This document shows positions 1 to 64,000 of a stretch of 64,000 bases of DNA, piece by piece. Location: positions 83,198 through 147,197 of the forward strand of contig CAZCAO010000001.1 of NCBI GenBank assembly GCA_964496815.1, in the 5' to 3' direction. The translations under genes and the position numbers were made by a program. This DNA is from an uncultured Candidatus Saccharibacteria bacterium. Lineage in GTDB: Bacteria > Patescibacteriota > Saccharimonadia > CAILAD01 > JADZBC01. The first letter of the stretch is position 1. The number at the start of each line of letters is the position of its first letter. The notes beneath the pieces were generated by a model that was not told the origin of the DNA, made no database searches, and was given only the letters and a program-made list of their open reading frames with translations.

Positions 1-1
1 C

Positions 2-157
2 TCGCTCATCGCGTTGCTGGAACCGGACGTCGAGGACCCGATCGCCACGGTGCGCGCGCGTCACTGCGAGCATGCCGTGGAGTCCCGAGCACAGGCGGAG
101 GCCATCTTCGCACTGCTCGACCTACCAACCCCAGAGCTGTACACGCAGCTCTACTAG
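2..157 (+). CDS. 3' end of a GC-rich hypothetical CDS entering from the left edge (partial)
   Basis: Open frame from pos 2 to TAG 155-157 (...EPDVEDPIATVRARHCEHAVESRAQAEAIFALLDLPTPELYTQLY*). Third codon positions are mostly G/C. Absent from the ORF track because the start lies outside the window. Confidence 0.4.
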   Translation, partial: SLIALLEPDVEDPIATVRARHCEHAVESRAQAEAIFALLDLPTPELYTQLY

Positions 158-173
158 GCCGAAAGGGGCCGAC

Positions 174-536
174 ATGCGAAAGCAGGACAAGCAGAAGTGG
201 TACATGGGGGGGACGGAGGGCACCGGGGAGTACCTGGTGATCGCTCGAGCCCTCTACCGCGGCAGGATCGGCGTTCGCCTCCTGTCGTGCGGGAACGTGC
301 GCATCCGCGTCGAGCCCGTCAACACAGCCGCTGCCGAGCGGCTGAGCGAGCACTTCCCGGTCGGGGAGTGGAAGCAGCCCGACCTCGGTCAGCTGCGGTT
401 CTCGCGGGTGCTCAACGCCAGCGAGGCCATCCCGGTGATCGAGGCGGCCATCGCGGCGCTCGACACCAGGGGCCTGGAGTCCAACTCCAAGGCCCGCACC
501 TGGCGCAGCAAGCTCCGCAAGCACGCGGGCGGCTGA
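174..536 (+). CDS. hypothetical protein, GC-rich (120 aa)
   Basis: Internal ATG 174 of ORF 72..536, preceded by gaaagggg (161-168). It follows the stop of the previous frame. Strong G/C third-position bias. No recognisable motif. Confidence 0.5.
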   Translation: MRKQDKQKWYMGGTEGTGEYLVIARALYRGRIGVRLLSCGNVRIRVEPVNTAAAERLSEHFPVGEWKQPDLGQLRFSRVLNASEAIPVIEAAIAALDTRGLESNSKARTWRSKLRKHAGG

Positions 537-592
537 GGCCAGAACGCATCCGGGTGCGTATAAGGTGATGGTTGGGCCCGGACTCCCAGCCA

Positions 593-621
593 TTGACAGA
601 GTGAGAATCACGTGCTAAAGT
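593..621 (+). promoter_or_regulatory. sigma70-type promoter TTGACA-17-TAAAGT
   Basis: TTGACA at 593-598, 17-nt spacer, TAAAGT at 616-621. Same architecture as the other promoters in the window. Confidence 0.5.
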
Positions 622-627
622 AATGCT

Positions 628-1186
628 CTCGGTCGAACCCTCAAGGAGCTACCGTGAGCTAAAGCAAGTGCACCTCAAAACTCAGTAATGTGACTTGGTT
701 ATTTGGTTGGTGCCTACATGAGCACCCCGGGTTTCTCCCGCCGGTTAGCAGGGGTATGAGTCTAAACAAAAAAAAAGCGGCCAGAGGATGCGTAAATTTA
801 TTGCAGAATCTGGCAACGGCACCTACGCGCCGAGCGGTTATATAAAAAATTGTATAACCCGAGTGTAGTCTGAGTTCAGCCCCCCGTCCGGGTTGATCCA
901 GGAAAAACGCCATGTGGCACCCCAGCGGGGGTACCTCGGAGAATGCGGCCTAGCAAACCGCTGCGCTGACGGAGCGCCAGAGCATTGCCCACGAGCGGGG
1001 TGGTGCGAGCTACTACGGAACAGGGCAGCAGCCCTAGGCGACGGCAAGGCCCTCCAGGAGCTCCGGCTTCTGAGGGACGGCTATCGCGACAATCGGTCCG
1101 GAGCTCACTAACACAATCTTTTGTACAATGTGCAGAAGAGGCCCCTTCCGGACGCTACGGCGTCTGGGAGGGGCTCTTTTTCGTTT
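628..1186 (+). ncRNA. candidate ~0.55-kb structured non-coding transcript (unclassified)
   Basis: Bounded by the promoter at 593-621 and the terminator at 1137-1186. Only short ORFs without RBS. Hairpins: 709-713/722-726, 836-842/853-859, 945-948/958-961, 963-967/973-977, 1022-1026/1031-1035, 1058-1066/1098-1106. Confidence 0.35.
1137..1186 (+). terminator. intrinsic terminator (long imperfect GC stem plus T-run)
   Basis: agaggccccttccggacgc-tacg-gcgtctgggaggggctct followed by ttttcgttt. Confidence 0.7.
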
Positions 1187-1201
1187 CAGGTATGGGATCA
1201 A

Positions 1202-1230
1202 TTGACCATTAGCCTCGAATCTGTTAAAAT
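1202..1230 (+). promoter_or_regulatory. rpsB promoter TTGACC-17-TAAAAT
   Basis: TTGACC at 1202-1207, 17-nt spacer, TAAAAT at 1225-1230, about 80 nt upstream of the rpsB start. Confidence 0.5.
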
Positions 1231-1312
1231 CATTCGGTAATAATTAATTCACACACCGACACATTCATCCTGTCACGCAAGTGATACGTCGGTGCCAGGC
1301 ATAAGGAGAAAT

Positions 1313-2095
1313 ATGACCGAAAAAACAACTGCCGCAAAGGCAACTACAAAAACTGACCCAATTCTGCAGGAATTGCTTGAATCTGGTGCGCACTTTGGCC
1401 ACCGCACAAGCCGATGGAATCCTAAAATGGGTGAATATATATTTGGCGCGCGAGGCGGAGTTCACATTATAGACCTTACATTGACTGCTGAAGGCCTCAA
1501 GGCTGCAGTAGACTTCGTGGAATCAATTACCCAGAAGGGTAAGCAGATTTTGTTTGTCGGCACTAAACGCCAGGCCAAAGGTATTATCGAGGCAGCCGCT
1601 AAGGAATCAGGTATGCCGTATGTAACACAGCGTTGGTTGGGTGGTATGTTGACTAATCTAGACACCATTAACACTCGTATTAACCGCTTAAAGCGCCTTG
1701 AAGCCCAGCAGCTTGATGGTAGCCTCGAGTCTTTAACTAAAAAAGAACGACTTGATATTAGTAATGAAATCGAGCGTTTGAACAAAATCTTCGGTGGAAT
1801 TCGCGAGATGCACGGATTGCCAGGTGCCATTTTCGTCATCGATGTGCCACGTGAGGAGATAGCCATCAAAGAGGCACGCAAGCTAGGCATCCCTGTAATT
1901 GCTATAACCGATACGAATGCCGACCCTGATTTAGCTGATTACGTTATACCCGCTAATGACGATGCTATTCGAGCGGTTAGCGTGATTAGCAACAAGATTG
2001 CTGCTGCGGCGAATCAAGGGGCATCGCTCTATAATGCCAAAACCAAGCAGGAAGAAGTCAAAGATAAGACCGAGGAGGAAGAAAGTGCCAATTAG
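1313..2095 (+). CDS. rpsB: 30S ribosomal protein S2
   Basis: AHFGHRTSRWNPKM uS2 motif. ATG 1313 is preceded by aaggag. The ORF-track start 1292 is probably too far upstream. Confidence 0.93.
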   Translation: MTEKTTAAKATTKTDPILQELLESGAHFGHRTSRWNPKMGEYIFGARGGVHIIDLTLTAEGLKAAVDFVESITQKGKQILFVGTKRQAKGIIEAAAKESGMPYVTQRWLGGMLTNLDTINTRINRLKRLEAQQLDGSLESLTKKERLDISNEIERLNKIFGGIREMHGLPGAIFVIDVPREEIAIKEARKLGIPVIAITDTNADPDLADYVIPANDDAIRAVSVISNKIAAAANQGASLYNAKTKQEEVKDKTEEEESAN

Positions 2096-2678
2096 TATTG
2101 ATGACATCAAAAAGCTCCGTCAAATGACCGGTGCAGGCATGATGGATGCCAAAAACGTACTCGAAGAAGCCAAGGGTGACATGGAGAAGGCAATAGAGCT
2201 AATGCGCGTAAAGGGCATGGCTAAGGCCGATAAGAAAGCTGATCGTGCAACCGAAAACGGACTCGTGGAAGCATATGTACACGGCGGTAAGATTGGCGTG
2301 CTTGTAGAGGTTGCCTGTGAGACTGATTTCGTGGCACGCACTGAGGAGTTCAAGGGCTTTGTACATGATCTAGCCATCCAAGTGGCTGCTAGCGCGCCGC
2401 TGTATTTGGATCGTAGCGCCGTTCCTGCAGAAGTTAGTGAAAAGGAAGCCAAGCTCTTTACCGACGAAGTCGTGGCTGGCGGCAAACCGGCCGAACATGC
2501 CGCCAAGATCGTGGAAGGTAAAATGAATAAGTATTATGCAGGTGTTTGCTTGATGGAGCAGCCGTTCGTCAAGGATCCAGACCGCAGTATTGAAACAATG
2601 CTTAAGGAGCTGATTGGTAAATTAGGCGAAAATATTGTCGTGCGTCGCTTTGCACGGATGGAATTGGGCGCTGAATAG
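2085..2678 (+). CDS. tsf: elongation factor Ts (short form)
   Basis: N-terminus IKKLRQMTGAGMMDAKNVLEE. GTG 2085 follows gaggagga and overlaps the rpsB stop. Classic rpsB-tsf pair. Confidence 0.9.
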   Translation: MPISIDDIKKLRQMTGAGMMDAKNVLEEAKGDMEKAIELMRVKGMAKADKKADRATENGLVEAYVHGGKIGVLVEVACETDFVARTEEFKGFVHDLAIQVAASAPLYLDRSAVPAEVSEKEAKLFTDEVVAGGKPAEHAAKIVEGKMNKYYAGVCLMEQPFVKDPDRSIETMLKELIGKLGENIVVRRFARMELGAE

Positions 2679-2696
2679 TTTTATAATCACAAGTAC

Positions 2697-3257
2697 ATGA
2701 TGGATACAATAATCTCTGCCGTAGAGGCAAAAATGCAAAAAGGATTAGCTTTCTTTCGCGAGGAGCTTGGCCATATACGTGGTGGGCGAGCTCAAGTGGG
2801 TTTAGTTGATTCTGTGAAGGTTGAAGTATATGGCCAGGAAATGACCCTAAAGCAAGTAGCAACCGTTTCAACCCCGGATGCCCGTACGATTATGATTCAG
2901 CCTTGGGATAAGGGTAATATGGCTAGTATCGAGAAGGCCATTCGTGAAAACCAAAGTCTTGGCCTAAACCCGTCAAACGACGGTAATGTGATTCGCTTGA
3001 ACGTACCCGCTCTGACCGAGGAGCGACGAGCTGAATTGGCAAAATCACTCAATGCAAAGCTCGAAGAATGCCACATTGCATTGCGCAGTGCACGCCATGA
3101 CGGTATGGACGAAGCCAAAAAGAAGAAAAACAACAAAGAGCTAACCGAAGACGATCTTTATGCTATCGAACAAGGTCTCAATAAGTTGATTGAAAAGTAC
3201 CAGTCGGAGGCCCAAAAAGAGCTTGCTGCCAAGCAAAAAGAAATCATGGAGGTCTAA
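2697..3257 (+). CDS. frr: ribosome recycling factor
   Basis: 186-aa RRF-like sequence (VKVEVYGQEMTLKQVATVSTPDARTIMIQPWD) in the tsf-frr-uppS order. Confidence 0.9.
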   Translation: MMDTIISAVEAKMQKGLAFFREELGHIRGGRAQVGLVDSVKVEVYGQEMTLKQVATVSTPDARTIMIQPWDKGNMASIEKAIRENQSLGLNPSNDGNVIRLNVPALTEERRAELAKSLNAKLEECHIALRSARHDGMDEAKKKKNNKELTEDDLYAIEQGLNKLIEKYQSEAQKELAAKQKEIMEV

Positions 3258-3967
3258 TGGCCGCTCACGCTTTGACCGAATCAACTAGCTTACCGCAACA
3301 TATTGCAATCATTCCCGACGGCAACCGCCGATGGGCTAAGCTTAACGGTGTATCTAGCTTAGAAGGCCATAAGCGTGGTGGCGATACAGCGAAGCAAATT
3401 TCTCGTGAGGTCTTTCGTGCTGGCATACCGTATATGTCGATCTATGCCTTTTCAACCGAGAATTGGAACAGGACAAGTGAAGAGGTGCAGTATCTGATGG
3501 ATTTATATTTGCGCCTCGCAGGTGTAGAGCTTAAAGATGCTATGGCCGACAATATCAAGATTATTGTATCGGGTTCAAAAGATAAATTGAGCAAAAAGAT
3601 TGCCGCTAGCCTAGATAAAATTCAACAAGAGACTTCTCAAAACACCGGCGGCACACTTAACATCTGTCTTAACTATGGCGGTCAGGATGAAATTATCCAT
3701 GCAGTGAAAGAAATTGTTGAGTCGGGTGTGGAGGCTCATAAGGTTAACGCCGAAATAATCAAAAATCACCTCTACACCGCCGATTTACCACCAGTTGATC
3801 TTGTTGTCCGTACCTCTGGAGAACAGAGGCTAAGTAACTTTTTGCTCTGGGACAGTGCCTACGCCGAACTTTCTTTCCCCGAAGTAATGTGGCCAGATTT
3901 TGATGAGATTGAGCTCACTAAAGTTCTGGAGGACTATGCTCATCGTCAACGAAGGTTTGGCAGCTAG
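3257..3967 (+). CDS. uppS: undecaprenyl diphosphate synthase
   Basis: HIAIIPDGNRRWA and RTSGEQRLSNFLLWDSAYAEL cis-prenyltransferase motifs. Confidence 0.92.
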   Translation: MAAHALTESTSLPQHIAIIPDGNRRWAKLNGVSSLEGHKRGGDTAKQISREVFRAGIPYMSIYAFSTENWNRTSEEVQYLMDLYLRLAGVELKDAMADNIKIIVSGSKDKLSKKIAASLDKIQQETSQNTGGTLNICLNYGGQDEIIHAVKEIVESGVEAHKVNAEIIKNHLYTADLPPVDLVVRTSGEQRLSNFLLWDSAYAELSFPEVMWPDFDEIELTKVLEDYAHRQRRFGS

Positions 3968-5049
3968 TGGTACTGACAATTCTATTTGTCCTTTTGACCT
4001 TCTCAGTACTTGTAATCGCGCATGAATTTGGCCACTTTATTGTGGCTCGGCGCAACGGTGTTCAAGTCGATGAGTTTGGCATTGGGTTCCCGCCAAAGAT
4101 CTGGGGCATGAAACGTGGCAAAACGCTCTACACAATCAACCTCCTGCCGCTCGGAGGCTTCGTTCGCCTCAAGGGCGAAGAAGGTGAATCAACCGCCAAA
4201 GACAGCTTTGGGGCACAGCGTGCCTGGGTGAAGGCCAAAATACTTTTGGCCGGCGTCACGGTTAACCTACTGATTGCCTATGTATTAATTACTACCCTGT
4301 TAATTGTAGGTATGCCACCACTCTTACCTCAAAAACTCCCAGTTGTACTCGGTATTCAGCCAGCTAGTTCCAGCAGTCAGTTAATGGTTGTGAACGTGGG
4401 GAAGAATAGTGTCGCTGCTACCGCCGGCATCAAAAGCGGAGACCGTATCATCGAGGTTAATGGAGATAAGGCCAGTACTCCAGAGGCGCTCAAGGCGAGC
4501 GTGGATAGACTCGCAGGAGATACGGCGACGATATTGATTACGCAAGGTGGTACTACTCGTACTCTTGATGTGGCGTTACCCGAGAAAACAGCAGACAAGG
4601 CGCTGTTGGGTGTTTCGACTGTGCCAGAAAGCTTGCAACGCTATCCATGGTATATCGCTCCGGTTGCTGGTGTAATGATAATTTTACAAATGATATGGGC
4701 CACGCTTGGTGCTTTTGGGGGTATGATCATTGGTCTATTTACGCGGGCAGAAGTTTCGCAAACTGTCACGGGCCCAATTGGCATAACCGCAATATTTAGT
4801 GAGGTGCTCAAATATGGCAAAAGTTACGTAATTGCCCTTATTGCCTCGGTCTCATTGTCTTTGGCAATTATTAATGCCCTGCCGCTACCGGCATTAGACG
4901 GCGGTCGATTGCTCGTCGTAGTGCTACAGAGATTCGGGCTTAAGATTACTGATCGAACCGAGGCCATCATTCATATGCTAGGCTTCGTAGCGTTAATCGG
5001 ATTGATGATTATCGTGTCAGCCGCTGACATTATTCGACTCAGCCGCTAG
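3967..5049 (+). CDS. rseP: site-2 (M50) zinc metalloprotease RseP family
   Basis: HEFGH zinc motif in TM1, a central PDZ-like segment, and NALPLPALDGG near the C-terminus. Confidence 0.88.
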   Translation: MVLTILFVLLTFSVLVIAHEFGHFIVARRNGVQVDEFGIGFPPKIWGMKRGKTLYTINLLPLGGFVRLKGEEGESTAKDSFGAQRAWVKAKILLAGVTVNLLIAYVLITTLLIVGMPPLLPQKLPVVLGIQPASSSSQLMVVNVGKNSVAATAGIKSGDRIIEVNGDKASTPEALKASVDRLAGDTATILITQGGTTRTLDVALPEKTADKALLGVSTVPESLQRYPWYIAPVAGVMIILQMIWATLGAFGGMIIGLFTRAEVSQTVTGPIGITAIFSEVLKYGKSYVIALIASVSLSLAIINALPLPALDGGRLLVVVLQRFGLKITDRTEAIIHMLGFVALIGLMIIVSAADIIRLSR

Positions 5050-5107
5050 CTAGATTCCCGGCGATATACCTTGCCGGTGGTACCTTGGGCTTGTTACACT
5101 GGTAGTA

Positions 5108-6166
5108 ATGGCATTTTGGAACAACTTTCTTGGCAAATTTTCTCACGATATTGGCATAGACCTCGGTACTGCTAATACACTCGTGTATGTACGTGGCAAA
5201 GGCATTATGATTAATGAGCCCTCTGTAGTTGCGATTAATAATAAGACGCGGCAAATTCTTGCAATTGGCGATGAGGCCAAACGAATGGTAGGTAAAACAC
5301 CAGCCAATATTGTCGCCACCCGTCCTCTGGTTGATGGTGTGGTAAGTGACTTTGAAATTACCGAGCAGATGCTGAAGTATTTTATTGAAAAAGTGCATAA
5401 GGAGAGCTTTGCACTTTTCCCACGGCCTCGCGTAGTTGTTGGTATTCCGTCAGGCGTCACAGAGGTTGAGAAGCGCGCAGTGGAGGACGCTGCCACCAAT
5501 GCAGGTGCACGACAGGCGTTCTTAATCGAAGAACCAATGGCCGCTGCGATTGGTTCTGGTTTGCCGGTGCACGATGCAGCAGGTAGTATGGTGGTCGATA
5601 TCGGAGGTGGCACCAGCGAAGTAGCAGTGATTAGTCTGGGCGGTATAGTTGCCTCACGTTCGATTCGCATCGCCGGTGATGAGTTGACCGAGGACATTAT
5701 AAGCTATGCCAAAGAAGAATTTAGCCTGCAAGTTGGTGAGCGTACGGCAGAGCGGATCAAAATTAGCATTGGTTCCGCCGGTAAAACCGGCGAGAGCCTC
5801 GAGGCGCCAATTCGTGGTCGCGATATTGTGACGGGCTTACCTAAGGAAGTGATTATTACATCTGATCAGGCCCGTGTGGCACTCTCAAAGAGTGTTCGGG
5901 CAATCGTGGACGCAGTAAAGCAGACTATCGAGGAGACACCACCTGAGCTTTTGGCTGACATTATGGATAAAGGCATTTATTTAGCGGGAGGGGGTGCTTT
6001 GTTACGTGGTTTGGACAAGTTGCTCGAACAGCAAACAAAGATGCCTGTACATATTGCTGATGACCCGCTTACTTCAGTTGTGCGGGGTACTGGCTTAGTG
6101 CTCGAAGATCTTGACCTGCTGCGTGACGTACTTGTATCTACTCAGTATGAAAAAGCTCCGCGTTAA
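5108..6166 (+). CDS. mreB: rod-shape protein MreB
   Basis: IGIDLGTANTLVY and DIGGGTSEVAVISLGG actin-fold motifs. Followed by mreC and mreD. Confidence 0.93.
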   Translation: MAFWNNFLGKFSHDIGIDLGTANTLVYVRGKGIMINEPSVVAINNKTRQILAIGDEAKRMVGKTPANIVATRPLVDGVVSDFEITEQMLKYFIEKVHKESFALFPRPRVVVGIPSGVTEVEKRAVEDAATNAGARQAFLIEEPMAAAIGSGLPVHDAAGSMVVDIGGGTSEVAVISLGGIVASRSIRIAGDELTEDIISYAKEEFSLQVGERTAERIKISIGSAGKTGESLEAPIRGRDIVTGLPKEVIITSDQARVALSKSVRAIVDAVKQTIEETPPELLADIMDKGIYLAGGGALLRGLDKLLEQQTKMPVHIADDPLTSVVRGTGLVLEDLDLLRDVLVSTQYEKAPR

Positions 6167-6971
6167 CACCCCTCCATCGAGCAAAGCACTGCGCACTACA
6201 GTAGTGTTCGTGGTTGGCTTGGCGATCGTCTTGACTCTGTTGCAGGGCATCGGTTTTTTGCGCCCAGTTGAGATTGTACTTGATCAAGTCTTCTTGCCAT
6301 TTCGTCGAGTTGTGTCGGGTATTGGAAACGGCATCTCTAATCAAGTAGGTACACTCGCTTCACTAGGCTCATTAGGGGAGAAGAACAAACAGCTAGAAAG
6401 CGAAGTCGCGGATTTACGTCGACAGCTTACTGCTATGCGCGAGGTGACGCGAGAGAACGAGTTGTTGCGCGGTCAGTTAGGCTTTAATTCACGGCAAGCC
6501 TTACAGCTCGAACCTGCACGCGTGGCAGGCTATGCCCCTGATAATGTGCGAGAATTTTTAACGATTGATGCCGGCAAGAATAGTGGCGTGGAGGTCGGCA
6601 TGGCAGTGGTTTCCAACGGAGCGCTCGTGGGTACAATAGATAAAGTATATGATTTTAGTTCGCGAGTTTTTCTCGTTAGCGATGTTGATTTTCGAATCCG
6701 AGCCCTGGGTCAGGATAACCGAGCTAACGGTATAGTGTCTGGCCAAATTGGTAGCGGTTATAGTATGGACAAGATTATTCAGGGTGAGACCATAAAGAAG
6801 GGCGAGAGTGTTATTACGGCTGGATCGGGCGTGGTGCCAAAGGGGCTTTTGATCGGTACCGTCGAATCAGTTGAGACTTCAGATAACGCCGTTTTTCAAC
6901 TAGCCAATATCCGTCCTGCAATCAATTTGAGTAAATTAGAACTTGTGTTTGTGGTTAAAGGTCAAAAGTAG
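6147..6971 (+). CDS. mreC: rod-shape protein MreC
   Basis: ATG 6147 (MKKLRVNTPP), N-terminal TM segment, coiled coil, beta-rich C-terminus. Position is between mreB and mreD. Confidence 0.8.
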   Translation: MKKLRVNTPPSSKALRTTVVFVVGLAIVLTLLQGIGFLRPVEIVLDQVFLPFRRVVSGIGNGISNQVGTLASLGSLGEKNKQLESEVADLRRQLTAMREVTRENELLRGQLGFNSRQALQLEPARVAGYAPDNVREFLTIDAGKNSGVEVGMAVVSNGALVGTIDKVYDFSSRVFLVSDVDFRIRALGQDNRANGIVSGQIGSGYSMDKIIQGETIKKGESVITAGSGVVPKGLLIGTVESVETSDNAVFQLANIRPAINLSKLELVFVVKGQK

Positions 6972-7459
6972 TGAAGACGCGCTGGATCGCATTATGGGGC
7001 GTTGCTGCGGTTGTCTTGCAGCTTATGTGGCCGCCTTCCAAATTATGGTATGGCGTTACACCAAACCTATTTTTGGTTTGTATAATTCTGCTCAGTGTCT
7101 ACGTTGAAGCACGTCGGCTCGTTTGGTTTGGATTTATCGGTGGATTTTTGTTTGACATGATGGGTGCCCAGCAATTTGGCTTTCATATGGCTTTCTATAT
7201 TCTCTTAGCTTTGGTGCTTAAATTCGTCTGGAAGCTAGATAAAGGGAACTTGCAGTCCGCATCATTATTGTTGGCGACGCTTGTCTTTACTTTGCTGTAT
7301 TATGCAGTTGCTTATGTGGCCTTTTTGGCGCCGCAGTACATCGCGCAGTGGCGATATATTGTGACGCGATTGTTAGTCGAGGCCGCCTATAACTCACTGC
7401 TCGTAGCTGTATCCATAAGCGTGATTCAGTTGCGACAACGTGGTATTATTAGTAGCTGA
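6971..7459 (+). CDS. mreD: rod-shape protein MreD
   Basis: 162-aa polytopic membrane protein directly after mreC, with stop/start overlap. Confidence 0.7.
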   Translation: MKTRWIALWGVAAVVLQLMWPPSKLWYGVTPNLFLVCIILLSVYVEARRLVWFGFIGGFLFDMMGAQQFGFHMAFYILLALVLKFVWKLDKGNLQSASLLLATLVFTLLYYAVAYVAFLAPQYIAQWRYIVTRLLVEAAYNSLLVAVSISVIQLRQRGIISS

Positions 7460-7476
7460 AGGCAGGAAGGGGGCGT

Positions 7477-9450
7477 GTGAATATATTTGGTGATTTCTAT
7501 AATCGCGCATATAGCTATAAGCAGTCTCGTCACGAGCAGCAAGTCGTACATAGCGAAGACTGGTCGGCAGCTGTATTAACTGGTAGCGAGCAAGCGGGAA
7601 AACTAGAGCAGCCTTTGTCGGGGCGCTATCTGCGATTCTTTTTGCTGTCAGGGGCTGTTGCGATGGCTATTTTGGCTGTACAGCTATTTTATGTACAAAT
7701 TACACGCGGCCAGCAAAACCTAGTCTTAGCAAACGGTAATAGAATTCGACAAACAACTGTGCGGGCACCACGCGGGGCGATATATGATCGAAATAAGCAA
7801 ATTCTGGCACGCAATCTTGCCAGCTTTGATTTAGTAGTTAATCCTTCGCAAATGCCACGTGACAAGGCTGAGCGAGGACAGGTTTATAGCGTCGTTGCTA
7901 GTCTCGTCGGTCAGTCTGTAGAGGAGGTTCAGAAAAAAGCCGAAGCAAAAGGCAAAAACTTTACTCAGAACATCCTCATAGCAAGCAACCTAGACCGAGA
8001 GACTGCACTCAACATTGAAGAAAAGTCGCGTCAGATGACAGGCTTTAATATAGACATTAATCCGTCTCGAGAGTACCTTGATTCTGGTTCCTTTGCTCAT
8101 TTTCTCGGTTACACCGGCAGAATCTCGGCCGAAGAATGGCGTTCTAATCCTTCATACCAGCCGACTGATTACATCGGCAAAAACGGTCTCGAACAGGCCT
8201 ATGAGGCCGAGCTGAAGGGTAAGGATGGGAAAAAGCAAGTAGAGGTTGATGCACAGGGCAGGCAGATTCGCGAACTCGCTGCTGTCCCGGCCGAACCTGG
8301 CAACAGCTTGGTATTGTCGGTTGACAGTGGGTTAGAAAAGAAGCTTGCACAGGAGCTGCAGGCAGGCGCCGAGCGCGCCGGTGCCAAACGTGCCGCAGCA
8401 GTAGCGATGGATCCCCGAAATGGTCAGATTCTGGCCGCAGTTAACTGGCCCAGCTATGATAACAACCTTTTTGCTAAAGGAATTAGCACAGCCGATTATC
8501 AAAAGCTATTAAATGACCCGGGGAACCCGTTGTTTAATAAGGTCGCCGGCGGTCGCTACCCGGTCGCGTCGACTATTAAGCCTTTTGTGTCGGTCGCGGC
8601 TCTCGAAGAGCAGATTATCAATGAAAGCACAACAATTAAAGACGAAGGCAAGATTGACGTCGTTAATAAATACAACTCCTCAATTGTCTACACCTATCGT
8701 GGTTGGGAAGCCGCTGGGCTCGGCCCCGTTAATGTCGTAAAAGCTATTGCGAAGAGTTCTGACGTGTTTTATTACATAGTCGGCGGTGGCTTTGAGAATT
8801 TCCGTGGTCTGGGCGTAGACAAGCTTCTGAGCTGGTATAAGAAGTTCGGCCTGGGGTCTAAGACAGGTATTGATTTAGCCAATGAGTCAGCTGGCTATTT
8901 GCCGAACCCAAGTGATAAAAAGGCTCAGACTGGTGAGCCCTGGTATGTGGGTGACACTTACAACATTTCAATTGGTCAGGGAAATTTGCAAGCTACCCCA
9001 TTGCAGCTTGTTACTGCTACCGCTGCGATTGGCAATGGCGGAACGCTATACAAGCCACGCTTGGCAAAAGAAGTTGTTAACCAGCAAGGCGAGCGAGTTC
9101 GCGAAATCAAACCAGAAGTGGTCGCTACTAACTTTATTAACCCCAAAAACCTAGCAGTTGTTCAACAGGGCATGCGCGAGGTGGTCTTGAGTGGAACGGC
9201 CTGCTGTCGCATGAAGTCGGAAGTGCCTGTTAGCGTAGCCGGCAAAACTGGTACAGCCGAAACGTCATCGGCCGGTCAGGATGGCAAAAACACCCGTACC
9301 AAGCCGCATGCCTGGTTTACATCCTACGCCCCAGCCGAAAATCCAGAGATCGCTATGGTTGTCCTGATTGAGTATGCCGGGGAGGGGGCAGAGTATGCTG
9401 CTCCAGTCACGCGTGAGACCCTAAAATGGTACTTTGGCGGCCGCCCATAG
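7477..9450 (+). CDS. mrdA: penicillin-binding protein 2 (class B transpeptidase)
   Basis: STIKPF (SxxK), SSD (SxN-like) and KTGTAE (KTG) motifs, N-terminal TM segment, position after mreBCD. Confidence 0.88.
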   Translation: MNIFGDFYNRAYSYKQSRHEQQVVHSEDWSAAVLTGSEQAGKLEQPLSGRYLRFFLLSGAVAMAILAVQLFYVQITRGQQNLVLANGNRIRQTTVRAPRGAIYDRNKQILARNLASFDLVVNPSQMPRDKAERGQVYSVVASLVGQSVEEVQKKAEAKGKNFTQNILIASNLDRETALNIEEKSRQMTGFNIDINPSREYLDSGSFAHFLGYTGRISAEEWRSNPSYQPTDYIGKNGLEQAYEAELKGKDGKKQVEVDAQGRQIRELAAVPAEPGNSLVLSVDSGLEKKLAQELQAGAERAGAKRAAAVAMDPRNGQILAAVNWPSYDNNLFAKGISTADYQKLLNDPGNPLFNKVAGGRYPVASTIKPFVSVAALEEQIINESTTIKDEGKIDVVNKYNSSIVYTYRGWEAAGLGPVNVVKAIAKSSDVFYYIVGGGFENFRGLGVDKLLSWYKKFGLGSKTGIDLANESAGYLPNPSDKKAQTGEPWYVGDTYNISIGQGNLQATPLQLVTATAAIGNGGTLYKPRLAKEVVNQQGERVREIKPEVVATNFINPKNLAVVQQGMREVVLSGTACCRMKSEVPVSVAGKTGTAETSSAGQDGKNTRTKPHAWFTSYAPAENPEIAMVVLIEYAGEGAEYAAPVTRETLKWYFGGRP

Positions 9451-9454
9451 AGTC

Positions 9455-9570
9455 TTGACACATATTGACGCTCATGCGAGAATTAAAACAAACGCTCGTT
9501 TTCGGATGACGTTGTGGTATCAACATTTACATACCAACGCGCTATAGGGACAGAGGTCCTTTTCTTTTTT
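9455..9570 (+). promoter_or_regulatory. greA leader: promoter plus promoter-proximal hairpin/T-run
   Basis: TTGACA at 9455-9460, 17-nt spacer, GAGAAT at 9478-9483. Then a gtt(gt)ggtat/ataccaac stem and gggac-agag-gtcc followed by ttttctttttt (9547-9570). Confidence 0.35.
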
Positions 9571-9633
9571 ACGAGTATTAGGGCGGACTAAAGATAGTTA
9601 AATTTTAGAAAGTAGCAAGGGGGGAAATAACCT

Positions 9634-10098
9634 ATGAATAAAAAACGTGAATTCTATTTGACCGAAGACGGAGTTAAAAAACTCCAAGCTGAATTAGCCG
9701 AGCTAACCTCGAAGGGTCGCAAAGAGATTGCCAAGGCGCTCAAGGACGCCAAGGAGCTTGGCGATTTGAGTGAAAACGCCGGCTGGGATGATGCCAAAGA
9801 GCGCCAGGTGTTTATCGAAGGCCGTATAGCTGAAATCGATTCGATCCTCAAGCAGGCCAAGATGATCAAGAAGACAAGCGGTGGTGCTGTTGATATTGGT
9901 TCAACTGTGCACGTTGAGCTTGAAAGCGGCAAGCAGCAATTTCGAATTGTTGGCTCTACCGAGGCAGATCCAGGTCAGGGCCTGATTTCAAATGAATCTC
10001 CAATCGGCCGGGCCTTGCTTGGCAAAAAGAAGGGCGAAGAAGTAGAAGTTGAAGTTCCAGCAGGTACGATGACTTACAAGATTATTGACGTTAAGTAG
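9634..10098 (+). CDS. greA: transcription elongation factor GreA
   Basis: GDLSENAGWDDAKERQ motif, 154 aa, RBS aagggggg. Confidence 0.92.
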   Translation: MNKKREFYLTEDGVKKLQAELAELTSKGRKEIAKALKDAKELGDLSENAGWDDAKERQVFIEGRIAEIDSILKQAKMIKKTSGGAVDIGSTVHVELESGKQQFRIVGSTEADPGQGLISNESPIGRALLGKKKGEEVEVEVPAGTMTYKIIDVK

Positions 10099-10130
10099 TG
10101 TGATTGCGCTTAAGTGCGTATAATAAACCT

Positions 10131-11606
10131 ATGATTATAGAAAACGACGATATTCGTCAAGAAAAAATTCGCAAAATCACCGAAATGCGGGACGCTGGTC
10201 TTGAGCTGTATCCGTACGGCTACGAAGTGAATGCCCGCATCGCAGAGGTGCGGGATAAACATGATGCTCAGCTGAAGGCCGAGGACAAGACAGAACATAG
10301 AGTCGGTTTAGCAGGCCGTATTATGCTTAAACGTGGCATGGGCGGGGTTTTGTTTATGGACATTCTCGATGAGTCAGGCCGCATGCAATTATTTTTTCAA
10401 AAAAACCAACTTGCTGATGACTTTAAGCTTGCTCAGCAAATTGACCTCGGTGATATTGTCGGTGTTCAGGGCTTTGTATTTAAGACAAAGCTCGGAGAAC
10501 TCTCGATTTGGGTAGAAAGTTTCGAGATTCTCGCTAAGTCCGTTACTGGTATTGCCGATAAGTATCATGGTCTTAAAGATGTTGAATTGCGATATAGAAA
10601 TCGCAGCCTCGATATGGTAATGAACCCGGATAGTCGCGAAGTCCTGCGCAAGCGCTTTCTTATGACCCAAGCTATCCGTGAATTTATGGCGCAGGATGAT
10701 TATCTGGAAGTTGAGACGCCGATTACCCAGGTTGTGTACGGTGGGGCTGCTGCTAAGCCGTTTACGACACATCACCATAAGCTTGATATGGATATGTTCT
10801 TGCGGGTTGCACCCGAGCAAAACCTTAAAAAACTCCTTGCGGGCGGAATGACGGCTGTGTTTGAAATTGGTAAGAACTTTCGTAATGAAAATATTGATCG
10901 GACTCACAACCCAGAATTTACTATGATGGAAGCATATCGAGCATACGTAGACTATACGGCGATGATAGATCTTCTCGAGCGGCTGGTTGAGCATGTTTGC
11001 TTGAAGTTGTTTGGTACGACTGAAATAACTTCGGGCGGGCAGGAGATTAGCTTTGCTCGTCCCTGGAAACAAATTAGCGTCAAAGACGCGCTCAAGCAAC
11101 TGGCAGATCTAGATGTTGATGCGATGAGCGATGAGGACTTATATACAAGAGTGGCAAAGCTCGATAAGGAATTTCACTCTAAGAGCCGCGGTGAAGCCAT
11201 CCTTATACTATTTGAAGAGTATTGTGAGGAGAAGCTGATTCAGCCAACTCATGTGATTGATTACCCTAAGGAGTCGACTCCATTTAGCAAGCAAAATCGC
11301 AAGGATTCGACACTTATTGAGCGATTCGAAAGCTTCGTGCTTGGACGAGAGCTGGCTAATGCTTATTCGGAGTTGAATGACCCAATTCTACAACGTACCC
11401 TTTTGGAAAGTCAGGTCAAGATGGCCGAAAATGGCGCCGAGGAAATTTGGGGACAAGTTGATGAAGAGTTCTTGGAAGCGATGGAGCTAGGAATGCCGCC
11501 CGCAGGTGGAATTGGCATCGGCTTGGATCGTTTGGCGATGACGCTTTTGGACCAAGACAGCATTCGCGATGTCATCTACTTTCCTACCATGAAGCCGCGT
11601 AATTAG
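10131..11606 (+). CDS. lysS: lysyl-tRNA synthetase (class II)
   Basis: FRNENIDRTHNPEFTMMEAY and GMPPAGGIGIGLDRL motifs. The start is ambiguous (TTG 10104 or ATG 10131). Confidence 0.9.
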   Translation: MIIENDDIRQEKIRKITEMRDAGLELYPYGYEVNARIAEVRDKHDAQLKAEDKTEHRVGLAGRIMLKRGMGGVLFMDILDESGRMQLFFQKNQLADDFKLAQQIDLGDIVGVQGFVFKTKLGELSIWVESFEILAKSVTGIADKYHGLKDVELRYRNRSLDMVMNPDSREVLRKRFLMTQAIREFMAQDDYLEVETPITQVVYGGAAAKPFTTHHHKLDMDMFLRVAPEQNLKKLLAGGMTAVFEIGKNFRNENIDRTHNPEFTMMEAYRAYVDYTAMIDLLERLVEHVCLKLFGTTEITSGGQEISFARPWKQISVKDALKQLADLDVDAMSDEDLYTRVAKLDKEFHSKSRGEAILILFEEYCEEKLIQPTHVIDYPKESTPFSKQNRKDSTLIERFESFVLGRELANAYSELNDPILQRTLLESQVKMAENGAEEIWGQVDEEFLEAMELGMPPAGGIGIGLDRLAMTLLDQDSIRDVIYFPTMKPRN

Positions 11607-11648
11607 GCTGCTCGTTTTATCGAGTAAAATGGCGTATAATTTAGGTAT

Positions 11649-12875
11649 ATGCTAGACATTAAGTACATCCGTGAACACCCTGATGCTGTGCGAGATAGCA
11701 TTGCCCGCCGCGGCAGCAAGTTAGACCTCAATGAGCTTCTAGACATTGATCAAACACGCGTTCGGCTGATTGGTGAAACCGAAAATTTACGAGCTCAACT
11801 CAAAGTCGATGGTAGGCCGACCGATGAGCAACTTGCTCGCCTGCAGCAGCTCAAGCTTCAGTATGAGGAAGCTGACAGCAAGCTCAGTGAACTAACACAA
11901 CAATACCAAGACTTGCTTGAGCAGGTACCTAACTTGTTGGCGGCGGATACGCCTGACGGTGATGAATCGGCTAAACGCATCGAGCGAACGTGGGGCGAAG
12001 CTCAAAAGCCTGATTTTGAGCCAAAAGACCACTTGGAGTTGAGTGCTATTCATGACTTTGTGAACTTCGAGGCTGGCGCCAAGGTGGCGGGCAATAAATT
12101 CTACTTTTTGCGCCCCAAGGCGGTGAAGCTGTGGCAAGCAGTACTACGCTTAGCTCAGGATATTACCGATGAAGCAGGCTTTGAGTTGATGATGACACCA
12201 CATATGGTGAACGAGAGGGTAGCTGCAGGAACGGGATATATTCCAAAGGGCGAGCAGGCTGACAATTATCAAGACAAAGAGCAGGGTCTTGTGATGATTG
12301 CCACGTCAGAGATTCCATTGACGGCTTATCATATGAATGAAGTCATTGAGCTTGATCAGCCGCAGCAGTACGCTGGGCTCTCCACTTGTTATCGTCTTGA
12401 AGGCAGTGCCTACGGCAAGTTCACCAAGGGCCTCTATAGAGTGCACCAATTCGAAAAGCTTGAAATGTACATTTTTGCTCGTCCCGAAAGTAGTGATGCT
12501 GAACTTGAAAAGATTGTTGCACTCGAGGAAAAGATTTTTCAGGCACTCGAAATACCTTACCAGGTAACTCGTACCCCAAGTGGCGACTTATCTGCCCCGG
12601 CTTACAAGAAGTATGATTTGGAGTATTTCTCGCCGGTTGATGATGGTTATCGTGAGTTAACTAGCTGCTCTAACTGTACCGATTATCAAGCACGCCGTCT
12701 CAACATTCGATTTCGTAATGCTGAGGGTAAGCTCGAGCACGTACACACCCTCAATGGCACAGCAGTTAATTCGACCCGTACGCTTATCGCGCTTTTAGAA
12801 AACCACCAGCAGGCAGACGGTGGAGTACGTATACCAGAGGCATTGCAAAAATATTATGGAGGAACCACACTATGA
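11649..12875 (+). CDS. serS: seryl-tRNA synthetase
   Basis: N-terminal coiled-coil arm, TCYRLE, RVHQFEKLEMY and NGTAVNSTRTLIALLENHQ. Confidence 0.92.
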   Translation: MLDIKYIREHPDAVRDSIARRGSKLDLNELLDIDQTRVRLIGETENLRAQLKVDGRPTDEQLARLQQLKLQYEEADSKLSELTQQYQDLLEQVPNLLAADTPDGDESAKRIERTWGEAQKPDFEPKDHLELSAIHDFVNFEAGAKVAGNKFYFLRPKAVKLWQAVLRLAQDITDEAGFELMMTPHMVNERVAAGTGYIPKGEQADNYQDKEQGLVMIATSEIPLTAYHMNEVIELDQPQQYAGLSTCYRLEGSAYGKFTKGLYRVHQFEKLEMYIFARPESSDAELEKIVALEEKIFQALEIPYQVTRTPSGDLSAPAYKKYDLEYFSPVDDGYRELTSCSNCTDYQARRLNIRFRNAEGKLEHVHTLNGTAVNSTRTLIALLENHQQADGGVRIPEALQKYYGGTTL

Positions 12876-13276
12876 TCACATTGCAGGTTACAGGACGCAA
12901 ATATGAGGTTGACGAGGAGCTACACCGCTACACGCGAAAACGACTTGGTAGTCTAGATAAATACATTCCTCGTAAGCATAAAGCTCAGCAAATGCATGTA
13001 GAGATATTCAGAGATCCATCTGGTAAAGAAGACAATCGTTATAAAGTAAAAGTTAATTTGCATCTGCCAGAAAATGAAATCGTGGCTGAGACTGCTACCA
13101 TGAACCCGCATGCAGCAATTGATATAGTACGAGAAAAGCTTAAACTGCAAATACGTCGATACAAAGAAAAGCATGCAGTGCGTAGGTTCCGAATCAAAGA
13201 ACTGTTCAACCGCGCCAAAAAAGAAGAACGTCGGGCGGCAAAAGCAAGCACGTATCGTGAGCGAGAGCTCGATTAG
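12872..13276 (+). CDS. hpf: ribosome hibernation promoting factor / RaiA family
   Basis: MITLQVTGRKYEVDEELHRYTRKRLGSLDKY is an S30AE-type N-terminus. Basic tail. Start overlaps the serS stop. Confidence 0.75.
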   Translation: MITLQVTGRKYEVDEELHRYTRKRLGSLDKYIPRKHKAQQMHVEIFRDPSGKEDNRYKVKVNLHLPENEIVAETATMNPHAAIDIVREKLKLQIRRYKEKHAVRRFRIKELFNRAKKEERRAAKASTYRERELD

Positions 13277-13309
13277 TCACATAAGACGGTTGTAAGAAAG
13301 GGGTATGGC

Positions 13310-15880
13310 TTGCCAATACTAAAAAAAATCTTTGGAGATCCTAACGCGCGTGAAATCAAGCGTGTGCGTGCTGTGGTTGATCGCGTCAACAACCACACCC
13401 AAGCTGTTAAGGATTTATCGGATGTTGATTTGCAGGCCAAAACAGCTGCATTTAAAGAGCTTTTGAGCGCCGGTAAGACATTAGATGACGTGCTGCCTGA
13501 AGCCTTCGCAGTAGTACGTGAGGCGTCGGAGCGAGTTTTGGGTATGCGGCACTTTGATGTTCAGCTCATGGGTGGCGTAGTTCTTCATGAAGGCAAAATC
13601 GCTGAAATGCGGACTGGTGAAGGTAAAACATTGGTCGCGACAGCACCAGTTTACCTCAACGCTCTGCAGGGTAAAGGCGTGCACGTTATTACGGTTAATG
13701 ACTATCTTGCTCGTTTGCATGCCGGTTGGATGGGGCAGGTTTATCATTTTCTTGGGCAATCAACTGGTGTGATTATGCATGATCAGGCATTTATTTATGA
13801 TCCGGAATATACCGATGATAGTCATGGTGATGAGCGCTTGGCTCATTTGCGCCCAGTTAGTCGCAAGGAAGCCTATGCTGCCGATATTACTTATGGTACC
13901 AATAACGAATTTGGCTTTGATTACTTGCGGGACAACATGGTGCAGGACCTTGAGCAAATGGTGCAGCGTGAATTGAATTATGCGATTGTAGATGAAGTCG
14001 ACTCAATTTTGATTGATGAAGCTCGTACCCCGCTCATAATTTCTGCGCCTGGTGCAAAGTCGACTGATCGGTATTATGCGTTTGCTAAGATCGCTAAAAG
14101 TTTATCTCCAGAAAAGCACTACACCCTCGATGAAAAGCAAAAAACAGCCAGCCTAACCGACGAAGGTATCGCGATGATCGAAAAGGCACTTGGCGTTGAA
14201 AACATTTATGAAGCTGGTCGGATCGAAGATGTCCACCTGATCGAACAAAGCCTTAAAGCAACGGCTTTGTTTAAGCGCGACCGCGACTACGTCGTGACCG
14301 ATGATGGTGAGATAGTGATTGTCGATGAGTTCACTGGTAGGCTTATGCCGGGTCGCCGCTGGAGCGAGGGCTTGCATCAGGCCGTAGAAGCCAAGGAAGG
14401 TCTCAACATCCAGCAAGAATCCCAGACACTCGCTACCGTTACGTTCCAGAATCTTTTTCGGCTGTATGGCAAGCTAGCTGGTATGACCGGAACCGCTGCG
14501 ACCGAGGCAGAAGAATTCTCGAAGATTTATAAACTCGAAGTCACGACCATCCCGACACATCGGCCTATGGTTCGAAAGGACGCTCCTGATAGGATCTATA
14601 AGACAGAGCAAGCTAAGTTCGAGGCGGTTGTCGCCGAAGTAGCAGAGCGGCACAGCTTAGGCCAGCCAGTGCTGCTTGGTACGGTGAGCATCGAAAAGAA
14701 CGAGCGGCTGAGTCGGATGTTGACTAAGGCTAAGGTGCCGCACGAAGTCTTGAATGCTAAGAATAACGAGGCTGAAGCTACTATTATCGCTCGAGCTGGT
14801 CAAAAAGGCGCCGTTACGCTTGCTACAAACATTGCAGGGCGCGGTACTGACATTACCTTGGGCGAAGAGGTCGCGTCATTAGGTGGACTGCATGTACTCG
14901 GTACTGAGCGCCACGAGTCACGTCGAATTGATAATCAGTTGCGGGGTCGTGCCGGCCGTCAGGGCGATCCTGGTTCAAGCCAGTTCTTCGTCAGCCTCGA
15001 TGATGATCTGATGCGCATCTTTGGCTCAGAAAAGATCGCCTCAATTATGAACACACTACGTCTACCTGATGATGTGCCAATTGAGAATGCCATGATTTCA
15101 CGTTCGCTCGAGTCGGCTCAAAAGAAAGTCGAGGGCCATAACTTTGATATTCGTAAGCACCTAGTAGAGTACGATGATGTCATGAACTCGCACCGTGAGA
15201 TCATGTATGCCCGACGTCGACGTGTCCTGGACGCTACCAGTCAGAAGGCAGAGATTCTCGATATGATTAGGGCAGAATTCTCAGCAATTGTGGCTGCAAA
15301 TACTGACACTAAAACCTCCGACATCGATTTGGCAAAGGTCGCGGAATCAGCTGCCCAGGTAGTTACCCTGCCGTCTGATTGGGCTGATAGCCTTCAGTCT
15401 CGCTTACCACAAGACATTGTAGCGAATCTCATGGATCAGGCCGAGCAGCTATACAAAAAGCGCGAAGACGAGTTTGGCGAAGATAGCATGCGTATTTTGG
15501 AGCGTATTGTGAGTCTACAAATCATCGATAATGCCTGGTTGAATCACCTAGAGACCATGGAACATCTGCGGGACGGCATTGGTTTGCGTGGTTACGCTCA
15601 GCGCGACCCATTGGTTGAGTATAAGTCTGAAGCTTATCGGCTATTTAAGCAGCTACAAAGAGCGGTCGACGCTGAAGTGGCGACAACAATCTTCAAGGTA
15701 GCCTTGCAGCGTGACATGCCAGAATCCCTACCTGAAACAGCAATTACGTCGGGTGTAGCTCAGGCTCAGACGATTGGCCCAGATGAAAGTGGTGCATCAC
15801 GCAGCGAACGTGGCAGTAGCGCGGGCAATCGAGCTGCTCGCCGGGCTGCCGCAAGGGCCGCCAAAAAGCAGCGTTCATAA
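13310..15880 (+). CDS. secA: preprotein translocase ATPase SecA
   Basis: MRTGEGKTLVATAPVYLNAL and DEVDSILIDEARTPLIIS. TTG start follows aagaaagggg. Confidence 0.95.
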   Translation: MPILKKIFGDPNAREIKRVRAVVDRVNNHTQAVKDLSDVDLQAKTAAFKELLSAGKTLDDVLPEAFAVVREASERVLGMRHFDVQLMGGVVLHEGKIAEMRTGEGKTLVATAPVYLNALQGKGVHVITVNDYLARLHAGWMGQVYHFLGQSTGVIMHDQAFIYDPEYTDDSHGDERLAHLRPVSRKEAYAADITYGTNNEFGFDYLRDNMVQDLEQMVQRELNYAIVDEVDSILIDEARTPLIISAPGAKSTDRYYAFAKIAKSLSPEKHYTLDEKQKTASLTDEGIAMIEKALGVENIYEAGRIEDVHLIEQSLKATALFKRDRDYVVTDDGEIVIVDEFTGRLMPGRRWSEGLHQAVEAKEGLNIQQESQTLATVTFQNLFRLYGKLAGMTGTAATEAEEFSKIYKLEVTTIPTHRPMVRKDAPDRIYKTEQAKFEAVVAEVAERHSLGQPVLLGTVSIEKNERLSRMLTKAKVPHEVLNAKNNEAEATIIARAGQKGAVTLATNIAGRGTDITLGEEVASLGGLHVLGTERHESRRIDNQLRGRAGRQGDPGSSQFFVSLDDDLMRIFGSEKIASIMNTLRLPDDVPIENAMISRSLESAQKKVEGHNFDIRKHLVEYDDVMNSHREIMYARRRRVLDATSQKAEILDMIRAEFSAIVAANTDTKTSDIDLAKVAESAAQVVTLPSDWADSLQSRLPQDIVANLMDQAEQLYKKREDEFGEDSMRILERIVSLQIIDNAWLNHLETMEHLRDGIGLRGYAQRDPLVEYKSEAYRLFKQLQRAVDAEVATTIFKVALQRDMPESLPETAITSGVAQAQTIGPDESGASRSERGSSAGNRAARRAAARAAKKQRS

Positions 15881-15970
15881 GTCGCGCTAAAGAAGCATAA
15901 CTAGTTTGACAAGGCGGCAATCTAGACCCTATACTTATTACTAATAGTAAATAAACAAAGGGTGAGTAAT

Positions 15971-18148
15971 ATGCCGGCCGAAAGCGGACCTTCGTCATCT
16001 TCAACTGAAACGGGCAAAAGCCCAGTCATTTCAACTCCAGATCTAAAATCAACTGCCGATCGTGGAATTTCAAAAACAGAATCAGGTTTGTTTGTGGTCA
16101 AAGAAGACCCTACGAATGTTGATCCAAAAGACAGTGCACTATCGGCGGCGCGCGGCGTTGGCATGAGTGAGAAAGGCCTTGGTTCGATTAAATACCCTGA
16201 TAAGTTGAGTGCCGAAGAGCAGAAAGAAAAACAGATAGAAGAAGGTCCGACCGACTGGATTGATTGGAATGATCGGCGCGTAAAGGGTGGCGGCAGCGGT
16301 AATAATAATGGCGGCGGCAATATCCCTTCTGGCGAAGGTGGTAATAACAGCAATGGCGGTCGTACTTCTGGCGGCGAAGTCGTTATAGATGACGGCGGTA
16401 TTGATAATGGTGGTCCTACGCCAGGTGGTGAAGGTGGTGGTGACAATAGTAATGGTGGCGGCAACACTCCTGGCGGCGAGGGCGGTGGTGACAATGGCGA
16501 CGGCGGTACCCCAGGTGGCGAGATTGTCATAGATGACGGCGGTATTGACGGCGACGGCGGTACCCCAGGTGGCGAAGGTGGTGGCAACACTCCTGGCGGC
16601 GAAGGCGGTGGCCCCGAAGACCCAGAGGGTCCTCCTGTTTACGGCCCCGGCGTAGGGGATGCCTATGATCCAGCCGGCGGCGATCCAACTCCTCCAGTAC
16701 CCCCAGCGCCTCCAGAGGACACCGATCCTGCCACCCCTGAAGGACGAGAGCCCGCTCCAGTTTATCCTGACTTTGAACAGACAAGAGCTGAGCTCGAAGA
16801 TGCAATCCAGCGTTTAGCTAAAGCCAAGGATCGAAGCGATTCTATTTTTAGTCGATTCCATAAAAAGGTGGAGGGTCGCAACGACCAGGCCGAACTTGAT
16901 GCCGCAAGCCAGCACCTCAAGGACGTCTTCGCCAAATATGTCAGTGCAATAGCAGGTGTTACGTACGAAGGTAATGCTCGAGCACGAGCTAAAATGGCAG
17001 AACTCGGAAGCACGGTCTTAAAGGACCCAAATGATCCAAGCCTCGGCTACGCCGATGGCGTCTCGCCTGATCTCATTAGGCAATACGAAGCGGCACAGAA
17101 TGCGAAGCTCGCTGCGGAACGTGATGCGACCGAAATGATTGTGCAGGAAATGGCCTCAGCTCGCTATAAGGTTGACCAGGCTCAACTAGAGATCAAAAAA
17201 CAGAAACCAGGTGGCAAATTTATATCTAAATTCCGTGAACTCTGGACGAAGCATCCAGTCATTAAGTCTGCAATTGGTTGGGGCTTAATGGGCGCCGGTG
17301 CAGTCGCAACAGCAAGTGGTGCTGCGCCATTGGCGATTGGCTTTTTTGCAGCCCGTAAGGCGCTTGGAACGGTAGGTACCTATATGGGGGTCGAGGGTGC
17401 CGGACGTGCGCTAACTGGACTCAAATCTAAACGTGAAGAGGCGAAAGGAGCACGAGAAGGACTAGAAGGGCTAGATATTCCAGTGCTCCGAGATATAGCC
17501 GAGCAGCGGGCTTCACAATTTGGAACAGAAGACAAGCTGACAGGTGAAACATTTAGTGATGAGCAACGTGTGGCTATCGAGCAGTTTGTGCAGCAGCATG
17601 CTTCTGAAATATTCTTTGAACCAAATAGTCTGTTCGAAGCAGTTAGGCGTCCTGAAATCAATCCTTCGGCTGTGGTTGACTCCCTCCTGGATGATCGACT
17701 CGATAGGCTCAAACGTGATTCGCGCTGGACACGACGTAGTAAGTACTTGGCAGCAGCAGGTGCAGCAGTCGTAGGCGCAGCGTCTATTGCAGCTATAAAG
17801 GACGCGCTTGATGCTCGTCCGCCTGTACCACGGCCAGCTGGCGAACCAACTTCGAAGCAACTTGATAATGCATTCTTCCAGGGCATTGCCGACCACCACG
17901 GGCCTAGTACTCGTGCAGACTGGGCGGCACTCCAGCAGGCTGGACCTGGCAAAGCTAAGCTTTTGTGGGAGGCAAATCCGAGTCATGAAATGGTTGGTAA
18001 GGCCTTTGCCGATGGTGCCTGGAGAGATCAATTGGTTGGCTTATCCGCTAAGGACCAATTGACCGCAGCACGGTTGTTTGGACAGCAGTTTGATGCAGGT
18101 ACGTTCTCAGAACAATCAGCTGCAACTATTGTTGATGCATTAAAATAA
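15971..18148 (+). CDS. large hypothetical protein with Gly/Asn/Pro-rich repeat array, coiled-coil region and hydrophobic segments
   Basis: ATG 15971 follows aagggtg. GGxTPGGEGGG repeats, then a Pro-rich linker, helical region and two Ala/Gly-rich hydrophobic stretches. No signal peptide seen. Confidence 0.7.
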   Translation: MPAESGPSSSSTETGKSPVISTPDLKSTADRGISKTESGLFVVKEDPTNVDPKDSALSAARGVGMSEKGLGSIKYPDKLSAEEQKEKQIEEGPTDWIDWNDRRVKGGGSGNNNGGGNIPSGEGGNNSNGGRTSGGEVVIDDGGIDNGGPTPGGEGGGDNSNGGGNTPGGEGGGDNGDGGTPGGEIVIDDGGIDGDGGTPGGEGGGNTPGGEGGGPEDPEGPPVYGPGVGDAYDPAGGDPTPPVPPAPPEDTDPATPEGREPAPVYPDFEQTRAELEDAIQRLAKAKDRSDSIFSRFHKKVEGRNDQAELDAASQHLKDVFAKYVSAIAGVTYEGNARARAKMAELGSTVLKDPNDPSLGYADGVSPDLIRQYEAAQNAKLAAERDATEMIVQEMASARYKVDQAQLEIKKQKPGGKFISKFRELWTKHPVIKSAIGWGLMGAGAVATASGAAPLAIGFFAARKALGTVGTYMGVEGAGRALTGLKSKREEAKGAREGLEGLDIPVLRDIAEQRASQFGTEDKLTGETFSDEQRVAIEQFVQQHASEIFFEPNSLFEAVRRPEINPSAVVDSLLDDRLDRLKRDSRWTRRSKYLAAAGAAVVGAASIAAIKDALDARPPVPRPAGEPTSKQLDNAFFQGIADHHGPSTRADWAALQQAGPGKAKLLWEANPSHEMVGKAFADGAWRDQLVGLSAKDQLTAARLFGQQFDAGTFSEQSAATIVDALK
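16285..16612 (+). repeat. in-frame tandem repeat array encoding Gly-rich repeats
   Basis: atagatgacggcggtattga occurs at 16385-16404 and 16529-16548 (144-nt period). Shorter ggtggcga(a/g)ggtggtgg units recur throughout. Confidence 0.8.
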
Positions 18149-18174
18149 GATAACCCTTTAAAGGAGTAACAATT

Positions 18175-18513
18175 ATGGATAAAGATAATCAAGACTTATT
18201 TGAGAAGCTATCACTCACAGATCTACCACAGGTTCGTAAGGATCAGATTCTCGCTCAGCTCGATGAGCTCGTTCAGTCTCGTGTTGCGCTGGCGTTGAGT
18301 GAAAAGATGACCGAAGAGCAATCAACAGAGCTGGATAATATGGTGGACAACGGCACACCGGATCAGTTTCTAGAAAAAATTAAACAATACGTTCCAGATT
18401 ACGATCAGATGGTCGCTAAGATTGCCGAAGACACCATTAGCGAGTTGGCCAACAACAAGGACGCTGTGCTTGCCGAGGTAGAGAGACTTCAGGCACAAGA
18501 CAGTACGAGCTAA
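18175..18513 (+). CDS. small acidic helical hypothetical protein
   Basis: 112 aa, RBS aaaggag, follows the 726-aa protein after a 26-nt gap. From memory it resembles small CPR-wide DUF-type proteins (unverified). Confidence 0.65.
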   Translation: MDKDNQDLFEKLSLTDLPQVRKDQILAQLDELVQSRVALALSEKMTEEQSTELDNMVDNGTPDQFLEKIKQYVPDYDQMVAKIAEDTISELANNKDAVLAEVERLQAQDSTS

Positions 18514-18543
18514 AGTCCGAATTTCTAGTATCGTCAAAAAACA

Positions 18544-18572
18544 TTGACAAAATACTTAATATGTAGTAAAGT
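18544..18572 (+). promoter_or_regulatory. orphan promoter TTGACA-17-TAAAGT
   Basis: TTGACA at 18544-18549, 17-nt spacer, TAAAGT at 18567-18572. No ORF lies between it and the hairpin at 18630-18713. Confidence 0.45.
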
Positions 18573-18629
18573 CTACTTGTTAACTATAACGTCTAGTTAT
18601 GGTTGGTATTTTGACGAGACTTATATCTC

Positions 18630-18713
18630 AAAAAAGCAGGAGGGTGCTTGACGGGCGGATTACTTCATAATGAATATTTCTACCCTAAAGCTGGCCCAAA
18701 CCTGCTTTTTTTT
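18630..18713. other. 84-nt nested hairpin element (A6GCAGG ... CCTGCT8)
   Basis: Outer 11-bp stem 18630-18640/18701-18711. Inner AGGGT/ACCCT stem 18641-45/18682-86. A-run on one side and T-run on the other, so it could act as a bidirectional terminator. Confidence 0.5.
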
Positions 18714-18928
18714 GTAGATCTACCTGGGTTCTGAGGTGGGATTCTGCATGCGTGATATCTGCCGCCCAGGTTGATCGTATGCAGGCTTCCACCCCAGACG
18801 AGGTGGACTACAGACAACCCTGGCGAACCGCCCAGGCCCTGTAGTGCCAAGACAACCAAGCATTCCTGCTTGGCCCTTGGTGCCCCGTCTGGGGCAACGA
18901 CAGCCCTGTGGGGCGGAAAGGGGCAATC

Positions 18929-19651
18929 ATGCCCATGACACCCGAAGAAAAGGCTGAGTTCGAACGTCAGCAAGCTGTGCAGAGCTGGCTGACGGACGAG
19001 CACGCTCGGACCCGCCGCGGCCTGACCGGCATCGGCCGTCGCACCGCCGGTCTGGAGCGCCACGCTGCTGCCACGGACACCACGCTCGCCGCCGTTCGCG
19101 ACGAGCAGACCGCTTCGGCGGCCTGGCGGGCGGATGTGACCGCCTGGCAGAGCGGTGTCGACGTCTGGGGGGCCGATGCGGACGCCCGCATCACCCTGGC
19201 CCAGGAGACGGCCGACCTGGCTGGCATTCGTGCCACCCAGGCCCGTGACATGGCTGCGCTCAGCATCAACGACGCGGCCCGCGCCAACCGGCGCATCACG
19301 GCGGCCACCAGCCCCGATGGCACCTGGCTGACCGGCCTCGTCACCGTGATCGGCTGGACGGCCTTGGTGCTGTTCGGTGCCTGGATGGCATCGGGGCTCG
19401 ACAACGGTCGGCGGCAGCTGGGGGACCACCCCAGCTTCCAGCCCATCGTGATCGGGGGCTGGCTCCTCGGACTGGTGTTGATCACGGTGATCACCATCGC
19501 GTCCGTGCTCAGCAGCAGCGACAACGACGTCGCTGCCCCGGCTCCGCAGCCGCAACCGGCTCCGCAGCCGCAACCGGCTCCGCAGCCGACGCCCGCCATG
19601 GGCACCCCGGCGGTCAACCCGCCCACGCCGGCACCGGCCGGCAACCGCTGA
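18929..19651 (+). CDS. GC-rich hypothetical membrane protein (helical N-terminus, 2 TM segments, PQ-repeat tail)
   Basis: ATG 18929 follows ggaaagggg. Third positions are nearly all G/C. TM segments are WLTGLVTVIGWTALVLFGAWMA and VIGGWLLGLVLITVITIASVL. Confidence 0.65.
   Translation: MPMTPEEKAEFERQQAVQSWLTDEHARTRRGLTGIGRRTAGLERHAAATDTTLAAVRDEQTASAAWRADVTAWQSGVDVWGADADARITLAQETADLAGIRATQARDMAALSINDAARANRRITAATSPDGTWLTGLVTVIGWTALVLFGAWMASGLDNGRRQLGDHPSFQPIVIGGWLLGLVLITVITIASVLSSSDNDVAAPAPQPQPAPQPQPAPQPTPAMGTPAVNPPTPAPAGNR
19538..19589 (+). repeat. 18-nt tandem repeat ccggctccgcagccgcaa, about 2.9 copies
   Basis: Copies at 19538-19555, 19556-19573 and a partial one at 19574-19589. Encodes APQPQP repeats. 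Confidence 0.85.
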
Positions 19652-19819
19652 GCGCGCAGCTCAGCAGAAGCTTCTTGGGCCGAGAGAGCGCCAGCTCTCT
19701 CGGCCTAGGGGCAACACAAGTACCTACACTTTGTGATAACTGCATTATCGTGAGCCCATAGGCCTCTCGCGATAAGTTGTTGTTCCAAAGGCCTCGAAGA
19801 CTCCTGAGAGGAGTTTGAC

Positions 19820-20809
19820 ATGAATGCATCGAGAAGGCTCCTCTTCGGGAGCTTGAGCGCGGTCTTCGCGATCGTGGGTGGGCTGCTGCTTCTGCTGCAG
19901 TTCACGTCGCCCGCCAAGGGTGACCCCACGCCCAACCCACCGTCTGCCGCGGAGTGCTTGCAGCAGTCGTTGCACACCTTCGCAGCCGACGCTGGCAAGA
20001 CCGCTCCGGACAACTACGGACCTCCCGTCGGTGGACCGAATCGGATCGACCTGGTGGAGCCGCAGTTCGATGACACGAACTGCAAGGACATGCTGATCCT
20101 GCAGTCGTCGCGTTGGCACCTCGCTACCGCAACGGCGCCGCGCAATGCGGCAGAGATCAACAAGCATGCTTCCTGGGCCGCAAAGGATGCCAAGCTGAGG
20201 GCCGCGGACTACGCGGACTTCCGCAGTGCGGCGTTCGGTGATAGCACCGGCAGGGACATCGTGCAGGTTCCGAAGGGAACGACGTACTGGACGCTTGCGG
20301 CCAAGAACGTCGGCGGGACCTGGTCGGTCTACCAGACCCAGGTGACGCTCAGCCACACCGAGCCCATGCTGGAGGTCACGACCGCGAACGGAGCGAAGAA
20401 GCTCTTCAAGTTGTCGTGCCACTTCCAGCCGGTCTCGCCCGAGGAGTTCCCAGGGGTTCCGGTGGGGCCGCCTCCGGGCGGACCGAGTTCACCGCCTCCG
20501 AGCGGTGGCTACACGCCCCCTCCGGGTACGACGCCTACCACCCCACAGGGCGGCAAGGTGGACAACCATCCCGTCGGAAACCCCCTCCCGGGCGGCGCCG
20601 GTGGACCCCAGGCGGGGAACACCGACACCACTCCGGACACGGAGGACCCCGATGGCACCCATCACGGGTCCAGTGGGTCCACGGGGTGTCACGGTGGGTG
20701 CACGGGAGGAACCCCAACCACGACCCGGCCGGTTCCGCCGAGCACGGTCGAGACCACACCGGTGACGGTTCCGGCCCCCACGGCGTCCACCACGGTCCCC
20801 GGACCGTAG
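19820..20809 (+). CDS. GC-rich secreted hypothetical protein with Pro/Thr/Gly-rich C-terminus
   Basis: RBS gagaggag. Signal-like N-terminus MNASRRLLFGSLSAVFAIVGGLLLLLQFTSPAKG. Strong GC3 bias. Confidence 0.65.
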   Translation: MNASRRLLFGSLSAVFAIVGGLLLLLQFTSPAKGDPTPNPPSAAECLQQSLHTFAADAGKTAPDNYGPPVGGPNRIDLVEPQFDDTNCKDMLILQSSRWHLATATAPRNAAEINKHASWAAKDAKLRAADYADFRSAAFGDSTGRDIVQVPKGTTYWTLAAKNVGGTWSVYQTQVTLSHTEPMLEVTTANGAKKLFKLSCHFQPVSPEEFPGVPVGPPPGGPSSPPPSGGYTPPPGTTPTTPQGGKVDNHPVGNPLPGGAGGPQAGNTDTTPDTEDPDGTHHGSSGSTGCHGGCTGGTPTTTRPVPPSTVETTPVTVPAPTASTTVPGP

Positions 20810-20845
20810 GCCCAAGACCAAGCGCACTGGATGCGCTACACCCGA

Positions 20846-20870
20846 ACCCCCCTCCCTCGCGGAGGGGGGT
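20846..20870 (+). terminator. GC hairpin at the right edge of the GC-rich block
   Basis: accccccctcc-ctcgc-ggaggggggt forms a 10-bp stem. The U-run is weak (tcctcacgtt). Confidence 0.5.
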
Positions 20871-20991
20871 TCCTCACGTTATGGACATATATTCCAATAC
20901 ATTGTATAGCCGCATAAAAAGCTTAAGCTGTAAATGTATGGGTGATTATCACTATCGAATAAATCCAGGAGTAAAACATAAGCAAAAAGTG

Positions 20992-21020
20992 TTGACATAA
21001 GTATTAAAACATGATATCAT
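20992..21020 (+). promoter_or_regulatory. promoter TTGACA-17-TATCAT
   Basis: TTGACA at 20992-20997, TATCAT at 21015-21020, upstream of the LPXTG gene. Confidence 0.5.
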
Positions 21021-21108
21021 CACTAAGTAATTCGTTCGTTGAAAACTCAATCTCCCAACAGGCAATTCGTTATATTAAATGTCCTTTAATCTACAAAGGA
21101 GAAGACCT

Positions 21109-22437
21109 ATGCAAATTAGTCGACTCAAAAAGATTGGACTCGGCCTAGCCGTAGCTGCAGTAAGTGTAATACTTCCTGTCGCTGCATATGCTAGCTGGGG
21201 TCCCGATCGACCTACCAAAGAATATTATGAAGGCGTACCTGGTTTCGACCATGTTACCTTCAACTCGTTCACTGGTACAAAAAACTATGGCGACGAACGT
21301 ATGTTTTACGATGTAAAAGATGCTTCGAACACAAACCAAGGTGGTTTCTCGGATGAACTCAACGTTCAGCCAGGGCAGGAACTTTTGTTCCGCACCTACG
21401 TACATAACGGGGCTGATTCTAGCCTCAATGATGCTGCGCATAACTACGCAGGTATCGCTCGAAATACAAAAGTAAAAGTCCTGTTGCCAACTGGAAATGA
21501 TACCGCTTTGCGAAGTATTAGCTTTATTTCGGCTACGAACGCTCAGCCTGGCGAAGTTTCTGACAGTACAAAGCTGATTGGCGATACGCCTTTCAGTCTA
21601 GAGTATATCCCAGGGTCTGCACTGATGCATACCAATGCAACCGCAGGCACCCCCGGTATCAAGCTGTCTGACGACATTGTTAAAGACGGCGCGCCAATCG
21701 GCTATGATAAAGCTGATGGTAATGTGCCCGGATGTTTTCAATATGGCTCAGTCGTGGTATTTAAAGCCAAAGTAGTCGCACCAAAGCTCCAGATCACCAA
21801 GCAAATTGGTATTCCTGGAAGCGGAAAGTGGGAAAAGGAAGTTGCTGCAAAACCGGGCGACACCCTTAGCTACAACGTACACTACGAAAACAAAGGTAAC
21901 GCAGTAGCCCACAATGTGGTTTTGACTGACAAACTACCTGCAAACGTAGATGTAGTGCCTGGTACAGTCAAGTTGTATAACCCACTTCACCCGGATGGAA
22001 AACAACTCAATGACACATCTTTCTTCAATGAAGGTATTAACGTATCAGACCACGCTGTAAATGCCGGTGGTAACGTGCAGTTTAAGGTAAAAGTTAAAAG
22101 CACGTTGAAAACAAGCTTTACTGGAGTAAATACTGCCTGTGTTGGTTCTGACGAAACTCGTAAGGACATCTGTGATACGGCTACTTTCAAGGTAACAATT
22201 GATTGTAAGACAAATCCAGAACAACCGCAGTGTAAGACTCCTCCAGTACAGAACTGTACTACCAACCCAGAGCGACCAGAGTGTAAAACAACCCCCCCAG
22301 TAACTACGTTACCTGAGACAGGTGTGGAAGCTCCGATCGCCGGGCTAGCCGGTATGGGAGGCATGAGTTACGCAGTAACCTCGTACATCCGAAGCAAGAA
22401 GAATCTTGCTAACGCTCTGCGAAACGTTCGAAAGTAA
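21109..22437 (+). CDS. LPXTG cell-wall-anchored surface protein
   Basis: ATG 21109 follows aaaggagaag. Signal peptide. C-terminal LPETG, hydrophobic stretch and basic tail. DUF11-like repeat (GDTLSYNVHYENKGNAVAHNVVLTDKLP). CKT-NPE-P-C motifs. Confidence 0.85.
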   Translation: MQISRLKKIGLGLAVAAVSVILPVAAYASWGPDRPTKEYYEGVPGFDHVTFNSFTGTKNYGDERMFYDVKDASNTNQGGFSDELNVQPGQELLFRTYVHNGADSSLNDAAHNYAGIARNTKVKVLLPTGNDTALRSISFISATNAQPGEVSDSTKLIGDTPFSLEYIPGSALMHTNATAGTPGIKLSDDIVKDGAPIGYDKADGNVPGCFQYGSVVVFKAKVVAPKLQITKQIGIPGSGKWEKEVAAKPGDTLSYNVHYENKGNAVAHNVVLTDKLPANVDVVPGTVKLYNPLHPDGKQLNDTSFFNEGINVSDHAVNAGGNVQFKVKVKSTLKTSFTGVNTACVGSDETRKDICDTATFKVTIDCKTNPEQPQCKTPPVQNCTTNPERPECKTTPPVTTLPETGVEAPIAGLAGMGGMSYAVTSYIRSKKNLANALRNVRK

Positions 22438-22468
22438 GCTGAGAGTTTAGACTCGAAGCCCTACACCT

Positions 22469-22515
22469 AAAAAGACCCTCGCGGGTTCGCCCGCGGCCAA
22501 GGGTCTTTTTAGTTT
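22469..22515 (+). terminator. intrinsic terminator
   Basis: aaaaagaccct...agggtcttttt with an inner cgcggg-ttcg-cccgcg stem, followed by a T-run. Confidence 0.75.
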
Positions 22516-22550
22516 TGGTAAGAATGCCCCCAAGGGGGTAGAATAGGAGC

Positions 22551-23645
22551 ATGAAACAACTGATTGACCAATTATCAAACATGCTTGCCGGAGTCAGAAG
22601 CGCAATCACGCAAATCGACCTGCCAGCTCAGGAGGCTGAGCTGGAGCAAAAGGAAGTCGCTATGAGTGAGGGTGGTTTTTGGGATAATCCAACGTTGGCC
22701 GAAAAGGTTAGTAGTGAAGCTGCTAGTCAACGTAAGTACATCACCAGCTGGCGTGAATTAGAGGCCGATTTAAGTACTACACTAGAGCTAGCCGAGTTAA
22801 GTGATGATACGCAACTGGATGAATTCGAGTCGCAGCTAGCGAGACTAGTGGCGCGTTATGACGCACTCATGGTTGAGCTCAAGCTAAGTGGTGAGTTTGA
22901 TACTGGCCCCGCAGTTGTTCAAATTTCTGCTGGCGTGGGCGGAACTGATGCACAAGATTGGGCCCAAATGCTTATGAATATGTACGTGCGCTATTGCGAT
23001 AAGGCTGGATTTAGAACCGAGTTGGTAGATGTGTCCTACGGCGAAGAAGCTGGTATTAAGAGTGCTACTTTGGAAGTAACGGGTAGATACGCTTATGGTA
23101 AATTAAAGTGTGAAAAGGGTGTGCATAGGCTAGTCCGTCTGAGCCCATTTAATGCTCAGAACTTGCGCCAGACATCATTTGCGCTGGTAGACGTGATCCC
23201 GGAGATTCCTGTTGAGAGCGTTCACATTAATCCGGATGATTTGCGGATCGATGTGTTTCGCTCTGGCGGACACGGCGGTCAGAGTGTGAATACAACTGAT
23301 AGCGCCGTGCGCATAACGCATTTGCCTACCAACACCGTGGTGAGTATCCAAAATGAGCGCTCCCAGCTCAAGAACAAAGAAAAGGCCATGAGTATTTTGG
23401 TCTCACGACTGGCTGAAATTGCTCGCGAACAGCAGCTCGAGGATATCGCGCAGATCCGAGGTAACGTAAAGAGTGCTGATTGGGGCGCCCAGATACGCTC
23501 CTATGTAATGCAACCCTATACTAAGGTCAAGGATCACCGAACCGACTTTGAGACCAGTGATGTTAGCGGCGTGCTCAGCGGGAACATCGAACCATTTATC
23601 GACGCATATTTGACGCAAGCTGTTGGCGATAATTCCGCTAACTAG
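22551..23645 (+). CDS. prfB: peptide chain release factor 2 (single uninterrupted ORF)
   Basis: SPF tripeptide (RLSPFNAQ) and GGQ (SGGHGGQSVNTTDSAVRITH). No in-frame TGA frameshift site. Confidence 0.92.
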   Translation: MKQLIDQLSNMLAGVRSAITQIDLPAQEAELEQKEVAMSEGGFWDNPTLAEKVSSEAASQRKYITSWRELEADLSTTLELAELSDDTQLDEFESQLARLVARYDALMVELKLSGEFDTGPAVVQISAGVGGTDAQDWAQMLMNMYVRYCDKAGFRTELVDVSYGEEAGIKSATLEVTGRYAYGKLKCEKGVHRLVRLSPFNAQNLRQTSFALVDVIPEIPVESVHINPDDLRIDVFRSGGHGGQSVNTTDSAVRITHLPTNTVVSIQNERSQLKNKEKAMSILVSRLAEIAREQQLEDIAQIRGNVKSADWGAQIRSYVMQPYTKVKDHRTDFETSDVSGVLSGNIEPFIDAYLTQAVGDNSAN

Positions 23646-23678
23646 CCTTTATTCGTAAGCGTCATTACGCTACAATGA

Positions 23679-24365
23679 ATGCATATGATTTTACTAGATC
23701 GCGTATCAGTTATGTACCCGAACAAAACGGTTGCCTTGTCGGGCGTCTCGCTTCATATTGCCCCTAAAGAGTTCGTAACGATCGTTGGTTCGAGTGGTGC
23801 AGGTAAATCCACTCTGATACGTTTACTTATTAAAGAAGAGGTGCCTACCTCGGGCAAAATCGTCGTCGGAAGTGTTGATTATGACACCATCGACAAGTCA
23901 AACATCCCTCACTTGCGTCGTCGTATCGGTGTAGTATTTCAGGACTTTAAGCTCCTACCGAATCTAACCGTTTATGAAAATGTCGCCTTTGCCCTCGAAG
24001 TGTCAGGCGTGAAGACACGCGAAATCAAACGCGCTGTACCTAAAATCCTACAATTGGTTGGTTTGAGTGAAAAGGCAGGGGATTACCCAAGCGAGATATC
24101 AGGTGGCGAAAAGCAACGTACGGCCATAGCACGGGCTCTCGTTCGTAATCCTAAGATCCTGATTGCCGACGAACCCACTGGGAATCTTGATCCAAAAAAC
24201 TCTTGGGATATCATTGAGTTGCTGCTCAAGATTAATAAGTTTGGTACAACAGTGTTGCTCACTACGCACAACAAAGAGATCGTCAATGCGCTTAAAAAGC
24301 GAGTCATTACGATTAATCGCGGACGAGTCACGAAGGATGAGAAGGTAGGACGGTACGTCGTATGA
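23679..24365 (+). CDS. ftsE: cell-division ABC ATPase FtsE
   Basis: Walker A GSSGAGKST, signature ISGGEKQR, Walker B ILIADEPTGNLD. Followed by ftsX. Confidence 0.9.
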   Translation: MHMILLDRVSVMYPNKTVALSGVSLHIAPKEFVTIVGSSGAGKSTLIRLLIKEEVPTSGKIVVGSVDYDTIDKSNIPHLRRRIGVVFQDFKLLPNLTVYENVAFALEVSGVKTREIKRAVPKILQLVGLSEKAGDYPSEISGGEKQRTAIARALVRNPKILIADEPTGNLDPKNSWDIIELLLKINKFGTTVLLTTHNKEIVNALKKRVITINRGRVTKDEKVGRYVV

Positions 24366-25279
24366 TTACACTTTGGCGAATTTTCAAAACGGGCTTTCGC
24401 AATATATTTCGTAATGCCTGGTTGTCCACTGCAGCTACTGCCATCATGGTGATTACTCTGTTGGTGGTAACGTTTTTTGGTTTTTCGGCTGTATTTGTAA
24501 ACAACCAGTTGGCTGAAGTAAAGAGTAAGATTGATCTTAGTCTTTTCATTGCCGATGAAGCCACACAGGATAGCATTAAAGAACTACAGGCAAAATTGAT
24601 AGCCCAACCCGAAGTTAAATCTGTGGAGTATGTCAGCAAGGAAGACGCCTTGACCAAGCTTGCTGCAAGTAGCGCCGATGGCAAAAAACTAGCTGAGTCA
24701 GCTAAGGAGATCGGCAATCCACTACCAGCTTCATTTGAGGTCAAGGTAAAAGACCTCGACACGATCAAGCAAGCCAACGAGAATCTCAAGAAGCTCGATA
24801 CAGCCAAAATAATTAGTGAATCTAGCCTTGATAAGCGAGATGAGAACCGACAAGGTATTGTGGAGAATATCATTAAGATCAGTAGCGGTGTGGCTCGAGT
24901 AGGGGCTGTTTTGAGCTTTTTATTCCTAGCTATTGCTCTGCTGGTTATATTCAATACGATCCGAATGGCGATTTTTACCCGTCGGGAAGAAATTGAAATC
25001 ATGCGCTTGGTTGGTGCGACTAACTGGTTTATTCGTGGTCCGTTTATCGTCGAAGGTTCACTCTATGGTGTGTTCGGCGGCAGTGTTGCTCTGCTGCTAC
25101 TAATACCGATTTCCAGGGCCATTGGGCCATTTATTACCCAGCGGCTTAATGCCGGCGCCGCAATTGATTACTTTACTACACACTTTGGCCTGGCGGTCAT
25201 CATGATCTATAGTTTAGGAATATTTATCGGTGCCGTGAGTAGTTGGTTCGCTATCTCGCGTTATTTGCGGCTTAAATAA
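24362..25279 (+). CDS. ftsX: cell-division permease-like protein FtsX
   Basis: TM1, a large extracellular loop and three C-terminal TM segments. Start overlaps the ftsE stop. Confidence 0.85.
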   Translation: MITLWRIFKTGFRNIFRNAWLSTAATAIMVITLLVVTFFGFSAVFVNNQLAEVKSKIDLSLFIADEATQDSIKELQAKLIAQPEVKSVEYVSKEDALTKLAASSADGKKLAESAKEIGNPLPASFEVKVKDLDTIKQANENLKKLDTAKIISESSLDKRDENRQGIVENIIKISSGVARVGAVLSFLFLAIALLVIFNTIRMAIFTRREEIEIMRLVGATNWFIRGPFIVEGSLYGVFGGSVALLLLIPISRAIGPFITQRLNAGAAIDYFTTHFGLAVIMIYSLGIFIGAVSSWFAISRYLRLK

Positions 25280-25348
25280 CGCTGACCACACTGTTGTATG
25301 AAGGGGGACTATGCTATAATTGGGTCAATACTTAGGAGGGTGCTAGGC

Positions 25349-26443
25349 TTGAAAAACATCAAAACAAAAGTAGTTGTGGCTCTGACGATGGCCTCTGTTG
25401 TGCTGGTTGGTTTTGCAATTATGGCAAGCCCTGTCAAGGCGGATCAGCTTCAAGAGCAGATCGACGCTCTTCGATCAAAAGTGCGTGATACACAGGCGCA
25501 AGCTGCCCAGAAAGCAGCTGAAGCTAGTACACTCAAAGGTAAGCTCGCCAGTATTGACGCCGAAATCTATGCAGCCCAAGCTGCGCTTAATCTAACAAAC
25601 TCTGAAATTCGCGGTACGCAGGCTGAAATCGACCAGGCTAATCGCGACCTTGATCGCCAGAAAGAAATTCTAAAAGATAACCTTCGATTAGTCTACAAAC
25701 AGGGCGAAATAAGCCCATTAGAGCTGATTGCCTCAAGCAAGAACTTGAGTGATTTTGTCGCCCAGTCGCAGTACTTGAATGCTATCAAGAATAAGATCAA
25801 CCAAAATCTTCGTAAGATCGACGACCTTAAGCGTGAATTGAGTATTAAGCAGGGCCAGCTCAATGCGTTAGCTGAACAGCAAAAAGTAACATATGACCAA
25901 ATTGCCGCGCGTCGCGCCGAGCAAGCTAGCATATTGGCCCGAACACAGGGTGAAGAGGCAAATTATCGTAAGGTAGCCGAGGAAGACAGTAAAAAGATCA
26001 CTGAACTAAAGCGTCAGCAAGCAGCAATTATTGCCGCTCAATCATCGAATGTTAGCTATGGCGGTACGGGCGGATATCCGTGGGCCAATGTCAATCCTTT
26101 CCCTAGTTTTGTAATTGACACCTGGGGAATGTACGCACGTCAGTGCGTATCCTATACTGCCTGGAAGGTGGCAACTACTGGCAGGAACATGCCGTATTGG
26201 GGTGGTCGTGGGAATGCTAATCAATGGGATGATAATGCTCGCGCCGCCGGCATCCCAGTGGATAGTAGCCCTAGGGTAGGCGACATTGCGGTGCTTAATT
26301 CCGGCACCTATGGGCACGTTATGTACGTGGAGCGCGTGAATGGTAACGGTACTATTCGTGTTAGTCAATATAATGCAGCGTTTGACGGTCGGTACTCAGA
26401 GGCAGACGTTAGCATAGCAGGATTGGTGTTCATTCACTTTTAA
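25349..26443 (+). CDS. coiled-coil CHAP-domain peptidoglycan hydrolase (PcsB-like architecture)
   Basis: TTG 25349 follows aggaggg. Signal/TM segment, long coiled coil, C-terminal CHAP domain (QCVSYTAWKV ... YGHVMYVE). Confidence 0.8.
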   Translation: MKNIKTKVVVALTMASVVLVGFAIMASPVKADQLQEQIDALRSKVRDTQAQAAQKAAEASTLKGKLASIDAEIYAAQAALNLTNSEIRGTQAEIDQANRDLDRQKEILKDNLRLVYKQGEISPLELIASSKNLSDFVAQSQYLNAIKNKINQNLRKIDDLKRELSIKQGQLNALAEQQKVTYDQIAARRAEQASILARTQGEEANYRKVAEEDSKKITELKRQQAAIIAAQSSNVSYGGTGGYPWANVNPFPSFVIDTWGMYARQCVSYTAWKVATTGRNMPYWGGRGNANQWDDNARAAGIPVDSSPRVGDIAVLNSGTYGHVMYVERVNGNGTIRVSQYNAAFDGRYSEADVSIAGLVFIHF

Positions 26444-26449
26444 TATTGT

Positions 26450-27661
26450 ATGGAGCCTATAGACCCACAGAAACCAACTCAGAGTCGGCGAAAAAACATT
26501 CTAAGTCTTATTGTTGTTGGATTTCTATGTTTTGCTGTCGGCTTTAGTTTTAATGCAGTTGGCGCCAAAGTTTACTTGGGAGCGCCGCGTCAGGCGGCTG
26601 GCTCGAATATCGATCTATCTACCTTTAATCAAGTAGATAAGATCCTCAAGGCCAAGTTTGATGGCACTATTAATCCCGAGAAGCAAAGCGAGGGCGCTAC
26701 AGCGGGGATGGTTGCAGCCCTAGGCGATCCTTACACTACATATTTAACTCCTGAACAGAATAAAGCTTTGAGCGATGATTTAAATGGCGAGCTCAGCGGA
26801 ATAGGCGTGGAGGTCGGGCTTAAGAACGGTAAACTTACCGTGATCGCCCCTATTGACGGTACGCCAGCTGCCAAAGCCGGCTTGCGCAGCGGTGACTATA
26901 TCGCTGTTATCAACGGAGTAGATAGCTCTGGGTACACTCTCGATGAGGCAGTCAGTAAAATTCGAGGTGAAAAGGGCACTACAGTCAAGCTAACAATAGT
27001 ACGCGGTAGTGAACCGCCGAAGGAAATCGAGATTACCCGCGACCTGATTACAGTGGCTAGTGTTACCACAGAGGTACGCAATGGTAACGTTGGCTATATT
27101 CGCATTCGCAGATTTGCCGAAGAAACGAATGACCTTATTACAAATGCCGCAGCAACCTTTAAAGCCCAGGGTATTAAGGGTATTGTACTTGATGTTCGCG
27201 ACAACCCTGGGGGGTATCTGGACTCAGCGGTAGAGGTTAGCAGCCAGTTCGTTGGCAGTGGCACTATTGTAGAGGAGCGTAGTAAGCATAGCGAGAACCG
27301 TACGTTCAACGCTTTGCCAGGTGGTAGATTTCTGGATCTTCCAGTTGTAATGCTTATTAATGGTGGTAGCGCTTCGGCATCAGAGATTACAGCTGGAGCT
27401 CTCCATGATGCGAAACGAGCTACTTTAGTAGGAGAAAAAACTTTTGGCAAGGGCAGCGTTCAGCAAGTAATCGACCTAAAGAATGGCGCTAGCCTTAAGG
27501 TCACAATTGCTCACTGGTTTACACCAAAAGGCGTTAATATCGGTAAAGAGGGCATTAAGCCCGACGTGGAGGTTAAGCTCACAACTGATGATTATAATGC
27601 CAGCCGAGACCCCCAGTATGCTAAAGCACTTGAACTCATAAGCCAAAAGGCTGCCCAGTAG
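26450..27661 (+). CDS. carboxy-terminal processing (S41) protease
   Basis: N-terminal TM segment, PDZ (GIGVEV...AGLRSGDYI), GGSASASEI and GEKTFGKGSVQ catalytic motifs. Confidence 0.88.
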   Translation: MEPIDPQKPTQSRRKNILSLIVVGFLCFAVGFSFNAVGAKVYLGAPRQAAGSNIDLSTFNQVDKILKAKFDGTINPEKQSEGATAGMVAALGDPYTTYLTPEQNKALSDDLNGELSGIGVEVGLKNGKLTVIAPIDGTPAAKAGLRSGDYIAVINGVDSSGYTLDEAVSKIRGEKGTTVKLTIVRGSEPPKEIEITRDLITVASVTTEVRNGNVGYIRIRRFAEETNDLITNAAATFKAQGIKGIVLDVRDNPGGYLDSAVEVSSQFVGSGTIVEERSKHSENRTFNALPGGRFLDLPVVMLINGGSASASEITAGALHDAKRATLVGEKTFGKGSVQQVIDLKNGASLKVTIAHWFTPKGVNIGKEGIKPDVEVKLTTDDYNASRDPQYAKALELISQKAAQ

Positions 27662-27771
27662 CCTGACAGCTCATATGGTGTTGTAATTATTCCACAACAC
27701 ACTAAATATCGATAAAACTCTTGACCACTTCTAAGCACAAGGATTATTATAAATCCTAGAGGAGGGGAGAA

Positions 27772-29436
27772 ATGAAAAAAACAAAACAGACAAAGTATAT
27801 CTTTGTGACCGGGGGCGTGGTCTCTGGTCTCGGTAAAGGGATCACCGCAGCTTCGTTAGCCAAACTACTTAAGGCACGAGGCTTTTCTGTTTCTATGCAG
27901 AAGTGTGATCAGTATCTTAACGTCGATGCTGGAACGCTTAACCCAGCCGAGCATGGGGAGGTATTTGTGACTGCTGATGGCGCAGAGACAGACTTAGACC
28001 TGGGTCATTACGAGCGGTTTACGGGTATCGAAATGAGTAAGCTCAGCTCGATGATGAGTGGCGCCGTCTTTAGTAAGGTTTTTGCAGACGAACGCGCGGG
28101 TAAGTTTCTTGGCAAAACGGTACAAATGATCCCACACATCACAGGTGAAATTCAATCACAGATTGAGCGCGCTGGACGGGATAGCGATGTGCACTTCGTT
28201 GAGATAGGAGGAAGTATTGGGGACTATGAAGCTATGGCCTTTGTCGAGGCCATACGACAGTTTAAGAGGCGTGTTGGTGCAGAAAACACGCTCTATGTGC
28301 ATGTAGTGTTTGCACCGTATTTAGTGGCTTCAAATGAGCTTAAGACTAAACCAGCCCAAAATAGCGTGCGTGAACTTCGTGGGCTAGGCATTATGGCCGA
28401 TGTATTGTGTGTGCGCAGTGATCACGAGATTGGCGTGGAAGAAAAAGATAAGCTGAGTTTGTATTGTGATGTGGCGCCCGAAGCCATCGTGCCCCTCGTG
28501 ACGGCCAAGTCAGTTTATCAGGTTCCGCTCACTATGGAAGAATGCGGGATCGGAGATTATATCGTAGGGCGTCTTGGTTTGCCTGGGCGTAAGGCAGACC
28601 TTGATTCGTGGCGGGCTATGGTCGCACGAATCCAAAATACGCAATCGAGTGTAAAGATAGGCGTAGTTGCGAAGTACCTCAGCAACCTAGATACGTATGC
28701 CAGCGTATTCGAAGCTCTCAAGGCAGCTGGTTGGCACCATGGGCATAAGGTGGAGATTGAATGGATTAATGCAGAGGAATTGGAGGCTGACATAGCCCCC
28801 CTAAGAAATCTCGATGGCATATTGGTGCCTGGCGGGTTTGGTTCGCGTGGGGTTGAGGGAAAGATTCTGGCCGCCCAGTACGCACGCGAGAACAAGGTGC
28901 CATACTTAGGTTTATGTCTGGGTATGCAGGTGGCGGTGATTGAGTTTGCTCGTAATGTCGTTGGGCTTAGGTCGGCACATAGCACCGAGATGAATTCCAA
29001 AACGAAGCACCCGGTTATAGATATTATGCACGACCAAGTTGGTGTAAAACTCGGGGGTACGATGAGATTAGGGAACTATCAGGCAGTACTAAACCCACGC
29101 TCACGGAGTTATTTGGCGTATGGTTTGGCCGAAGTACATGAGAGGCACCGGCACCGTTATGAATTTAATAACAGTTATCGTAAGCAGCTCGAATCTGCCG
29201 GTATGATCATTGCCGCTGAGTCGCCAGACCGTAATCTAGTAGAGATCATTGAGGTCAAAGACCATCCATTTTTCATTGCCTCGCAGGCTCATCCTGAATT
29301 TAAGTCTCGACCAGATAGTCCACACCCACTTTTCAGAGATTTTATTGCCGCTGCTTGGAAGCAAAGTACTAGTCAACAGGAGGGTAGTGAGGGTATGATG
29401 AAGGTAGTAAGCCAGGAGGGACATGAAACAGCCTAA
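27772..29436 (+). CDS. pyrG: CTP synthase
   Basis: KYIFVTGGVVSGLGKGI at the N-terminus and the GLCLGMQ glutamine amidotransferase motif. Confidence 0.95.
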   Translation: MKKTKQTKYIFVTGGVVSGLGKGITAASLAKLLKARGFSVSMQKCDQYLNVDAGTLNPAEHGEVFVTADGAETDLDLGHYERFTGIEMSKLSSMMSGAVFSKVFADERAGKFLGKTVQMIPHITGEIQSQIERAGRDSDVHFVEIGGSIGDYEAMAFVEAIRQFKRRVGAENTLYVHVVFAPYLVASNELKTKPAQNSVRELRGLGIMADVLCVRSDHEIGVEEKDKLSLYCDVAPEAIVPLVTAKSVYQVPLTMEECGIGDYIVGRLGLPGRKADLDSWRAMVARIQNTQSSVKIGVVAKYLSNLDTYASVFEALKAAGWHHGHKVEIEWINAEELEADIAPLRNLDGILVPGGFGSRGVEGKILAAQYARENKVPYLGLCLGMQVAVIEFARNVVGLRSAHSTEMNSKTKHPVIDIMHDQVGVKLGGTMRLGNYQAVLNPRSRSYLAYGLAEVHERHRHRYEFNNSYRKQLESAGMIIAAESPDRNLVEIIEVKDHPFFIASQAHPEFKSRPDSPHPLFRDFIAAAWKQSTSQQEGSEGMMKVVSQEGHETA

Positions 29437-29797
29437 GATTCTACTTGTAGAGGACGATAAAGAGCTTGCTGAAGCATATAGAGTTCGATTCGATGCCGAA
29501 GGTTTTAGTACGCACTGGACGGAAAATGGTGAAGATGCTTTAGCTCAAACAATTTCGTTTAAACCCGATATCATCTTGCTCGACATCATGATGCCGCGAA
29601 TATCTGGTTTTGATGTTCTCGATATTTTACGCAATACTCCAGAAACAAAGAATATCAAAGTCGTTGTGATAAGTGCTTTGTCGCAGCCATCAGATATTGC
29701 CAAGGCTACCGAGCTTGGTGCTGATGAGTATATCGTTAAAGCACAGTCGACAATTGCCGATGTTGTTGTAAGGATTAAAGCCCACATCGACTCATAA
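29423..29797 (+). CDS. receiver-only (CheY-like) response regulator
   Basis: KILLVEDD ... DIILLDIMMP ... VVVISA ... K. 124 aa with no output domain. Overlaps the pyrG 3' end by 14 nt. Confidence 0.85.
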   Translation: MKQPKILLVEDDKELAEAYRVRFDAEGFSTHWTENGEDALAQTISFKPDIILLDIMMPRISGFDVLDILRNTPETKNIKVVVISALSQPSDIAKATELGADEYIVKAQSTIADVVVRIKAHIDS

Positions 29798-29803
29798 GTA
29801 GTA

Positions 29804-29832
29804 CATCCGCCCCAGTATGCCCGAGGCGGATG
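29804..29832. terminator. bidirectional hairpin between convergent genes
   Basis: catccgcc-(13 nt)-ggcggatg forms an 8-bp stem between the response regulator (+) and the NUDIX gene (-). Confidence 0.55.
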
Positions 29833-29834
29833 CT

Positions 29835-30245
29835 TTAGAGAAATGCAGAGAGTGGCCTGTCGGCTGGCTCGAGCTGGACTTTGTGCTTGATCTGTTCTAC
29901 GGAGAAGTAGCGAGCTTCGGTTGAACCGTCGCCGAGAACAAATTTCGCATCAGGATCGACGCTGACCTCATAGCAGACTGCTAAGCACCATACTCCATAC
30001 TTTGTATTGAGGGCGCTGAAGCTAAAGCAGGGCTGGCTGGAGATGGCTTTTGTTTCAATACCGAGCTCTTCCGCTACCTCCCTACGGACTGCATCATAGA
30101 GGTCTTCGCCATGTTCTAACCCACCACCAGGAATACTCCAGAGATCCGACCTTTCTTTCACGAGGAGAACCTCGTTTTGCTGGTTACGAATAATCGCTTT
30201 GGCTGCTACCCGATAAAATGGGCTGGGAAACTTAACATCAGTCAT
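29835..30245 (-). CDS. NUDIX hydrolase
   Basis: Nudix box GGGLEHGEDLYDAVRREVAEELG. Confidence 0.88.
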   Translation of the reverse strand: MTDVKFPSPFYRVAAKAIIRNQQNEVLLVKERSDLWSIPGGGLEHGEDLYDAVRREVAEELGIETKAISSQPCFSFSALNTKYGVWCLAVCYEVSVDPDAKFVLGDGSTEARYFSVEQIKHKVQLEPADRPLSAFL

Positions 30246-30318
30246 GGCTGGATTTTATCATATCTAATCTAAACAAAAAACCGCCTTAAGGGCGGCTTTA
30301 TACCAGATAGCTAAACGC

Positions 30319-30597
30319 TTATTGTGCTTTGACGTGCACGAGGGTTTTACGCTGTGCTCGGCCGCTAAAGAGGGTTTTGCGTGCCTGTGTGAACTCAATC
30401 TTGCCCGGAGTAGTAGCGAAGATCGTGTAATCTTTGCCCATACGGGTGTTTTCACCAGCACCATACTTGGTGCCACGTTGGCGAATGATAATATTACCGG
30501 CTTTTACTTCTTGACCACCAAAAAGTTTTACGCCGAGTCGTTTGGATTGGGAATCGCGACCGTTTTTTGTAGAGCCGCCGGCTTTTGTCTTTGACAT
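30319..30597 (-). CDS. rpmA: 50S ribosomal protein L27
   Basis: [20 protein letters not shown] bL27 N-terminus. A hairpin aaaaccgccc-ttaa-gggcggcttt lies downstream at about 30275-30300. Confidence 0.93.
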
Positions 30598-30606
30598 ATC
30601 GTTATC

Positions 30607-31761
30607 TCACTTAGCTATTAATACTGCTATCTCGCGGCCAACAAATTGATTTTCTCTGCGATAAACCAAACTGTCATGCCCGCTACACTGTTCAAAAGTA
30701 TACCCTAATTGAGTGATTTGGTCAATAACTGGCAGGTGTAAAAGTCCGCTGCTTGTTTGCCACGTAGGGAAGCTGATCACGAGCCGCTGTTTTGGCTTGA
30801 GCAGTGTACGCAAATGTCGTAAGTAGAGCTGATAGAGGGAGTTAGTAGGTGTCACAATCGCGTCCTTCTGGTTACTCCGTATGGGGGCATGAATCGGCGT
30901 ACCGAGAAAGCCTTCGGTTACAATTGTCGCATTCGCGGGCAGTTCGGCAAGCGTCGTGGCATCTGCCTGCCAGACCTTATAATCTGTCTGTAAGGGATAG
31001 TTATTTGCCAACCAGTCAAGGTTTCGCTGGCTGGCGCTAACCATTGCGTCGCTTACATCGCTACCAAATGCGTCGTGCCCCATGAGCAACGCCTCTTGCA
31101 AGATAACTCCGTTGCCGCAAAAGGGGTCGTAAACAGCCTGATCACATTTAAGTTGGGCTAGGTTGAGCATAATTTGTGCTAACTTTGGCGGCAACATACC
31201 GACTTTGCTGTCACGTACCGGCCTATCCCAGTCACGTTTGCTATAGCTGTCTATATCTTGGTAGGCGTAGGTTTGGGCGATATAGAGCGATTTGCCACTG
31301 AGGTACAAAACAATTTCGACGCCTTTGGTGGTGAGCTGGTTGTATTTGAGCTGGGCTGCAGATAGGGCTGAGCCTGTCTTTGGCTGGATGTAGCGAGCCG
31401 ATCTACCTTGCTGAGTAAGCAGTTTTTTCACCTTTACGCCAACCATGCGGAGTTCACGAGGGCCTATAAAGCCCTTGCCGTAGCCGCTGAGCGCAAAGCT
31501 GATTTTGCTACCCGTGGCGGCCTGTGGTGAAGCGAGCAGTAGGGCGGAAAGCTGATTCGCAAGCTCATCATGGTTCTTACTTCCCTCGTTTGTTTCAAGG
31601 ACGGTAGCCAATTTAATGCTACCGCCGAGACGGACAATATCTGGCTTTTCATCATCAATGAGCATAGCCGATGGTGCCAAGAACGTCGTTTGCTTGAACT
31701 GCGCCTCTAATTCTGCTCGACAGAGGAGGAGTTCGCGCCCTAAAATCGCCAATGTTTTCAT
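30607..31761 (-). CDS. SAM-dependent RNA/DNA methyltransferase (UPF0020/Trm11-like)
   Basis: DPFCGNGVILQEA SAM-binding motif after an N-terminal THUMP-like region. 384 aa. Confidence 0.6.
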   Translation of the reverse strand: MKTLAILGRELLLCRAELEAQFKQTTFLAPSAMLIDDEKPDIVRLGGSIKLATVLETNEGSKNHDELANQLSALLLASPQAATGSKISFALSGYGKGFIGPRELRMVGVKVKKLLTQQGRSARYIQPKTGSALSAAQLKYNQLTTKGVEIVLYLSGKSLYIAQTYAYQDIDSYSKRDWDRPVRDSKVGMLPPKLAQIMLNLAQLKCDQAVYDPFCGNGVILQEALLMGHDAFGSDVSDAMVSASQRNLDWLANNYPLQTDYKVWQADATTLAELPANATIVTEGFLGTPIHAPIRSNQKDAIVTPTNSLYQLYLRHLRTLLKPKQRLVISFPTWQTSSGLLHLPVIDQITQLGYTFEQCSGHDSLVYRRENQFVGREIAVLIAK

Positions 31762-31817
31762 ATGCTTAAGTATACGCTACTTTAGTAGTTACGTCAGAGT
31801 AGGGTACAATAAGATCT

Positions 31818-32822
31818 ATGAAGGGACGCTATCGATATATCTTTTTTCTCCTAGGCATACTTGGGGTCGGCTACATTGCGCTCAATAACACGGATAAATT
31901 TAGTCAGTTTATTGCGACCCTGCGTGATGTTAACCTCTGGGTGTTGTTGCTCATACTACCAATTCGCTACCTGAGTTATTACAGTAACACCCGCTACTTC
32001 GTGAGTTTTTTGAAAATGTTCGGACACCGAGTTGGCGAACAAAAACTCTTCCGTAGTGTGGTGACAATGAACTTTGTAAATACAGTGTTTCCTACTGGGG
32101 GGATCTCTGGGGTTTCGTATATTGCCAATGCACTCAAACCAAAAGTCGATAGCCATACCACGGCTATTGCTCAAGTATTTTGGCAGGCCTTTACCATTGC
32201 GGGCTACTTCATATTTTTAGTAATAGCTTTTTTAAGTCTGTTTATTACTTCATCAACCGACCGGATTGGATCGAAGGTAATACTGCTTTTCATCCTGGCG
32301 GTGCTTGGACTAGGTATTGCTGCTTCAGTTGTGTTGTTTCAGCGCAATACGACCGAAAGGCTCATGTACTGGGCGACACGGCCTATAAATGCTGTGTTGC
32401 ACGTCATCAAGCGTGATGCCCTCAGTCGAGAGAGATTACAGAGGTTCTTTGATGACTTTTATGGCTCGATATCGCACATGAGAGCGAATAGAGGAAGTGT
32501 GTTAAAGCCAATAATGTGGACATTCGCCGGATTATTTTTTGAGGTTGCATCCGTATACATCGTATTCGTCGCATTTGGGCAGTTCGTAAATCCTGGGGTT
32601 GTTATAGCAGGATATAGCTTGGCACTTCTGTTCTCTATGGCTTCGTTTTTCACCGCAGGCGTAGGCGTGTACGAAGCTACCATGGTGGCAACCTTTGTAG
32701 CCTTGGGTCAGCCATTGGGATTAAGCCTGTCTGTTACGTTGGTCTATCGCACCATTGCTTTGTGGCTCTTCTTGCCTGTTGGCCTGTACTTTTATAAGCG
32801 AGAAACTATCGATGGAGCATGA
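31818..32822 (+). CDS. polytopic membrane protein, flippase-like (UPF0104 / LPG-synthase TM type)
   Basis: About 8 predicted TM segments. The family call is from memory of the architecture only. Confidence 0.5.
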   Translation: MKGRYRYIFFLLGILGVGYIALNNTDKFSQFIATLRDVNLWVLLLILPIRYLSYYSNTRYFVSFLKMFGHRVGEQKLFRSVVTMNFVNTVFPTGGISGVSYIANALKPKVDSHTTAIAQVFWQAFTIAGYFIFLVIAFLSLFITSSTDRIGSKVILLFILAVLGLGIAASVVLFQRNTTERLMYWATRPINAVLHVIKRDALSRERLQRFFDDFYGSISHMRANRGSVLKPIMWTFAGLFFEVASVYIVFVAFGQFVNPGVVIAGYSLALLFSMASFFTAGVGVYEATMVATFVALGQPLGLSLSVTLVYRTIALWLFLPVGLYFYKRETIDGA

Positions 32823-33975
32823 AGTCCTTAGCGTTTCCGAACTAAACGCCTTTATTAACCAAACCCTACAGTTTGCTTATCCGCTGGTGGTTGTTGAGGG
32901 TGAAGTGAGTAGCTTTAAGGTCAACCAGGGTAAGTGGGTGTTTTTTGATCTCAAAGATGAAGAATCTACAATTGGCTGCTTTATGCCCATCTACCAATTA
33001 AAGGTCCAGCTTCAGGACGGTATGAAGATTCGAGCAGTCTCATCGCCAAACCTGACAAAATGGGGCAAATTCAGTCTGACGGTTCGTGCGGTAGAGTTGG
33101 CCGGTGAAGGGCCGGTTAAAAAGGCCTTTGAGCTCCTTAAGGCCAAGCTCGATGCTGAAGGTTTATTCGCTCAGGAACGCAAAAGGCCCTTGCCAGCCTT
33201 TCCGAAGAAGATAGGCCTTATTACCTCACGTCAGGCGGCGGCCTATAATGACTTCCTGACGATTTTGCAGGATCGATGGGCAGGGGTTGAAATTGATCAG
33301 GCTCAGGTACAAGTACAAGGGGCAGATGCTCCGGCACAAATTGTGCGGGCTATTGAATACTTTAATCAACGTGCTGAACACTATGATGTTGTGGTTATTA
33401 TTCGTGGCGGAGGTAGTGCGGAGGACTTACAATCCTTTAATGCCGAAAATGTCGTGCGTGCGGTTTATGCCTGTAAAATACCAACCATTGTCGGGATTGG
33501 TCATGAGGACGACATTAGCTTGGCGGAGCTTGTTGCTGATCTCAGAGCGGCTACGCCAACTGATGCAGCTCGTCTGGTTGTGCCAGATAAGAAAGATATG
33601 ATCGCAAGCTTGGATTTTCGAATCGAGAAGGCCTCCGAGAACATAGTTGGCAGGATTCAAGGAGCTAAGCGTGCCGTTGAACAAATGAATAACAGCTTTT
33701 TACAGTTGCTACAAAACACTTCGCGCCATATCTATGACTGCGCGAGCCGCATGACCTATGGGGTTGAGAAAAACATGCATCATGCCCGCCAGCTGATTGA
33801 CGCACATGCGCGAACCGTTGCAAGCCTTGACCCGCGCGTGATCCTAAGTCGAGGCTACAGCATTGCCACACTTAATGGCAATGTCCTTAAACGCGCGCAA
33901 GATGTGGGTCCTCAGGATACAGTCATGCTACAATTGCACGAAGGAGCGTTATTAGTAAGGAGTAAAAATGACTAA
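32812..33975 (+). CDS. xseA: exodeoxyribonuclease VII large subunit
   Basis: ATG 32812 (MEHEVLSVSELNAFINQTL), OB-fold N-terminus, IIRGGGSAEDL motif. Followed by xseB. Confidence 0.88.
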   Translation: MEHEVLSVSELNAFINQTLQFAYPLVVVEGEVSSFKVNQGKWVFFDLKDEESTIGCFMPIYQLKVQLQDGMKIRAVSSPNLTKWGKFSLTVRAVELAGEGPVKKAFELLKAKLDAEGLFAQERKRPLPAFPKKIGLITSRQAAAYNDFLTILQDRWAGVEIDQAQVQVQGADAPAQIVRAIEYFNQRAEHYDVVVIIRGGGSAEDLQSFNAENVVRAVYACKIPTIVGIGHEDDISLAELVADLRAATPTDAARLVVPDKKDMIASLDFRIEKASENIVGRIQGAKRAVEQMNNSFLQLLQNTSRHIYDCASRMTYGVEKNMHHARQLIDAHARTVASLDPRVILSRGYSIATLNGNVLKRAQDVGPQDTVMLQLHEGALLVRSKND

Positions 33976-34189
33976 AACCGATGAGACTCGCAAGCAGGAA
34001 GATTTTGACTTCGCCGCTTCTATGAAGGAACTTGAAGAGATAACAACATATCTAGAACAAGCTGACGTGGATTTGAATGAAGCAATTGCACGTTTTGAGC
34101 GTGGTTCAAAGTTGGCTCAACAGCTCAAGGATTACCTTACTGAAGCCGAGAACACAGTCCAGCAACTGAAACAAGATTTTAGCAAGTAG
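33968..34189 (+). CDS. xseB: exodeoxyribonuclease VII small subunit
   Basis: 73 aa. FAASMKELEEITTYLEQADVDLNEAIARFERGSKL is typical of XseB. Overlaps the xseA stop. Confidence 0.88.
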   Translation: MTKTDETRKQEDFDFAASMKELEEITTYLEQADVDLNEAIARFERGSKLAQQLKDYLTEAENTVQQLKQDFSK

Positions 34190-34223
34190 CGACATAGACA
34201 ATCACAGCTAAATGTGGTAGAGT

Positions 34224-34640
34224 ATGGTTATGTATTCCAATATACCAGACTATTTTATTGCCCTTATGAAACAGAAAGCCGGCTTACTTAATGACCAGCA
34301 GACGGCAAGGGTAGTGCGCGCTATCAGTCAGGCTCTTAATACAAGCTTGACGCCCGCGCAGGCAAATAAGTTTTTTGCGGCCACACCGGCGTACCTACGT
34401 CCTTCAAAGCAGAGCTTTTTTACTTCAATTGGCAATTGGCAAAAACCAGTGAGTAACAAGTCAGTTTTTGAGCAATTATTGGCACGTTTGCAGTTAACAG
34501 ACCCGCATGAGGCCGAGGTTCTGCTCGGGGCGTACTTTGGAGCGATCCGCACGATCGTTGCCAGGGACGTCGATTTGAAGATCAGCTTGGTTTTACCTAA
34601 AGATCTCGGTCGTTTCTACGTGCAAGCGCCGAGGGGGTAA
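34224..34640 (+). CDS. hypothetical protein
   Basis: 138-aa ORF in an operon-like position. No motif I can name with confidence. Confidence 0.5.
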   Translation: MVMYSNIPDYFIALMKQKAGLLNDQQTARVVRAISQALNTSLTPAQANKFFAATPAYLRPSKQSFFTSIGNWQKPVSNKSVFEQLLARLQLTDPHEAEVLLGAYFGAIRTIVARDVDLKISLVLPKDLGRFYVQAPRG

Positions 34641-35530
34641 TGGATAAAATCGAGCTGATTCATCAGCACGACGTGCTTATTTATCCAGAGGTTCTGTTTA
34701 ATCGTCCAATCTCTGGTTTGAATCGCCTGCATATCATGCTCATCGGCGGTGATGTTGCGCAACTCAACACACTGAATCAAGCCTATACGGCGCTTTTGGC
34801 ACTTGGGCTTTCCCCCGAGTGTATAGCACTCGACAACCCAACCGTGAACGAGTATCTCCCTATCGACACGCTAAAACTCCACGTTGATAAGAAAACTCAG
34901 GTAATTGTTGAGACCGCATCTGTTATCGATATGGCTCAGCGAGCGAATCTAGCCGTTTTGTGTCCTGGCGGTCATATGAACAGTAGCGTTCAGATCTTGT
35001 GTGAAAAAGTCCTGACCGAGTGTAGCGTTCCGGTTATTATTACTGATGAAGCTCTCCCGCTTTATGACAACTTGCCCACTACCATACTCTCAAGACAAAA
35101 CACCATGTTTGCCTTGAGTCTTGGCGGGTTGAAACGGCTGGAGCGTTCTCTTGGCATCCATATCTCTGACCGACCTAGCCGCGGGATTTATAACATTTTG
35201 GCACACATCGCCGCCCTGCAAAAAGTCGTGGCAGCACGCTTTATTTGCTACGACGATGACTTGATTGTTGTGAGCGATATGACTGAAGTGTCCTCGCGCT
35301 ATGGGGTTATACATTTGGATGGTGCCAATGCATTATCAAGCCCAGGTCTGTTTATAGGGCTGCTGGCTGGTTTACTAGCACAAATGCAACCTGGCTTTAA
35401 TCAAGCCATCCAAAAGGTCATTACGAGCGGGTATTTGTTGCGCAAAATCCTGCATGCGCAACAGGCTGACGATCAATCCCGCTCTGTCGACCAACTAATC
35501 ACATCGACCGTTCAGGCTGAGCTCGCGTAG
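34640..35530 (+). CDS. hypothetical protein, distantly YjeF-C / carbohydrate-kinase-like
   Basis: 296 aa. C-terminal SSPGLFIGLLAGLLAQ resembles the GxGDxLxGxIxxLLAQ region of NAD(P)HX dehydratases, but the motif is degenerate. Confidence 0.45.
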   Translation: MDKIELIHQHDVLIYPEVLFNRPISGLNRLHIMLIGGDVAQLNTLNQAYTALLALGLSPECIALDNPTVNEYLPIDTLKLHVDKKTQVIVETASVIDMAQRANLAVLCPGGHMNSSVQILCEKVLTECSVPVIITDEALPLYDNLPTTILSRQNTMFALSLGGLKRLERSLGIHISDRPSRGIYNILAHIAALQKVVAARFICYDDDLIVVSDMTEVSSRYGVIHLDGANALSSPGLFIGLLAGLLAQMQPGFNQAIQKVITSGYLLRKILHAQQADDQSRSVDQLITSTVQAELA

Positions 35531-35572
35531 GCTCACCAAGCACCTGTATGTAAAATCGAAAAAAATGAATTC

Positions 35573-35657
35573 TGGTGCCAGAGGTGGGACTCGAACCCAC
35601 AAGCCTTGCGGCACACGATTTTGAGTCGTGCGTGTATACCAATTCCACCACTCTGGC
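35573..35657 (-). tRNA. tRNA-Leu (anticodon CAA), CCA encoded
   Basis: Reverse complement GCCAGAG..CACGA-CTCAAAA-TCGTG..long variable arm GCC-GCAA-GGC..GTGGG-TTCGAGT-CCCAC..CTCTGGC-A-CCA. Confidence 0.93.
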
Positions 35658-35725
35658 AAAGTACTTCATAATGTTCGCCATTCATAAAGCCTCTGTATTA
35701 TAATGGATGAGTACAAATATTGTCT

Positions 35726-36880
35726 ATGACTGAACAGAAGCCCAACTATACTCTTAGCATCGAAGAACTGACCCAGGGTCAGTCTGTTTCAGTTCCTAAT
35801 AATACCGCCAACCCTCACCAGCCACAATCTGATTATGCTCAGGGTGTGTCGAATGAGGCACAGACCGACGCTTTGGCTAGTCAAATTCAGCCGGGCCTAC
35901 CAACATATATCAATCAGCCTAACGCTTCGCAAGCGCCGACTAGCCCAAGTAATACAAGTATGGCAGCGAGCAAGCCGGCTGAGCCAATGAATATACAGGC
36001 TCCAGCGAGCGCAGTGGGCAGGATCGGTCAAGTGGCTCAGAAACATCGACACAAACTTCGTCCTATTAGCTATAGTGTCGGTGCATTCTTACTATTTATC
36101 GTATTATTTAACTTTCAGCTTATCGCCCAGCAGATCGGGTATTTTCTAAACCCACCAAAACCGGCGGCTAACTTGGCTCTGCAGGATCCGAATGCAATTA
36201 CGTCGAATGCAAGTATTGTTCCTCCTGAGAGTCTTATTATCATCCCCAAGATTAATGTCAGCGCCCCAATTGTATATGCTGACTCGGTGGCTGAAGACGA
36301 AGTCATGAAGGATCTCGAGAGCGGTGTGGTCCACTACGCCAACACCGCAAAGCCTGGCGAGAATGGTAACGCAGTGATCTTCGGGCATTCATCAAACGAT
36401 TGGTGGGAGTCTGGAAACTATAAGTTTGTGTTTGCCCTACTAGGTAAACTTGAAGTAGGCGACCAAGTCCAGGTGAATTATTCATCACGTAAGTACGTGT
36501 ATGAAGTAACTGAAAAAAAGGTTGTTCAGCCGTCTGAAGTATCGGTTCTTAACCAAACACCAAGCCCAATCTTGACACTTATTACCTGTACGCCCCCAGG
36601 AACTTCATGGCAGCGATTGATTGTTGTTGCTAAGCAGATTCAACCACGACCAACTACGACGCCTATCGATCAGGTCGCAGCTGCGCAAAAGCCAGCCAAT
36701 CAGGATGTCGCCACCACGACAAAGGCAGCTTCTTTGCCGAGTAATGCACCCAGTCTTGGAGATCAGCTAACAAGTATATGGAGTGATGTGGTAGCATTCT
36801 TTACACCAAAGCCTAAAGACACTCAGCCCGACGTTCAGAATCAGCCAGGTAGTCAACCACGATTACCTGACGTGAGCTAG
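35726..36880 (+). CDS. sortase (transpeptidase) with long low-complexity N- and C-terminal extensions
   Basis: TM segment, AVIFGHSS (catalytic His), TLITCTPPG (TLxTC Cys), downstream R (WQRLIVVA). Confidence 0.85.
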   Translation: MTEQKPNYTLSIEELTQGQSVSVPNNTANPHQPQSDYAQGVSNEAQTDALASQIQPGLPTYINQPNASQAPTSPSNTSMAASKPAEPMNIQAPASAVGRIGQVAQKHRHKLRPISYSVGAFLLFIVLFNFQLIAQQIGYFLNPPKPAANLALQDPNAITSNASIVPPESLIIIPKINVSAPIVYADSVAEDEVMKDLESGVVHYANTAKPGENGNAVIFGHSSNDWWESGNYKFVFALLGKLEVGDQVQVNYSSRKYVYEVTEKKVVQPSEVSVLNQTPSPILTLITCTPPGTSWQRLIVVAKQIQPRPTTTPIDQVAAAQKPANQDVATTTKAASLPSNAPSLGDQLTSIWSDVVAFFTPKPKDTQPDVQNQPGSQPRLPDVS

Positions 36881-36904
36881 AGAGATAAAGACATCTGATT
36901 AGAA

Positions 36905-38353
36905 TTAGTTCTGGGTAAGTTTAACTTGTTTAAACGAGCCGGCGTTCGTATAGAAAATAATGTCGTCAGCAGGCTTAAAGGCACTAAAGCTGACTACATC
37001 GCCGCGGTCACTAATGATCTGGTCGTTTTGTCCGTCATAATCAATCAATCGCAATTGACCGTTAGCCGTGACAATGATGTGGTTATCGTCGTACCAGGAC
37101 CAGGCCTGCAAGTTAACTAGACTGACGCCAAAATCAAACCGCTCGGCCTGCTCGAGATCATAGGCTTTGAGTTTGTCGGCTGCATTATATAGGATTCTTT
37201 GCCCGTTATTACTGATCGTAAACGAACTCGCGGACTTCGAAAGAACTCCGGTCAACGGCTTATCACTCATCGGTTCGCGGATAATCACAAGCTCCTTAGT
37301 CGTGGAGGTAAGAAGAGCTAAGTAGTCACCGGTACGATCGCGCTCGGCCACGATGGTATAGGCTTGATCTTGGGGGATAATAACAGGACGCTGTGTTTTT
37401 TCTCCGTTTGAACCATTGATGCGCCAGATTGTGTTCTTGGCCAGCCCAGCACTAGGGCCAAGGACGGCATAAATATTATTACCATCAGGGGTCATGCCGA
37501 GGACGTTTTGAGCTAGCACCGGCCCAAGTGTTTGTGTGCCAATATCAATTTTTCGCAACGTCTTGTCGGTGCTGAGCCAATAGACCTCATTACTATTGGA
37601 GGGATTAAAACTAAACACCCCGCCATTAATTTGTAGATTCGTCGTAAGATTAAGTGATGTGTCTTTGCCGGATAATACAATTTGTTGGGTTACGTCATTA
37701 GCGTTCTGTGTAAAAATGAGTTTTGAACCATCCGCATTGGCCTGCAGGTTGCTTATGGTGACTTGGCCGCTATTAAGCGGTGGGGCATAAAGTCGTGTTG
37801 GCGTGTCGGAATCATTAAGCTGCCAGACCGCCACTTCTGGTTTAGTAGTAATGGCAAATGAGCGTCGTTTGTTTCCTGACTGTACGATTTGAGAAAAGTT
37901 AAACTCGGGTAGGAGGCTTTTGTAGCTTAGCTTTTGTGGGAGGAGTAGGGCATAATTAGCAAAACTTACTTGGCGAGCTGCTACGGTTAATGTTTTCTTC
38001 CAAACTCTGAATTCTGGTCGGACAAGTTCAATGTTCATACTCCCGAGAGGTGCGTTGGTGAGACGATAGGGTGCAGTATTTTTGTTTCTTTTGCCATTTA
38101 TGTAAATATCTGCCCCACTGGGGGTCGAATCAATCAGGACCAGTCCAGACTCCTTAATCTGTCCCGTTAGAAAATCGTACCGGTAACCCTGGGCAAATGA
38201 AACTAAAAATATACTACCCAAGACCATCGCGAGGATGGCAAAGATATAGGTGATGGCTTTTTGCGTTTGCTTCGATATCATTAGATTGTCTAAATTATAG
38301 TCCGAATAGTTGGTTTTGTTAACATGAATACTATATTGGTGTGGGTCGAGCAA
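36905..38353 (-). CDS. membrane-anchored PEGA-domain protein with beta-propeller-like C-terminal region
   Basis: TM segment, then LIDSTPSGADIYINGKRNKNTAPYRL...LVRPEFRVW (PEGA-like). Start is ambiguous (38353 or ATG 38281). Confidence 0.65.
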   Translation of the reverse strand: MLDPHQYSIHVNKTNYSDYNLDNLMISKQTQKAITYIFAILAMVLGSIFLVSFAQGYRYDFLTGQIKESGLVLIDSTPSGADIYINGKRNKNTAPYRLTNAPLGSMNIELVRPEFRVWKKTLTVAARQVSFANYALLLPQKLSYKSLLPEFNFSQIVQSGNKRRSFAITTKPEVAVWQLNDSDTPTRLYAPPLNSGQVTISNLQANADGSKLIFTQNANDVTQQIVLSGKDTSLNLTTNLQINGGVFSFNPSNSNEVYWLSTDKTLRKIDIGTQTLGPVLAQNVLGMTPDGNNIYAVLGPSAGLAKNTIWRINGSNGEKTQRPVIIPQDQAYTIVAERDRTGDYLALLTSTTKELVIIREPMSDKPLTGVLSKSASSFTISNNGQRILYNAADKLKAYDLEQAERFDFGVSLVNLQAWSWYDDNHIIVTANGQLRLIDYDGQNDQIISDRGDVVSFSAFKPADDIIFYTNAGSFKQVKLTQN

Positions 38354-38391
38354 GCTTGATACAATGGCTTAACATCAAATTGGGAGATAAT

Positions 38392-39645
38392 GTGTCTAAA
38401 TTAATTGTAGAAGGCCCATCAACACTGCAGGGTAGAATTAGAGTGGCAGGTAATAAAAATCACGTATTGCCAATGATGGCGGCATGTTTGCTTGTGGATG
38501 GTGTTACCAAACTGCACAATGTACCCCATATATCTGACGTCGATGTTATGTCGGCAATCTTTGCTGAACTCGGTGTAACCGTCGCTCGCCAGGATACAAC
38601 CCTTACCATTGACGCAACTAAGCTGCATCCGAATAGAGAATATTTACAGGATGCCAAGAAGATGCGGGCTTCGCTGTTGGTGCTAGGTGGGGCAGTTGGC
38701 CGGCTAGGCACTATTACTATAGCCGAGCCTGGTGGAGACATTATCGGTGCTCGTTCGCTCGGAGTACACGGTCGCGTTTTCGAGGCCCTCGGCCTAAAGA
38801 TTACTCAAGATGAGCAAGGAGTAAAGGTTTCTGGTAAGGTCGAAGGTGACAAGGTAGTAAATGCCGAAAGAACCGTTACGCCGACTGAAAATGCCATTCT
38901 CGCTGCTGTGCTTGGCAGAGGTCGTCGCCAAATACGTTTGGCCGCCTTGGAGCCCCACGTGGTCTCGCTCTGTGAATTCCTCAATAGTTTGGGGGCAAAG
39001 ATTGATGGCATCGGGGGGTTTGTGTTGGATATTGAGGGAGTTACGGTATTGCATGGCGGGGAAGGCACAATAATTCCTGACCAGCTCGAGGCAGGCACGT
39101 TAGCGATTGCTGCTGCTGCCAGCCATGGCGACGTTATTATCGAAGAATTCGTAGCCGATGATCATGATATGTTGCTTCTAAAATTTGACGAAATGGGGGT
39201 ACGCTACACATTGCCCGACCGTAGAACAATCCATGTACGACCCGCTGATAGACTTCGTGCTGTCAACATACAAACCCAGCCATACCCTGGTTTCCCTAGC
39301 GATTTACAAGCGCCTTTTGCAGTGCTTATGACGCAGGCCGAGGGCAGGTCAGAAATATTCGAAATCATGTACGAGGGTAGACTCAATTACCTCTTTGAGT
39401 TACAGAGAATGGGTGCCGAAGTCGGGATTCGTGATCCTCATGTTGGATTTGTGGAGGGCCCGAGTAAATTGCATGGCACCGATGTGGTTAGTTTTGATAT
39501 TCGGGCCGGAGCCACGATATTATTGGCAGCCATGATCGCTAAGGGTACGACGGTAATTGATCGAGTTGAGCATATTGATCGTGGCTATGAGTTCATTGAT
39601 CAGCGCCTTAATAGTCTTGGTGCTCGGATGCATCGGGTTGATTAG
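38392..39645 (+). CDS. murA: UDP-N-acetylglucosamine 1-carboxyvinyltransferase
   Basis: GTG 38392 follows gggagat. MurA fold sequence. The active-site loop reads PGGDIIGARSLGVH, with Asp where many MurA enzymes have Cys. Confidence 0.88.
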   Translation: MSKLIVEGPSTLQGRIRVAGNKNHVLPMMAACLLVDGVTKLHNVPHISDVDVMSAIFAELGVTVARQDTTLTIDATKLHPNREYLQDAKKMRASLLVLGGAVGRLGTITIAEPGGDIIGARSLGVHGRVFEALGLKITQDEQGVKVSGKVEGDKVVNAERTVTPTENAILAAVLGRGRRQIRLAALEPHVVSLCEFLNSLGAKIDGIGGFVLDIEGVTVLHGGEGTIIPDQLEAGTLAIAAAASHGDVIIEEFVADDHDMLLLKFDEMGVRYTLPDRRTIHVRPADRLRAVNIQTQPYPGFPSDLQAPFAVLMTQAEGRSEIFEIMYEGRLNYLFELQRMGAEVGIRDPHVGFVEGPSKLHGTDVVSFDIRAGATILLAAMIAKGTTVIDRVEHIDRGYEFIDQRLNSLGARMHRVD

Positions 39646-39681
39646 CTGGCCTTGCCTCCATTCCCTTGCTAAAATAAGTGC

Positions 39682-40689
39682 ATGTTTAAAAAACGTATTG
39701 CCATTGATCTAGGCACAGCCAACACGCTTGTTTACGTCCCGAAGAAAGGTATAGTTGCTAACGAGCCTTCTGTAGTGGCTGTTAGTGTAGATGACAATCG
39801 TATTGTCGCCATAGGCAACGAGGCGCGCGAAATGCTGGGTCGTACGCCTGACATTATCACTGCATCCAAACCACTGAAGGACGGTGTAATAGCCGACTAT
39901 CGCATTACCCAGGCTATGTTGCGTCACTTCATTGATAAAGTCAGTGGCAGCTTTAGGCTTGGGCGACCAGAGTTGATGATAAGCGTACCGGCTGGGGTAA
40001 CTTCTACGGAGCGACGGGCCGTTATTGACGCCGCCTCGGCAGCCGGAGCTAAGCGAACCTATATTATCCGTGAGCCCGTCGCTGCAGCTATTGGTGCAGG
40101 CGTGCCGATCGCAGCACCGGCTGGGAACCTGGTCGTTGATATCGGGGGCGGCACTACTGAGGTGGCGATTATTTCTCTTGGTGGCATTGTTGCTCAAAAC
40201 AGCGTACGTGTGGGTGGGGACAAGATCGATCAAGCAATAGCTGACTATATTCGTAAAAAATACAGTCTCGTCGTGGGCGATCAGACAGCCGAAGATATCA
40301 AAAAGGAAATTGGTAGCGCCTTGCCGCTTGATAAGCCAATGACCATGCAAATCCGTGGTCGAGATATGGTGGCGGGACTGCCGAAGACCATTACGCTAAA
40401 CTCTACCGAGATTACAGACGCCATGAGTGACGCATTAGATGAAATAATCTTAGCTGTGCGAGCCGTATTGGAACAAACACCCCCAGAGCTTTCAAGCGAC
40501 ATTATTGATCGTGGCATGGTGATGACGGGCGGTGGAGCTTTGCTGCGCAACATCGATAAACTTATGACCAAAGTCACAGGTGTACCGAGTTATGTGGCTG
40601 AAGAGCCACTATTATGTGTTGCCAAAGGTACCGGCATTGCTCTGGAAAATTTGGACGACTATATGCGCAGTGTAATCAGTAATCGATAA
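39682..40689 (+). CDS. mreB: second MreB-family actin homologue
   Basis: IAIDLGTANTLVYV and DIGGGTTEVAIISLGG. Paralogous to the CDS at 5108..6166. Confidence 0.88.
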   Translation: MFKKRIAIDLGTANTLVYVPKKGIVANEPSVVAVSVDDNRIVAIGNEAREMLGRTPDIITASKPLKDGVIADYRITQAMLRHFIDKVSGSFRLGRPELMISVPAGVTSTERRAVIDAASAAGAKRTYIIREPVAAAIGAGVPIAAPAGNLVVDIGGGTTEVAIISLGGIVAQNSVRVGGDKIDQAIADYIRKKYSLVVGDQTAEDIKKEIGSALPLDKPMTMQIRGRDMVAGLPKTITLNSTEITDAMSDALDEIILAVRAVLEQTPPELSSDIIDRGMVMTGGGALLRNIDKLMTKVTGVPSYVAEEPLLCVAKGTGIALENLDDYMRSVISNR

Positions 40690-41954
40690 TGCAAAAGAAC
40701 CTACCCCTTCCAGCAAAGATTATGCATTGGGGGATAGCTGCGCTGCTGATTGCCATGCCGTTTCACGCTTTTGCTGTGATTGCGCTCGGCAACTTTATTG
40801 GCGGTCAACAGATCTGGCAGGCTTGGAAAGAAGTTCTGAGCCTTGGTCTTATCGGCTTGTCAGTCTATGTTTTTTTGCAGTCTAGGCGGCGTAATTATGT
40901 ATTTGATACCGCAAATATTAGTGCCTGTATTCTAATTGTATTTGGAGTACTCCTAACGCTCTCGGCTCGCGTTCCACTGGTGCAGGCGCTTTTTGGCGTG
41001 AAAGTTGTGGTTCTACCGTTGGTGTTATTTGGCACCGTTCAGCTCGCTAGAGTTCGCTTCGATAAAGAGTTTCTGACCAAAGCAATCCTTTGGCCTGCCT
41101 ACATTGTGGCGGTTATTGCAATCTTGCAAGAGTTTATTATTCCACTAAGTTGGTGGAGCTTTATTGGTTATGGCGAAGCTACCATTCGACCGCTGCAACT
41201 GGTTGATCCGGCGGTGCAAAGCATTCGCGCTTTCGCGACTTTAGGTGGGCCAAATCAGTTAGGCGCCTACATGATTCTGCCAACGCTGCTTGGTTTGGTG
41301 CTAGCAATCAAGAAGCGCCGGATTTACTACGCCCTTGGAGCCCTTCTGACATTCGCCGCTGTAGTCGTTTCATTCTCCAGAAGTGCCTGGCTAGGCCTGA
41401 GTGTCGCAGGAGTAGCAGCTATCGTTATTTATGGTAACAGAATGGTTAGAATGCTCGTCGCTGTAGCTGTGTCTATTGCCGCCATTGCAATCCTGGCTCT
41501 TGGCTCAAGTCTGCCAGCTCGACTGCAGAACACACAAATCCAATATTTTCTCTTACATGGGCGGTATAGCCAGACTCAAGAAATTGAAGGGTCTGACTTC
41601 GGTCGCTTACAATCATTGAACCGAGCTACAAGCGCCATTGCCGACCACCCTTGGGGTAATGGCCTTGGTACGGCAGGCCCAGCCAGCTTCCGGTCAGATA
41701 AACCATTTATTACAGAAAACTGGTACCTTCAAATCGCTATAGAAATCGGTGTGATTGGCGTAGTGCTGTTTTTGATTTTTTTTGGAGCAAACATTATTGG
41801 CTTGATTCGCTCGCAGAATGTGTTGTGGCAAGCTCTGGCAGCGGTGGTTTGCGGTCTACTGGTGACCAATCTGTTTTTGCACGCTTGGGCAGACAGTACC
41901 CTCGGCATTATGATTTTTAGTTTGCTTGGCCTTGCGAAGGTAGATAAATCATGA
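40689..41954 (+). CDS. O-antigen ligase / Wzy-like polymerase family membrane protein
   Basis: More than 10 TM segments with a loop FSRSAWLGL...; typical Wzy_C architecture. Confidence 0.65.
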   Translation: MQKNLPLPAKIMHWGIAALLIAMPFHAFAVIALGNFIGGQQIWQAWKEVLSLGLIGLSVYVFLQSRRRNYVFDTANISACILIVFGVLLTLSARVPLVQALFGVKVVVLPLVLFGTVQLARVRFDKEFLTKAILWPAYIVAVIAILQEFIIPLSWWSFIGYGEATIRPLQLVDPAVQSIRAFATLGGPNQLGAYMILPTLLGLVLAIKKRRIYYALGALLTFAAVVVSFSRSAWLGLSVAGVAAIVIYGNRMVRMLVAVAVSIAAIAILALGSSLPARLQNTQIQYFLLHGRYSQTQEIEGSDFGRLQSLNRATSAIADHPWGNGLGTAGPASFRSDKPFITENWYLQIAIEIGVIGVVLFLIFFGANIIGLIRSQNVLWQALAAVVCGLLVTNLFLHAWADSTLGIMIFSLLGLAKVDKS

Positions 41955-43069
41955 AGGTCGCCATCGTTCACGACTGGCTGAATCAGAAAGTAGGCGGTGC
42001 CGAACACGTGCTTTTCGAACTCGTTCAACAACACCCTGACGCAGACGTGTTTGCCCTTACATATAATCAAAAGCTGTTTCGTCCATATCTCGGCATGCGG
42101 CATGTCCGCACTACTTTTCTGCAGCGGATGCCGTCTTTTCTAAAAAAGAGACCACACTATTTATTACCGTTTGTACGACGTGCGGTTCGTTCATTTGATT
42201 TCTCTGGTTACGACTTGGTGATTTCGAACTCAACAGCCTGGGCGAAGAATATTCGCGTGCCTGCCGGCGTGAAGCACCTTTCGTACTGCCATTCGCCGGC
42301 TCGGATGCTGTGGGATAGTTGGCCGAGCTATATGGCGACCAAGGTTTCCGGGGTGTCATTCATTGCAGCAGTGCAGCGTTTTATCATAACCAGCCTGGCT
42401 TCAAAACTGCGACTATGGGACTACTATGCGACTCGTGAGATCGATTTGATTGTCGGAAACAGCCAATATATATCCCGTCGGATAAATAAATTTTACCGGA
42501 TTGATGATGCTCCGGTACTGTATCCGCCGGTTGATGCACCAGCTCGCGACCGTATGCCTAGCCAAGAGCCTTACTATCTTGTCGTCTCTGTACTGAGTCG
42601 ATACAAGAACATCGATCTTGTCATTAACGCATTCAGGGGAAACGGCAAGAACCTTATCATCGCTGGCGTTGGCCCAGACTTTGATCGCCTTACGAAATTA
42701 GCCGGTAATGCCAAAAATATTGTCTTTGAAGGCCGCGTTAGCAATCAGCGTCGCGACGAACTATTAGCAGCTGCCGAAGGCTTTATATTCCCAAGCATTG
42801 AAGATTTTGGCATGACTCCAGTTGAAGCCATGTCATTTGGCACTCCTGTGATTGCCTTGCGTGGCGGCGGTTTAATGGAAACAGTTGAAGAAGGGGTGTC
42901 CGGCGTGTTTTTTGACCAAGCCAATGAAGATGACTTAGGTAAAGCTATCGCCGCAGCTGAAAAGACAACCTGGCAGCGTAAACGAATTCAGGCTGAGGCA
43001 GAACGTTTTTCCAAAGAGCGCTTTGCAAAAAACCTGCAAGATTATGAAGCTAAGGTGATGGCGACATGA
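41951..43069 (+). CDS. glycosyltransferase family 4 (GT-B)
   Basis: C-terminal EDFGMTPVEAMSFGTPVIA E-x7-E type motif. Confidence 0.82.
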   Translation: MKVAIVHDWLNQKVGGAEHVLFELVQQHPDADVFALTYNQKLFRPYLGMRHVRTTFLQRMPSFLKKRPHYLLPFVRRAVRSFDFSGYDLVISNSTAWAKNIRVPAGVKHLSYCHSPARMLWDSWPSYMATKVSGVSFIAAVQRFIITSLASKLRLWDYYATREIDLIVGNSQYISRRINKFYRIDDAPVLYPPVDAPARDRMPSQEPYYLVVSVLSRYKNIDLVINAFRGNGKNLIIAGVGPDFDRLTKLAGNAKNIVFEGRVSNQRRDELLAAAEGFIFPSIEDFGMTPVEAMSFGTPVIALRGGGLMETVEEGVSGVFFDQANEDDLGKAIAAAEKTTWQRKRIQAEAERFSKERFAKNLQDYEAKVMAT

Positions 43070-43956
43070 AGGCGCGCGATTCATACCTTCACACCGACAT
43101 TCTAGGGATGCGCGTCGACGCTGTTACGATCGATGAATCGCTGCAAATTATCTCGCAGCAGATTGATCGGGGGACAGGGGCGAAAAGCTTTGTGGTTATT
43201 AAGCCTTACGTTGAATTTGCTATGCAGAGTAAGGCCAACCCTACAGTCGAAGCGCTGTTAAACCGAGCTGACTTATCGGTAGCGGATGGTGTTTCCTTAC
43301 AGTGGGCTGCCAGCTACCTCTACGGCAAACCAGCCAGTAAGCCGACTGTACTAAAACTTGGGCGCAGCTTACTGGGTTGGATACAACGAGCTAATTGGCG
43401 TGAGCAAATTTTGCCAGAGAAATTCGCCGGCATCACGCATACGCTGCGATTGTTTGACCAGGCAGAACAAAAAGCCTGGCGGATTGGAGTAATCGGTGGA
43501 CTGAATCCGCCGGCAGTTATCACTAAGGAGTTATTGCAGCGCTGGCCAAAGTTGCAGCTCGGCGGAGTATGGAGTGGCTTTAACCATGTTTCACGTTCTA
43601 TGGACTTCAGCGCATGGCAAGATGATACTGCTTTTTCCGCTACCATAGGGCAAATCAAGCAGCAGAAGCTCGATATCCTCTGTGTAGGTATGGGCTTTCC
43701 GCGTCAAGAGATGTTCATGGACGCAATGAGAGACCAGGGGCTTGCTAAGGTGTTGATTGGTGAAGGCGGAAGTTTTGACTACCAAGAAATGGGGGGCGCT
43801 ATTAGACGAGCACCAGTATGGATGAGGAAACTTGGGCTTGAGTGGCTATGGCGACTATTGCGTCAGCCTAGTCGTATACTTAGACAGTTGGCCATTCCGC
43901 GTTTTATTCTGGCCGTACATCGCCAGGCCAGGCAGAATTGGTCGAAAAAAGGCTAG
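43066..43956 (+). CDS. WecB/TagA/CpsF-family glycosyltransferase
   Basis: LNRADLSVADGVSLQWA and GMGFPRQEMFM motifs typical of TagA-type enzymes. Confidence 0.8.
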   Translation: MKARDSYLHTDILGMRVDAVTIDESLQIISQQIDRGTGAKSFVVIKPYVEFAMQSKANPTVEALLNRADLSVADGVSLQWAASYLYGKPASKPTVLKLGRSLLGWIQRANWREQILPEKFAGITHTLRLFDQAEQKAWRIGVIGGLNPPAVITKELLQRWPKLQLGGVWSGFNHVSRSMDFSAWQDDTAFSATIGQIKQQKLDILCVGMGFPRQEMFMDAMRDQGLAKVLIGEGGSFDYQEMGGAIRRAPVWMRKLGLEWLWRLLRQPSRILRQLAIPRFILAVHRQARQNWSKKG

Positions 43957-44010
43957 TTTCCTCTTTACGCTCATGCTTGTCTCGTGTAGAATGGCCTTAG
44001 GATAAGCAGA

Positions 44011-45387
44011 ATGGGTGACGGAGTGAATCAAACAGCAGACACGACACAGAATTGCACGAATTGTAATGAGCAAGACACTATTACTATTGCCGGAAAAACA
44101 TTCTGTGCAAATTGTGGTACACCACAAACTTCGAATACGACTACTCAAGCACCAGCAGTCACAGGTCAGGCGGCCAGCGCTACACCGAACTTGTCGGTCG
44201 CGCCGCATGACAGCAACATAGTGCAGACTAGTGCGAACTCGGCTTCTACAGCCAATGCTCAGCCATCAGAAAAAATGCCAGCTGTTGGTCAAGCAGCACA
44301 AGCCAGTCCCGCGGCAGAGCCAGCTACTGATACTGTACAAACTCGATTGAAAGCCGATCAGCTTCATAGCGCTATTTCCACCAGCCAAAGTCCTTCAATT
44401 GCTAAGTTTAGTGATGATACACCGACTGAACCGGCCAGCGACCAAGGCGGCAAAGTCAACGAAATTGATTCGCTAGATGACAAAGCCGGTGAATCAGTAA
44501 TGAGCGATGAGACGTTAGATGCACTTGCAAAGACGCCGGCAGATGATCCAATGCCTAATGTCCTTCCAAGTGAACCGCCGCTAGAGCAAGCTCCGAAGCA
44601 GTCTACCTATAAACTTGACCTTACACAGGCTGCCTCAAGTACCTTACCTAAGGCTGTGAGTGACATTCGACCTGGTCAAGCCATGAGTCAACCTGCTGCA
44701 GTGAAACCACCTACTACCCCTGTAATGCCAACAGCTGCGCCCATAGTAGCCGCTCCGGCGATGGCAGCCCCTGCAGCCAACATCTCAGCAACACAAGTCG
44801 CTCCAGCGGTAGCAAATCCAGTCACAAATACCATGGCCCAGCCAACAGCTGCACCTATACCCGCTGTGGCCTCTGTAGCGGATATGAGTACACCTATAGC
44901 CGCGAGCCAACCTGCCGTCGCCAATAAGGGACTCAAGGCCAGCAGCGTGGCTCTGAGCCTCGTAGGCCTACTTTTGCTAGGTGGTTACGTTTGGCAAGTT
45001 AATTACCCGAACCTAGCACTCAAGGTCGCCGGTAGTAAGGCTGGTATTAGTGCGAATTTCCCAGGCTATGTGCCGAGCGGTTGGAAGCTGAGTGGAAATA
45101 TCCAGTCCTCTCCAGGTAACATCAGTTATAATATTGCCGATGTTAAGTCTCGCAAGGCTATTCAAGTTAGTGAGTCAAAGACAAGCTGGGACTCACAGGC
45201 TTTGGCAGAAAACTACGTTGCACCTAAATCAGATAATTACTTGGCGCTGCAGGCACAAGGCCTCACAATCTACCTGTATGATGGCAACCAAGCAAGTTGG
45301 GTCAATAATGGGACATGGTACCGCATAGAGGGTGGTGATCACGGGCTTAGTCAGGATCAAATAATCAAACTAGCAACCAGCCTATGA
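44011..45387 (+). CDS. zinc-ribbon / single-TM protein with Ala/Pro-rich linker and globular extracytoplasmic C-terminus
   Basis: CTNC...CANC zinc ribbon, long low-complexity region, TM segment VALSLVGLLLLGGYVW, and a roughly 130-aa C-terminal domain. Confidence 0.65.
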   Translation: MGDGVNQTADTTQNCTNCNEQDTITIAGKTFCANCGTPQTSNTTTQAPAVTGQAASATPNLSVAPHDSNIVQTSANSASTANAQPSEKMPAVGQAAQASPAAEPATDTVQTRLKADQLHSAISTSQSPSIAKFSDDTPTEPASDQGGKVNEIDSLDDKAGESVMSDETLDALAKTPADDPMPNVLPSEPPLEQAPKQSTYKLDLTQAASSTLPKAVSDIRPGQAMSQPAAVKPPTTPVMPTAAPIVAAPAMAAPAANISATQVAPAVANPVTNTMAQPTAAPIPAVASVADMSTPIAASQPAVANKGLKASSVALSLVGLLLLGGYVWQVNYPNLALKVAGSKAGISANFPGYVPSGWKLSGNIQSSPGNISYNIADVKSRKAIQVSESKTSWDSQALAENYVAPKSDNYLALQAQGLTIYLYDGNQASWVNNGTWYRIEGGDHGLSQDQIIKLATSL

Positions 45388-45716
45388 GTGATCGGGCCTG
45401 GGAAGACCTGATCGACCGCATCGACGTTAACTTTGGTATCACTGCTTCAAAGAAGTTTGAACAGCCGATCGAAGGCGAGCGTGAATTGACGAGCACGGTT
45501 GATCGCATTGATTTTGTGCGCGGTGGGCAACCTTATCGCGTTGAGCGTATTACGGCCCCTGCTATTATCGACAGAAAGACCACGTACAATAAAACCGGTG
45601 TGGCGACGAGTACTCATGTTGTTTATGACCCGCAGGAGCTTAGTCATAAGGTAGTGTTTTATCGCCTCGAAGGCCAGGAAGCGGTCGAGATATCGCCAGA
45701 AGACCTTCTGCACTAG
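45384..45716 (+). CDS. hypothetical protein
   Basis: 110 aa. Start overlaps the upstream stop. No recognisable motif. Confidence 0.55.
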   Translation: MSDRAWEDLIDRIDVNFGITASKKFEQPIEGERELTSTVDRIDFVRGGQPYRVERITAPAIIDRKTTYNKTGVATSTHVVYDPQELSHKVVFYRLEGQEAVEISPEDLLH

Positions 45717-45749
45717 CATCGCCTACCTGGACTAGGCTATAATTAGGGC

Positions 45750-47213
45750 ATGACAGCCCAGCCAAATTCTAATCGCGTGCGTACTCGCTTTGCCCCTAGT
45801 CCTACAGGACTACTTCATATCGGCGGCGTTCGCACAGCGCTGTTTAGTTATCTATTAGCTCGGCACTTTGGGGGAGACTTCGTGGTTCGTATTGAGGATA
45901 CTGACCGTGAGCGTCTGGTGGAGGGGGGAGTGGAGCAGATTCTAGAGAGCCTTGCCTGGCTTGGCCTCAATCCTGACGAAGGCCCGAATACAAGCAAACA
46001 GCCGTACGGTCCATATATACAATCAGAACGTAAACAGCAGGGAGTGTATGAGAAGTTTGCCCAACAGCTTGTAGCAGAGGGCAAAGCTTACTATTCAGCC
46101 ATTACGCCCGAAGACTTCGCCAACCTCAAAGCCCAAGCAATTGCAGAAAAGAAGCCATTTGTGTATAGGCAATCAATGGAGCCACCGGCGCCGAGCGAAA
46201 CAAAAGGCTTGCCTATTAGGCTGAAGATCGCCCCTGGAACGGTAAATTGGCAGGATGCCGTGCATGGAGAATTTAACGTAAACCATGATATTATCGAGGA
46301 CTTCATTATTATGAAGGCAGATGGCTTCCCAATGTATAACTTTGCTAATGTGATCGATGATCACGTTATGAAAATTAGCCACGTCGTTCGTGGTCCTGAA
46401 TTTTTGGCCTCCACGCCAAAACACGCCTTGCTTTACGATTATTTTGGCTGGGATCGTCCAATCTTTGCTCATTGCCCGACGATCTTGGGCCCAGATGGTA
46501 AAAAGAAGCTCTCTAAACGCGATGGGGATGTCGACGCGTTAGAATACCGCAATAACGGTTTTCTGCCAGCAGCAGTCCTAAATTTCCTTGCTCTGCTTGG
46601 CTGGAATGATGGCAGTACACAAGAGATATTCAGCCTAGATGAATTAACTAAAAAGTTCTCCCTCGATCGGATCCAGAAAAGTCCAGCCCAGTTTGATGCC
46701 GAACGTCTTAAATGGATGAATGGTGAATACATTCGCAACGTTCTCTCAGAGCAGGAATATCTTACTATCGCTAAGCGGGCTCTAGCGCAGGCAAAGTATG
46801 ATCTAGGTGGTCATGCGGATGATTATGTCGACCGCGTACTATTACTAGATCGCGAGCGAGTAAAGATTTTCAGCGAAGTACCCGATTTAGTAGCGTTCTT
46901 TTTTGTTCCTCCAGAGTGGAATGCTGAGCAGCGCCAACTTTTGACTGCAAAATCAGATGCCAGTGAGATAACAACTTGGCTTAGTGCTGCAGTCGAGGTG
47001 CTCAAAAATACGGACGGGTCAGAAGAGGCCATCGAGCAGGCTTTGCGAGGATTGTCCGAACAAGGTGATATCCACACAGGAAAGTTATTCTATGCCGTTC
47101 GAATTGCAATTACCGGCCGCGCTGCTGCGCCAGGCCTTTTTGAAACCATAGCCGTTTTAGGTATCAGCGAATCCGCTCATCGGCTCAAGTCAGCTGTAGA
47201 CTTGTTGTCGTAG
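45750..47213 (+). CDS. gltX: glutamyl-tRNA synthetase
   Basis: HIGGVRTALF (HIGH) and KLSKR (KMSKS) motifs. Confidence 0.93.
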   Translation: MTAQPNSNRVRTRFAPSPTGLLHIGGVRTALFSYLLARHFGGDFVVRIEDTDRERLVEGGVEQILESLAWLGLNPDEGPNTSKQPYGPYIQSERKQQGVYEKFAQQLVAEGKAYYSAITPEDFANLKAQAIAEKKPFVYRQSMEPPAPSETKGLPIRLKIAPGTVNWQDAVHGEFNVNHDIIEDFIIMKADGFPMYNFANVIDDHVMKISHVVRGPEFLASTPKHALLYDYFGWDRPIFAHCPTILGPDGKKKLSKRDGDVDALEYRNNGFLPAAVLNFLALLGWNDGSTQEIFSLDELTKKFSLDRIQKSPAQFDAERLKWMNGEYIRNVLSEQEYLTIAKRALAQAKYDLGGHADDYVDRVLLLDRERVKIFSEVPDLVAFFFVPPEWNAEQRQLLTAKSDASEITTWLSAAVEVLKNTDGSEEAIEQALRGLSEQGDIHTGKLFYAVRIAITGRAAAPGLFETIAVLGISESAHRLKSAVDLLS

Positions 47214-47222
47214 TTTGTTTGA

Positions 47223-48413
47223 CTACTGGTAGCTGACAGTTTTCTCTAGTGGTATTACTGTCACCCAGGTTTGGCCGCGATTGAGAGATATTTCTTTGCC
47301 ACTGGCATCGAGGAATTGCGTACGCGCCTTGTCACTTGGCTTGCTCCAAGTTATGTTTGTAGCGACGCCATCCAGAAAAGCAACTCCAGTACCGGAGCCT
47401 ACAGTTTGAATAATAACAGTCTGCTCGCCAGCTCGGGTAGTTCCGGTGCTTGTGGCGGCTTTGAGTACGATTATGTTTTTTGGCTTAACCGGCGTATTGC
47501 CATTAGCATCGACGTCAGCAACACCGCGTATAAAGCGATTATAACTATTGTCGGTAGGGTCATATTTGAAGGTTACTCGGTAGTCGTAATAGGACGGATC
47601 AATCGTGATAGTTGTAGCGGACGGAGTGGTTGCTTTGTTGTCATTTTTTCGCAGCCATGGTGTAAAGCTCGGCTTGGTATAAAAGCCTCGATCCTGCATA
47701 AGCTTATCGAGTTGTGACCCAGTGGTGTAGAGGTTGTGTGGCGCGTAACGCGTATTGATGCGTCTAAAATAGCTACCATTTGCAAATTGGTCGAGGTTTT
47801 TCATGCCTAGCGGAACTATTAGGTCCAGAGCATCGGCATTGCCACCAGCATGGGTTACCGGCACCCCGTATTCGAGCCCCCACCGCACAAAGTATGTGCG
47901 TATACTGCGCACCGGCCCGATGTCGGAAGGCATAGTATCGCCAAAGAACGCCTGGTAGCGAGTAATGCCGCCCTCTGCTAGTGCTTCATATACCACGCCA
48001 GCTGATGACAGTCCTGATTGTGGTCGAGCATTTGGGTATAGATTCTCGATTATTACAGAGACGACAGGGTGTTCTGCCAGCTCTGGGGCAACTTCGACAC
48101 CAGTTAGCGGACTTGGCGTAGTCTTTGGTTTGGGTGGGGTTTTGACTGTCTTGGTGAGGACCTTGCGGATGATTGGCTTGTTCGGGTGGCCAAACATGGC
48201 CCAGGCGATAGCGGCGATCACTGCAATAACCCCAAATATCGCTACACCGATGAGAAGGCGTTTCTTAGTGAACCACTTGCCATGGGTCTTTTGTGGAGCA
48301 GATTCGTCAATAATAATGTCGGCCTTCGGGAGTTTTTGCCCACCCTGACGACCCTTGGTGTGGCCAACCTTTGTTTTGACGGAGCTAGATTGTTTGCTTG
48401 AGTCATTCGGCAT
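47223..48413 (-). CDS. membrane-anchored DUF3048-like (YerB-like) protein
   Basis: Basic N-terminus, TM segment, then VIENLYPNARPQSGLSSAGVVYEALAEGGITRY, typical of DUF3048 (from memory). Confidence 0.6.
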   Translation of the reverse strand: MPNDSSKQSSSVKTKVGHTKGRQGGQKLPKADIIIDESAPQKTHGKWFTKKRLLIGVAIFGVIAVIAAIAWAMFGHPNKPIIRKVLTKTVKTPPKPKTTPSPLTGVEVAPELAEHPVVSVIIENLYPNARPQSGLSSAGVVYEALAEGGITRYQAFFGDTMPSDIGPVRSIRTYFVRWGLEYGVPVTHAGGNADALDLIVPLGMKNLDQFANGSYFRRINTRYAPHNLYTTGSQLDKLMQDRGFYTKPSFTPWLRKNDNKATTPSATTITIDPSYYDYRVTFKYDPTDNSYNRFIRGVADVDANGNTPVKPKNIIVLKAATSTGTTRAGEQTVIIQTVGSGTGVAFLDGVATNITWSKPSDKARTQFLDASGKEISLNRGQTWVTVIPLEKTVSYQ

Positions 48414-48474
48414 AGAGCATAACCTTTAAGCCTATTCTATCATAGACACATCACGATCGGTGGGTAAATACGAT

Positions 48475-49509
48475 TCAATCCCAGCTCAGCGCGCCACCAG
48501 TTTGGTATTCGGTTACTCGCGTTTCGAAGAAGTTCTTCTCTTTGGTAAGGTCTACTGCCTCGCTCATCCATGGGAAGGGGTTTTTAACATTAAATTGCGG
48601 CTCAAGACCAACGGTCTGCAGGCGACGATCAGCAATATGCTCTATGTACTGCTTGAACCCAGCCGCATTCATCCCGAAAATACCACGAGGGAACACCTCC
48701 GCTGCGTAGGTATATTCAAGTCGGGCGGCATCTTTGACGAGATCTGTAATGTGCTTTTGGAATTCTGGCGTCCAAAGCTCGGGCTGTTCTTCTTTGATGG
48801 TATTAATCATATTAATCCCGAAGTTCAGATGTTGAGACTCGTCACGCATAATATACTGAATTTGTTCAGCTGACCCGGTCATCTTGTTCTGTCGCTGGAA
48901 GCCAAACATAACTGCAAAAGAGCTGTAGAAAAATATACCCTCCAAAATCAATGAGAACACACAGAGGTTTTCTAGGAACTTTTGATCCGATTCAAATGTA
49001 CCGGTCTTGAAGTCGTCATTAAAGATCCCTTCATTGAAGCTTAGTATAAACGAAGCCTTACTGTAAATCGCTGCATTCTCACGGTACATATTGAATATTT
49101 CGCCACCGTCTAACCCGAGACTTTCTACAATGTATTGGTAAGCATGCGTATGGATGGCTTCCTCGTAAGCTTGGCGCAGTAGATACATGCGGCACTCTGG
49201 CGACGTGATGTGCTTATACAGGGCGAGCACAATGTTATTGGCTGCGATCGAATCGGCTGTAGTGAAAAACCCAAGCACTGTTTTGAGAGCCTTGCGTTCA
49301 TCCTCGCTGAGGCGATTGGATTTCCATAGCTCAATGTCGTCTTGCATAGCTATTTCGGTTGGCAACCAATGGTTGGCGTTACCAGCGTTATACGCGTCCC
49401 AAGCAAAGGTGTGCTTCATGGGATGGAGTTGCATTACATCAGCGTCTTCGCCGTTAATTATGCGACGCTTATTGATGTCAATTCGTTCTTTGGTTTGTTT
49501 GATTGGCAT
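48475..49509 (-). CDS. nrdB: ribonucleotide reductase class I beta subunit
   Basis: Di-iron/tyrosyl-radical motifs EEAIHTHAYQYI and LEGIFFYSSFA. Adjacent to nrdA. Confidence 0.92.
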   Translation of the reverse strand: MPIKQTKERIDINKRRIINGEDADVMQLHPMKHTFAWDAYNAGNANHWLPTEIAMQDDIELWKSNRLSEDERKALKTVLGFFTTADSIAANNIVLALYKHITSPECRMYLLRQAYEEAIHTHAYQYIVESLGLDGGEIFNMYRENAAIYSKASFILSFNEGIFNDDFKTGTFESDQKFLENLCVFSLILEGIFFYSSFAVMFGFQRQNKMTGSAEQIQYIMRDESQHLNFGINMINTIKEEQPELWTPEFQKHITDLVKDAARLEYTYAAEVFPRGIFGMNAAGFKQYIEHIADRRLQTVGLEPQFNVKNPFPWMSEAVDLTKEKNFFETRVTEYQTGGALSWD

Positions 49510-49527
49510 GGTTTTGTCCTCGTTTCG

Positions 49528-52233
49528 TTAAGCTGTTTGTTTTGACGCAAAGTCGCGTTTGTGAGTGGCGCCGAACTCAGTCGTATTGACGGTAGATTTT
49601 TCAACCTGAGATGCAGCCAGAGTACGCAGATAGTAAGTTGTTTTAAGTCCCATCTTCCAGGCGTATACGTATGCGTCCGAAAGTTTCTTGCCCGATACGC
49701 CACGCATGAATATGTTCAGCGACTGACTCTGGTCGATCCATTTACCCCTGTAGGCGGCAGCCTTGATGAGCCACTCAGGTTCAATTTCGAATACTTCTTT
49801 GTATTTGGCGCGGATTTCAGCCGGAATTTCAGCTATCTGTTGAATACTGCCATCGTAGTATTTAATTTTATTCAACATTGCCTGATCCCAGAGACCACAG
49901 GCCTTAAGATCATCAATCAAGTAGCCGTTGAGGACGGTAAAGTCACCACTCATGTTTGATTTCACATACAGGTTCTTATAGATCGGCTCAATGCATGGTG
50001 TACAGCCGGCTACGTTGGCAATCGAAGCCGTTGGTGCAATTGCCATCACGTTTGAGTTGCGCATACCATACTTTTTGACTGAGTCGCGAACGGGCTTCCA
50101 GTCGAGTTTGCCTTTACGGCTGATGTCGAGCTTGATACCGCGTTCACGCTCGAGGATGTCAAGTGTGTCAACTGGAAAAATGTTGCGATCCCACTTGGAG
50201 CCCTTATACGTTTTGTAGGTGCCTCGTTCTTTGGCAAGTTCGCTCGATGCCAAAATAGCGTGGTAGGAAATCATTTCCATACTTTCGTCGGCAAAGGCTA
50301 CCGCTTCCTCAGAAGCGAAGTCGATATTCTGCATATAGAGAGCGTCTTGGTGGCCCATAATGCCGAGCCCAACTGGTCGGTGATTCATATTGGCGCGCTC
50401 GGTTTCCTTGGTGACGTAGTAGCAGATATCGATGACGTTATCGAGCATACGTACGGCGTTAGACACAGTATCACGCACGAGTTCGGCGTCGAGCTTGCCG
50501 TCCTTCATGTGGCGAGCTAAGTTGACGGACCCCAAGTTGCATACGGCGGTTTCATCCTTGGAGTTATTAAGGGTAATTTCGGTACACAGATTGGAGTTAT
50601 GAACGACGCCGACGTGGTCTTGAGGTGAGCGAAGGTTACTCGGATCTTTGAAGGTTATCCAGGGGTGACCAGTCTCAAACAACATAGAGAGCATTTTTCG
50701 CCACAGTCCTGCAGCCGATACGCGCTTGAACAGTTTAATTTCACCTTTGTCAGCTAGCTTTTCGTATTCCTTGTAGCGCTTCTCGAATGCCTTGCCGTAT
50801 ATATGGTGCAGGTCTGGTGTTTCATCTGGCGAGAATAGTGTCCATTCAGCATCCTCGAGTACGCGCTTCATAAACAAGTCTGGAATCCAGTTCGCAGTAT
50901 TGATGTCGTGCGTACGTCTACGCTCGTCACCAGTGTTTTTGCGTAGCTCCAAAAAGTCCTCGATGTCTAGGTGCCACGATTCCAAATACACGGCCGTGGC
51001 ACCAATGCGTCGTCCACTTCGAGCAATCGCTACTGTTGAGTCATTAGCAATTTTTAAGAAAGGCACCACGCCTTGGCTTGCTACATCGACCGTCTTAATT
51101 TGCGATCCAGTGGCACGAATGTTGGACCAGTCTGTTGCGATACCACCTGAAAATTTAGACATGAGCGCAGTATCCAGGTAGACCTTGTAGATATGCTTTA
51201 GATCATCTTCGACAGTATTGAGGAAGCACGAACTGAGCTGGGAAAAATTAGTACCTGAATTAAACAGGGTTGGGCTAGAGGTCACATACCGCAAGCTTGA
51301 GAGCACGTCATAGAATTTAATTGCCCAGTCGGTTTTGTCCTTCTTTTCTAGAATGGCCATGCCCATAGCGACACGCATCCAGAAGTACTGCGGCAGCTCA
51401 AGTACGTCTTTGCGCTCTGCAGTGCGCAAAAAGTAATTGCCATAGAGGACATGAAGTCCCATGTAGTCGAGCAGGTTGTCGCGATCTAGTTGGAGGGCTG
51501 CGCCTAATTTTTCGAGGTCGAAATCGAGCATACGTTTATCAAGTCGCCTGGTAGCTACGGCGTTCTTTACGAAGTCAGTAAACTGGGCGCGATATTGCTC
51601 TCGTGCATCCTGGCCCTTTTTGATCGTTAGTACTTCGCGGTAGAGTTTGCGCATCAGCAGGCGAGAGGCGAGCAGGGAATAAGCCTTGTCTCGCTCTATA
51701 TACGCCTTGGTGGCCATAATCATGGCGTCTTCAAGTTCAGCTGTTGTCATACCGTCATAGAGGTTCGTTTTGACGGCTTGAGCCAGCTCATCCACATCAA
51801 CGTCCTTATCTAGCCCATCAGCGGCAATGAGTAGATCTTTCACCAATCGTGCATAGCTAAACATATTTTCGCTACCATCTTTGCTAATGATGCGGAGTTC
51901 ACTGTGCTCGAGTTTGTGGGAACTATCTCGCTCCGCAGCTTCGCGCGCTGCTTGTCGGGTATCGCGATAAACGATATAGGTACGGGCAGTTTGATAATGC
52001 CCGCTGCGCATGAGTTCTTGTTCGACCAGGTCTTGAATCGTCTCCACGTCTGGCAGGTCGTCCGCAAACATAGTTTCTAGATTGGATACTACCGTTTCTG
52101 CCAAGAGCGCGACGTCCTCACTCGGTACTTCGCCGCCGGCGGCTTGACTGGCTTTGCCAATGGCGACTTCTATTCTGGTGGCGTCGAATTCTACAACCGA
52201 CCCATTGCGTTTTTTTATTTGCGAAAAACTCAT
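49528..52233 (-). CDS. nrdA: ribonucleotide reductase class I alpha subunit with N-terminal ATP-cone(s)
   Basis: ATG 52233 follows aggagggtg. ATP-cone IKKRNGSVVEFDATRI. NLCTEI active-site motif. Confidence 0.93.
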   Translation of the reverse strand: MSFSQIKKRNGSVVEFDATRIEVAIGKASQAAGGEVPSEDVALLAETVVSNLETMFADDLPDVETIQDLVEQELMRSGHYQTARTYIVYRDTRQAAREAAERDSSHKLEHSELRIISKDGSENMFSYARLVKDLLIAADGLDKDVDVDELAQAVKTNLYDGMTTAELEDAMIMATKAYIERDKAYSLLASRLLMRKLYREVLTIKKGQDAREQYRAQFTDFVKNAVATRRLDKRMLDFDLEKLGAALQLDRDNLLDYMGLHVLYGNYFLRTAERKDVLELPQYFWMRVAMGMAILEKKDKTDWAIKFYDVLSSLRYVTSSPTLFNSGTNFSQLSSCFLNTVEDDLKHIYKVYLDTALMSKFSGGIATDWSNIRATGSQIKTVDVASQGVVPFLKIANDSTVAIARSGRRIGATAVYLESWHLDIEDFLELRKNTGDERRRTHDINTANWIPDLFMKRVLEDAEWTLFSPDETPDLHHIYGKAFEKRYKEYEKLADKGEIKLFKRVSAAGLWRKMLSMLFETGHPWITFKDPSNLRSPQDHVGVVHNSNLCTEITLNNSKDETAVCNLGSVNLARHMKDGKLDAELVRDTVSNAVRMLDNVIDICYYVTKETERANMNHRPVGLGIMGHQDALYMQNIDFASEEAVAFADESMEMISYHAILASSELAKERGTYKTYKGSKWDRNIFPVDTLDILERERGIKLDISRKGKLDWKPVRDSVKKYGMRNSNVMAIAPTASIANVAGCTPCIEPIYKNLYVKSNMSGDFTVLNGYLIDDLKACGLWDQAMLNKIKYYDGSIQQIAEIPAEIRAKYKEVFEIEPEWLIKAAAYRGKWIDQSQSLNIFMRGVSGKKLSDAYVYAWKMGLKTTYYLRTLAASQVEKSTVNTTEFGATHKRDFASKQTA

Positions 52234-52268
52234 TCTCACCCTCCTAAATATTTGTGTTGTTATGATAA

Positions 52269-52314
52269 ACACTATATATAGTGGTTACGTTCGCGTCAAC
52301 ACCACCACACGTGT
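52269..52314. promoter_or_regulatory. candidate tandem NrdR boxes upstream of nrdA
   Basis: acactatatatagtgg (52269-52284) and acaccaccacacgtgt (52299-52314), starts 30 nt apart, 35-80 nt upstream of the nrdA start. Confidence 0.35.
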
Positions 52315-52442
52315 TTTTTCGTTAGAAATCCTTGCACACACATTACTTACGAACATCATACGAATATTCATGCACCTTCGTCAATACCAAATTGAGTTTT
52401 TTATCGAAAAGTGCTAATATTGTCAGGTTATTTTGGCATCAC

Positions 52443-52517
52443 GGTCCCATCGTCTAGCGGTTAGGACGCCAGGTTCTCATCCTGGTAACCGGGGTTCGAT
52501 TCCCCGTGGGATCACCA
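52443..52517 (+). tRNA. tRNA-Glu (anticodon CTC), CCA encoded
   Basis: GGTCCCA-TC-GTCT-AGCGGTTA-GGAC..CCAGG-TTCTCAT-CCTGG..CGGGG-TTCGATT-CCCCG-TGGGATC-A-CCA. Confidence 0.93.
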
Positions 52518-52519
52518 AG

Positions 52520-52560
52520 CATAAGCATTATCAACGAAGACTCCGAAAGGGGTCTTTTGT
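52520..52560 (+). repeat. direct repeat DR-1 (41 nt) abutting tRNA-Glu, contains a terminator hairpin
   Basis: cataagcattatcaacgaagactccgaaaggggtcttttgt. Matches 54518-54560 with 1 mismatch and 1 indel. Confidence 0.9.
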
Positions 52561-52574
52561 GTTAGGATTGGGCT

Positions 52575-53045
52575 ATGTTTATATATACTTTTGCTAGCTT
52601 CCCGGACAAAGAAAGACTGCACGACATTTCCAAGGAAGTGTTTGTGTTCTCTAATCAGCTGCGTAGTGACATGGAAGAGCTTAAGCAGGGACTCATAGAG
52701 AAGGCTCCGGAGCATATCATTGGTATCGCAAAGTCTAGGGGAACGAGCAGATACGAACCCGTAGCTGTAAACAAGTTTCACCATGGGACTGTGATTAAAG
52801 GCGGGCCAGACGTTCTTCACCTGACTGTTCCCAACGAACGAGTGGGTGGCCTGGTTACTTCACGAAGGTCCTCACGAACGTTTTGCAACTGGACCGCGTA
52901 TCACGTGCAGACGTTTATATCCAGCGAGTTGCCCGACACAACATTCAGCTTCGTTCATCTTAACCCAAGAGACACAGGCGCTTTTGTGAGGAATATTTTG
53001 CAGCAGAAGTCCGGCTGGGAACATTGTGGTAATATCAATCCATGA
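52575..53045 (+). CDS. hypothetical protein, possibly pyroglutamyl-peptidase (C15)-like
   Basis: SRTFCNWTAY and FSFVHLNP resemble the Cys and His motifs of C15 peptidases. Short (156 aa), so the call is tentative. Confidence 0.4.
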   Translation: MFIYTFASFPDKERLHDISKEVFVFSNQLRSDMEELKQGLIEKAPEHIIGIAKSRGTSRYEPVAVNKFHHGTVIKGGPDVLHLTVPNERVGGLVTSRRSSRTFCNWTAYHVQTFISSELPDTTFSFVHLNPRDTGAFVRNILQQKSGWEHCGNINP

Positions 53046-53677
53046 AACTACTACTTACATCTGCCGGCATAAGGAACCAAGACTTAGCCAACGCACTAGC
53101 TGAATTGGTTGGAAGACCTGCTACAGAGACAAAAGTGGGGCTCATACCCACTGCAGAGAACGTAGAGCAGGGAAGCAAAGACTTCTTACTAAGTCAGTAC
53201 GATAGTCTTAGAAGCCATGGCTACAACTGGATAGACATCATTGACCCATCTGCAGAAGGGACCAACTGGAAAGGCAGGCTTGAGGCGGTAGACACTATTT
53301 TTGTTAGTGGAGGTAATACTTTTCACCTGCTTAACGAGGTTCGTAGAACTGGTTTTGGAGAATGGCTGAAGTGTAATATACAGTATAAGGTATACGTTGG
53401 GGTTAGCGCGGGCTCGATTATTGTTACTCCCAGCATTGCCGTTGCGTCCATCGACGACGGTGACGAGAACACAGTTGGCCTAACTGACTTAACTGGTCTT
53501 GGACTTGTTGATTTCGAGGTCTCGCCGCATTCGCCTGAATGGGTCAGCTACGAGGCAAATGAAGTGTATGCAAAAAGCATTACTAACAGGCTCCACCTAA
53601 TAGACGACGAAACGGGTCTCGTGATTGTCGATGCGTCTATTACGGTAGTCGGGCAGGGGAAGCACAAGGTTATCTAG
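53042..53677 (+). CDS. peptidase S51 (dipeptidase E family)
   Basis: GGNTFHLL and GVSAGSII (nucleophile Ser) motifs. Confidence 0.75.
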   Translation: MKLLLTSAGIRNQDLANALAELVGRPATETKVGLIPTAENVEQGSKDFLLSQYDSLRSHGYNWIDIIDPSAEGTNWKGRLEAVDTIFVSGGNTFHLLNEVRRTGFGEWLKCNIQYKVYVGVSAGSIIVTPSIAVASIDDGDENTVGLTDLTGLGLVDFEVSPHSPEWVSYEANEVYAKSITNRLHLIDDETGLVIVDASITVVGQGKHKVI

Positions 53678-53688
53678 CAAGCTTTGCC

Positions 53689-54420
53689 TTAGAGACTCTT
53701 TGCATATTCGTAAAACACATAGTCGTCTGCGTGTAACTGCTCAAACTTCTTGATAAACTCGTCGCTCAATTCAGGTAGTATCTCAGTATCGAAGTGGTTG
53801 AGAATGGGGGCATGCTTATCTTGAGTTATAAGGTCAGTTTTTCTCGCGAACGCAGACAGTTTCTCTGTAGTCCCTATCGCTTCGTATATAGAGGGGTCAG
53901 TACCCGTGGCTTGAGTCTGGTAATTAGCTAATGCTGGTAATAGAGCAAACTCCTCGAAAGTCATCTTCGCATCATAGGGCGGAGCGAATCGATGGCCCAC
54001 ATCCCCCTTGTGTCCCCTCCAATAGCGATAGTGGGACCACATTCTATCTAATGGCTCTCTGACAATCGTTCTATACTGGTGCTCAGCCACAGGTAAGTAT
54101 GGAATCATTTGAGCCGTCGCAACATGGCCGATGACTACTTTCATTTTCTTGAGGTCTTCAGGAGATATAGCTTGCTTTCGCCGCCGATTATTACGTCTCG
54201 TAACTAACATCCGCTTTATATTGGGTAGCCATGTCGTAATGGCTTTATATAGCTTTAACTGCCAGTTCTTTGTGTAATTGGCTGTGTGGATACTGTATGG
54301 AGCAAAGATTCCGTCTCTGATAAGAAAATGCGCCATATGAGAGCCGCCATACTTATCTTCATATAGCTTCTGCAGTGTGACCCCACCAGTCTTTTCAACG
54401 TGTATGTGTACTATTGTCAT
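53689..54420 (-). CDS. sulfotransferase-family protein
   Basis: N-terminal HIHVEKTGGVT (PAPS 5'-phosphosulfate loop type). Confidence 0.6.
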   Translation of the reverse strand: MTIVHIHVEKTGGVTLQKLYEDKYGGSHMAHFLIRDGIFAPYSIHTANYTKNWQLKLYKAITTWLPNIKRMLVTRRNNRRRKQAISPEDLKKMKVVIGHVATAQMIPYLPVAEHQYRTIVREPLDRMWSHYRYWRGHKGDVGHRFAPPYDAKMTFEEFALLPALANYQTQATGTDPSIYEAIGTTEKLSAFARKTDLITQDKHAPILNHFDTEILPELSDEFIKKFEQLHADDYVFYEYAKSL

Positions 54421-54517
54421 AGAAGCTCATTTTACCCCAAAGCCTATTTCTTGTCCCCACCAACTCATCATCTCGCTGAGCAGAGTGTTCCAATTCGATA
54501 TCGTATGGTTCATCAAT

Positions 54518-54560
54518 CATAAGCATTATCAACGAAGACTCCGAAAGGAGTCTTTTTGTA
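54518..54560 (+). repeat. direct repeat DR-2 (copy of 52520-52560)
   Basis: cataagcattatcaacgaagactccgaaaggagtctttttgt. Confidence 0.9.
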
Positions 54561-54624
54561 TTTCAGCTTTAAAATTTCTAGATTGGGGTATAATTGATCT
54601 GTCCTCGGTTCGTCTATCAAGGGA

Positions 54625-54846
54625 ATGAACATCGTGAGTCCAGGATTAGTTGCGGTCTATGTTCTGCTGGGGATAACGGCTGCGTGTCTCCTCGTCGCCC
54701 TCTTCACCTACAAGACCAACTTCTGGCGGGGATGGTTCAATCCATGGACTCATCGTCCGTGGTACAAGCTCGGGCTTCTCCCACTGGTTCCCGCCTTCTT
54801 TACCTTCCTCTACCACGTCAGCGGCCTCCAAGTCTGGCTCAAGTAG
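54625..54846 (+). CDS. small membrane protein (73 aa, 2 TM segments)
   Basis: Two hydrophobic helices. TATAAT about 35 nt upstream. Moderately GC-rich. Confidence 0.5.
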   Translation: MNIVSPGLVAVYVLLGITAACLLVALFTYKTNFWRGWFNPWTHRPWYKLGLLPLVPAFFTFLYHVSGLQVWLK

Positions 54847-54959
54847 GGGGCTCGAGGGAGCATTGGGCGATTGAGGCCGTCAAAAATGCGGAGGGGTGAA
54901 GTGGCAACAGGGCCCACCCCAGAGCGACTTGAGAAATATCTCGAGTCGCTTATTTCGTT

Positions 54960-55376
54960 CTAGAACTTGAAGAAGATGTATGGTTTACGCATAAACACAG
55001 TCCCATGATGTTCTTTGGGACTCGTCTTGATAAGGTGAGTGTGCTGATGGGGCACAGAGCGCATAGTACTGTTCACTCCTCGCGCATAGACGTTATAGCC
55101 CTTTGCTTCATACTCCGCGAATATCTTCATCAGGTCAGCAGCCTCATTAGCTGTTAGCTCCGAAAGCTTAAGGACATGACGTTTAGGCAGAACTAATAAG
55201 TGATCCTTCACATCACGAGCTTCCCATAAATCGTACGAGGTCTTGTTTGGTACAATGTAGGCGTGATCTGTCTCGATAAACTTACGTTTTTTCAGCTCTT
55301 CAACATTGCAGAACGGACACGAGGCAGGGCGAAGATGTTTTTTATACTCTTTGCGGGTCTTGGGGTAGTGGAACAT
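54960..55376 (-). CDS. HIT-family nucleotide hydrolase/transferase
   Basis: HQHTHL histidine-triad motif. ATG 55376 lies 6 nt after a TATAAT (55383-55388, minus strand). The ORF-track GTG 55391 overlaps that box. Confidence 0.75.
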   Translation of the reverse strand: MFHYPKTRKEYKKHLRPASCPFCNVEELKKRKFIETDHAYIVPNKTSYDLWEARDVKDHLLVLPKRHVLKLSELTANEAADLMKIFAEYEAKGYNVYARGVNSTMRSVPHQHTHLIKTSPKEHHGTVFMRKPYIFFKF

Positions 55377-55483
55377 AGGGCAATTATACACGAGTTTGCT
55401 GCTCAGCGTTGTGCTGATTGCTCTATCTCTTAGCGAGGTATTTCTTCGGTCATCATTTCTTAGTATTGTGATACTATCTATTC

Positions 55484-56512
55484 ATGCAAGACCCTACGCC
55501 ACGCCTGAATACCAGTTCCGAACAAAATGTCATTCCACTGGCGAACCAGGTAGAAATTCGCAATTCCTTAAGCGAACACGTTGAGTGTGTGATCGAGCCT
55601 GGCGTGACACGGTATTGGGACGAGTTTCGCGTTCATGCTGAGCCGCATACTATAGCAATAGACGGTTATGTCGAAGGGCCGATTCAGCGTGATTTGCAGC
55701 GCAAGGTTATAAATCTAAACCATCACGAACGAGTTGATCGTTCATCTACGCTTGCAACCTGTCAGCAGGCACTTTTTGAGATCCGTCGCGGCTTATTTGG
55801 CGCACTGCAGCAAGACGGTGAATTTAAGGCAAAAATATGCATGAATGATTGTGATGAAGATGTCTGCACCACAGTGTTCATCCTGCGGCACCCTGAATTC
55901 TCGGCCAAGATAGACAACCCAGCTTTGAACCGATTAGTCGAAATGGAAGGGATTATGGACGTAACCGGTGGGTTCTATCCATGGCCCCAGAGCTACCCAA
56001 GCCTGGCGGAATTCTTCTGGGTATACCAGCCATACCATGAGTTCCGTAATTCTGGCGGATTGAGCCGACAAAACCCAGACGAATATCAGGCGGTTATAGA
56101 CGCGGTGGGCGAACGAATTGAGCAGCATATTACCGGCCAAGGCGGGTCTATCGAGCTCGATACACGCTACACTAAGCTCGCGCAGCAAGGTATATGGACA
56201 ATGGTAGAAGAAACCGGTCAGCACGCAAAAGTCGGTATGTTATCAGATGGTATACAGGCATTTACGAGCGTAAGCGAACTACCGAATGGCCGATACAAAT
56301 ATAGCGTTGGCAGGCTCTCTCCCTACATTCCTTTTGACCTGAATAGCCTGTATGCTTACCTTAATGACCTCGAGGGCCTTACCGGCGAAGATTGCTGGGG
56401 TGGGGGAGACACCATTGGTGGCAGCCCACGCAATGCCGGTAGCTCTATTGCCCCGTCACAAATGGCAGAGATTGTGCAGCGTTTCATTACTCCGAATAGA
56501 CCCATGAACTAG
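55484..56512 (+). CDS. hypothetical protein (342 aa)
   Basis: Long ORF with backbone-like composition. No motif I can assign. Confidence 0.6.
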   Translation: MQDPTPRLNTSSEQNVIPLANQVEIRNSLSEHVECVIEPGVTRYWDEFRVHAEPHTIAIDGYVEGPIQRDLQRKVINLNHHERVDRSSTLATCQQALFEIRRGLFGALQQDGEFKAKICMNDCDEDVCTTVFILRHPEFSAKIDNPALNRLVEMEGIMDVTGGFYPWPQSYPSLAEFFWVYQPYHEFRNSGGLSRQNPDEYQAVIDAVGERIEQHITGQGGSIELDTRYTKLAQQGIWTMVEETGQHAKVGMLSDGIQAFTSVSELPNGRYKYSVGRLSPYIPFDLNSLYAYLNDLEGLTGEDCWGGGDTIGGSPRNAGSSIAPSQMAEIVQRFITPNRPMN

Positions 56513-56590
56513 CGATGTAGCAGTACTAGTCCGAAGTCATTGTTGTACCGACCCATATGAATGTGGGCGAGGTGAGGGCAAATTAAATAC

Positions 56591-56630
56591 AAACGAATCC
56601 CCTGGCGGAGATTCGCCAGGGGCATTACAT
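56591..56630 (+). repeat. hairpin repeat B-1
   Basis: aaacgaatcccctggcggagattcgccaggggcattacat. 37 nt identical to 57269-57305. 10-bp stem cccctggcga/tcgccagggg. Confidence 0.9.
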
Positions 56631-56667
56631 GCCTACCTATATATCGCCCCAATAGACCTATGATTGC

Positions 56668-56696
56668 TTGAATATCATACTTTTTTATGTTAATAT
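56668..56696 (+). promoter_or_regulatory. promoter TTGAAT-17-TAATAT driving the GC-rich ORF
   Basis: TTGAAT at 56668-56673, TAATAT at 56691-56696, 20 nt before ATG 56717. No SD sequence. Confidence 0.5.
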
Positions 56697-56716
56697 AATA
56701 CAGTTTAAAACCGACT

Positions 56717-57199
56717 ATGATTCTGGAAAGGATCATTTTGACCACAGCAACCACGGCGCCCCACAAGGCGCCTGAACTGTCCATCGACTACAACGCCCTC
56801 GCCCTTGGCCTGAGGGTCATCAGCTCCAGCATGAGCGCAAACAATAAGGCTGCGGCTTTTCGGATCATCACAGAGAACTTCCGAGATCAGACTTGGGGGA
56901 CTTACACGTCGGGCGTGGTCGACATCCTGCTGAAGATCCTCGCGATGATCGATTCCAACGGGGACCGGATGGTGCCTCATGCAGCGGCGCGATTCATCGT
57001 CGAAGGCATGCAGCGCAGCATGCTGGAGGTGTTGAGGGAGGCATTCGTAGCCTCCCAAGACGAGGGGCATCAGCGCAAGCTGGTCCCACATCCTGGCGTG
57101 TACGGACTCGAAGCCTTTCTGGCATGCGAACTCGGGTTCATCGTGGCGGATGCCACGTACCACTTCGACGACGAGCCTCTCGCAAGCCAGCCGGCCTAG
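56717..57199 (+). CDS. GC-rich hypothetical protein (160 aa)
   Basis: Strong GC3 bias from about codon 12 onward. The first ~36 nt have backbone-like composition. The antisense 168-aa ORF is judged spurious. Confidence 0.6.
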   Translation: MILERIILTTATTAPHKAPELSIDYNALALGLRVISSSMSANNKAAAFRIITENFRDQTWGTYTSGVVDILLKILAMIDSNGDRMVPHAAARFIVEGMQRSMLEVLREAFVASQDEGHQRKLVPHPGVYGLEAFLACELGFIVADATYHFDDEPLASQPA

Positions 57200-57231
57200 C
57201 CGGCACCACACCTCTTCGGGGGCGGGACATT

Positions 57232-57264
57232 AGCACCTGCCTGCGGGGAGGTGCTTTTGTTTTA
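57232..57264 (+). terminator. intrinsic terminator
   Basis: agcacct-(10 nt)-aggtgct followed by tttgtttt. Confidence 0.7.
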
Positions 57265-57268
57265 CAGA

Positions 57269-57308
57269 AAACGAATCCCCTGGCGGAGATTCGCCAGGGG
57301 CATTATAT
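57269..57308 (+). repeat. hairpin repeat B-2
   Basis: aaacgaatcccctggcggagattcgccaggggcattatat. Copy of 56591-56630. Confidence 0.9.
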
Positions 57309-57326
57309 ATGAACCCTTATATCAAC

Positions 57327-58019
57327 CTATCGAGCAGGAGCAGTACGGACTAGCTCCAGAATGACTGCAGCCGAAATTGCTGGATTGAGGCGGCTGAAGT
57401 TAGCTGTAGATCCGTAGTAGGTCGTGACTGCTCGCTCGGCAGCAGCTCGCTCCTTGGGGCTCGTCGTGAGCTTTCGCAGTTCGCCGATGAACTGATCGCG
57501 GTCAAAACGGATCTTGTCCATCTGATGCAAGTGGCCAGACAGAACCGCTACGAAAGCCTTGGCCTCTATAAAGCTGAAGCGCGGGAACGACGGGCAGCGT
57601 CGGAACAACAGCGCAACAGCACTCAACGCATCTGGCTGATCTTGCCAGGCCGCTTCGAGCTCATGCTGCCCCCATCCAGAGCTAACGGGCTGAATAACTG
57701 CCACGCCAGCGAGCCGAACCGGCTTCTTCTTGGCTTCAGACAACCTCGCGGCAGACCTGGAATACTCGGCTGCCTCTGTCTTGTCTGCCTGGTAGCGGCT
57801 GACCGCTCTGGCAGCGTCTCCATAGCTGTAATAGGGCACTCCTGGCCTCGAATCACCTGGCGGGTAGACTGCATCTACGCCGTACTTCCACATGACCTTG
57901 CGAACTTGCGTGGCTTTCTTGTGACCAAGCATCTCAGCAATCTGAGTAAGTGTTGCGAGCGGAGGCTCTTGCTGTGCAGCCCACTCACGGCGGGACTGTT
58001 CTACTGCATCTGCCGTCAT
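57327..58019 (-). CDS. hypothetical protein with N-terminal HTH-like segment
   Basis: ATG 58019 follows ggag. LATLTQIAEMLGHKKATQVRKV looks like a helix-turn-helix. Moderately GC-rich. Confidence 0.55.
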   Translation of the reverse strand: MTADAVEQSRREWAAQQEPPLATLTQIAEMLGHKKATQVRKVMWKYGVDAVYPPGDSRPGVPYYSYGDAARAVSRYQADKTEAAEYSRSAARLSEAKKKPVRLAGVAVIQPVSSGWGQHELEAAWQDQPDALSAVALLFRRCPSFPRFSFIEAKAFVAVLSGHLHQMDKIRFDRDQFIGELRKLTTSPKERAAAERAVTTYYGSTANFSRLNPAISAAVILELVRTAPAR

Positions 58020-58134
58020 GACGGGCTCCAATATTGTCGGGTACAAGTAGTTTGAGTATATCGCTTCAGATATTTTACACAACCATAAGCTTTTATAATG
58101 GGTTATATTTCGCCGTGCCTGCTATACTAAGATC

Positions 58135-58440
58135 ATGAAGCGACGTGCGAATAGCGGAATCCTAGGAGGAATTATTTGGATCTTTGTAGCTAGTTCTGTA
58201 GCTACATTACTCCTGCGCTTCGCGTACGACCTCCATGGTCGCAGCCCAGAGGGCAAGCTCGCCACTATACTATATAGCTGGAGTAATGTATTACTCATAC
58301 CGGTAGGCTGGCTTGATCAGTACATTAGCTTGCCTAAGGCCCTGCCGAGCGGTTTTAATATCGTCATACCAATTGCTATTGGTCTGTACGTTCTGGTCGG
58401 CTGGGCGCTTTCTGCACTCATGCCTCATACGCACGATTAA
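58135..58440 (+). CDS. small membrane protein (101 aa)
   Basis: Three hydrophobic segments. TATACT (58123-58128) lies 6 nt before the ATG. Confidence 0.55.
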   Translation: MKRRANSGILGGIIWIFVASSVATLLLRFAYDLHGRSPEGKLATILYSWSNVLLIPVGWLDQYISLPKALPSGFNIVIPIAIGLYVLVGWALSALMPHTHD

Positions 58441-58485
58441 GCTATTATCAACAGAAGAACCCCCGACCTAAGCCGGGGGCCTCTG

Positions 58486-59058
58486 TCAGGGGTGTGGACC
58501 CTCTCTTTTAGCTGTTTGGTAGCGACTATGAGCATCTTGGATTTCGGTGGTGCACTCGGTAACCGCACGCTCACTGTTGCGCAGCATACGACGACAGATC
58601 AGCGTGTGCACCATGTCAATAACAATTACTAGCAGTGCAGCCAGGAACATACTGGCGACAACAACAGGCTTCATGCCATTGATGGCGCCGACAAAGCCGC
58701 AAAACACCACCACAAGCCAGATGGCCAAGCACATAGCACGAACCCGATAGATGCGTCTAGTGCACCGCACGTATGTGCTGAGTAGGTTACGCTGAGCCCT
58801 TTCGAGCGCTACGCAACCTGCCTGGACCTCCATTACGGCATTGCGTTGTGTTTGTGCCCACGCTACATGTTCAGCTGGCTCCGGGCTAGCTTGCCAAAGA
58901 GCCGACTTAAGCAAATAAGCGTTTAAGTCCGCAACGATATCATTCGCGATATCCAGCATATAACGGGTATTATCGAGCTGACTGGCATAGTGCAACTCAG
59001 CCTCAAGCTGGTCATCCGCTACCCAGAATCGAGGCAGCCTAGTCTTGCACTTAAGCAT
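58486..59058 (-). CDS. hypothetical membrane protein (190 aa)
   Basis: Soluble helical N-terminal half, then two TM segments (AIWLVVVFCGFVGAI and VVVASMFLAALLVIVI). Confidence 0.55.
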   Translation of the reverse strand: MLKCKTRLPRFWVADDQLEAELHYASQLDNTRYMLDIANDIVADLNAYLLKSALWQASPEPAEHVAWAQTQRNAVMEVQAGCVALERAQRNLLSTYVRCTRRIYRVRAMCLAIWLVVVFCGFVGAINGMKPVVVASMFLAALLVIVIDMVHTLICRRMLRNSERAVTECTTEIQDAHSRYQTAKREGPHP

Positions 59059-59127
59059 ACTGCCTCCTAGAGCAATAGTAGGTACGAAGTAAGCAGACTA
59101 TAAACTAAATACACGTAAATTACAAGG

Positions 59128-59619
59128 TTAAGTACATTTGCGTCGGGGGATAAAACGTGGCGTATTGAGCTTATAACGTGCGTAGCGAGATCCGAAGGCA
59201 GCCTCGAGCATCCGTTCTTCGCGGGCAGACTTAAATATAAACAGAGCGACGAGTGAGCCGTAGAGCGTTGCGCGAGCAATACTCGGGCGAATAATCAGTG
59301 TGCCGAGCCCCCAGAGCATAATGCCGCTATAAACCGGATGCCTTACGCGCTTGTAAAGCCCCCGTGTCAACAGCTTTGCGCCTTTGATCGGCTCGGGTAG
59401 GGCAGAGAGCGAATAGCTTCGGAGTTGCCAGAGTGCAAGCGACACCACGCCAACGCCGACAACCCTCATCATATTAGCTAGCAAAATCTGCGCCCCGCCA
59501 TCACGCCGGCCAGGGTAGTACAAGACCGCTACCATCAACACGATTTGCAAACCGATAAGTATGTAGCTGAATGTAGTCGGCTGGAGGCCGCGCCGCCCGC
59601 TGCTTTTATGCCGTTTCAT
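59128..59619 (-). CDS. isoprenylcysteine carboxyl / phospholipid methyltransferase-family membrane protein
   Basis: RHPVYSGIMLW motif and C-terminal EERMLEAAFGSRYARY. ATG 59619 lies 7 nt after TATACT. The longer ORF-track N-terminus runs through repeat C-1. Confidence 0.7.
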   Translation of the reverse strand: MKRHKSSGRRGLQPTTFSYILIGLQIVLMVAVLYYPGRRDGGAQILLANMMRVVGVGVVSLALWQLRSYSLSALPEPIKGAKLLTRGLYKRVRHPVYSGIMLWGLGTLIIRPSIARATLYGSLVALFIFKSAREERMLEAAFGSRYARYKLNTPRFIPRRKCT

Positions 59620-59650
59620 AGCCCTAAGTATAACGCTTGTGTTTAATAAA

Positions 59651-59711
59651 ATCGAGGGTACGAAAAGAGCCCCGAGAAGAGCGTTGGGGCTCTTTTCGGG
59701 GCTTGGTTGCC
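59651..59711 (+). repeat. hairpin repeat C-1
   Basis: gggtacgaaaagagccccgagaagagcgttggggctcttttcggggcttggttgcc. 54/56 identical to C-2. Stem cgaaaagagcccc/ggggctcttttcg. Confidence 0.92.
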
Positions 59712-59731
59712 CACTTGTGCTGCCGGGATGG

Positions 59732-60418
59732 CTAGCTGCGTGCTGTGTCGATGCGGAACTCGTCCACCACCACGCGCTTGCTGAACCCGGGGTCACCTGG
59801 GTATTGCACCATCACGTCGTAGACGAAGGTCAGCTTGTTGCCTTCCACCCCCTCCTCACGAAGAGCGTGTTCAGTCAGTCGCTTTTCCTTGATCTCCGAT
59901 TCTCCCCAGCTCTGTGTCTGGTAACCCCAACCGTCGATCAGGGTCTTGCTGAACCCCTCGATAGAGAAGACCTCGTCGTAGATCCGACCGTTGGTCGCCA
60001 GAAAGCCTGGCTGGTTGCCCGAATGCAGGCTGTCGTCCATCGAGTCCTGGAGGAGTCCATCGAGCCCCTGCTTGCTTCCCAGCAGCGAGATGTCAACATG
60101 GACATGTTCGATGTAAGCCACCAGGCCTTCGCCGCCCACGGTGGGCACCACGCGCGCCTGGAAGCGAATCGTCTTCGGCTTGGTGATCCGCCACGACTTG
60201 GTGTCGTAGTCGGTCGTGTAGGTCGTGACGAACTTGTACTTCTCACCAGGAACGACAGTCTCCCTGCGCAGTGCGCCTTCGCTGAGGTCGTTGCGCAAGC
60301 GCTCGAGCTTGGTGTCTGCCGGCGTAGTAGCCGATTGCTCCGAACCGGAACAGGCCACAAGGCCCAGCAAGAGCCCGGCCAAGATCAAGAGCCCGGCAAT
60401 GCGTCGCTTGGTAATCAA
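59732..60418 (-). CDS. GC-rich lipoprotein, function unknown
   Basis: Lipobox LVAC-SG after ITKRRIAGLLILAGLLLG. Strong GC3 bias. The start is TTG 60418 or ATG 60457; ATG 60457 lies only 3 nt from the -10 box. Confidence 0.7.
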   Translation of the reverse strand: MITKRRIAGLLILAGLLLGLVACSGSEQSATTPADTKLERLRNDLSEGALRRETVVPGEKYKFVTTYTTDYDTKSWRITKPKTIRFQARVVPTVGGEGLVAYIEHVHVDISLLGSKQGLDGLLQDSMDDSLHSGNQPGFLATNGRIYDEVFSIEGFSKTLIDGWGYQTQSWGESEIKEKRLTEHALREEGVEGNKLTFVYDVMVQYPGDPGFSKRVVVDEFRIDTARS

Positions 60419-60460
60419 ATTCCCATTCCTTCGTGTAGGTGCCAGAAACTGAACCATACT

Positions 60461-60489
60461 ACTATAATGAAAAAAGTATAATATGTCAA
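60461..60489 (-). promoter_or_regulatory. promoter TTGACA-17-TATAGT (minus strand)
   Basis: Plus-strand tgtcaa at 60484-60489 and actata at 60461-60466. Drives the GC-rich lipoprotein gene. Confidence 0.5.
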
Positions 60490-60505
60490 TACTAGTAATG
60501 AGAGT

Positions 60506-60564
60506 ATCGGGTACAAAAAGAGCCCCGAGAAGAGCGTTGGGGCTCTTTTCGGGGCTTGATTGCC
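60506..60564 (+). repeat. hairpin repeat C-2
   Basis: atcgggtacaaaaagagccccgagaagagcgttggggctcttttcggggcttgattgcc. Confidence 0.92.
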
Positions 60565-60571
60565 TCCAGCC

Positions 60572-60673
60572 CTACAGGCGTGCTCGGAGCACGCCTACGA
60601 GGACCAAGATGGTGACGACCACGAGGGCCGTCGCCAAGATGTTTAGGGTCCTCTCGGACAGCCGGATAGGCAC
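60572..60673 (-). CDS. 33-aa hydrophobic peptide (second gene of the pair)
   Basis: GTG start 6 nt after AGGAGG. Sequence (M)PIRLSERTLNILATALVVVTILVLVGVLRARL. GC3-rich. The stop is embedded in the hairpin aggcgtgct/agcacgcct. Confidence 0.5.
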   Translation of the reverse strand: MPIRLSERTLNILATALVVVTILVLVGVLRARL

Positions 60674-60687
60674 CTTTGACCTCCTGG

Positions 60688-60789
60688 TCACTTGAGCATC
60701 TTCGCGAAGAAGACGACGTTGGCGACGACGATCGCCGCATGGGCCACTCCCATCGAGTGGGAGTGGATGAACATGTTGATGCGTTGCAT
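60688..60789 (-). CDS. 33-aa hydrophobic His-containing peptide (first gene of the pair)
   Basis: ATG follows aaaaaaggggg. Sequence MQRINMFIHSHSMGVAHAAIVVANVVFFAKMLK. GC3-rich. 14-nt gap to the next start. Confidence 0.5.
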   Translation of the reverse strand: MQRINMFIHSHSMGVAHAAIVVANVVFFAKMLK

Positions 60790-60941
60790 GCGCACCCCCT
60801 TTTTTCGTATCTATGCGATCAGGTAGAGTGTCGACTGTGGTAACGAGGATGTGATCGGAATCCCGATCGTACACACTCTATACCTTAGTCATCACAAGCT
60901 GCCGTCCTGCACATGACGTACTGTCCAAAACGAACCTGAAC

Positions 60942-60970
60942 ATATTAACATAAAGCATAAGCTTTGTCAA
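60942..60970 (-). promoter_or_regulatory. promoter TTGACA-17-TAATAT (minus strand)
   Basis: Plus-strand tgtcaa at 60965-60970 and atatta at 60942-60947. Followed by a ~145-nt leader before ATG 60789. Confidence 0.5.
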
Positions 60971-60988
60971 TGCTCAGCGAACAGCGAC

Positions 60989-61375
60989 TTAAGCTTTGAT
61001 ATCAATGAGTTCAATGTCGAAAACCAGATCAGAATTTGGGGGAATGTTATGACTGGGGGAGCTAGTACCGTAGGCCTGAGCAGCAGGAATAATTAGCCGG
61101 CGAGTACCACCAATCTTCATGCCGGGTACGCCTTCGGTCCAACCGGCTATTACTTGGTGTAGGCCAAACGTGGCAGGATTACCAAAGTCATGGGAACTCT
61201 GAAAAATCGTGCCGTCTTTGGCCAATGCCCCGGTATAGTGAGCGGTTATTGTCGCACCCTTTGGCACTTCGGCGCCATTGCCAACCCGCAAGTCAATGCT
61301 TTCTAGCATGGCTACCTTAGCAACTGGAGTAAAGTCTTTTAGTTTTTTTCCTTCGAGCGGTTTTGATGTATTCAT
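60989..61375 (-). CDS. FKBP-type peptidyl-prolyl cis-trans isomerase
   Basis: ITAHYTGALAKDGTIFQSSHD and VIAGWTEGVPGMKIGGTRRLIIP motifs. TATAAT lies 6 nt upstream of the ATG. Confidence 0.88.
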   Translation of the reverse strand: MNTSKPLEGKKLKDFTPVAKVAMLESIDLRVGNGAEVPKGATITAHYTGALAKDGTIFQSSHDFGNPATFGLHQVIAGWTEGVPGMKIGGTRRLIIPAAQAYGTSSPSHNIPPNSDLVFDIELIDIKA

Positions 61376-61391
61376 AGAGTGATTATAGCAG

Positions 61392-61445
61392 AAACGAATG
61401 AGAGCCCCGAGGGGAGCAAGGGGCTCTCATTCGGGGCTCTTGGCA
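61392..61445 (+). repeat. hairpin repeat C-3 (diverged copy of C-1/C-2)
   Basis: aaacgaatgagagccccgaggggagcaaggggctctcattcggggctcttgg. 14-bp stem 61395-61408/61420-61433. Same gagccccgag..ggggctc..tcggggct skeleton. Confidence 0.8.
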
Positions 61446-61457
61446 GAACCTGCTGGA

Positions 61458-61997
61458 CTAGTCGATGACGACGAGGTCCACGTAGACGTAGCAGTTGCGG
61501 ATCTCGCCATCCGTCTTGCTGTGGACCAGACCACGCTCGCCGAGACCGGGATCGCAGTGCCGGCGGTCGAGCAGGTCGTGTGCCGTGCCGTTGCCGCGCT
61601 CCGAGAGGTGATCGTCGGGAGCGATGATGTCGAGCACTGGGTGGACCAGCTGCAGGTCCTTGTCGCCCAGGTGGTAGGTACCCCGAAAGATGACGCCGTC
61701 GAACAGGCCGAGCTCGAGGTGATCGAACGACTGGTTGCGGTTGGCGTACACGGCCGTGGCCCAGAAGTCGTCGACCAGCTCGGCGGTGGCCCGATCGCAG
61801 TTGGTCTCGCAGATGATCGCCTCGATGCACTGCTGAAGCGTCGGTGTGGGCAGGGTGCCTTCGCTGATCTCGTCGTCTTCTTCGATGGCGTCGATCTCGG
61901 CGATGATCGCAGGGTCAACGCTCGGGAAGGGTTCGGTGATGTCGGGGTACGTGTCGGTTGCCGGCGGGGTGCCGGTCCGGGACATGGTATCGGTCAT
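61458..61997 (-). CDS. GC-rich acidic hypothetical protein (179 aa)
   Basis: ATG 61997 follows ggaggtgg. Nearly all third positions are G/C in this frame. Three overlapping ORFs in other frames are Arg/Pro-rich and look spurious. Confidence 0.6.
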   Translation of the reverse strand: MTDTMSRTGTPPATDTYPDITEPFPSVDPAIIAEIDAIEEDDEISEGTLPTPTLQQCIEAIICETNCDRATAELVDDFWATAVYANRNQSFDHLELGLFDGVIFRGTYHLGDKDLQLVHPVLDIIAPDDHLSERGNGTAHDLLDRRHCDPGLGERGLVHSKTDGEIRNCYVYVDLVVID

Positions 61998-62047
61998 GGC
62001 CTCAGCCACCTCCGTGTTAGCCTGCATCGAATAGCAGGGTTGGGTTC

Positions 62048-62075
62048 AGTATACGCCCATAACCACTATGGTCAA
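62048..62075 (-). promoter_or_regulatory. promoter TTGACC-16-TATACT (minus strand)
   Basis: Plus-strand ggtcaa at 62070-62075 and agtata at 62048-62053. Drives the GC-rich acidic ORF. Confidence 0.45.
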
Positions 62076-62109
62076 GCCCTCTGATCAGCAGTAGGGTATA
62101 ATGGGTCTA

Positions 62110-63645
62110 ATGGCACAAATGATCATTTCTAAGTCCGAGTACATGATGTTTTTGAAACATCCTGCGTGGTTGTGGCTGAAAAAACACGATAAGTCCAAGC
62201 TCCCGCCGCCCGACGACAATTTACAGGCCATGTTTGATGCCGGCAATGCTTTTGAGGTGTATGCCGAACAACTGTTTTCAGATGGCGTGCGGCTTGGTTT
62301 TAATGATTATCAAGAATACCTTAGCCTGCCTGCAAGGACCGAAAAGGCCTTGGCCGACGGCGCCAAAACGATCTTCCAGGGTAGGTTTGAATACGGTCAA
62401 ATCACCTTTATATGTGATGTCTTACAAGTAGTAGGCGACAAGCTGGTTGACCTGACAGAAATTAAATCGAGTACCAAGGTAAAACCAGAACATGAATTAG
62501 ATTTGGCCTTTCAGGCCTATGTACTACAGCAATGCGGTTGGCAGGTTCGCAACGTCAGCGTAGTGCACGTTAATACCGACTATGTGCGCCAGGGCGAAAT
62601 TGACCCTGCCAAACTTACGGCAACCACCGACGTGACGCATGACGTAAAAATGCGTCTTGTGCAGACCGAGCGCGACATTAAGTCCGCCCTGCACGTTGTG
62701 GCCCAGCCTACCATGCCCGATCCGTCTCCAGCGCGCTGCCGTCTAGGTTGCCTACCCGAATGGATGGACATTTACCGTGGTCTGCGCACGGTAGAAAAGG
62801 GCAGTATCTATGAACTGACTCGGATTGACCCGAGCCTAATCGGGGTGCTCGAAGAAGAAGGTATCACGGAGCTCAAAAACATCCCACCAGATATCATCCA
62901 AAACGACAAACAAAAGATCCAGCTCGAAGTCGTGCGCAGCGGCAAGCCGATTATTCACAAAGACAAAATTCGAAACTTCCTGGATAGCCTAACCTACCCT
63001 CTATACTTTTTTGACTACGAAACACTCTCCAGCGTCGTGCCGTACTTCGATGGCATGCGGCCATACGCGCAGTATCCGTTCCAGTACTCCCTACACGTCA
63101 TTGATCAGCCAGGCGGAGAATTACGCCACAGTGGCTATTTGCACAGTGATAATTCCAATCCAGCAGAAGCTTTGAGTCGCACACTTACGTCACAAATCAG
63201 TACGACTGGGTCGGTACTAACCTGGTATATGCCGTTCGAAAAGTCCTGCAATACCACGCTCGGTGAGCTCGTGCCAGAATACGCCGAGTTCTACCAAGAG
63301 CTGAATAGTAGAATTATGGATCTTATGACGCCGTTTAGTAAAGGATGGTACGTCGATGCAGCCTTTGGCGGGAGTGCTAGCATTAAGAAGGTTATGCCCG
63401 CACTCATTCCAAGCCTTAGCTACAAGGAGCTCGACATTCAGGAGGGCGGCGCAGCCCAGCGACTGTGGATGGAATCAGTCCTAGATGGCAAGCACCAAGA
63501 GCAAAAGCAGGATATTTTGGCCAACCTCAATAAATACTGCGAGCTTGATACCCTGGCCATGGTGGAAATATACGATTTCCTGCAAAAGTTGGTGGCAGAA
63601 GACAGTATAGTTGGCAAACCCGTACAACTAGATTTGGACTGGTAA
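62110..63645 (+). CDS. DUF2779-like protein (PD-(D/E)xK nuclease-like N-terminus)
   Basis: ISKSEYMMFLKHPAWLWLKK N-terminus is typical of DUF2779 (from memory). TATAAT (62097-62102) overlaps ATG 62101, so ATG 62110 is favoured. Confidence 0.6.
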   Translation: MAQMIISKSEYMMFLKHPAWLWLKKHDKSKLPPPDDNLQAMFDAGNAFEVYAEQLFSDGVRLGFNDYQEYLSLPARTEKALADGAKTIFQGRFEYGQITFICDVLQVVGDKLVDLTEIKSSTKVKPEHELDLAFQAYVLQQCGWQVRNVSVVHVNTDYVRQGEIDPAKLTATTDVTHDVKMRLVQTERDIKSALHVVAQPTMPDPSPARCRLGCLPEWMDIYRGLRTVEKGSIYELTRIDPSLIGVLEEEGITELKNIPPDIIQNDKQKIQLEVVRSGKPIIHKDKIRNFLDSLTYPLYFFDYETLSSVVPYFDGMRPYAQYPFQYSLHVIDQPGGELRHSGYLHSDNSNPAEALSRTLTSQISTTGSVLTWYMPFEKSCNTTLGELVPEYAEFYQELNSRIMDLMTPFSKGWYVDAAFGGSASIKKVMPALIPSLSYKELDIQEGGAAQRLWMESVLDGKHQEQKQDILANLNKYCELDTLAMVEIYDFLQKLVAEDSIVGKPVQLDLDW

Positions 63646-63670
63646 AAGCAACCTCTGCTAGACTAGTGAT

Positions 63671-64000
63671 ATGAAGGTTATTATCGGAACAACGAGTAAG
63701 CTAAAAATCGAGACTGTAGCTCGGGCAATCAAGGGTATTGCGGGGGTTGATCCGAGTATTCGAGGCGAAGATGTAGCATCTGGCGTTCCCGACACACCTT
63801 GGGATGAACAAACCAAGCTAGGAGCTGTCAACCGAGCTCGAAGGATTTCAGAGACGCACGCAGATATATATGCGATTGGCCTCGAAAGCGGCTTAGTGAC
63901 TCGTTATGGGAACACGTATGAAGAGGCTTGGTGCTGTATTATTCATCAGGATACGGAGTATTTAGGCTACTCTAGTGGCCTCATGTTGCCTGCGATTGTA
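63671..64000 (+). CDS. inosine/xanthosine triphosphatase-like NTPase (YjjX/DUF84 family), partial at window end
   Basis: MKVIIGTTSKLKIETV...SGVPDTPWDEQTKLGAVNRA. Open to the window end. Confidence 0.55.
   Translation, partial: MKVIIGTTSKLKIETVARAIKGIAGVDPSIRGEDVASGVPDTPWDEQTKLGAVNRARRISETHADIYAIGLESGLVTRYGNTYEEAWCCIIHQDTEYLGYSSGLMLPAIV

Follow-up and report, generated by a model that had tools for sequence, protein, structure and literature searches.

The genomes of Patescibacteria are tiny and contain few recognised mobile elements; how accessory genes are gained is poorly understood, and the phylum has become genetically tractable only recently. Several described systems bear comparison with the locus analysed here. 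Transposons, IS elements and MITEs have terminal inverted repeats, a short target-site duplication and either a transposase or MITE-like ends. Xer-dependent elements (IMEX and dif modules) are flanked by 28-bp dif-like sites of 11-6-11 layout, which are read by the host XerC/D. Integron arrays comprise an IntI gene with adjacent attI and Pc, and their attC sites, imperfect palindromes conserved in structure and variable in sequence, bound mostly single promoterless ORFs. The minimal mobile elements of Neisseria are cassettes exchanged by homologous recombination in conserved flanks. In tDNA islands, integration splits a tRNA gene, which the island then restores, so that the displaced fragment forms a direct repeat at the far end; an internal tyrosine (or serine) integrase and presence/absence polymorphism are further hallmarks (Islander, PMC4383910). 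Cis-mobilizable elements (CIMEs) have kept attL and attR and have lost their integration and transfer genes (PMC6323972). For Saccharibacteria, natural competence with insertion of DNA by flanking homology has been demonstrated experimentally (PMC10633639).

The window, a stretch of 64,000 nucleotides analysed as a whole, is Saccharibacteria/Patescibacteria chromosomal DNA, and the loci L081-L083 are 100% identical to it. A preliminary description had reported a tRNA-Glu followed by a 2-kb segment of three genes between direct repeats, and ARAGORN, Rfam and a repeat search confirmed this arrangement (Table 1). The nrdA gene forms a conserved left anchor, with its promoter/NrdR-box region facing tRNA-Glu; the NrdA homologues of relatives are 95-79% identical, and tRNA-Glu adjoins nrdA in every case. 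The tRNA-Glu itself is 100% identical to those in L087, L088, L089, L097, L105 and L129. On the right, the HIT gene is the first conserved gene beyond the insertion (94% identical in L001 and L089). The 73-aa ORF belongs to the 2442 nt that relatives lack, yet it lies outside the repeat-bounded segment; its GC3 of 0.72 looks foreign, and tblastn over all fetched loci revealed no homologue.

Table 1. Features of the tRNA-Glu locus, in window positions.
Feature	Position	Strand	Basis or content
nrdA (class I ribonucleotide reductase alpha)	49528..52272	(-)	Pfam annotation, identical gene in L081
tRNA-Glu (anticodon CTC), 75 nt	52443..52517	(+)	ARAGORN; Rfam tRNA, 61.7 bits
R1, proximal repeat copy	52509..52560	(+)	last 9 nt of tRNA + spacer + intrinsic terminator hairpin
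ORF1, 156 aa, compact C15 fold	52575..53045	(+)	profile + predicted structure
S51 peptidase (dipeptidase E / cyanophycinase family)	53042..53677	(+)	Pfam Peptidase_S51, E 2.5e-28
243-aa protein, remotely sulfotransferase-like	53689..54420	(-)	Pfam Sulfotransfer_2, E 0.0085, below cut-off
Boundary module, conserved left box	54448..54517	.	nhmmer profile, four copies
R2, distal repeat copy	54507..54560	(+)	degenerate tRNA-tail-like 11 nt + spacer + terminator hairpin
73-aa predicted membrane ORF	54625..54846	(+)	ORF list, composition
Terminator-like hairpin, 13 pairs	54922..54951	(+)	abuts 3' end of HIT
HIT-family gene	54960..55391	(-)	Pfam HIT, E 4.3e-8

The repeat search revealed a single direct-repeat family, with copies at 52509-52558 and 54507-54556 (50 nt, 92% identical without gaps, spacing 1998). 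Within it both copies contain the identical 31-mer CATAAGCATTATCAACGAAGACTCCGAAAGG (52520-52550 and 54518-54548); allowing up to 3 mismatches, it has just 2 matches in the 64 kb and 0 in 100 shuffles, and the repeated 42-mer, with only two copies, is thus not a common terminator within the 64 kb. Past the 31-mer the copies differ by one G/A mismatch and then one extra T, as had been noted before. Over a 43-nt core R1 and R2 are ~95% identical, much better kept than the adjacent non-coding DNA. The repeat had been placed three nucleotides past the CCA of the tRNA; it actually begins inside the tRNA and reaches left into its final 9 nt (GGATCACCAAG versus GGTTCATCAAT, 7/11 matching), so that the earlier placement outside the tRNA holds for almost the whole repeat but not for this overlap. 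The corresponding tRNA-tail match reaches 10/11 nt in the module copies of L085. The terminator hairpin described for the repeat is present in both copies as a 9-bp stem with a U run, with folding energies of -14.2 and -15.4 kcal/mol (z -3.3 and -4.5) for R1 and R2, respectively; a simple terminator scan flagged the distal copy R2 and did not flag R1. By sequence comparison, R1 is the native terminator of tRNA-Glu and is conserved in relatives: a tail and terminator as in R1 also lie 3' of tRNA-Glu in L084 and L086, and a related terminator follows tRNA-Glu in the second copy of L088 and in L097. The repeat search detected no inverted repeats at the segment ends. Inspected by eye for a dif site, the repeat holds only ATAA-GCA-TTAT, whose 4-nt arms and 3-nt spacer misfit the 11-6-11 layout, and the window contains no Xer gene.

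Comparison with relatives placed R2 in the right part of a larger conserved unit of ~110 nt (about 54448-54557), here called the boundary module, which is made up of a conserved box of 60 nt, a heptamer resembling the tRNA tail and the terminator. A profile built from its four copies (nhmmer; E 6e-28 and 4e-27 in a smaller and a larger search, respectively) places two further copies in L085 and one in L089, where it sits after HIT. The module is found at junctions of cassettes in two lineages besides that of the window, and its edges are sharp and identical across these four different contexts. In L084 and L086 an ORF1 homologue and a 78-aa gene directly follow the tRNA and its terminator; in L085 the cassette of ORF1 and the 78-aa gene is preceded by a module copy in place of the tRNA and has a second copy behind it. 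The two L085 copies share the same core and differ at ~9 positions in the far-left arm, as is expected of att sites with a common core.

The left box of the window copy holds a 28-codon minus-strand micro-ORF (54430-54513) beginning MNHTISNWNTLLSEMMSWW, and the 20 variable columns among the four copies are split 10/1/9 by codon phase. This 3-periodic conservation could reflect a micro-protein borne by the module or a binding platform. Two other identities for the unit were rejected. As a decayed tRNA-Glu it retains the contiguous tail alone: 1062 of 2000 shuffles reach the score observed when the left box is aligned with tRNA-Glu, and Rfam gives the distal unit no tRNA match, nor one to any other family. 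As a small RNA, it shows no covariation in RNAalifold, the terminator is the only conserved structure, and the single-sequence z is just -2.1. L090 contains a weak module-like match (E 0.012-0.09) with stop codons.

Empty and occupied sites could be compared directly, as had been proposed. In L089 the identical 75-nt tRNA is followed by 34 nt and then HIT, an interval that measures 2442 nt in the window; in L001 the three genes are absent and HIT lies 188 nt from tRNA-Glu. Read against its closest relatives, the segment is an insertion. Other cargo occupies the tRNA-Glu flank in L087, L090 and L091, and on this comparison the region just 3' of tRNA-Glu(CTC) is a hot spot of recombination, with accessory genes that differ from lineage to lineage. 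Both the window and L084, the member of the clade farthest from it (NrdA 79%), have ORF1 beside the tRNA, and closer relatives (NrdA 95, 92 and 91%) lack it; the distribution of ORF1 is therefore patchy. In several relatives the 3' end of the tRNA recurs as a short direct repeat on either side of an insert of ~140-150 nt. In L090 a perfect 19-nt repeat, from the T-loop to the CCA, surrounds a 148-nt insert; we judge 19 nt of repeat short for RecA-dependent recombination. L001 has a counterpart of this repeat with 89% identity, and in L114 the repeat, which encloses ~140 nt, consists of 16 nt from the end of the tRNA together with the terminator. These repeats, like the start of R1 within the tRNA, its identity as the native terminator, the module and the empty site of L089, were not part of the preliminary description.

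The comparison showed further features of the locus. Relative to L089 and L001, the indel ends on the right at the HIT stop codon and not at R2, and the expected pre-insertion state (tRNA, one repeat, the 73-aa ORF and HIT) was not seen among the loci compared. No repeat marks the point where the sister species L087 and L088 diverge, so that other mechanisms act at the locus too. L088 contains a second tRNA-Glu with promoter and truncated nrdA 5' end, 75-78% identical to every other copy, which flanks a 6-kb foreign segment, and the zone from 52.5 to 60.5 kb is entirely mosaic among relatives. A metagenome scan with the tRNA 3' half returned mostly tRNAs of other phyla; the informative matches were L097, L105, L129 and L114 (2 mismatches). 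Contig ends near the repeat were considered as a sign of excision and discarded: L083 ends at 54517 and L159, a Logan contig, at 54547, inside the 31-nt exact repeat, which we read as an assembly break, assuming 31-mer assembly. These ends carry no biological signal.

The gene content given in the preliminary description stands for the C15 fold, the S51 peptidase and the minus strand of the third gene, the sulfotransferase likeness of which is only weak and below Pfam thresholds. ORF1 has a conserved Glu61-Cys104-His128 triad; among 60 homologues C104, N105 and H128 are invariant and E61 is nearly so. Its profile matched pyrrolidone-carboxyl peptidases in the PDB (E 2.8e-5), with motifs aligning to the PDB enzymes, and in a Foldseek search with the AF2 model (pLDDT 92) the top 34 matches were all C15 (E down to 4e-9, TM 0.65-0.76). 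Profile and predicted structure thus assign ORF1 to peptidase family C15, with a pyroglutamyl-peptidase I fold and a Glu-Cys-His triad. ORF1 is ~50 residues shorter than characterised C15 enzymes and scores below the Pfam threshold, which points to a distant, compact C15 subfamily; the family has 213 representatives in 1.84 billion proteins. The S51 gene, which also has an NCBIfam PepE match below cut-off, shares 4 nt with ORF1 at the stop codon of the latter, an overlap that makes a joint operon probable. In the sulfotransferase-like family of 18 members, 7 showed a weak match to Sulfotransfer_1 and 4 to Sulfotransfer_2. The window protein has only 19 homologues, all from Patescibacteria, at most 55% identical and in unrelated contexts, and we rejected the idea that this gene is itself mobile. 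The GC and GC3 of the three cargo genes equal those of core genes; this native composition also led us to discard a compositional island.

No integrase had been seen in the segment, and our searches agree. Pfam scans of the sizeable ORFs of the window (50 ORFs) were negative for Phage_integrase, recombinase, resolvase and transposase domains. The check covered about nine related loci: no recombinase was found among the annotated downstream genes of L087-L091, nor in those ORFs of L088, L097, L129 and L154 that were scanned. Neither the repeat nor the module pattern had a match in viral contigs, a blastn search of phages and plasmids with the segment picked up the tRNA alone, and JGI metagenome contigs yielded no match to the module left box. 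No autonomous element (ICE, IME or phage) was detected at the same site in related loci, viral contigs or the phage and plasmid collections, and no intact parent element is known.

Tentatively, and with somewhat less than even confidence, we favour the reading that the segment is a degenerate or non-autonomous tRNA-associated islet, recombined at an att-like module by a recombinase that acts in trans or has been lost. A circular DNA bearing one module would have recombined with the tRNA-proximal copy in a Campbell-type insertion, leaving R1 and R2 as attL/attR-like repeats. The likeliest catalyst would be a site-specific recombinase of the tyrosine type, encoded elsewhere or since lost; the degenerate islet so formed beside the tRNA would be comparable to a cis-mobilizable element and might still be able to move. 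This origin is favoured by a repeat that is unique in 64 kb and abuts the tRNA end, by the empty sites, the recurrence of the module at other junctions and the patchy occurrence of ORF1, and by the independent integration-type scars at the same tRNA in L090, L001 and L114. The site-specific island integration suggested before finds partial backing, in the insertion, the hot spot, the clean tRNA-end repeats of L090 and L114 and the rarity of the 42-mer in the 64 kb, but other observations weigh against it: no recombinase and no phage, plasmid or viral carrier was found in the searches above; the repeat is mostly outside the tRNA, its tail matches at 7/11, the left part of the module resembles the tRNA at shuffle level, and a displaced tRNA fragment is statistically undetectable; R1 is shared with relatives as a native terminator; the cargo has native GC and GC3; the indel edge is at the HIT stop and not at R2; the expected pre-insertion state was not observed; and L087 and L088 diverge without a repeat.

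A close rival to an islet origin is RecA exchange after natural transformation, which we regard as a real if somewhat doubtful possibility. Here RecA would integrate DNA acquired by competence through homologous anchors (nrdA, tRNA-Glu, the terminator or the module), with no dedicated recombinase; the repeat would be a duplicated homology anchor arising from a Campbell insertion or from homology-facilitated illegitimate recombination, and the cassettes would act much as minimal mobile elements do in competent bacteria. The natural competence of Saccharibacteria (PMC10633639) and the lack of a recombinase at any of the loci examined are in line with this explanation, as is the mosaic zone from 52.5 to 60.5 kb. 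It also accommodates the extra tRNA-Glu/promoter/nrdA copy of L088, because a diverged anchor copy flanking the 6-kb foreign segment suggests that donor DNA came with its own anchor, and the native composition of the cargo, since the donor would then probably be a close relative. However, a double crossover alone makes no direct repeats, and a circular intermediate or an unequal crossover would be needed. Two further points count against RecA: the repeats of L090 (19 nt) and L114 (16 nt plus terminator), each stopping right at the CCA, have a shortness and precision unusual for RecA, and the module edges are sharp and identical in four contexts.

An ancestral arrangement is unlikely; in this case all three genes, or ORF1 at a minimum, would have long resided at the locus together with a terminator duplicated in place, and deletions would have removed them from relatives. 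The repeat would then be the remnant of a tandem duplication with no role in mobility. The order tRNA-Glu, R1-type terminator and ORF1 is indeed common to the window and the distant L084/L086, the intergenic sequence of the window and L084/L086 is ~85% conserved (a hand count on two sequences), the cargo is native in composition and no mobility gene was found. Differential loss would, however, require at least 3 or 4 independent events (in the lineages of L087/L088, L001, L089 and L090/L091), and the displacement of the L085 ORF1 cassette from the tRNA by a module copy indicates that cassettes do move relative to the tRNA. The ~95% identity of R1 and R2 over the 43-nt core favours recent duplication or selection, and a deletion between R1 and R2 would yield the tRNA with one repeat and the 73-aa ORF, unlike the state in L089.

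A more far-reaching version of site-specific capture, in which the module is the recombination site of an undescribed Saccharibacteria cassette-capture system with a recombinase encoded elsewhere, seems to us decidedly unlikely. Such a system would stack small cassettes just 3' of tRNA-Glu, in an integron-like manner with the tRNA gene as dock. It is very unlikely that the module is instead a functional unit, which is repeated for its usefulness and coincides only incidentally with cassette boundaries. It would then be a gene for a small RNA, complete with terminator, or else a leader or micro-ORF that regulates the adjoining minus-strand gene. In favour of this, the left box is ~85-90% conserved over its 60 nt between lineages whose ORF1 is only 66% identical, its variable sites are 3-periodic (10/1/9) in a reading frame open in four of four copies, and a minus-strand gene begins 10-95 nt left of the module in all four cases. 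Against it, there is no covariation, no conserved fold beyond the terminator and no Rfam match, the micro-ORF has no obvious ribosome-binding site and diverges in sequence after codon 18-19, and with only four copies the statistics are thin (p about 0.01 allowing for frame choice).

The segment is a real insertion at a hot spot; it has no recombinase and amounts to a modest and largely familiar kind of feature. What the locus adds is that, in one clade of Saccharibacteria, the flank of a tRNA-Glu works as a site of plasticity, where a junction sequence that recurs offers a concrete handle for study. If the module were a true recombination site, it would offer a natural docking site for genetic tools; if plain homologous recombination after transformation were at work, the locus would exemplify ordinary flank-anchored cassette exchange. 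The cargo of two peptidases and a sulfotransferase-like enzyme is unremarkable except for ORF1, which defines a compact C15-fold family of ~200 representative sequences without a curated family model.

Compared with the known systems, the locus differs from transposons, IS elements and MITEs: it has neither terminal inverted repeats nor a transposase, and we judge a 50-nt direct repeat too long for a target-site duplication. It shares with integron arrays the short cassettes split by a recurring ~110-nt element beside a fixed chromosomal site, and L085, with at least two of these elements around a single cassette, has an array-like layout. Unlike in integrons, there is no IntI gene, attI or Pc, and the fixed site is a tRNA gene; the module differs from attC in being conserved in sequence, with a simple terminator hairpin as its only structure, and the window cassette comprises three genes on both strands. 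With minimal mobile elements it has in common that conserved flanks (to the left nrdA and tRNA-Glu, to the right PEMT-like and further genes) enclose strain-specific cargo, that mobility genes are missing and that the phylum is naturally competent (PMC10633639), whereas those elements need no direct repeats and here a specific repeat and a module mark the junctions. Like CIMEs, the segment has candidate att repeats and no genes for recombination, integration or transfer, and it would depend on a recombinase in trans; unlike for CIMEs, no cognate or related autonomous ICE, IME or phage was found at its site, and its repeats are putative att sites. Set against the Islander definition of tRNA islands, the segment has an empty site in relatives and no integrase; unlike such islands it measures only 2 kb and is native in composition, and its repeat, nearly all of it 3' of the tRNA, is mainly terminator, with no detectable displaced tRNA fragment. 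Like them, it lies at the 3' end of a tRNA gene between direct repeats, is absent from close relatives and carries accessory cargo, and other integration-type repeats occur at the same tRNA in related genomes.

Searching the 50-57 kb zone for repeats revealed one strong direct-repeat family, with a proximal copy at tRNA-Glu and a distal copy beyond the three-gene segment. The copies are 50 nt long, ungapped and 92% identical, at a spacing of 1998 nt. Their central 31-mer is exact in both; with up to 3 mismatches allowed, it occurs twice in the 64 kb and not once in 100 dinucleotide-preserving shuffles. Each copy folds into a 9-bp hairpin followed by a U run (proximal: -14.2 kcal/mol, z -3.3; distal: -15.4 kcal/mol, z -4.5), and a simple terminator scan flagged only the distal one. 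The finding is real, and repeat search, 31-mer and folding agree with the coordinates and character of the repeat in the preliminary description except for its start, which had been placed 3 nt after the tRNA, whereas the similarity begins inside it (GGATCACCAAG vs GGTTCATCAAT). The proximal copy is the native tail and terminator of tRNA-Glu. A near-identical sequence lies 3' of tRNA-Glu in contigs L084 and L086, with a homologue of ORF1, the first segment gene, directly after it, and related versions are found in L097 and at the second tRNA-Glu of L088.

The genes flanking the locus are gltX, nrdB and nrdA, and the top database matches to NrdA carry the label Patescibacteria or Candidatus Saccharibacteria. 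Four contigs (ENA L081-L083, Logan L159) belong to the same strain as the window (100% identity). Among the other contigs fetched for comparison, NrdA identity to the window is 95% for L087/L088, 92% for L001, 91% for L089, 84-85% for L090/L092/L091, 79% for L084 and about 65% for L129 and L105. In every relative with sequence upstream of nrdA, tRNA-Glu(CTC) adjoins this gene. A palindromic box (ACACTATATATAGTG) upstream of nrdA, probably an NrdR operator, is kept in all relatives, with equivalent positions in L001, L084, L088, L091 and L129. The tRNA occurs as two alleles with different T-arms, one of 75 nt (window, L087, L089, L097, L105, L129) and one of 76 nt (L001, L090, L091, L088 copy 2). 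Their distribution conflicts with the NrdA phylogeny: genomes with only about 65% NrdA identity share an identical 75-nt allele, whereas closer relatives hold the 76-nt allele. This suggests that the tRNA-Glu gene itself was replaced by recombination.

Coordinates of features at the tRNA-Glu locus and in relatives (window positions unless a contig is named)
Feature	Position	Strand	Remark
Putative NrdR operator	52271-52300
tRNA-Glu(CTC)	52443-52517		ARAGORN; Rfam tRNA 61.7 bits
Proximal repeat	52509-52558
ORF1	52575-53045		156 aa, C15-like
S51 peptidase	53042-53677		Peptidase_S51, E 2.5e-28; overlaps ORF1 stop codon
Sulfotransferase-like gene	53689-54420	-	weakly similar
Putative micro-ORF	54430-54513	-	copies L085:47-100, L085:1165-1221, L089:9050-9103
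Distal repeat	54507-54556
HIT-family gene	54960-55391	-	right of segment
342-aa protein	55484-56512		just beyond HIT
Region of about 150-nt insert	L090:9514-9699; L001:9601-9773; L091 ~8960-9150		between 76-nt tRNA-Glu variant and 19-nt repeat
Region of bracketed insert	L114 ~4830-5050 (oriented)		~140 nt, G-rich
Second tRNA-Glu locus	L088:2100-3000, 2883-7600		with 6-kb segment
Nuclease-like gene	L097:1909-2829	-	tRNA-proximal
tRNA-Glu(UUC) 3' half	L160:120-190		viral contig

The distance from tRNA-Glu to HIT is 2442 nt in the window (52518-54959) and 188 nt in L001, and in L089 an identical 75-nt tRNA-Glu is followed by 34 nt and then the 3' end of HIT. L087 and L088 carry a different terminator and other genes after tRNA-Glu, and L090 and L091 differ again. 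Since these flanks are empty or differently filled, the three genes are not a fixed ancestral feature. Comparison by tblastn with window genes revealed a mosaic across the whole 52.5-60.5 kb zone: HIT, p160, p101, p190 and the PEMT-like gene are patchily common to relatives, ORF1 was found only in the L084 lineage among them, and a 73-aa ORF and a 342-aa protein only in the window among the fetched loci. By sequence comparison, the DNA beside tRNA-Glu forms a plasticity zone. Against L089 and L001, the indel has its right edge at the stop codon of HIT rather than at the distal repeat, and the extra DNA includes the 73-aa ORF, with a foreign-looking GC3 of 0.72.

Several small genes of the variable zone (54625-54846, 56717-57199, 59732-60457) have a GC3 of 0.72-0.76, against about 0.45-0.54 in core genes, and GC peaks lie at 56.7-58.0, 59.2-60.7 and 61.2-62.0 kb. 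The high-GC3 genes have the look of acquisitions from a donor rich in GC; as Actinobacteria are the hosts of cultivated Saccharibacteria, host-to-epibiont transfer is a possibility. The 342-aa protein, without Pfam or NCBIfam match or homologue in any fetched relative, lies where the HIT upstream region of L089 holds the junction module described below. In the remoter relative L097, with an identical tRNA-Glu and a terminator like the proximal repeat, the tRNA-proximal gene is NucS_C/MrcB_N/PD-(D/E)XK nuclease-like, so the hot spot may also hold defence-type cargo.

The distal repeat is the right half of a longer unit, a module of about 110 nt. In L085 (1237 nt) the ORF1-homologue cassette is preceded by ...CCAACCCATTATCTCGCTAATCAATGTGTTCCAATTCGATATCGCATGGTTCACCAAGCATAAGCATTATCAAGGAAGACTCC... 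instead of the tRNA, and the contig ends in a second copy of that unit; the two copies have identical cores and diverged arms. The window sequence left of the distal repeat, from about 54448, matches this unit, as does a copy with its own terminator just beyond the HIT start in L089. With these matches, the module is present where cassettes join in three lineages. A profile built from the four copies recovers them at E 1e-23 to 1e-29 and reaches copies of the proximal type only via the common right part. In every case a minus-strand gene starts 10-95 nt left of the module. The left box of the module has no Rfam match, and a first impression of a decayed tRNA was statistically unsupported and was dropped. 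Its 20 variable columns are distributed 10/1/9 by codon phase, so nearly all fall at codon positions 1 and 3, and one frame per strand is open in all four copies. The minus-strand micro-ORF reads (M/V)NH(T/A)ISNWNTL(L/I)SE(M/I)M(S/G)W and diverges completely past codon 18-19; the plus frame antisense-aligned to it is likewise open, and either strand could be coding. Apart from the terminator, no conserved RNA fold was predicted for the module.

Signs of integration were detected at the same tRNA elsewhere. In L090 a perfect 19-nt direct repeat (T-loop to CCA) brackets a 148-nt insert; L001 has this repeat at 89% and L091 a homologous insert. The insert, homologous in all three lineages, matches no Rfam family and is either an old integration scar or a small RNA. 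In L114 (JGI; tRNA-Glu 2 nt different) about 45 nt, comprising 16 nt of tRNA end and the terminator, are repeated around an insert of about 140 nt, so that L114 has the layout of the window with hardly any cargo. The sister strain L088 (NrdA identical to L087) holds a second tRNA-Glu, accompanied by the nrdA promoter with its NrdR box and by a truncated 5' end of nrdA (ATP-cone). This copy is only 75-78% identical to the others and borders a 6-kb segment that encodes a TraG-like coupling protein, an orphan protein of 815 aa and a bAvd-like product; foreign DNA seems to have arrived carrying its own copy of the locus. On the IMG/VR viral contig L160, a tRNA fragment reaching from anticodon stem to CCA precedes a terminator, and an amidase/M15 lysin gene lies about 0.7 kb away. 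The fragment resembles a phage att-type one and has no relation to the lineage of the window.

Among 50 ORFs of the window, which take in the sizeable ones, Pfam scans revealed no integrase, recombinase or transposase; the preliminary description had already noted the missing integrase. None was found either in precomputed annotations of L087-L091 or in the scanned ORFs of L088, L097, L129 and L154. No JGI metagenome contig contains the left-box pattern, and no viral contig contains that of the repeat or of the module. In phage and plasmid records, the only part of the segment to find a match is the tRNA.

By itself, ORF1 has no Pfam match and a single close homologue cluster, and exhaustive phmmer yielded 213 representative homologues, about 145 aa long. 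Among 60 of these, C104, N105 and H128 never vary and E61 hardly does; 27 of the same 60 give sub-threshold matches to Pfam Peptidase_C15. The family profile matched pyrrolidone-carboxyl peptidases in the PDB (E 2.8e-5) with aligned Glu, Cys-Asn and His motifs. An AlphaFold model from the alignment of relatives (pLDDT 92) retrieved C15 enzymes as all of its top 34 Foldseek PDB hits (E down to 4e-9, TM 0.65-0.76). Triad residues, profile and structure bear out the earlier C15-like label: ORF1 is a compact, distant C15 subfamily. This family, which includes P0142-P0290, stays below the threshold of every curated Pfam and NCBIfam model, and its members fall some 50 residues short of the known pyroglutamyl peptidases. 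The S51 assignment is clear; the minus-strand gene is only weakly sulfotransferase-like. Its product belongs to a family of 19 proteins from Patescibacteria, with identities of no more than 55% and unrelated contexts. All three genes match core genes in GC and GC3.

We tentatively read the segment as a CIME-like element or degenerate islet (CIMEs as defined in PMC6323972, genomic islands as in PMC4383910). Insertion of the Campbell type at an att-like module would have left duplicated copies behind, through a site-specific recombinase that either acted in trans or has been lost since. Three features favour such a recombinase: L090 and L114 repeat the tRNA end over a short, precise stretch, the module has sharp boundaries, and the L085 copies combine identical cores with diverged arms. 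A close rival, only slightly less probable, is RecA-mediated exchange after natural transformation, a process demonstrated in this phylum (PMC10633639); the lack of recombinases at the scanned loci, the anchor duplication in L088 and the native cargo composition speak for it. Ancestral presence with repeated loss is unlikely, as it requires several independent deletions and leaves L085 unexplained, and a function of the module itself is very improbable. The island-integration signature proposed in the preliminary description is partly right: the analysis shows an accessory cassette that lacks an integrase and occupies a hot spot in the flank of a tRNA gene. Such a cassette is a familiar type of feature in a less studied phylum, and only the junction module, with its recurrence, has potential beyond the ordinary.

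Follow-up and report, generated by a model that had tools for sequence, protein, structure and literature searches.

A tRNA-Glu-bordered, clade-specific island of conserved anchors and variable slots in a Saccharibacteria-like genus, probably turned over mainly by homologous recombination

Results

We analysed a 64-kb window of a 160-kb contig, in which the region from 52.5 to 62.1 kb holds 17 ORF units on both strands between tRNA-Glu(CUC) (52443..52517, + strand; ARAGORN, Rfam), the left border of the island, and the gene for a DUF2779 protein with a Cas4-like nuclease domain (62101..63645, +), its right-hand anchor. The first-pass annotation had described short units in both orientations past the tRNA gene, some of them far more GC-rich than the backbone, and both points are borne out by our counts. 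Backbone GC content is 0.45-0.50, with a GC3 of about 0.5, whereas six short ORFs have GC3 values of 0.72-0.88 (u4, 0.72; u7, 0.76; u12, 0.76; u13a, 0.85; u13b, 0.88; u15, 0.87), u8 being milder at 0.59. Conserved genes of normal GC (HIT, u9, ICMT, FKBP, and DUF2779) serve as anchors, and slots alternate with them. As to the functions of the units, no family and no confident fold was found; the island may supply variable surface or membrane proteins together with small regulators.

Unit borders are marked by abrupt GC steps of 15-20 points, which might be taken to signal a chimeric metagenome assembly or contamination with high-GC DNA, the competing explanation originally raised for this mosaic. 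Three further assemblies, however, which represent at least two BioSamples and two assemblers, show complete (100%) identity over 54936-64000, all junctions included, and the same layout is seen in L004, L089, L171, L174/L175, L090, L177, and L178. At least seven related lineages from unrelated studies also have GC-rich ORFs in these same slots. Given the identical assemblies and the shared layout, a chimera is effectively excluded and the mosaic is real.

At the left end, where the islands of L004, L089, L171, and L174 are bordered by the same tRNA-Glu(CUC), repeat D5a (52509..52558, +) takes in the final 9 nt of the tRNA, followed by an AAGCAT-AAGCAT box and then a hairpin terminator, and its reverse complement matches the promoter-box family. 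The 50-nt repeat recurs with 92% identity at 54507-54556 (D5b). Between the two copies lie u1 + u2 (52575..53677, +), an overlapping pair of normal GC that encodes a 156-aa protein of no family and a peptidase S51 and is missing from the same four relatives, and u3 (53689..54420, -), a window-specific unit of normal GC whose 243-aa product has weak sulfotransferase-like similarity. Fused to D5b is a degenerate duplicate of the 3' end of the tRNA (about 54457-54515), and the composite pseudo-att element (54457..54556, +) is 100 nt long; in L084 this element occurs once in full, and its upstream part is present a second time in partial form. All relatives repeat the 3' end of the tRNA in direct orientation (15-19 of 19-20 nt) about 190 nt downstream, the repeat being exact (19/19) in L171, and a phage contig carries the same partial tRNA-Glu end. 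Next come u4 (54625..54846, +), a window-specific gene for a 73-aa membrane peptide, a 13-bp bidirectional hairpin (54922-54951), and the HIT-family anchor gene (54960..55376, -), which has 96% aa identity to relatives.

The direct repeats in all relatives, the two tandem pseudo-att copies in L084, the start of the D5 pair within the tRNA 3' end, and the partial tRNA end on the phage contig are consistent with integrase-driven serial accretion at the tRNA-Glu 3' end, in the manner of tycheposon-like or mobilisable islets, the integrase being elsewhere or lost and the island its decayed product; the same scars occur in tycheposon islands (10.1101/2020.12.28.424599). Partial-tRNA repeats, however, are tRNA-proximal only, with none at the D3 or D4 slots, conserved anchors of normal GC are interleaved with the variable units, and neither the window nor the gene tables of seven related loci of 8-20 kb show an integrase, whole or fragmentary. 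As an account of the whole island, accretion seems to us rather unlikely.

In the following block, u6 (55484..56512, +; 342 aa, normal GC, window-specific) has its sole outside homologue in an uncultured 485-kb phage, and its terminator is an extra copy of the D4 hairpin (D4a, 56591..56645, +). The 55-nt D4 sequence is found again at 57269..57323 (D4b, +), the 37-nt core being identical. D4b, which separates the convergent u7 and u8, is the ancestral hairpin and is highly conserved in five genomes; relatives have the D4b position only and no D4a. The 160-aa orphan u7 (56717..57199, +) is syntenic in all relatives (65-69% aa identity), and u8 (57327..58019, -), a 230-aa orphan with a winged-helix-like N-terminus, has alleles of 35-74% identity across relatives. 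A 101-aa membrane anchor gene of normal GC, u9 (58135..58440, +), is accompanied by a bidirectional hairpin at 58458-58481.

The slot of u10 (58486..59058, -), which encodes a 190-aa membrane protein, is occupied in relatives by a u15 paralogue and fam11 instead. Beyond the anchor gene for an ICMT/PEMT-family methyltransferase (59128..59619, -) lies D3a (59656..59711, -), a hairpin terminator at an ancestral position upstream of the ICMT promoter, with decayed orthologues in L004 (4670-4699) and L171 (7997-8021). This 56-nt sequence has a 96% identical copy, D3b (60509..60564, -), and a diverged third copy, D3c (about 61398-61445). Between D3a and D3b is u12 (59732..60457, -), a gene for a 241-aa GC-rich lipoprotein that is missing from syntenic relatives and has a near-consensus promoter (60461-60489); outside the clade, members of its family were found in a genome of 29% GC, a phage-like contig of 56% GC, and phages. 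On the other side of D3b are u13a + u13b (60572..60789, -), encoding two 33-aa GC-rich hydrophobic peptides, with a promoter box at 60942-60972, and the FKBP-type isomerase anchor gene (60989..61375, -). D3c (61398..61445, -), the terminator of u15, is orthologous in all relatives and shows compensatory stem changes. The orphan u15 itself (61458..62027, -) has a likely start at 61997, giving 179 aa, and a promoter at 62048-62075, and its alleles share 27-59% identity.

Three repeat families had been proposed to mark unit boundaries, and D5, D4, and D3 are confirmed, each as a near-identical pair. All three are paired in the window and single-copy in relatives. The presence and absence of units among relatives bears out a link to these repeats, given that content differs and each duplicated repeat of the window borders a lineage-specific insertion, namely u1-u3 (D5), u6 (D4), and u12/u13 (D3). 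In L090 a 244-aa ORF is enclosed by a separate D3 pair, and in L089 two copies of the D5 box enclose a 520-nt insert. Hairpin copies within one genome are closer to each other than to their orthologues. Because two of the three bordered insertions (u1-u3 and u6) have normal GC, the repeats follow insertion borders and do not track GC breaks.

The direct-oriented, near-identical hairpins that flank u12 and the L090 ORF, and the stability and conserved structure of the hairpins, would fit non-autonomous units moved by an enzyme in trans, either by IS200/IS605-type (PATE-like) single-strand transposition or by integron-like attC recombination. Nevertheless, the window has no TnpA or IntI, GTTRRRY-type cores are absent, the D5, D4, and D3 hairpin types are confined to the island within the whole 64 kb and not dispersed, and the units, which have promoters of their own, are oriented both ways. 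In addition, a different terminator follows the u12 homologue of L084, implying that the hairpin does not move with the gene. We consider movement by such an enzyme very improbable.

Most units had also been credited with their own promoter and hairpin terminator. Terminator-like hairpins show modest enrichment in the island (16 versus 8.9 +/- 3.0 in shuffles), but generic promoter-like matches remain at the shuffle level (9 versus 9.7 +/- 3.3), the best of them lying exactly upstream of u12, u15, and u13. The idea of a recurring promoter box survives in part: the 10-mer AAGCATAAGC is at chance level (8 matches versus 5.8 expected, not significant), but the longer box TTGACAA(A)TGCTTATGCTTATG is significant (3 matches versus about 0.1 in shuffles) and, in four relatives, serves as promoter for an orthologous small-TM gene (fam9). 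Different units have promoter and terminator elements in common.

Among the island ORFs, searches with Pfam, PHROGs, and PADLOC detected no family of integrases, transposases, relaxases, or phage proteins, and Pfam gave no recombinase-type family for unassigned ORFs in the rest of the window, in agreement with the first-pass annotation. That annotation went on to propose a recombinase-less array in which high-GC genes of an actinobacterial host were captured recently and repeatedly into expression-ready slots through hairpin-repeat recombination. The lack of a recombinase in cis, the hairpin copies bordering insertions, the promoter boxes common to several units, and the window-specific, GC-rich u12/u13 and u4 are all compatible with this model, although two of three repeat-bordered insertions have normal GC. 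Moreover, u7, u8, and u15 occupy the same slots in every relative, with GC3 values of 0.59-0.92, even though dS of the backbone relative to these genomes is saturated (third-position identity 0.40-0.50), and the 3-5 homologues of each among 5.8 and 1.84 billion proteins are all inside this island. These three units are neither recent nor detectably host-derived, and the model is largely refuted for them; their synteny places them in the common ancestor of all the relatives sampled, and they are old clade-endemic orphans, not recent host captures. The closest homologues of u7, u8, and u15 lie in the same lineage and have similar GC, an outcome that the first-pass annotation had itself named as evidence against its model, and for no GC-rich unit was a homologue found outside the clade, except for the u12 family. 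Searches of phage, plasmid, and viral collections gave no homologues of units other than u12 and u6, and about 25 GC-rich ORFs gave no plasmid or phage matches. Host capture is, on this evidence, improbable.

Slot-by-slot turnover between conserved anchors does hold, every inter-anchor slot differing between genomes. L004 and L171 are about 100% identical over 4.4 kb (DUF2779, u15, and the 5' part of FKBP) and 82-91% identical outside this tract (background about 87%). Their u8 alleles are unalignable, and the divergent allele of L004 lies between the fam9 promoter box on one side and the D4 hairpin on the other. Identities of u8 and u15 are incongruent with those of the backbone, and L174 is the closest relative for RNR (95%) yet the most distant for ICMT (65%) and u9 (54%). 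Recombination at hairpins, as originally proposed, is not supported beyond a coincidence of breakpoints, and the sole clearly recent exchange tract decays inside the FKBP anchor gene, an end point that also speaks against accretion at the tRNA.

Discussion

Our data are probably best explained by a clade-specific, fast-changing, multi-slot flexible island in a Patescibacteria (ultra-small, Saccharibacteria-like) genus, which turns over mainly by homologous recombination and bears a tRNA att scar at one end. The unit in each slot is compact and consists of a promoter, an ORF, and a hairpin terminator, and many of the units are GC-rich orphan genes that evolve fast and occur in this island alone. 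Related lineages exchange whole alleles or cassettes by homologous recombination, as demonstrated for L004 and L171, with crossovers in anchor genes or conserved intergenic linkers. Such swapping resembles that of the minimal mobile elements in Neisseria, which is naturally competent, competence being assumed here; cultivated Saccharibacteria are naturally competent (PMC10633639). New units, in addition, are added beside a pre-existing terminator, which is left in duplicate on the two sides of the insertion. At D5 the pair has the look of classical att-site integration into the 3' end of the tRNA, the integrase being absent or supplied in trans, and the D3 pair would fit a circular cassette with a copy of the hairpin that entered by a single, Campbell-type crossover. 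Simple Campbell insertion does not fit at D4, however, since D4a is 678 bp from D4b, beyond the ancestral u7. A further point against this reading is that GC3 has stayed at 0.76-0.92 after saturating divergence. Neither excision circles nor empty sites were seen, and an integrase or a hairpin-specific transposase may be encoded elsewhere in the genome, the window covering 64 kb of the 160-kb contig.

Several known systems share features with this island. Prochlorococcus tycheposon islands (10.1101/2020.12.28.424599) likewise adjoin a tRNA gene, have partial-tRNA direct repeats and tandem scars, and carry hypervariable small cargo units in a streamlined genome. Our island differs from them in that it has yielded neither an integrase nor a piece of one, its scars are tRNA-proximal only, and variable units are interleaved with conserved anchors. 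Integron cassette arrays have successive ORFs with a structured imperfect palindrome behind each, as in u15-D3c, u13-D3b, u12-D3a, and the L090 array, but the island has no intI, attI, Pc, or attC core sites, its hairpins are strong intrinsic terminators with U-tracts, and its units have their own promoters and both orientations. Phage morons are also autonomous promoter-ORF-terminator units of atypical composition between resident genes, whereas here there is no prophage context, no PHROG match, and the neighbouring genes are cellular.

A close parallel is with the minimal mobile elements (MMEs) of Neisseria, a naturally competent genus, reportedly described by Saunders & Snyder 2002 and Snyder et al. 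2007. We take the definition of MMEs as given in PMC3082526. As in the island, conserved gene pairs enclose whole-gene cassettes that differ by strain, mobility genes are lacking, and exchange takes place by homologous recombination in the flanks. The island, in a lineage for which competence is inferred only, differs from the Neisseria elements in that 8 or 9 slots are chained in a single 10-kb stretch, additions come with duplication of a terminator hairpin, and each cassette is one promoter-ORF-hairpin unit, with many GC-rich orphans endemic to the clade among them.

Gene content and composition of the island

The backbone of the window has a GC content of 45-50% with a third-position value (GC3) of ~0.5, and encodes ordinary housekeeping functions (rpsB, frr, uppS, mreBCD, lysS, serS, secA, ribonucleotide reductase, and others). 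The first-pass annotation had described a mosaic of short units in both orientations past the tRNA-Glu gene, some of them far more GC-rich than their surroundings, and both observations stand. Between tRNA-Glu(CUC) (52443-52517) and the DUF2779 gene (62101-63645) lie 17 short ORFs on both strands, numbered here from u1 to u15, for which GC3 reaches 0.72 in u4, 0.76 in u7, 0.76 in u12, 0.85 in u13a, 0.88 in u13b, and 0.87 in u15. GC-rich units show GC3 > GC1 > GC2, the pattern of real coding sequence from a high-GC source. Recognizable families in this island are peptidase S51, HIT, ICMT/PEMT, and FKBP, together with a weak sulfotransferase-like match; the remaining ORFs have no family in Pfam, PHROGs, or PADLOC. 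PADLOC and PHROGs give no defence-system or phage annotation in the island except for the Cas4-like domain of DUF2779, and known RNAs are absent from the island, from window positions 550-1300, and from a GC-rich insert in the related locus L089. Efforts to place the orphan proteins by structure yielded a model for u8 (pLDDT 71) with no significant match in the PDB and an unusable model for u15 (pLDDT 49), and PDB profile searches returned nothing significant. Residues ~150-172 of u15 (61458-62027) contain a conserved motif, LDRRHCDPGLGERGLVHSK, with a faint likeness to the GAGDQG region found in SAM synthetases. We rejected this resemblance because the only PDB profile matches concerned, to MAT enzymes, are not significant (E = 0.26-0.7) and neither Pfam nor hhalign supports it.

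GC-rich sequence is also seen elsewhere in the window. A second block (18716-20878; 67-68% GC) contains two orphan ORFs, encoding a membrane protein with a Pro-rich tail (18929-19651) and a secreted protein with GC3 of 0.81 (19820-20809), neither of which has a Pfam, phage, or plasmid match; hairpins are present at the bounds of the block but no repeats. The left edge of the window (1-611) carries GC-rich ORFs, such as that at 174-536, followed by ~500 nt of apparently non-coding sequence (640-1180; ~60% GC) that matches no Rfam family and closes with a terminator-like hairpin on the upstream side of rpsB. In addition, a 728-aa ORF at 15962-18148 encodes Gly-rich tandem repeats (families D1 and D2, with a period of 144 nt) and belongs to no Pfam family.

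Repeats, promoters, and terminators

Three repeat families, which had been placed at unit boundaries, are confirmed in the sequence as the D5 pair (52509-52558 and 54507-54556), the D4 pair (56591-56645 and 57269-57323), and the D3 pair (59656-59711 and 60509-60564), the last having a diverged copy at 61398-61445; individual copies are denoted a, b, or c. All three families form stable hairpins with U-rich tails, having folding energies of -13 to -32 kcal/mol compared to -4 to -13 kcal/mol for shuffled sequences, and within the 64 kb their copies are found in the island only. Terminator-like hairpins are modestly enriched (16 versus 8.9 expected), and a generic promoter scan gives no enrichment (9 matches versus 9.7 expected). 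A 22-nt promoter box, TTGACAA(A)TGCTTATGCTTATG, occurs three times where ~0.1 occurrences are expected. The idea that the hairpins are DNA-uptake sequences was discarded because the three families show no sequence relationship to one another and no excess of copies beyond the island. A -10 box lies 3-8 nt upstream of the ATG codons of ICMT, u12, FKBP, and u9 (59620-59655, 60458-60489, 61376-61397, and 58105-58134), suggesting that their transcripts are leaderless.

Conserved anchors, variable slots, and assembly integrity

Searching with ribonucleotide reductase identified one close genome, Patescibacteria MAG_140 (L004; 92% amino acid identity), the next-best matches being to 'Candidatus Saccharibacteria' at 64%. 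Homologues of u15 and u8 led to further related loci: L089 (JGI; 429-kb contig), L171 (GCA_964436255.1), L174 (GCA_964413715.1), L175, L090, L177, L178, and L084. The gene map shows slots of variable content alternating with anchor genes. The scaffold of anchors, consisting of HIT, u9, ICMT, FKBP, and DUF2779, is constant, has normal GC content, and retains 81-96% amino acid identity in L004, L089, and L171, whereas the gene content of the HIT/u7, u8/u9, u9/ICMT, ICMT/FKBP, and tRNA/HIT slots differs among the window, L004, L089, L171, and L174. Units u1-u3, u4, u6, u10, and u12/u13 are specific to the window; conversely, GC-rich genes common to the relatives but absent from the window include the families fam9 (a small membrane protein) and fam15, and a second paralogue of the u15 family. 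In more distant Saccharibacteria, whose DUF2779 is at most 64% identical, the anchors are not syntenic and GC-rich patches are mostly missing.

Defence-like genes are present in the same island of some relatives: in L090 (12708-15949) a Schlafen-type helicase is accompanied by MazG-like and NYN-domain genes, and in L174 (1901-4347) there is a HATPase_c_3 (MORC-like) protein whose gene is GC-rich. In L089, gene calling splits the large subunit of ribonucleotide reductase (17370-20073) into neighbouring ORFs of 512 and 387 amino acids; a frameshift, an interrupted gene, or a misassembly could account for this.

A chimeric metagenome assembly had been offered as the competing explanation for this mosaic. 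An exact look-up of the u7 protein, however, retrieved three other assemblies, namely two scaffolds from BioSamples SAMN08389278 and SAMN08389277 and one megahit contig, that are 100% identical to the window over up to 9 kb and include all junctions between 54.9 and 64 kb. We therefore reject the chimera on the basis of these assemblies and of synteny across species, the latter being the stronger evidence.

Age and origin of the GC-rich units

Although the compositional observation was correct, its interpretation as the recent acquisition of host-like genes is not supported by either the homologue searches or the synteny of these genes across a saturated backbone. In every syntenic relative, u7, u8, and u15 sit in the slots that they have in the window and are likewise GC-rich (GC3 0.59-0.92). 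Their closest homologues have similar GC content and come from the same lineage, an outcome that the first-pass annotation had itself named as refuting its reading. Synonymous sites in the backbone are saturated between the window and its relatives, with a third-position identity of 0.40-0.50 and a Nei-Gojobori dS that, where defined, is 1.9 or higher. Values of dN for u7 and u15 are 0.2-0.8, compared to 0.03-0.19 for the anchors, with an apparent dS of just 0.6-0.9, and their GC3 is 0.76-0.92 in every lineage. A search of 5.8 billion proteins gave only four homologues of u15 and five of u8, and one orthologue cluster of u7 was present among 1.84 billion representatives, in addition to two spurious repeat proteins. 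Every homologue of u7, u8, or u15 for which the genomic context was retrieved sits in the same island. An actinobacterial or host origin is rejected because no homologues of these three units were found outside the clade, and because GC-rich island ORFs gave neither plasmid matches nor relatives in IMG/VR. Specifically, tblastn searches using ~25 GC-rich island ORFs from the window and its relatives, together with u6, gave no match in 72,556 plasmid records and matches for only u12 and u6 among 50,697 phage records. Unit u12 has 31 homologues, all of them metagenomic, in contexts as far apart as a genome of 29% GC and a phage-like contig of 56% GC, together with two phage records. For u6 (55484-56512) the sole outside homologue, 39.5% identical over 329 amino acids, is encoded by the uncultured 485-kb phage genome LR745208.1.

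These findings pose a puzzle for amelioration theory in that orphan genes keep GC3 values of 0.76-0.92 in a 48%-GC genome while synonymous sites are saturated across species. Persistently high GC3 points either to an unsampled GC-rich reservoir that re-seeds the same slots or to a constraint on the genes themselves.

Insertions bordered by duplicated hairpins

Relatives hold a single D4 hairpin, located between u7 and u8, a single D3c hairpin after u15, and a single D3a-type hairpin upstream of ICMT that is decayed in L004 and L171; moreover, L089 has a single D5-like element after the tRNA region. Each extra copy in the window borders a lineage-specific insertion. Thus D5a and D5b flank u1-u3, D4a sits after u6, and D3b and D3a bracket u12, with u13 lying between FKBP and D3b. 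L090 has its own D3 pair around an ORF of 244 amino acids, and L089 contains a GC-rich insert of ~520 nt (16405-16930) between two D5-type boxes, with its own promoter box, no called ORF, and no Rfam match. Hairpin copies within one genome are more alike than orthologous copies. In L084 the homologue of u12 is followed by another terminator, so the hairpin is local rather than part of the cargo.

In relatives, tRNA-Glu is followed by a terminator, ~130 nt, and a direct repeat of the final 19-20 nt of the tRNA (L171 14250-14534, L004 9600-9830, L089 16880-17160, and L174 12610-12854). This repeat of the tRNA 3' end, ~190 nt downstream, is seen in all relatives (15-19 of 19-20 nt; exact in L171), and its sequence changes in step with the tRNA variant that each genome carries. 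It may represent an att scar, or else a small element or an RNA whose 3' end is tRNA-like. The tRNA part of the repeat is degenerate in the window, where the next 41 nt include a 39-nt core of 97% identity, and L084 has two tandem pseudo-att copies.

The duplication of hairpins at insertion borders is observed directly, and from it we infer possible mechanisms. With its direct repeats of the tRNA 3' end in all relatives and tandem copies in L084, the D5 case has the look of an att duplication. Insertion of a circular cassette through a single crossover fits the D3 case. It does not fit D4, where D4a is placed beyond the ancestral u7. Other possible routes are homology-facilitated illegitimate recombination with subsequent gene conversion, and template switching at hairpins. 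Viral contigs searched for a D3, D4, or D5 box or for the tRNA 3' end yielded just chance matches and a single low-GC phage fragment that is unrelated.

Signatures of homologous exchange and the search for recombinase genes

The first-pass annotation had listed no recombinase, and this holds for the genes covered here: integrase, transposase, and phage families are absent among the tested ORFs of the window, Y1 transposase TnpA is absent from the 64 kb, no tyrosine or serine recombinase family is found in the island ORFs, and the precomputed Pfam lists of L089, L090, L171, L174, and L177 contain no recombinase. Several traces point to homologous exchange. The backbones of L004 and L171 differ by ~13% (82-91% identity outside the shared tract), yet positions 1-4400 of L004 and 2766-7170 of L171, spanning DUF2779, u15, D3c, and the first part of FKBP, are ~100% identical over 4.4 kb, which indicates a very recent recombination event between lineages. 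A D3 site is ruled out as the breakpoint of this tract because identity decays inside FKBP. Moreover, the u8 alleles of L004 and L171 cannot be aligned at the DNA level; the divergent L004 allele is bounded by the fam9 promoter box on one side and a D4 hairpin on the other, and this intergenic linker is better conserved across five genomes than the ORFs that it separates. Phylogenetic signals also conflict. Thus u15 of the window is 57-59% identical to its counterparts in L089 and L090 but only 27-33% identical to that of L004, whereas its DUF2779 is 89-90% identical in L004 and L089 and 76% identical in L090; for ribonucleotide reductase no relative is closer than L174 (95%), yet for ICMT (65%) and u9 (54%) none is further away. 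Judged from the sequence comparisons, the identity tract, the u8 allele swap, and these conflicting signals are signatures of repeated homologous exchange among related lineages. Natural competence has been shown for cultivated Saccharibacteria (PMC10633639), and Patescibacteria are known to carry genomic islands (PMC12455944); together these facts make recombination-driven turnover plausible for the lineage of the window.

Discussion

The locus is a chained, multi-slot flexible island beside a tRNA gene, similar to the minimal mobile elements (MMEs) of Neisseria and filled with clade-endemic, GC-rich orphan genes. To our knowledge, gene gain and exchange in genome-reduced Patescibacteria are poorly understood and few mobile elements are known there. 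The locus offers a concrete example for comparison among genomes, and it combines recent inter-lineage recombination tracts and slot-wise cassette turnover, with no recombinase found in cis, with repeated duplication of terminator hairpins at insertion borders. An unlikely possibility is that the island is an 'integron without an integrase', in which hairpins and promoter box would act as portable homology sites, and RecA-type recombination alone, after natural transformation, would add, excise, and swap promoter-ORF-terminator cassettes drawn from a hidden, persistently GC-rich gene pool of the epibiont clade, such as an unsampled plasmid or virus.

Among known systems, membership in the integrons, the IS200/IS605 PATEs, and the phage morons fails in each case on a defining feature. 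No intI integrase is found, the units face both ways and come with promoters of their own rather than being promoterless, co-oriented cassettes, and the D3, D4, and D5 repeats, read directly from the sequence, are terminator hairpins without the GTTRRRY cores of attC sites. The direct orientation of D3a and D3b around u12 recalls a PATE, yet the duplication takes in all 56 nt of the block and its hairpin is ancestral at this site, and within the 64 kb TnpA is lacking and the hairpin families are confined to the island. Against a moron or prophage remnant, which would lie among phage genes, there is no PHROG match for 10 island proteins, and tblastn phage matches are confined to u12 and u6. In common with tRNA-targeting islands, the locus adjoins a tRNA gene, tRNA-Glu, whose 3' portion recurs as a direct repeat (as attL/attR would), and these tRNA-proximal scars resemble the tRNA-linked flexible islands built by tycheposons in Prochlorococcus, although no integrase, and no tyrosine or serine recombinase or fragment of one, is found here. 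With MMEs, the island shares conserved flanking genes that enclose different whole-gene cassettes in the window, L004, L089, L171, and L174, and, as the L004/L171 tract and the u8 allele swap suggest, incorporation by homologous recombination in the flanks. No mobility genes were found in the ORFs examined; however, duplicated hairpins, a feature absent from classic MMEs, flank three insertions.

Follow-up and report, generated by a model that had tools for sequence, protein, structure and literature searches.

The stretch of DNA analysed here (64,000 nt, called the window below) is part of a core Saccharimonadales chromosome of ~49% GC. It carries small, self-transcribed, GC-rich foreign genes, each followed by a terminator-type hairpin, between conserved Saccharibacteria chromosomal genes. 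This cassette layout is real and lineage-specific; the mode of cassette movement is not settled. On balance, and with modest confidence, we favor a reading in which the hairpin is a bidirectional terminator and insulator module that doubles as a crossover point for the insertion or swapping of moron-like cassettes, probably after natural transformation. We found no description of this layout in the literature on GC-rich acquired genes in Saccharibacteria.

Layout of the Locus

The original prediction, a 56-nt direct repeat bracketing a promoter and a GC-rich lipoprotein gene, was confirmed as a whole (Table 1). The identity of 54/56 and the first copy, C1, at 59656-59711 were reproduced, while the second copy, C2, which had been placed at 60508-60563, is offset by one nucleotide and occupies 60509-60564. 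The two copies are 853 nt apart. A 38-nt core of the repeat gave two matches with 0 mismatches, against 0 expected (100 shuffles), and the sequence shows the short extension with its 2-nt indel (atcgagggtac versus atcgggtac). The promoter and the lipobox protein were found between the copies as described, and 15-28 nt separate each copy from the GC-rich minus-strand ORF on its 5′ side. A third, diverged copy, C3, which is 3′ of another GC-rich ORF, had been overlooked.

Table 1. Features of the cassette region, in window coordinates.
Feature	Position	Strand	Evidence and remarks
ICMT/PEMT-family methyltransferase gene, native	59128-59619	-	Pfam PEMT/ICMT; GC3 0.60; right-hand flank of the insertion hot spot
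Hairpin copy C1	59656-59711	-	Repeat reaching ~59651-59716
Lipoprotein ORF, cargo of cassette 1	59732-60418	-	228 aa; TTG start; lipobox GLVAC
Sigma-70-type promoter of the lipoprotein unit, TTGACA-17-TATAGT	60461-60489	-	Consensus scan, 11/12 positions
Hairpin copy C2	60509-60564	-	3′ end of the two-peptide unit (cassette 2)
33-aa hydrophobic peptide, GC-rich, gene 2 of cassette 2	60572-60673	-	GTG start after AGGAGG; GC3 0.85
33-aa hydrophobic peptide, GC-rich, gene 1 of cassette 2	60688-60789	-	Called as a gene in L012/L151; GC3 0.88
Cassette 2 promoter, TTGACA-17-TAATAT (with TG)	60942-60970	-	Consensus scan, 10/12 positions
FKBP-type peptidyl-prolyl isomerase gene, native	60989-61375	-	Pfam FKBP_C E=1.9e-26; GC3 0.43
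Hairpin copy C3, diverged	61392-61443	-	Loop TTGCTCCCC; FKBP -10 box directly after
GC-rich ORFan, cargo of cassette 3	61458-61997	-	179 aa (ATG after GGAGGTGG) or 189 aa (first ATG); GC3 0.87
Cassette 3 promoter, TTGACC-16-TATACT	62048-62075	-	Divergent from the DUF2779 gene
DUF2779 gene, conserved	62101-63645	+	Pfam DUF2779 E=2e-36; left flank of the hot spot

A separate TTGAC-N16-18-TAnnnT promoter precedes every unit, and beyond the -35/-10 consensus no module is shared among the cassette promoters. The lipoprotein promoter sits in an AT-rich stretch of ~100 nt where GC falls to 0.34-0.35, and that of cassette 2 begins 18 nt past the FKBP stop codon. The FKBP gene is the conserved gene that separates two insertion gaps; it has 5863 relatives, the few with a source name being labeled Saccharimonadales. 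The ICMT/PEMT protein is 82-83% identical to its orthologues in L143, L144, L146, and L154. Pfam scans of the likely-gene ORFs of at least 120 aa in the 64-kb window revealed no integrase, recombinase, transposase, or phage gene.

Origin of the Cargo

The GC content at third codon positions (GC3) is 0.76-0.88 in the cargo genes versus 0.43-0.57 in native genes, the native ICMT/PEMT gene standing at 0.60. The lipoprotein ORF has a GC content of 0.60 and a GC3 of 0.79, and its product is identical to P0001. This protein is not native to the lineage, in line with the original prediction: among 5.8 billion proteins it has 38 relatives, which are encoded on plasmids and phages of Firmicutes and on contigs that resemble mobile elements (30-69% GC). 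Its AF2 model is a beta-sandwich (pLDDT 88); Pfam, PHROGs, and PADLOC gave no match, and Foldseek against PDB and BFVD returned weak beta-sandwich resemblances alone (TM <=0.55). None of the cargo matched a PHROG, and the 33-aa peptide at 60572-60673 matched no family. The family of the cassette 3 ORF (ORF189) has 4 members; an orthologue occupies the same position in L154, and the promoter and 5′ UTR of this cassette are conserved in L143, L144, and L154. GC-rich islands at 1-600 and 18700-20840 of the window have no hairpin, so the hairpin is not needed for acquisition.

The Hairpin Resembles a Bidirectional Terminator

Read in the sense of the cassette, C1 is GGGCAACC-A-AGCCCCGA-AAA-GAGCCCC-AACGCTCTTC-TCGGGGCTC-TTTTCGT. 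On the minus strand GAGCCCC...GGGGCTC is followed by TTTT, and an A-run mirrors this on the plus strand. By its stem-loop and T-run the hairpin matches an intrinsic (Rho-independent) terminator. To judge from the sequence, the proposal that it works as a terminator on the coding strand is well founded, and the other strand would also form a strong terminator-type stem-loop. With a T-run on one side of the GC-rich stem-loop and an A-run on the other, the module should therefore stop transcription in both directions.

Fold z-scores of the hairpin copies range from -3.5 to -6.4, and the interior of the hairpin is more self-complementary than shuffles in 15/20 members (mean z -2.8). Both of the overlapping inverted repeats noted originally are present and give two near-isoenergetic folds. 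In the alignment 93% of the cells are paired and 4 pairs have changed on both sides, and both folds appear to be maintained, with compensatory changes in the longer one. When RNAalifold was applied to 21 members it recovered the invariant outer stem alone, a circular result since the search pattern demanded that stem. The GGGGCTC/AGCCCC motif is present in three copies, two direct and one inverted, and both an upstream half-site and a C-rich loop are conserved. Rfam gave no match at E<=10 within 59500-62200, and in the window two tRNAs alone reach the gathering score. This, together with the location of the element 3′ rather than 5′ of ORFs, rules out a known RNA family or a riboswitch-like attenuator.

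Distribution and Conservation of the Hairpin Family

Further copies were sought, as the original prediction had proposed. A strict pattern scan of 185,579 species genomes identified 3 loci, all in Patescibacteria and with 1-2 copies each, and at all 3 the hairpin is 3′ of a GC-rich ORF with an AT-rich promoter. The strict pattern was found in no non-Patescibacteria genome of this collection, which speaks against a terminator derived from a high-GC donor bacterium, and the ~45-nt module appears to be specific to Saccharimonadales/Patescibacteria. A profile search detected no copy in the remaining 62 kb of the window, with its ~60 native genes, beyond C1-C3, which lie within 1.8 kb of each other. 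The 56-mer is thus not a frequent genome-wide terminator, and the window search and the genome scan together exclude a frequent native terminator. Looser scans of metagenomes and viral contigs returned mostly unrelated AGCCCCGA-type terminators on contigs of 60-70% GC, the pattern being too permissive; no core-family copy was seen in the viral contigs.

In other Patescibacteria genomes the hairpin family follows unrelated GC-rich ORFs. All core-family copies examined come after an unrelated ORF that is GC-rich for its contig and are oriented sense to that ORF, with a TTGAC-type promoter upstream of the tagged ORF wherever the upstream region was read. Third-position identity between the compared genomes is 0.33-0.43, which means that synonymous sites are saturated. 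The hairpins wC1 (in the window) and L003a are nevertheless 95% identical, and wC3 and L003b are 98% identical over the aligned columns, in both cases despite unrelated flanks and cargo, the L003 genome being distant. Sequence conservation of the hairpin thus appears to go far beyond the neutral expectation. Its ~45 nt form a discrete unit whose borders are sharp and whose flanks are unrelated, and among the copies compared no short duplications flank single hairpins. The loops are mosaic: that of L144 combines wC3-type arms with a wC1-type loop, which points to exchange inside hairpins.

Insertion between Conserved Genes

In L143 and L144 the FKBP gene is followed by the ICMT gene across an 83-nt spacer without a cassette. 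Positions 59676-60985 of the window (1310 nt, comprising the two 33-aa peptides and the lipoprotein) replace 23 nt of this spacer. Homology with L143 stops 3 nt past the FKBP stop codon; on the ICMT side, the empty site of L143/L144 is homologous up to 59675, into the 3′ arm of C1. The likeness to a gene cassette that had been noted is borne out in that the unit of promoter, GC-rich ORF, and 3′ hairpin is absent from the orthologous FKBP-ICMT spacer of these relatives. On the other hand, the hairpin is not part of the lipoprotein gene: a 77%-identical copy of the gene in L011 ends in a different terminator, and the ancestral locus extends without a break into the 3′ half of C1. We infer the polarity of the event, insertion in the window versus deletion in L143/L144, from composition only.

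Two adjacent gaps are variable in this way. The FKBP-ICMT gap holds 0 genes in L143/L144, 3 in L146, 9 in L147, 1 in L154, and 2 units in the window. The DUF2779-FKBP gap is empty in L146 and contains one GC-rich ORF with a hairpin in the window, L143, L144, L147, and L154. Upstream of DUF2779 in L003 there are at least 6 GC-rich units, on both strands, that have TTGAC promoters, and no FKBP gene was found within the 8 kb compared.

We propose that the repeat consists of two recent copies and one older copy of the ~45-nt module, and that this module would form the 3′ boundary of a single-gene unit made up of a sigma-70-type promoter, a ribosome-binding site in a short 5′ UTR, and an ORF with high-GC codons. 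Such units would resemble phage morons in a chromosomal setting and would fill two adjacent hypervariable gaps (DUF2779, FKBP, and ICMT being the borders) with cargo that differs by genome. Termination would shield the neighbors from a foreign gene driven by a strong promoter. The near-identity of C1 and C2 may have arisen when the promoter-lipoprotein unit was inserted beside a resident hairpin by recombination within the hairpin, the conserved stems serving as the crossover sequence and one copy being left on each side. The most likely route would be DNA uptake by natural transformation followed by integration through the host homologous recombination machinery. The incoming DNA could have been a hairpin-bearing circle, or a linear piece with the unit between two hairpins or flanking genes. 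Cultivated Saccharibacteria have been shown to be naturally competent and to integrate DNA by homologous recombination (PMC10633639). In keeping with the proposal, two further inserts in the window lie between 50-55-nt duplications that contain terminators.

Several observations fit this proposal less well. A hairpin homology of ~45-65 nt is short for RecA-dependent integration, and neither a circular form nor an empty allele of the same genome nor a donor copy was observed. C1 and C2 both carry a further GTACCC..GAT, which in C1 is part of the ancestral downstream flank; such sharing looks more like a target duplication than an exchange with an independent hairpin copy. The hairpin-free GC-rich islands of the window also weigh against it. 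Finally, a mere terminator would require neither so strongly conserved a loop and upstream half-site nor the proximity of DUF2779 in non-syntenic genomes, and these features hint at a protein partner.

It is also conceivable, although unlikely, that C1 and C2 arose from a native terminator by simple local duplication or by gene conversion, and that the hairpin plays no part in gene movement. Its position after GC-rich ORFs would then reflect insertions that survived between a terminator and the next promoter. The ancestral 3′ arm and downstream flank of C1 agree with this, as do the TCGGGGCTCTTTTCGT that the empty-site terminator of L143/L144 has in common with the hairpin, the other terminator of the L011 lipoprotein copy, and the compactness of the genome, in which a promoter follows each of the window's three hairpins at ~10-50 nt. 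Local duplication would leave unexplained, however, why near-identical hairpins, loops included, follow unrelated cargo in synonymous-saturated genomes, why all examined core-family copies come after ORFs that are GC-rich for their contig, and why there is no copy after the ~60 native genes of the window.

A Possible Role for the DUF2779 Nuclease

The product of the DUF2779 gene combines a Cas4-like PD-(D/E)XK nuclease domain, with weak matches to Cas_Cas4 (Pfam) and to PADLOC Cas4 models, and a DUF2779 domain. For the uncharacterized DUF2779 proteins, a double-nuclease activity has been predicted (PMC3985635, PMC13621843). One may ask whether the hairpin is the recognition or crossover site of a dedicated, structure-specific system of cassette capture or exchange, an integron analogue that lacks a tyrosine integrase. 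The gene for its enzyme would lie next door or at another place in the genome, with the adjacent Cas4-like/DEDD nuclease fusion as the obvious candidate. We regard this as distinctly unlikely. The triple GGGGCTC/AGCCCC motif, the conserved upstream half-site, and the C-rich loop are not needed by a terminator, and they argue for such a system, together with the 95-98% identity of hairpins across synonymous-saturated genomes, the mosaicism of the loops, and the position of the insert between direct repeats of the entire hairpin with a few flanking bases. The distance between DUF2779 and hairpin cassettes is 0.1-4 kb in the window clade, L002, and L048, three contexts that are not syntenic, and the double-nuclease prediction points in the same direction. 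However, the 64-kb window contains no recombinase or integrase, and DNA integration is not achieved by nucleases alone. DUF2779 is a conserved single-copy gene, reported to occur widely across bacteria and to be quasi-essential in a minimal Mycoplasma, and a housekeeping role would fit this better. Moreover, DUF2779 directly adjoins FKBP in L146 with no cassette between them, L001 has no DUF2779 within its 5 kb, and the association comes from few independent loci.

A broader version of the same idea is more speculative, and we consider it improbable. The hairpin might be the DNA site of an unrecognized gene-capture system of Patescibacteria, to be processed or targeted by the DUF2779 Cas4-like/DEDD double nuclease. 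Foreign high-GC ORFs, possibly derived from the host or from host phages, might be installed between a native-type promoter and the conserved bistable hairpin and arrayed next to DUF2779. In function the whole could parallel an integron while being made of different parts.

Gene gain is poorly understood in Saccharibacteria and other Patescibacteria, which live on host bacteria and have tiny genomes. The locus offers a repeatable format for foreign genes, with a native-type promoter, an ORF with high-GC codons, and a conserved hairpin in defined gaps between core genes. If the terminator is reused as a crossover point, as we favor, this would provide a concrete model of how competent, recombinase-poor epibionts build flexible gene islands, and genetic tools would gain an insulated expression site that is already in place. 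If the hairpin instead has a protein partner, it would represent a new cassette system and suggest a role for the uncharacterized DUF2779 nuclease family.

Comparison with Known Systems

In design the window units resemble phage morons, the independent promoter-gene-terminator units of prophages (PMC3594210). In both, each unit appears to have one gene (or two very small genes) with its own promoter and a factor-independent terminator, differs in GC from its neighbors (GC3 values as above), and is absent from syntenic relatives; the lipoprotein among the window cargo also belongs to a family known from phages and plasmids. Unlike morons, the window units reside in the core chromosome among housekeeping genes, with no phage genes, and they have one hairpin family that is conserved across genomes and duplicated around the insert.

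Neisseria minimal mobile elements place different genes between the same conserved flanks, and these are exchanged by transformation and homologous recombination. The flanks DUF2779, FKBP, and ICMT with their genome-specific cargo are comparable. Both systems lack mobility genes, and competence, which has been shown for cultivated Saccharibacteria (PMC10633639), may extend to this lineage. In contrast to the Neisseria elements, a conserved and duplicated hairpin marks the cargo ends in the window, and the cargo is compositionally foreign rather than drawn from the gene pool of the species.

The similarity to integron attC cassettes (Vibrio VCR arrays and integrase-less CALINs) lies in an ORF followed by an imperfect hairpin of conserved architecture, in arrays of units beside one conserved gene, and in similar hairpins among unrelated cargo. 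The original prediction had already remarked that integrase and attC-type core sites are missing, and Pfam scans of the window ORFs and direct reading of the copies agree: there is no IntI and there are no RYYYAAC/GTTRRRY core sites. Some hairpin copies have a partial GGGCAAC on their 5′ side, with no GTTRRRY at the 3′ end. The hairpin is shorter (~45 nt) than in integrons, each unit has its own promoter, and native genes such as FKBP lie among the units, which in L003 occupy both strands. An integron is ruled out by the lack of integrase and core sites and by the promoter of each unit.

REP/BIME elements and bidirectional intrinsic terminators are likewise intergenic, GC-rich imperfect palindromes just past stop codons with flanking A and T runs, and like them the hairpin is probably a terminator or RNA-stabilizing element. 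It differs from REP/BIME in that its copies are very few, clustered, and tied to foreign ORFs, and in the extra upstream half-site that gives a second fold. The imperfect palindrome of the module resembles REP hairpins, and the sharp borders and unrelated flanks of this discrete ~45-nt unit and its high identity between distant genomes could be taken to mean that it is a small non-autonomous mobile element of the REP/MITE type, mobilized in trans and landing downstream of genes. This is very improbable, given a copy number of 3 in 64 kb, all clustered, and of 1-2 by the strict pattern per matching genome (three out of 185,579 scanned), single copies without flanking target-site duplication, no Y1 or other transposase gene in the window, and an orientation that is always sense to the upstream ORF.

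Authenticity of the Assembly

There is next to no chance that the GC-rich segments stem from chimeric joins made at the repeat during metagenome assembly. The repeat is long enough to mislead assemblers, and an independent contig, L152, stops exactly at the C2 end. However, the sequence is 100% identical in other assemblies: L012 spans 54936-64000 including both junctions, and L152, which is from a second sample, and L153, from a Logan run, are also 100% identical. The layout of AT-rich promoter, GC-rich ORF, and hairpin, with proper ribosome-binding sites and start codons, recurs in at least 10 other genomes, and the codon-position GC pattern of the cargo is that of real genes. L152, an independent assembly, ends exactly at the 60510 end of C2, facing the lipoprotein promoter, an indirect hint that the lipoprotein unit is polymorphic in the population.

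Gene Order at the Hairpin Locus

The original prediction, a GC-rich lipoprotein gene bracketed by near-identical hairpin repeats in a cassette-like layout, describes a real arrangement that is more general than is visible from the window sequence alone: it is a lineage-specific format in which foreign units of one gene each, tagged by a hairpin, occupy defined gaps of the chromosome. A 56-nt direct repeat (identity 54/56, spacing 853 nt) forms the hairpin copies C1 and C2, and its 38-nt core occurs twice with no mismatches, the shuffle expectation being 0. While the second copy had been placed one base off, the two overlapping inverted repeats, the short extension with a 2-nt indel, the promoter upstream of the lipoprotein gene, and the lipobox protein between the copies are all present as described. 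A third, diverged copy, C3, lies directly 3' of another GC-rich minus-strand ORF. A search profile built on 12 members of the hairpin family found no additional copies across the remaining 62 kb of the window.

Features of the hairpin locus in minus-strand order (window coordinates)
Feature	Position	Strand	Remark
DUF2779 gene	62101-63645	+	divergent from the promoter at 62075-62048
Promoter	62075-62048	-	
ORFan (179/189 aa)	61997-61458	-	GC-rich
Hairpin C3	61392-61443	-	
FKBP gene	61375-60989	-	native
Promoter	60970-60942	-	
Two 33-aa hydrophobic peptides	60789-60688, 60673-60572	-	GC-rich
Hairpin C2	60509-60564	-	
Promoter	60489-60461	-	TTGACA-17-TATAGT
Lipoprotein gene	59732-60418	-	228 aa
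Hairpin C1	59656-59711	-	
ICMT/PEMT-family gene	59619-59128	-	native

The window belongs to the core chromosome of a member of the Saccharimonadales (Saccharibacteria, Patescibacteria) and is packed with housekeeping genes, namely those for ribosomal protein S2, EF-Ts, RRF, UppS, MreBCD, PBP2, GreA, LysRS, SerRS, SecA, RF2, FtsEX, CTP synthase, ribonucleotide reductase, and GluRS. FKBP has thousands of relatives, and the few whose source is named are assigned to Saccharimonadales. Searches of the window turned up no integrase, transposase, other recombinase, or phage gene. Its GC content is 0.49 overall, with sharply bounded GC-rich islands. The cargo ORFs have a GC3 of 0.79-0.88, compared with 0.43-0.57 in native genes, and show GC1 > GC2 << GC3, as in real genes of a high-GC organism.

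Insertions in a Hot Spot

The units at the DUF2779, FKBP, and ICMT genes are insertions in a hot spot. In the related genomes L143 (GCA_052034495.1) and L144, the spacing from FKBP to ICMT is 83 nt. BLAST homology between L143 and the window stops at 60986, 3 nt past the FKBP stop codon, and restarts at 59675, within the 3' arm of C1, so that 1310 nt of the window replace 23 nt. The empty spacer carries a simple terminator, AAGCTCC-GTTC-GGGGCTCTTTTCGT, and C1 is continuous with it in the 3' arm and the flank downstream. Elsewhere this gap holds three genes (L146, two of them GC-rich, with a TTGACA promoter), nine (L147), or one (L154). Nothing lies in the adjacent DUF2779-FKBP gap of L146; in the window, L143, L144, L147, and L154 this gap contains one GC-rich ORF with a hairpin. 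In another genome, L003, at least six GC-rich units lie upstream of DUF2779, each with a TTGAC-type promoter, and three terminate in the hairpin; the 8 kb examined there yielded no FKBP homologue.

The hot spot resembles the minimal mobile elements of Neisseria. In two more distant relatives, L149 and L150 (1-4116), type I restriction-modification genes HsdM and HsdS lie about 2 kb or less from FKBP, with one to three unannotated genes in between, and L149 has a SNIPE/T5orf172 nuclease in addition. This arrangement suggests a general role of the FKBP surroundings as a flexible or defence region.

Structure and Conservation of the Hairpin

In cassette sense (minus strand in the window) the module begins with an upstream half-site, AGCCCCGA; a purine-rich linker and GAGCCCC come next and, after a short loop, TCGGGGCTC and TTTTCGT. 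Two competing folds lie within 2-4 kcal/mol of each other. Fold A is a long hairpin formed by AGCCCCGA and TCGGGGCT, with a C-rich loop on an inner stem (e.g., AAGAGC/GCUCUU), while in fold B AAAAGAGCCCC pairs with GGGGCUCUUUU. The inner stem of fold A covaries (AACC/GGUU in L147, GAGUC/GACUC in L003c, GAAGC/GCUUC in L033, and AAAGC/GCUUU in L074 and L045), and the self-complementarity of the hairpin interior exceeds that of shuffles in 15 of 20 members (mean z -2.8). In a 14-sequence alignment, 93% of the fold A cells are paired and four pairs are changed on both sides, which was matched by 4 of 500 shuffles. For fold B the figure is 92%, with one both-sides-changed pair (the AAAA/UUUU to AUGA/UCAU change, C1 versus C3, included). 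Given the small sample of related sequences, the evidence for the folds is only moderate. Both folds have a U-run behind the 3' arm, and the complementary strand is arranged as the mirror image; the function that follows most simply is that of a predicted bidirectional intrinsic terminator or insulator. No Rfam family matches the hairpin.

Between the window and L003, L143, L144, L146, L147, and L154, third-position identity at conserved codons is 33-43%, and thus synonymous sites are saturated. C1 is nevertheless 95% identical to L003a and C3 98% identical to L003b (aligned columns), loops included, while flanks and cargo are unrelated. The L144 hairpin at the C3 position combines C3-type arms with a C1-type loop, AACGCTCTTC. 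This identity and mosaicism point to strong constraint on the whole module, exchange among copies through crossovers in conserved stems, or both.

Distribution of the Hairpin Family

A strict pattern, GAGCCCCGAG N6-14 GGGGCTC N1-6 TCGGGGCT, matched three loci among 185,579 species (one genome each), all in Saccharibacteria or Patescibacteria MAGs. A looser metagenome scan returned chiefly unrelated terminators, plus several Patescibacteria-like members, and additional members were taken from syntenic loci. In all core members the same-strand ORF just upstream is GC-rich for its contig (0.62 versus 0.41 in L048; 0.59 versus 0.44 in L002). Where the contig extends that far, an AT-rich zone about 100 nt long lies beyond this ORF, and a TTGAC-type promoter was present in every upstream region read. 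The cassette promoters show no homology beyond the -35/-10 consensus.

Origin of the Flanking Copies

The duplicated segment extends from GGCAAYCA to GTACCC(TC)GAT. The insert between C1 and C2 comprises the promoter, the 5' UTR, the lipoprotein ORF, and, at its 3' end, a short GC-rich remnant. The 3' half of C1 represents ancestral sequence of the site. The lipoprotein unit would have been inserted by recombination within a resident hairpin, leaving one copy on either side. The route may have been natural transformation and homologous recombination, which are documented in cultivated Saccharibacteria (PMC10633639). Against this, the homology is short, neither a circular form nor an empty allele was seen, and a few bases resembling the ancestral downstream flank also occur in C2; these bases fit a target duplication or the transfer of a preassembled hairpin-unit-hairpin segment. 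A terminator/insulator role plus recombination at the hairpin is the best-supported mechanism, and we favour it slightly; a dedicated capture system for foreign units is possible.

An independent contig of the same organism from a second sample (L152) ends exactly at the end of C2 facing the lipoprotein promoter (L152 4740-4800 equals window 60570-60510, with the contig stop at 60510). This end could be an assembly branch arising from variable presence of the lipoprotein unit.

Two other inserts in the window are built in a similar way, each enclosed by a duplication. A 55-nt pair, 87% identical (56591-56645 and 57269-57323), duplicates the terminator of ORF 57327-58082 as hairpins CCCCTGGCG..CGCCAGGGG, which also have an overlapping alternative stem; it encloses a promoter and a GC-rich 160-aa ORF (56717-57199, GC3 0.76) with its own terminator. 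L143 has the orthologous ORF and a single copy of the hairpin. A 50-nt pair, 92% identical (52509-52558 and 54507-54556), comprises the last 9 nt of tRNA-Glu (52443-52517) and its terminator, and encloses 2 kb encoding a 156-aa unknown, a Peptidase_S51, and a 243-aa unknown, all of native GC. The block is absent from L143, where HIT to tRNA-Glu is about 190 nt. The tRNA-Glu duplication is an att-like signature without an integrase.

Comparison with Known Systems

Like phage morons, which have their own promoter, their own terminator, and deviant GC (PMC3594210), the window units have a promoter and predicted terminator of their own and deviant GC, but they are not in a phage. The hairpin copy number is unlike that of REP or MITE elements. 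The ORF-plus-hairpin arrays are reminiscent of integron cassettes, but an integron reading was rejected, as each defining feature tested was absent. No description of such a layout was found in the literature on Saccharibacteria.

The uncharacterised DUF2779 proteins are predicted to join a Cas4-like PD-(D/E)XK nuclease to a DEDD-type exonuclease (PMC3985635, PMC13621843). Besides the syntenic Saccharimonadales clade, DUF2779 genes about 50% identical occur at two loci found by the hairpin pattern only. In L002 the order is DUF2779 (200-1771), cassette, hairpin, typA; in L048 3.5 kb separate the gene (4433-5788) from the cassette, and the genes around it encode a PLD nuclease, FtsK, and a type I restriction R subunit. 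Counting the Saccharimonadales clade, there are three contexts, otherwise without shared synteny, in which DUF2779 adjoins hairpin cassettes or lies at most 4 kb away. The chance of two of six independent short loci having DUF2779 within 4 kb is roughly 1e-3 for a ~1000-gene genome. The association may only reflect a location of DUF2779 in flexible regions. In L146, DUF2779 lies directly beside FKBP with no cassette. We regard a functional link to the cassettes as improbable.

Cargo Proteins

The lipoprotein ORF has a TTG start behind a GAAGGAA ribosome-binding site, and its product is identical to database protein P0001. Only 38 relatives, none annotated, were found among 5.8 billion proteins. 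Their contigs (30%, 56%, and 69% GC) are packed with small unknown genes, often with an adjoining N6/N4 DNA methylase; others are hypothetical proteins of Clostridium, Paenibacillus, and Lactiplantibacillus plasmids and two phage records. The closest relative (77% aa, 80% nt), a GC-rich gene, lies beside lower-GC DNA where contig L011 ends. It shares its 5' UTR with the window gene and has a different terminator, so the hairpin belongs to the locus, not the gene. The AF2 model is a confident beta-sandwich (pLDDT 88) with weak structural neighbours, and therefore no function was assigned from it. In the family alignment (A3), EHVHVD and QDSMDDS..H motifs on the beta-sandwich are invariant or nearly so, a pattern that suggests metal binding or catalysis at this site instead of a purely structural role for the protein.

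Four proteins make up the 179/189-aa ORFan family. In L143 and L144, weak tblastn matches (26-31% identity) at the corresponding position suggest that further, diverged orthologues exist. PHROGs gave no matches for the cargo proteins scanned, and PADLOC and Pfam gave marginal or weak ones only: REase_II and GmrSD_N (352-aa ORF of L146), MGS (L048 ORF), and Cyt_bd_oxida_II (one L003 ORF). The back-to-back 33-aa peptides (GC3 0.85-0.88) follow a leader of about 150 nt behind their promoter; without family matches, they could form a pair of the small membrane toxin or bacteriocin type.

GC-rich islands also occur at 1-600 and 18700-20840 (62-72% GC); their ORFans lack the AGCCCCGA hairpin and terminate in other GC-rich terminators. 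One (~18930-19651) ends in a proline-rich repeat, PQPQPAPQP, and another (19820-20809) combines a signal peptide with a Pro/Gly/Thr-rich tail. ORF 15962-18148, whose 728-aa product has no Pfam matches, contains, at 16301-16611, tandem 144-nt repeats and shorter repeats coding for GGNTPGGEGG; it probably encodes a repetitive surface protein.
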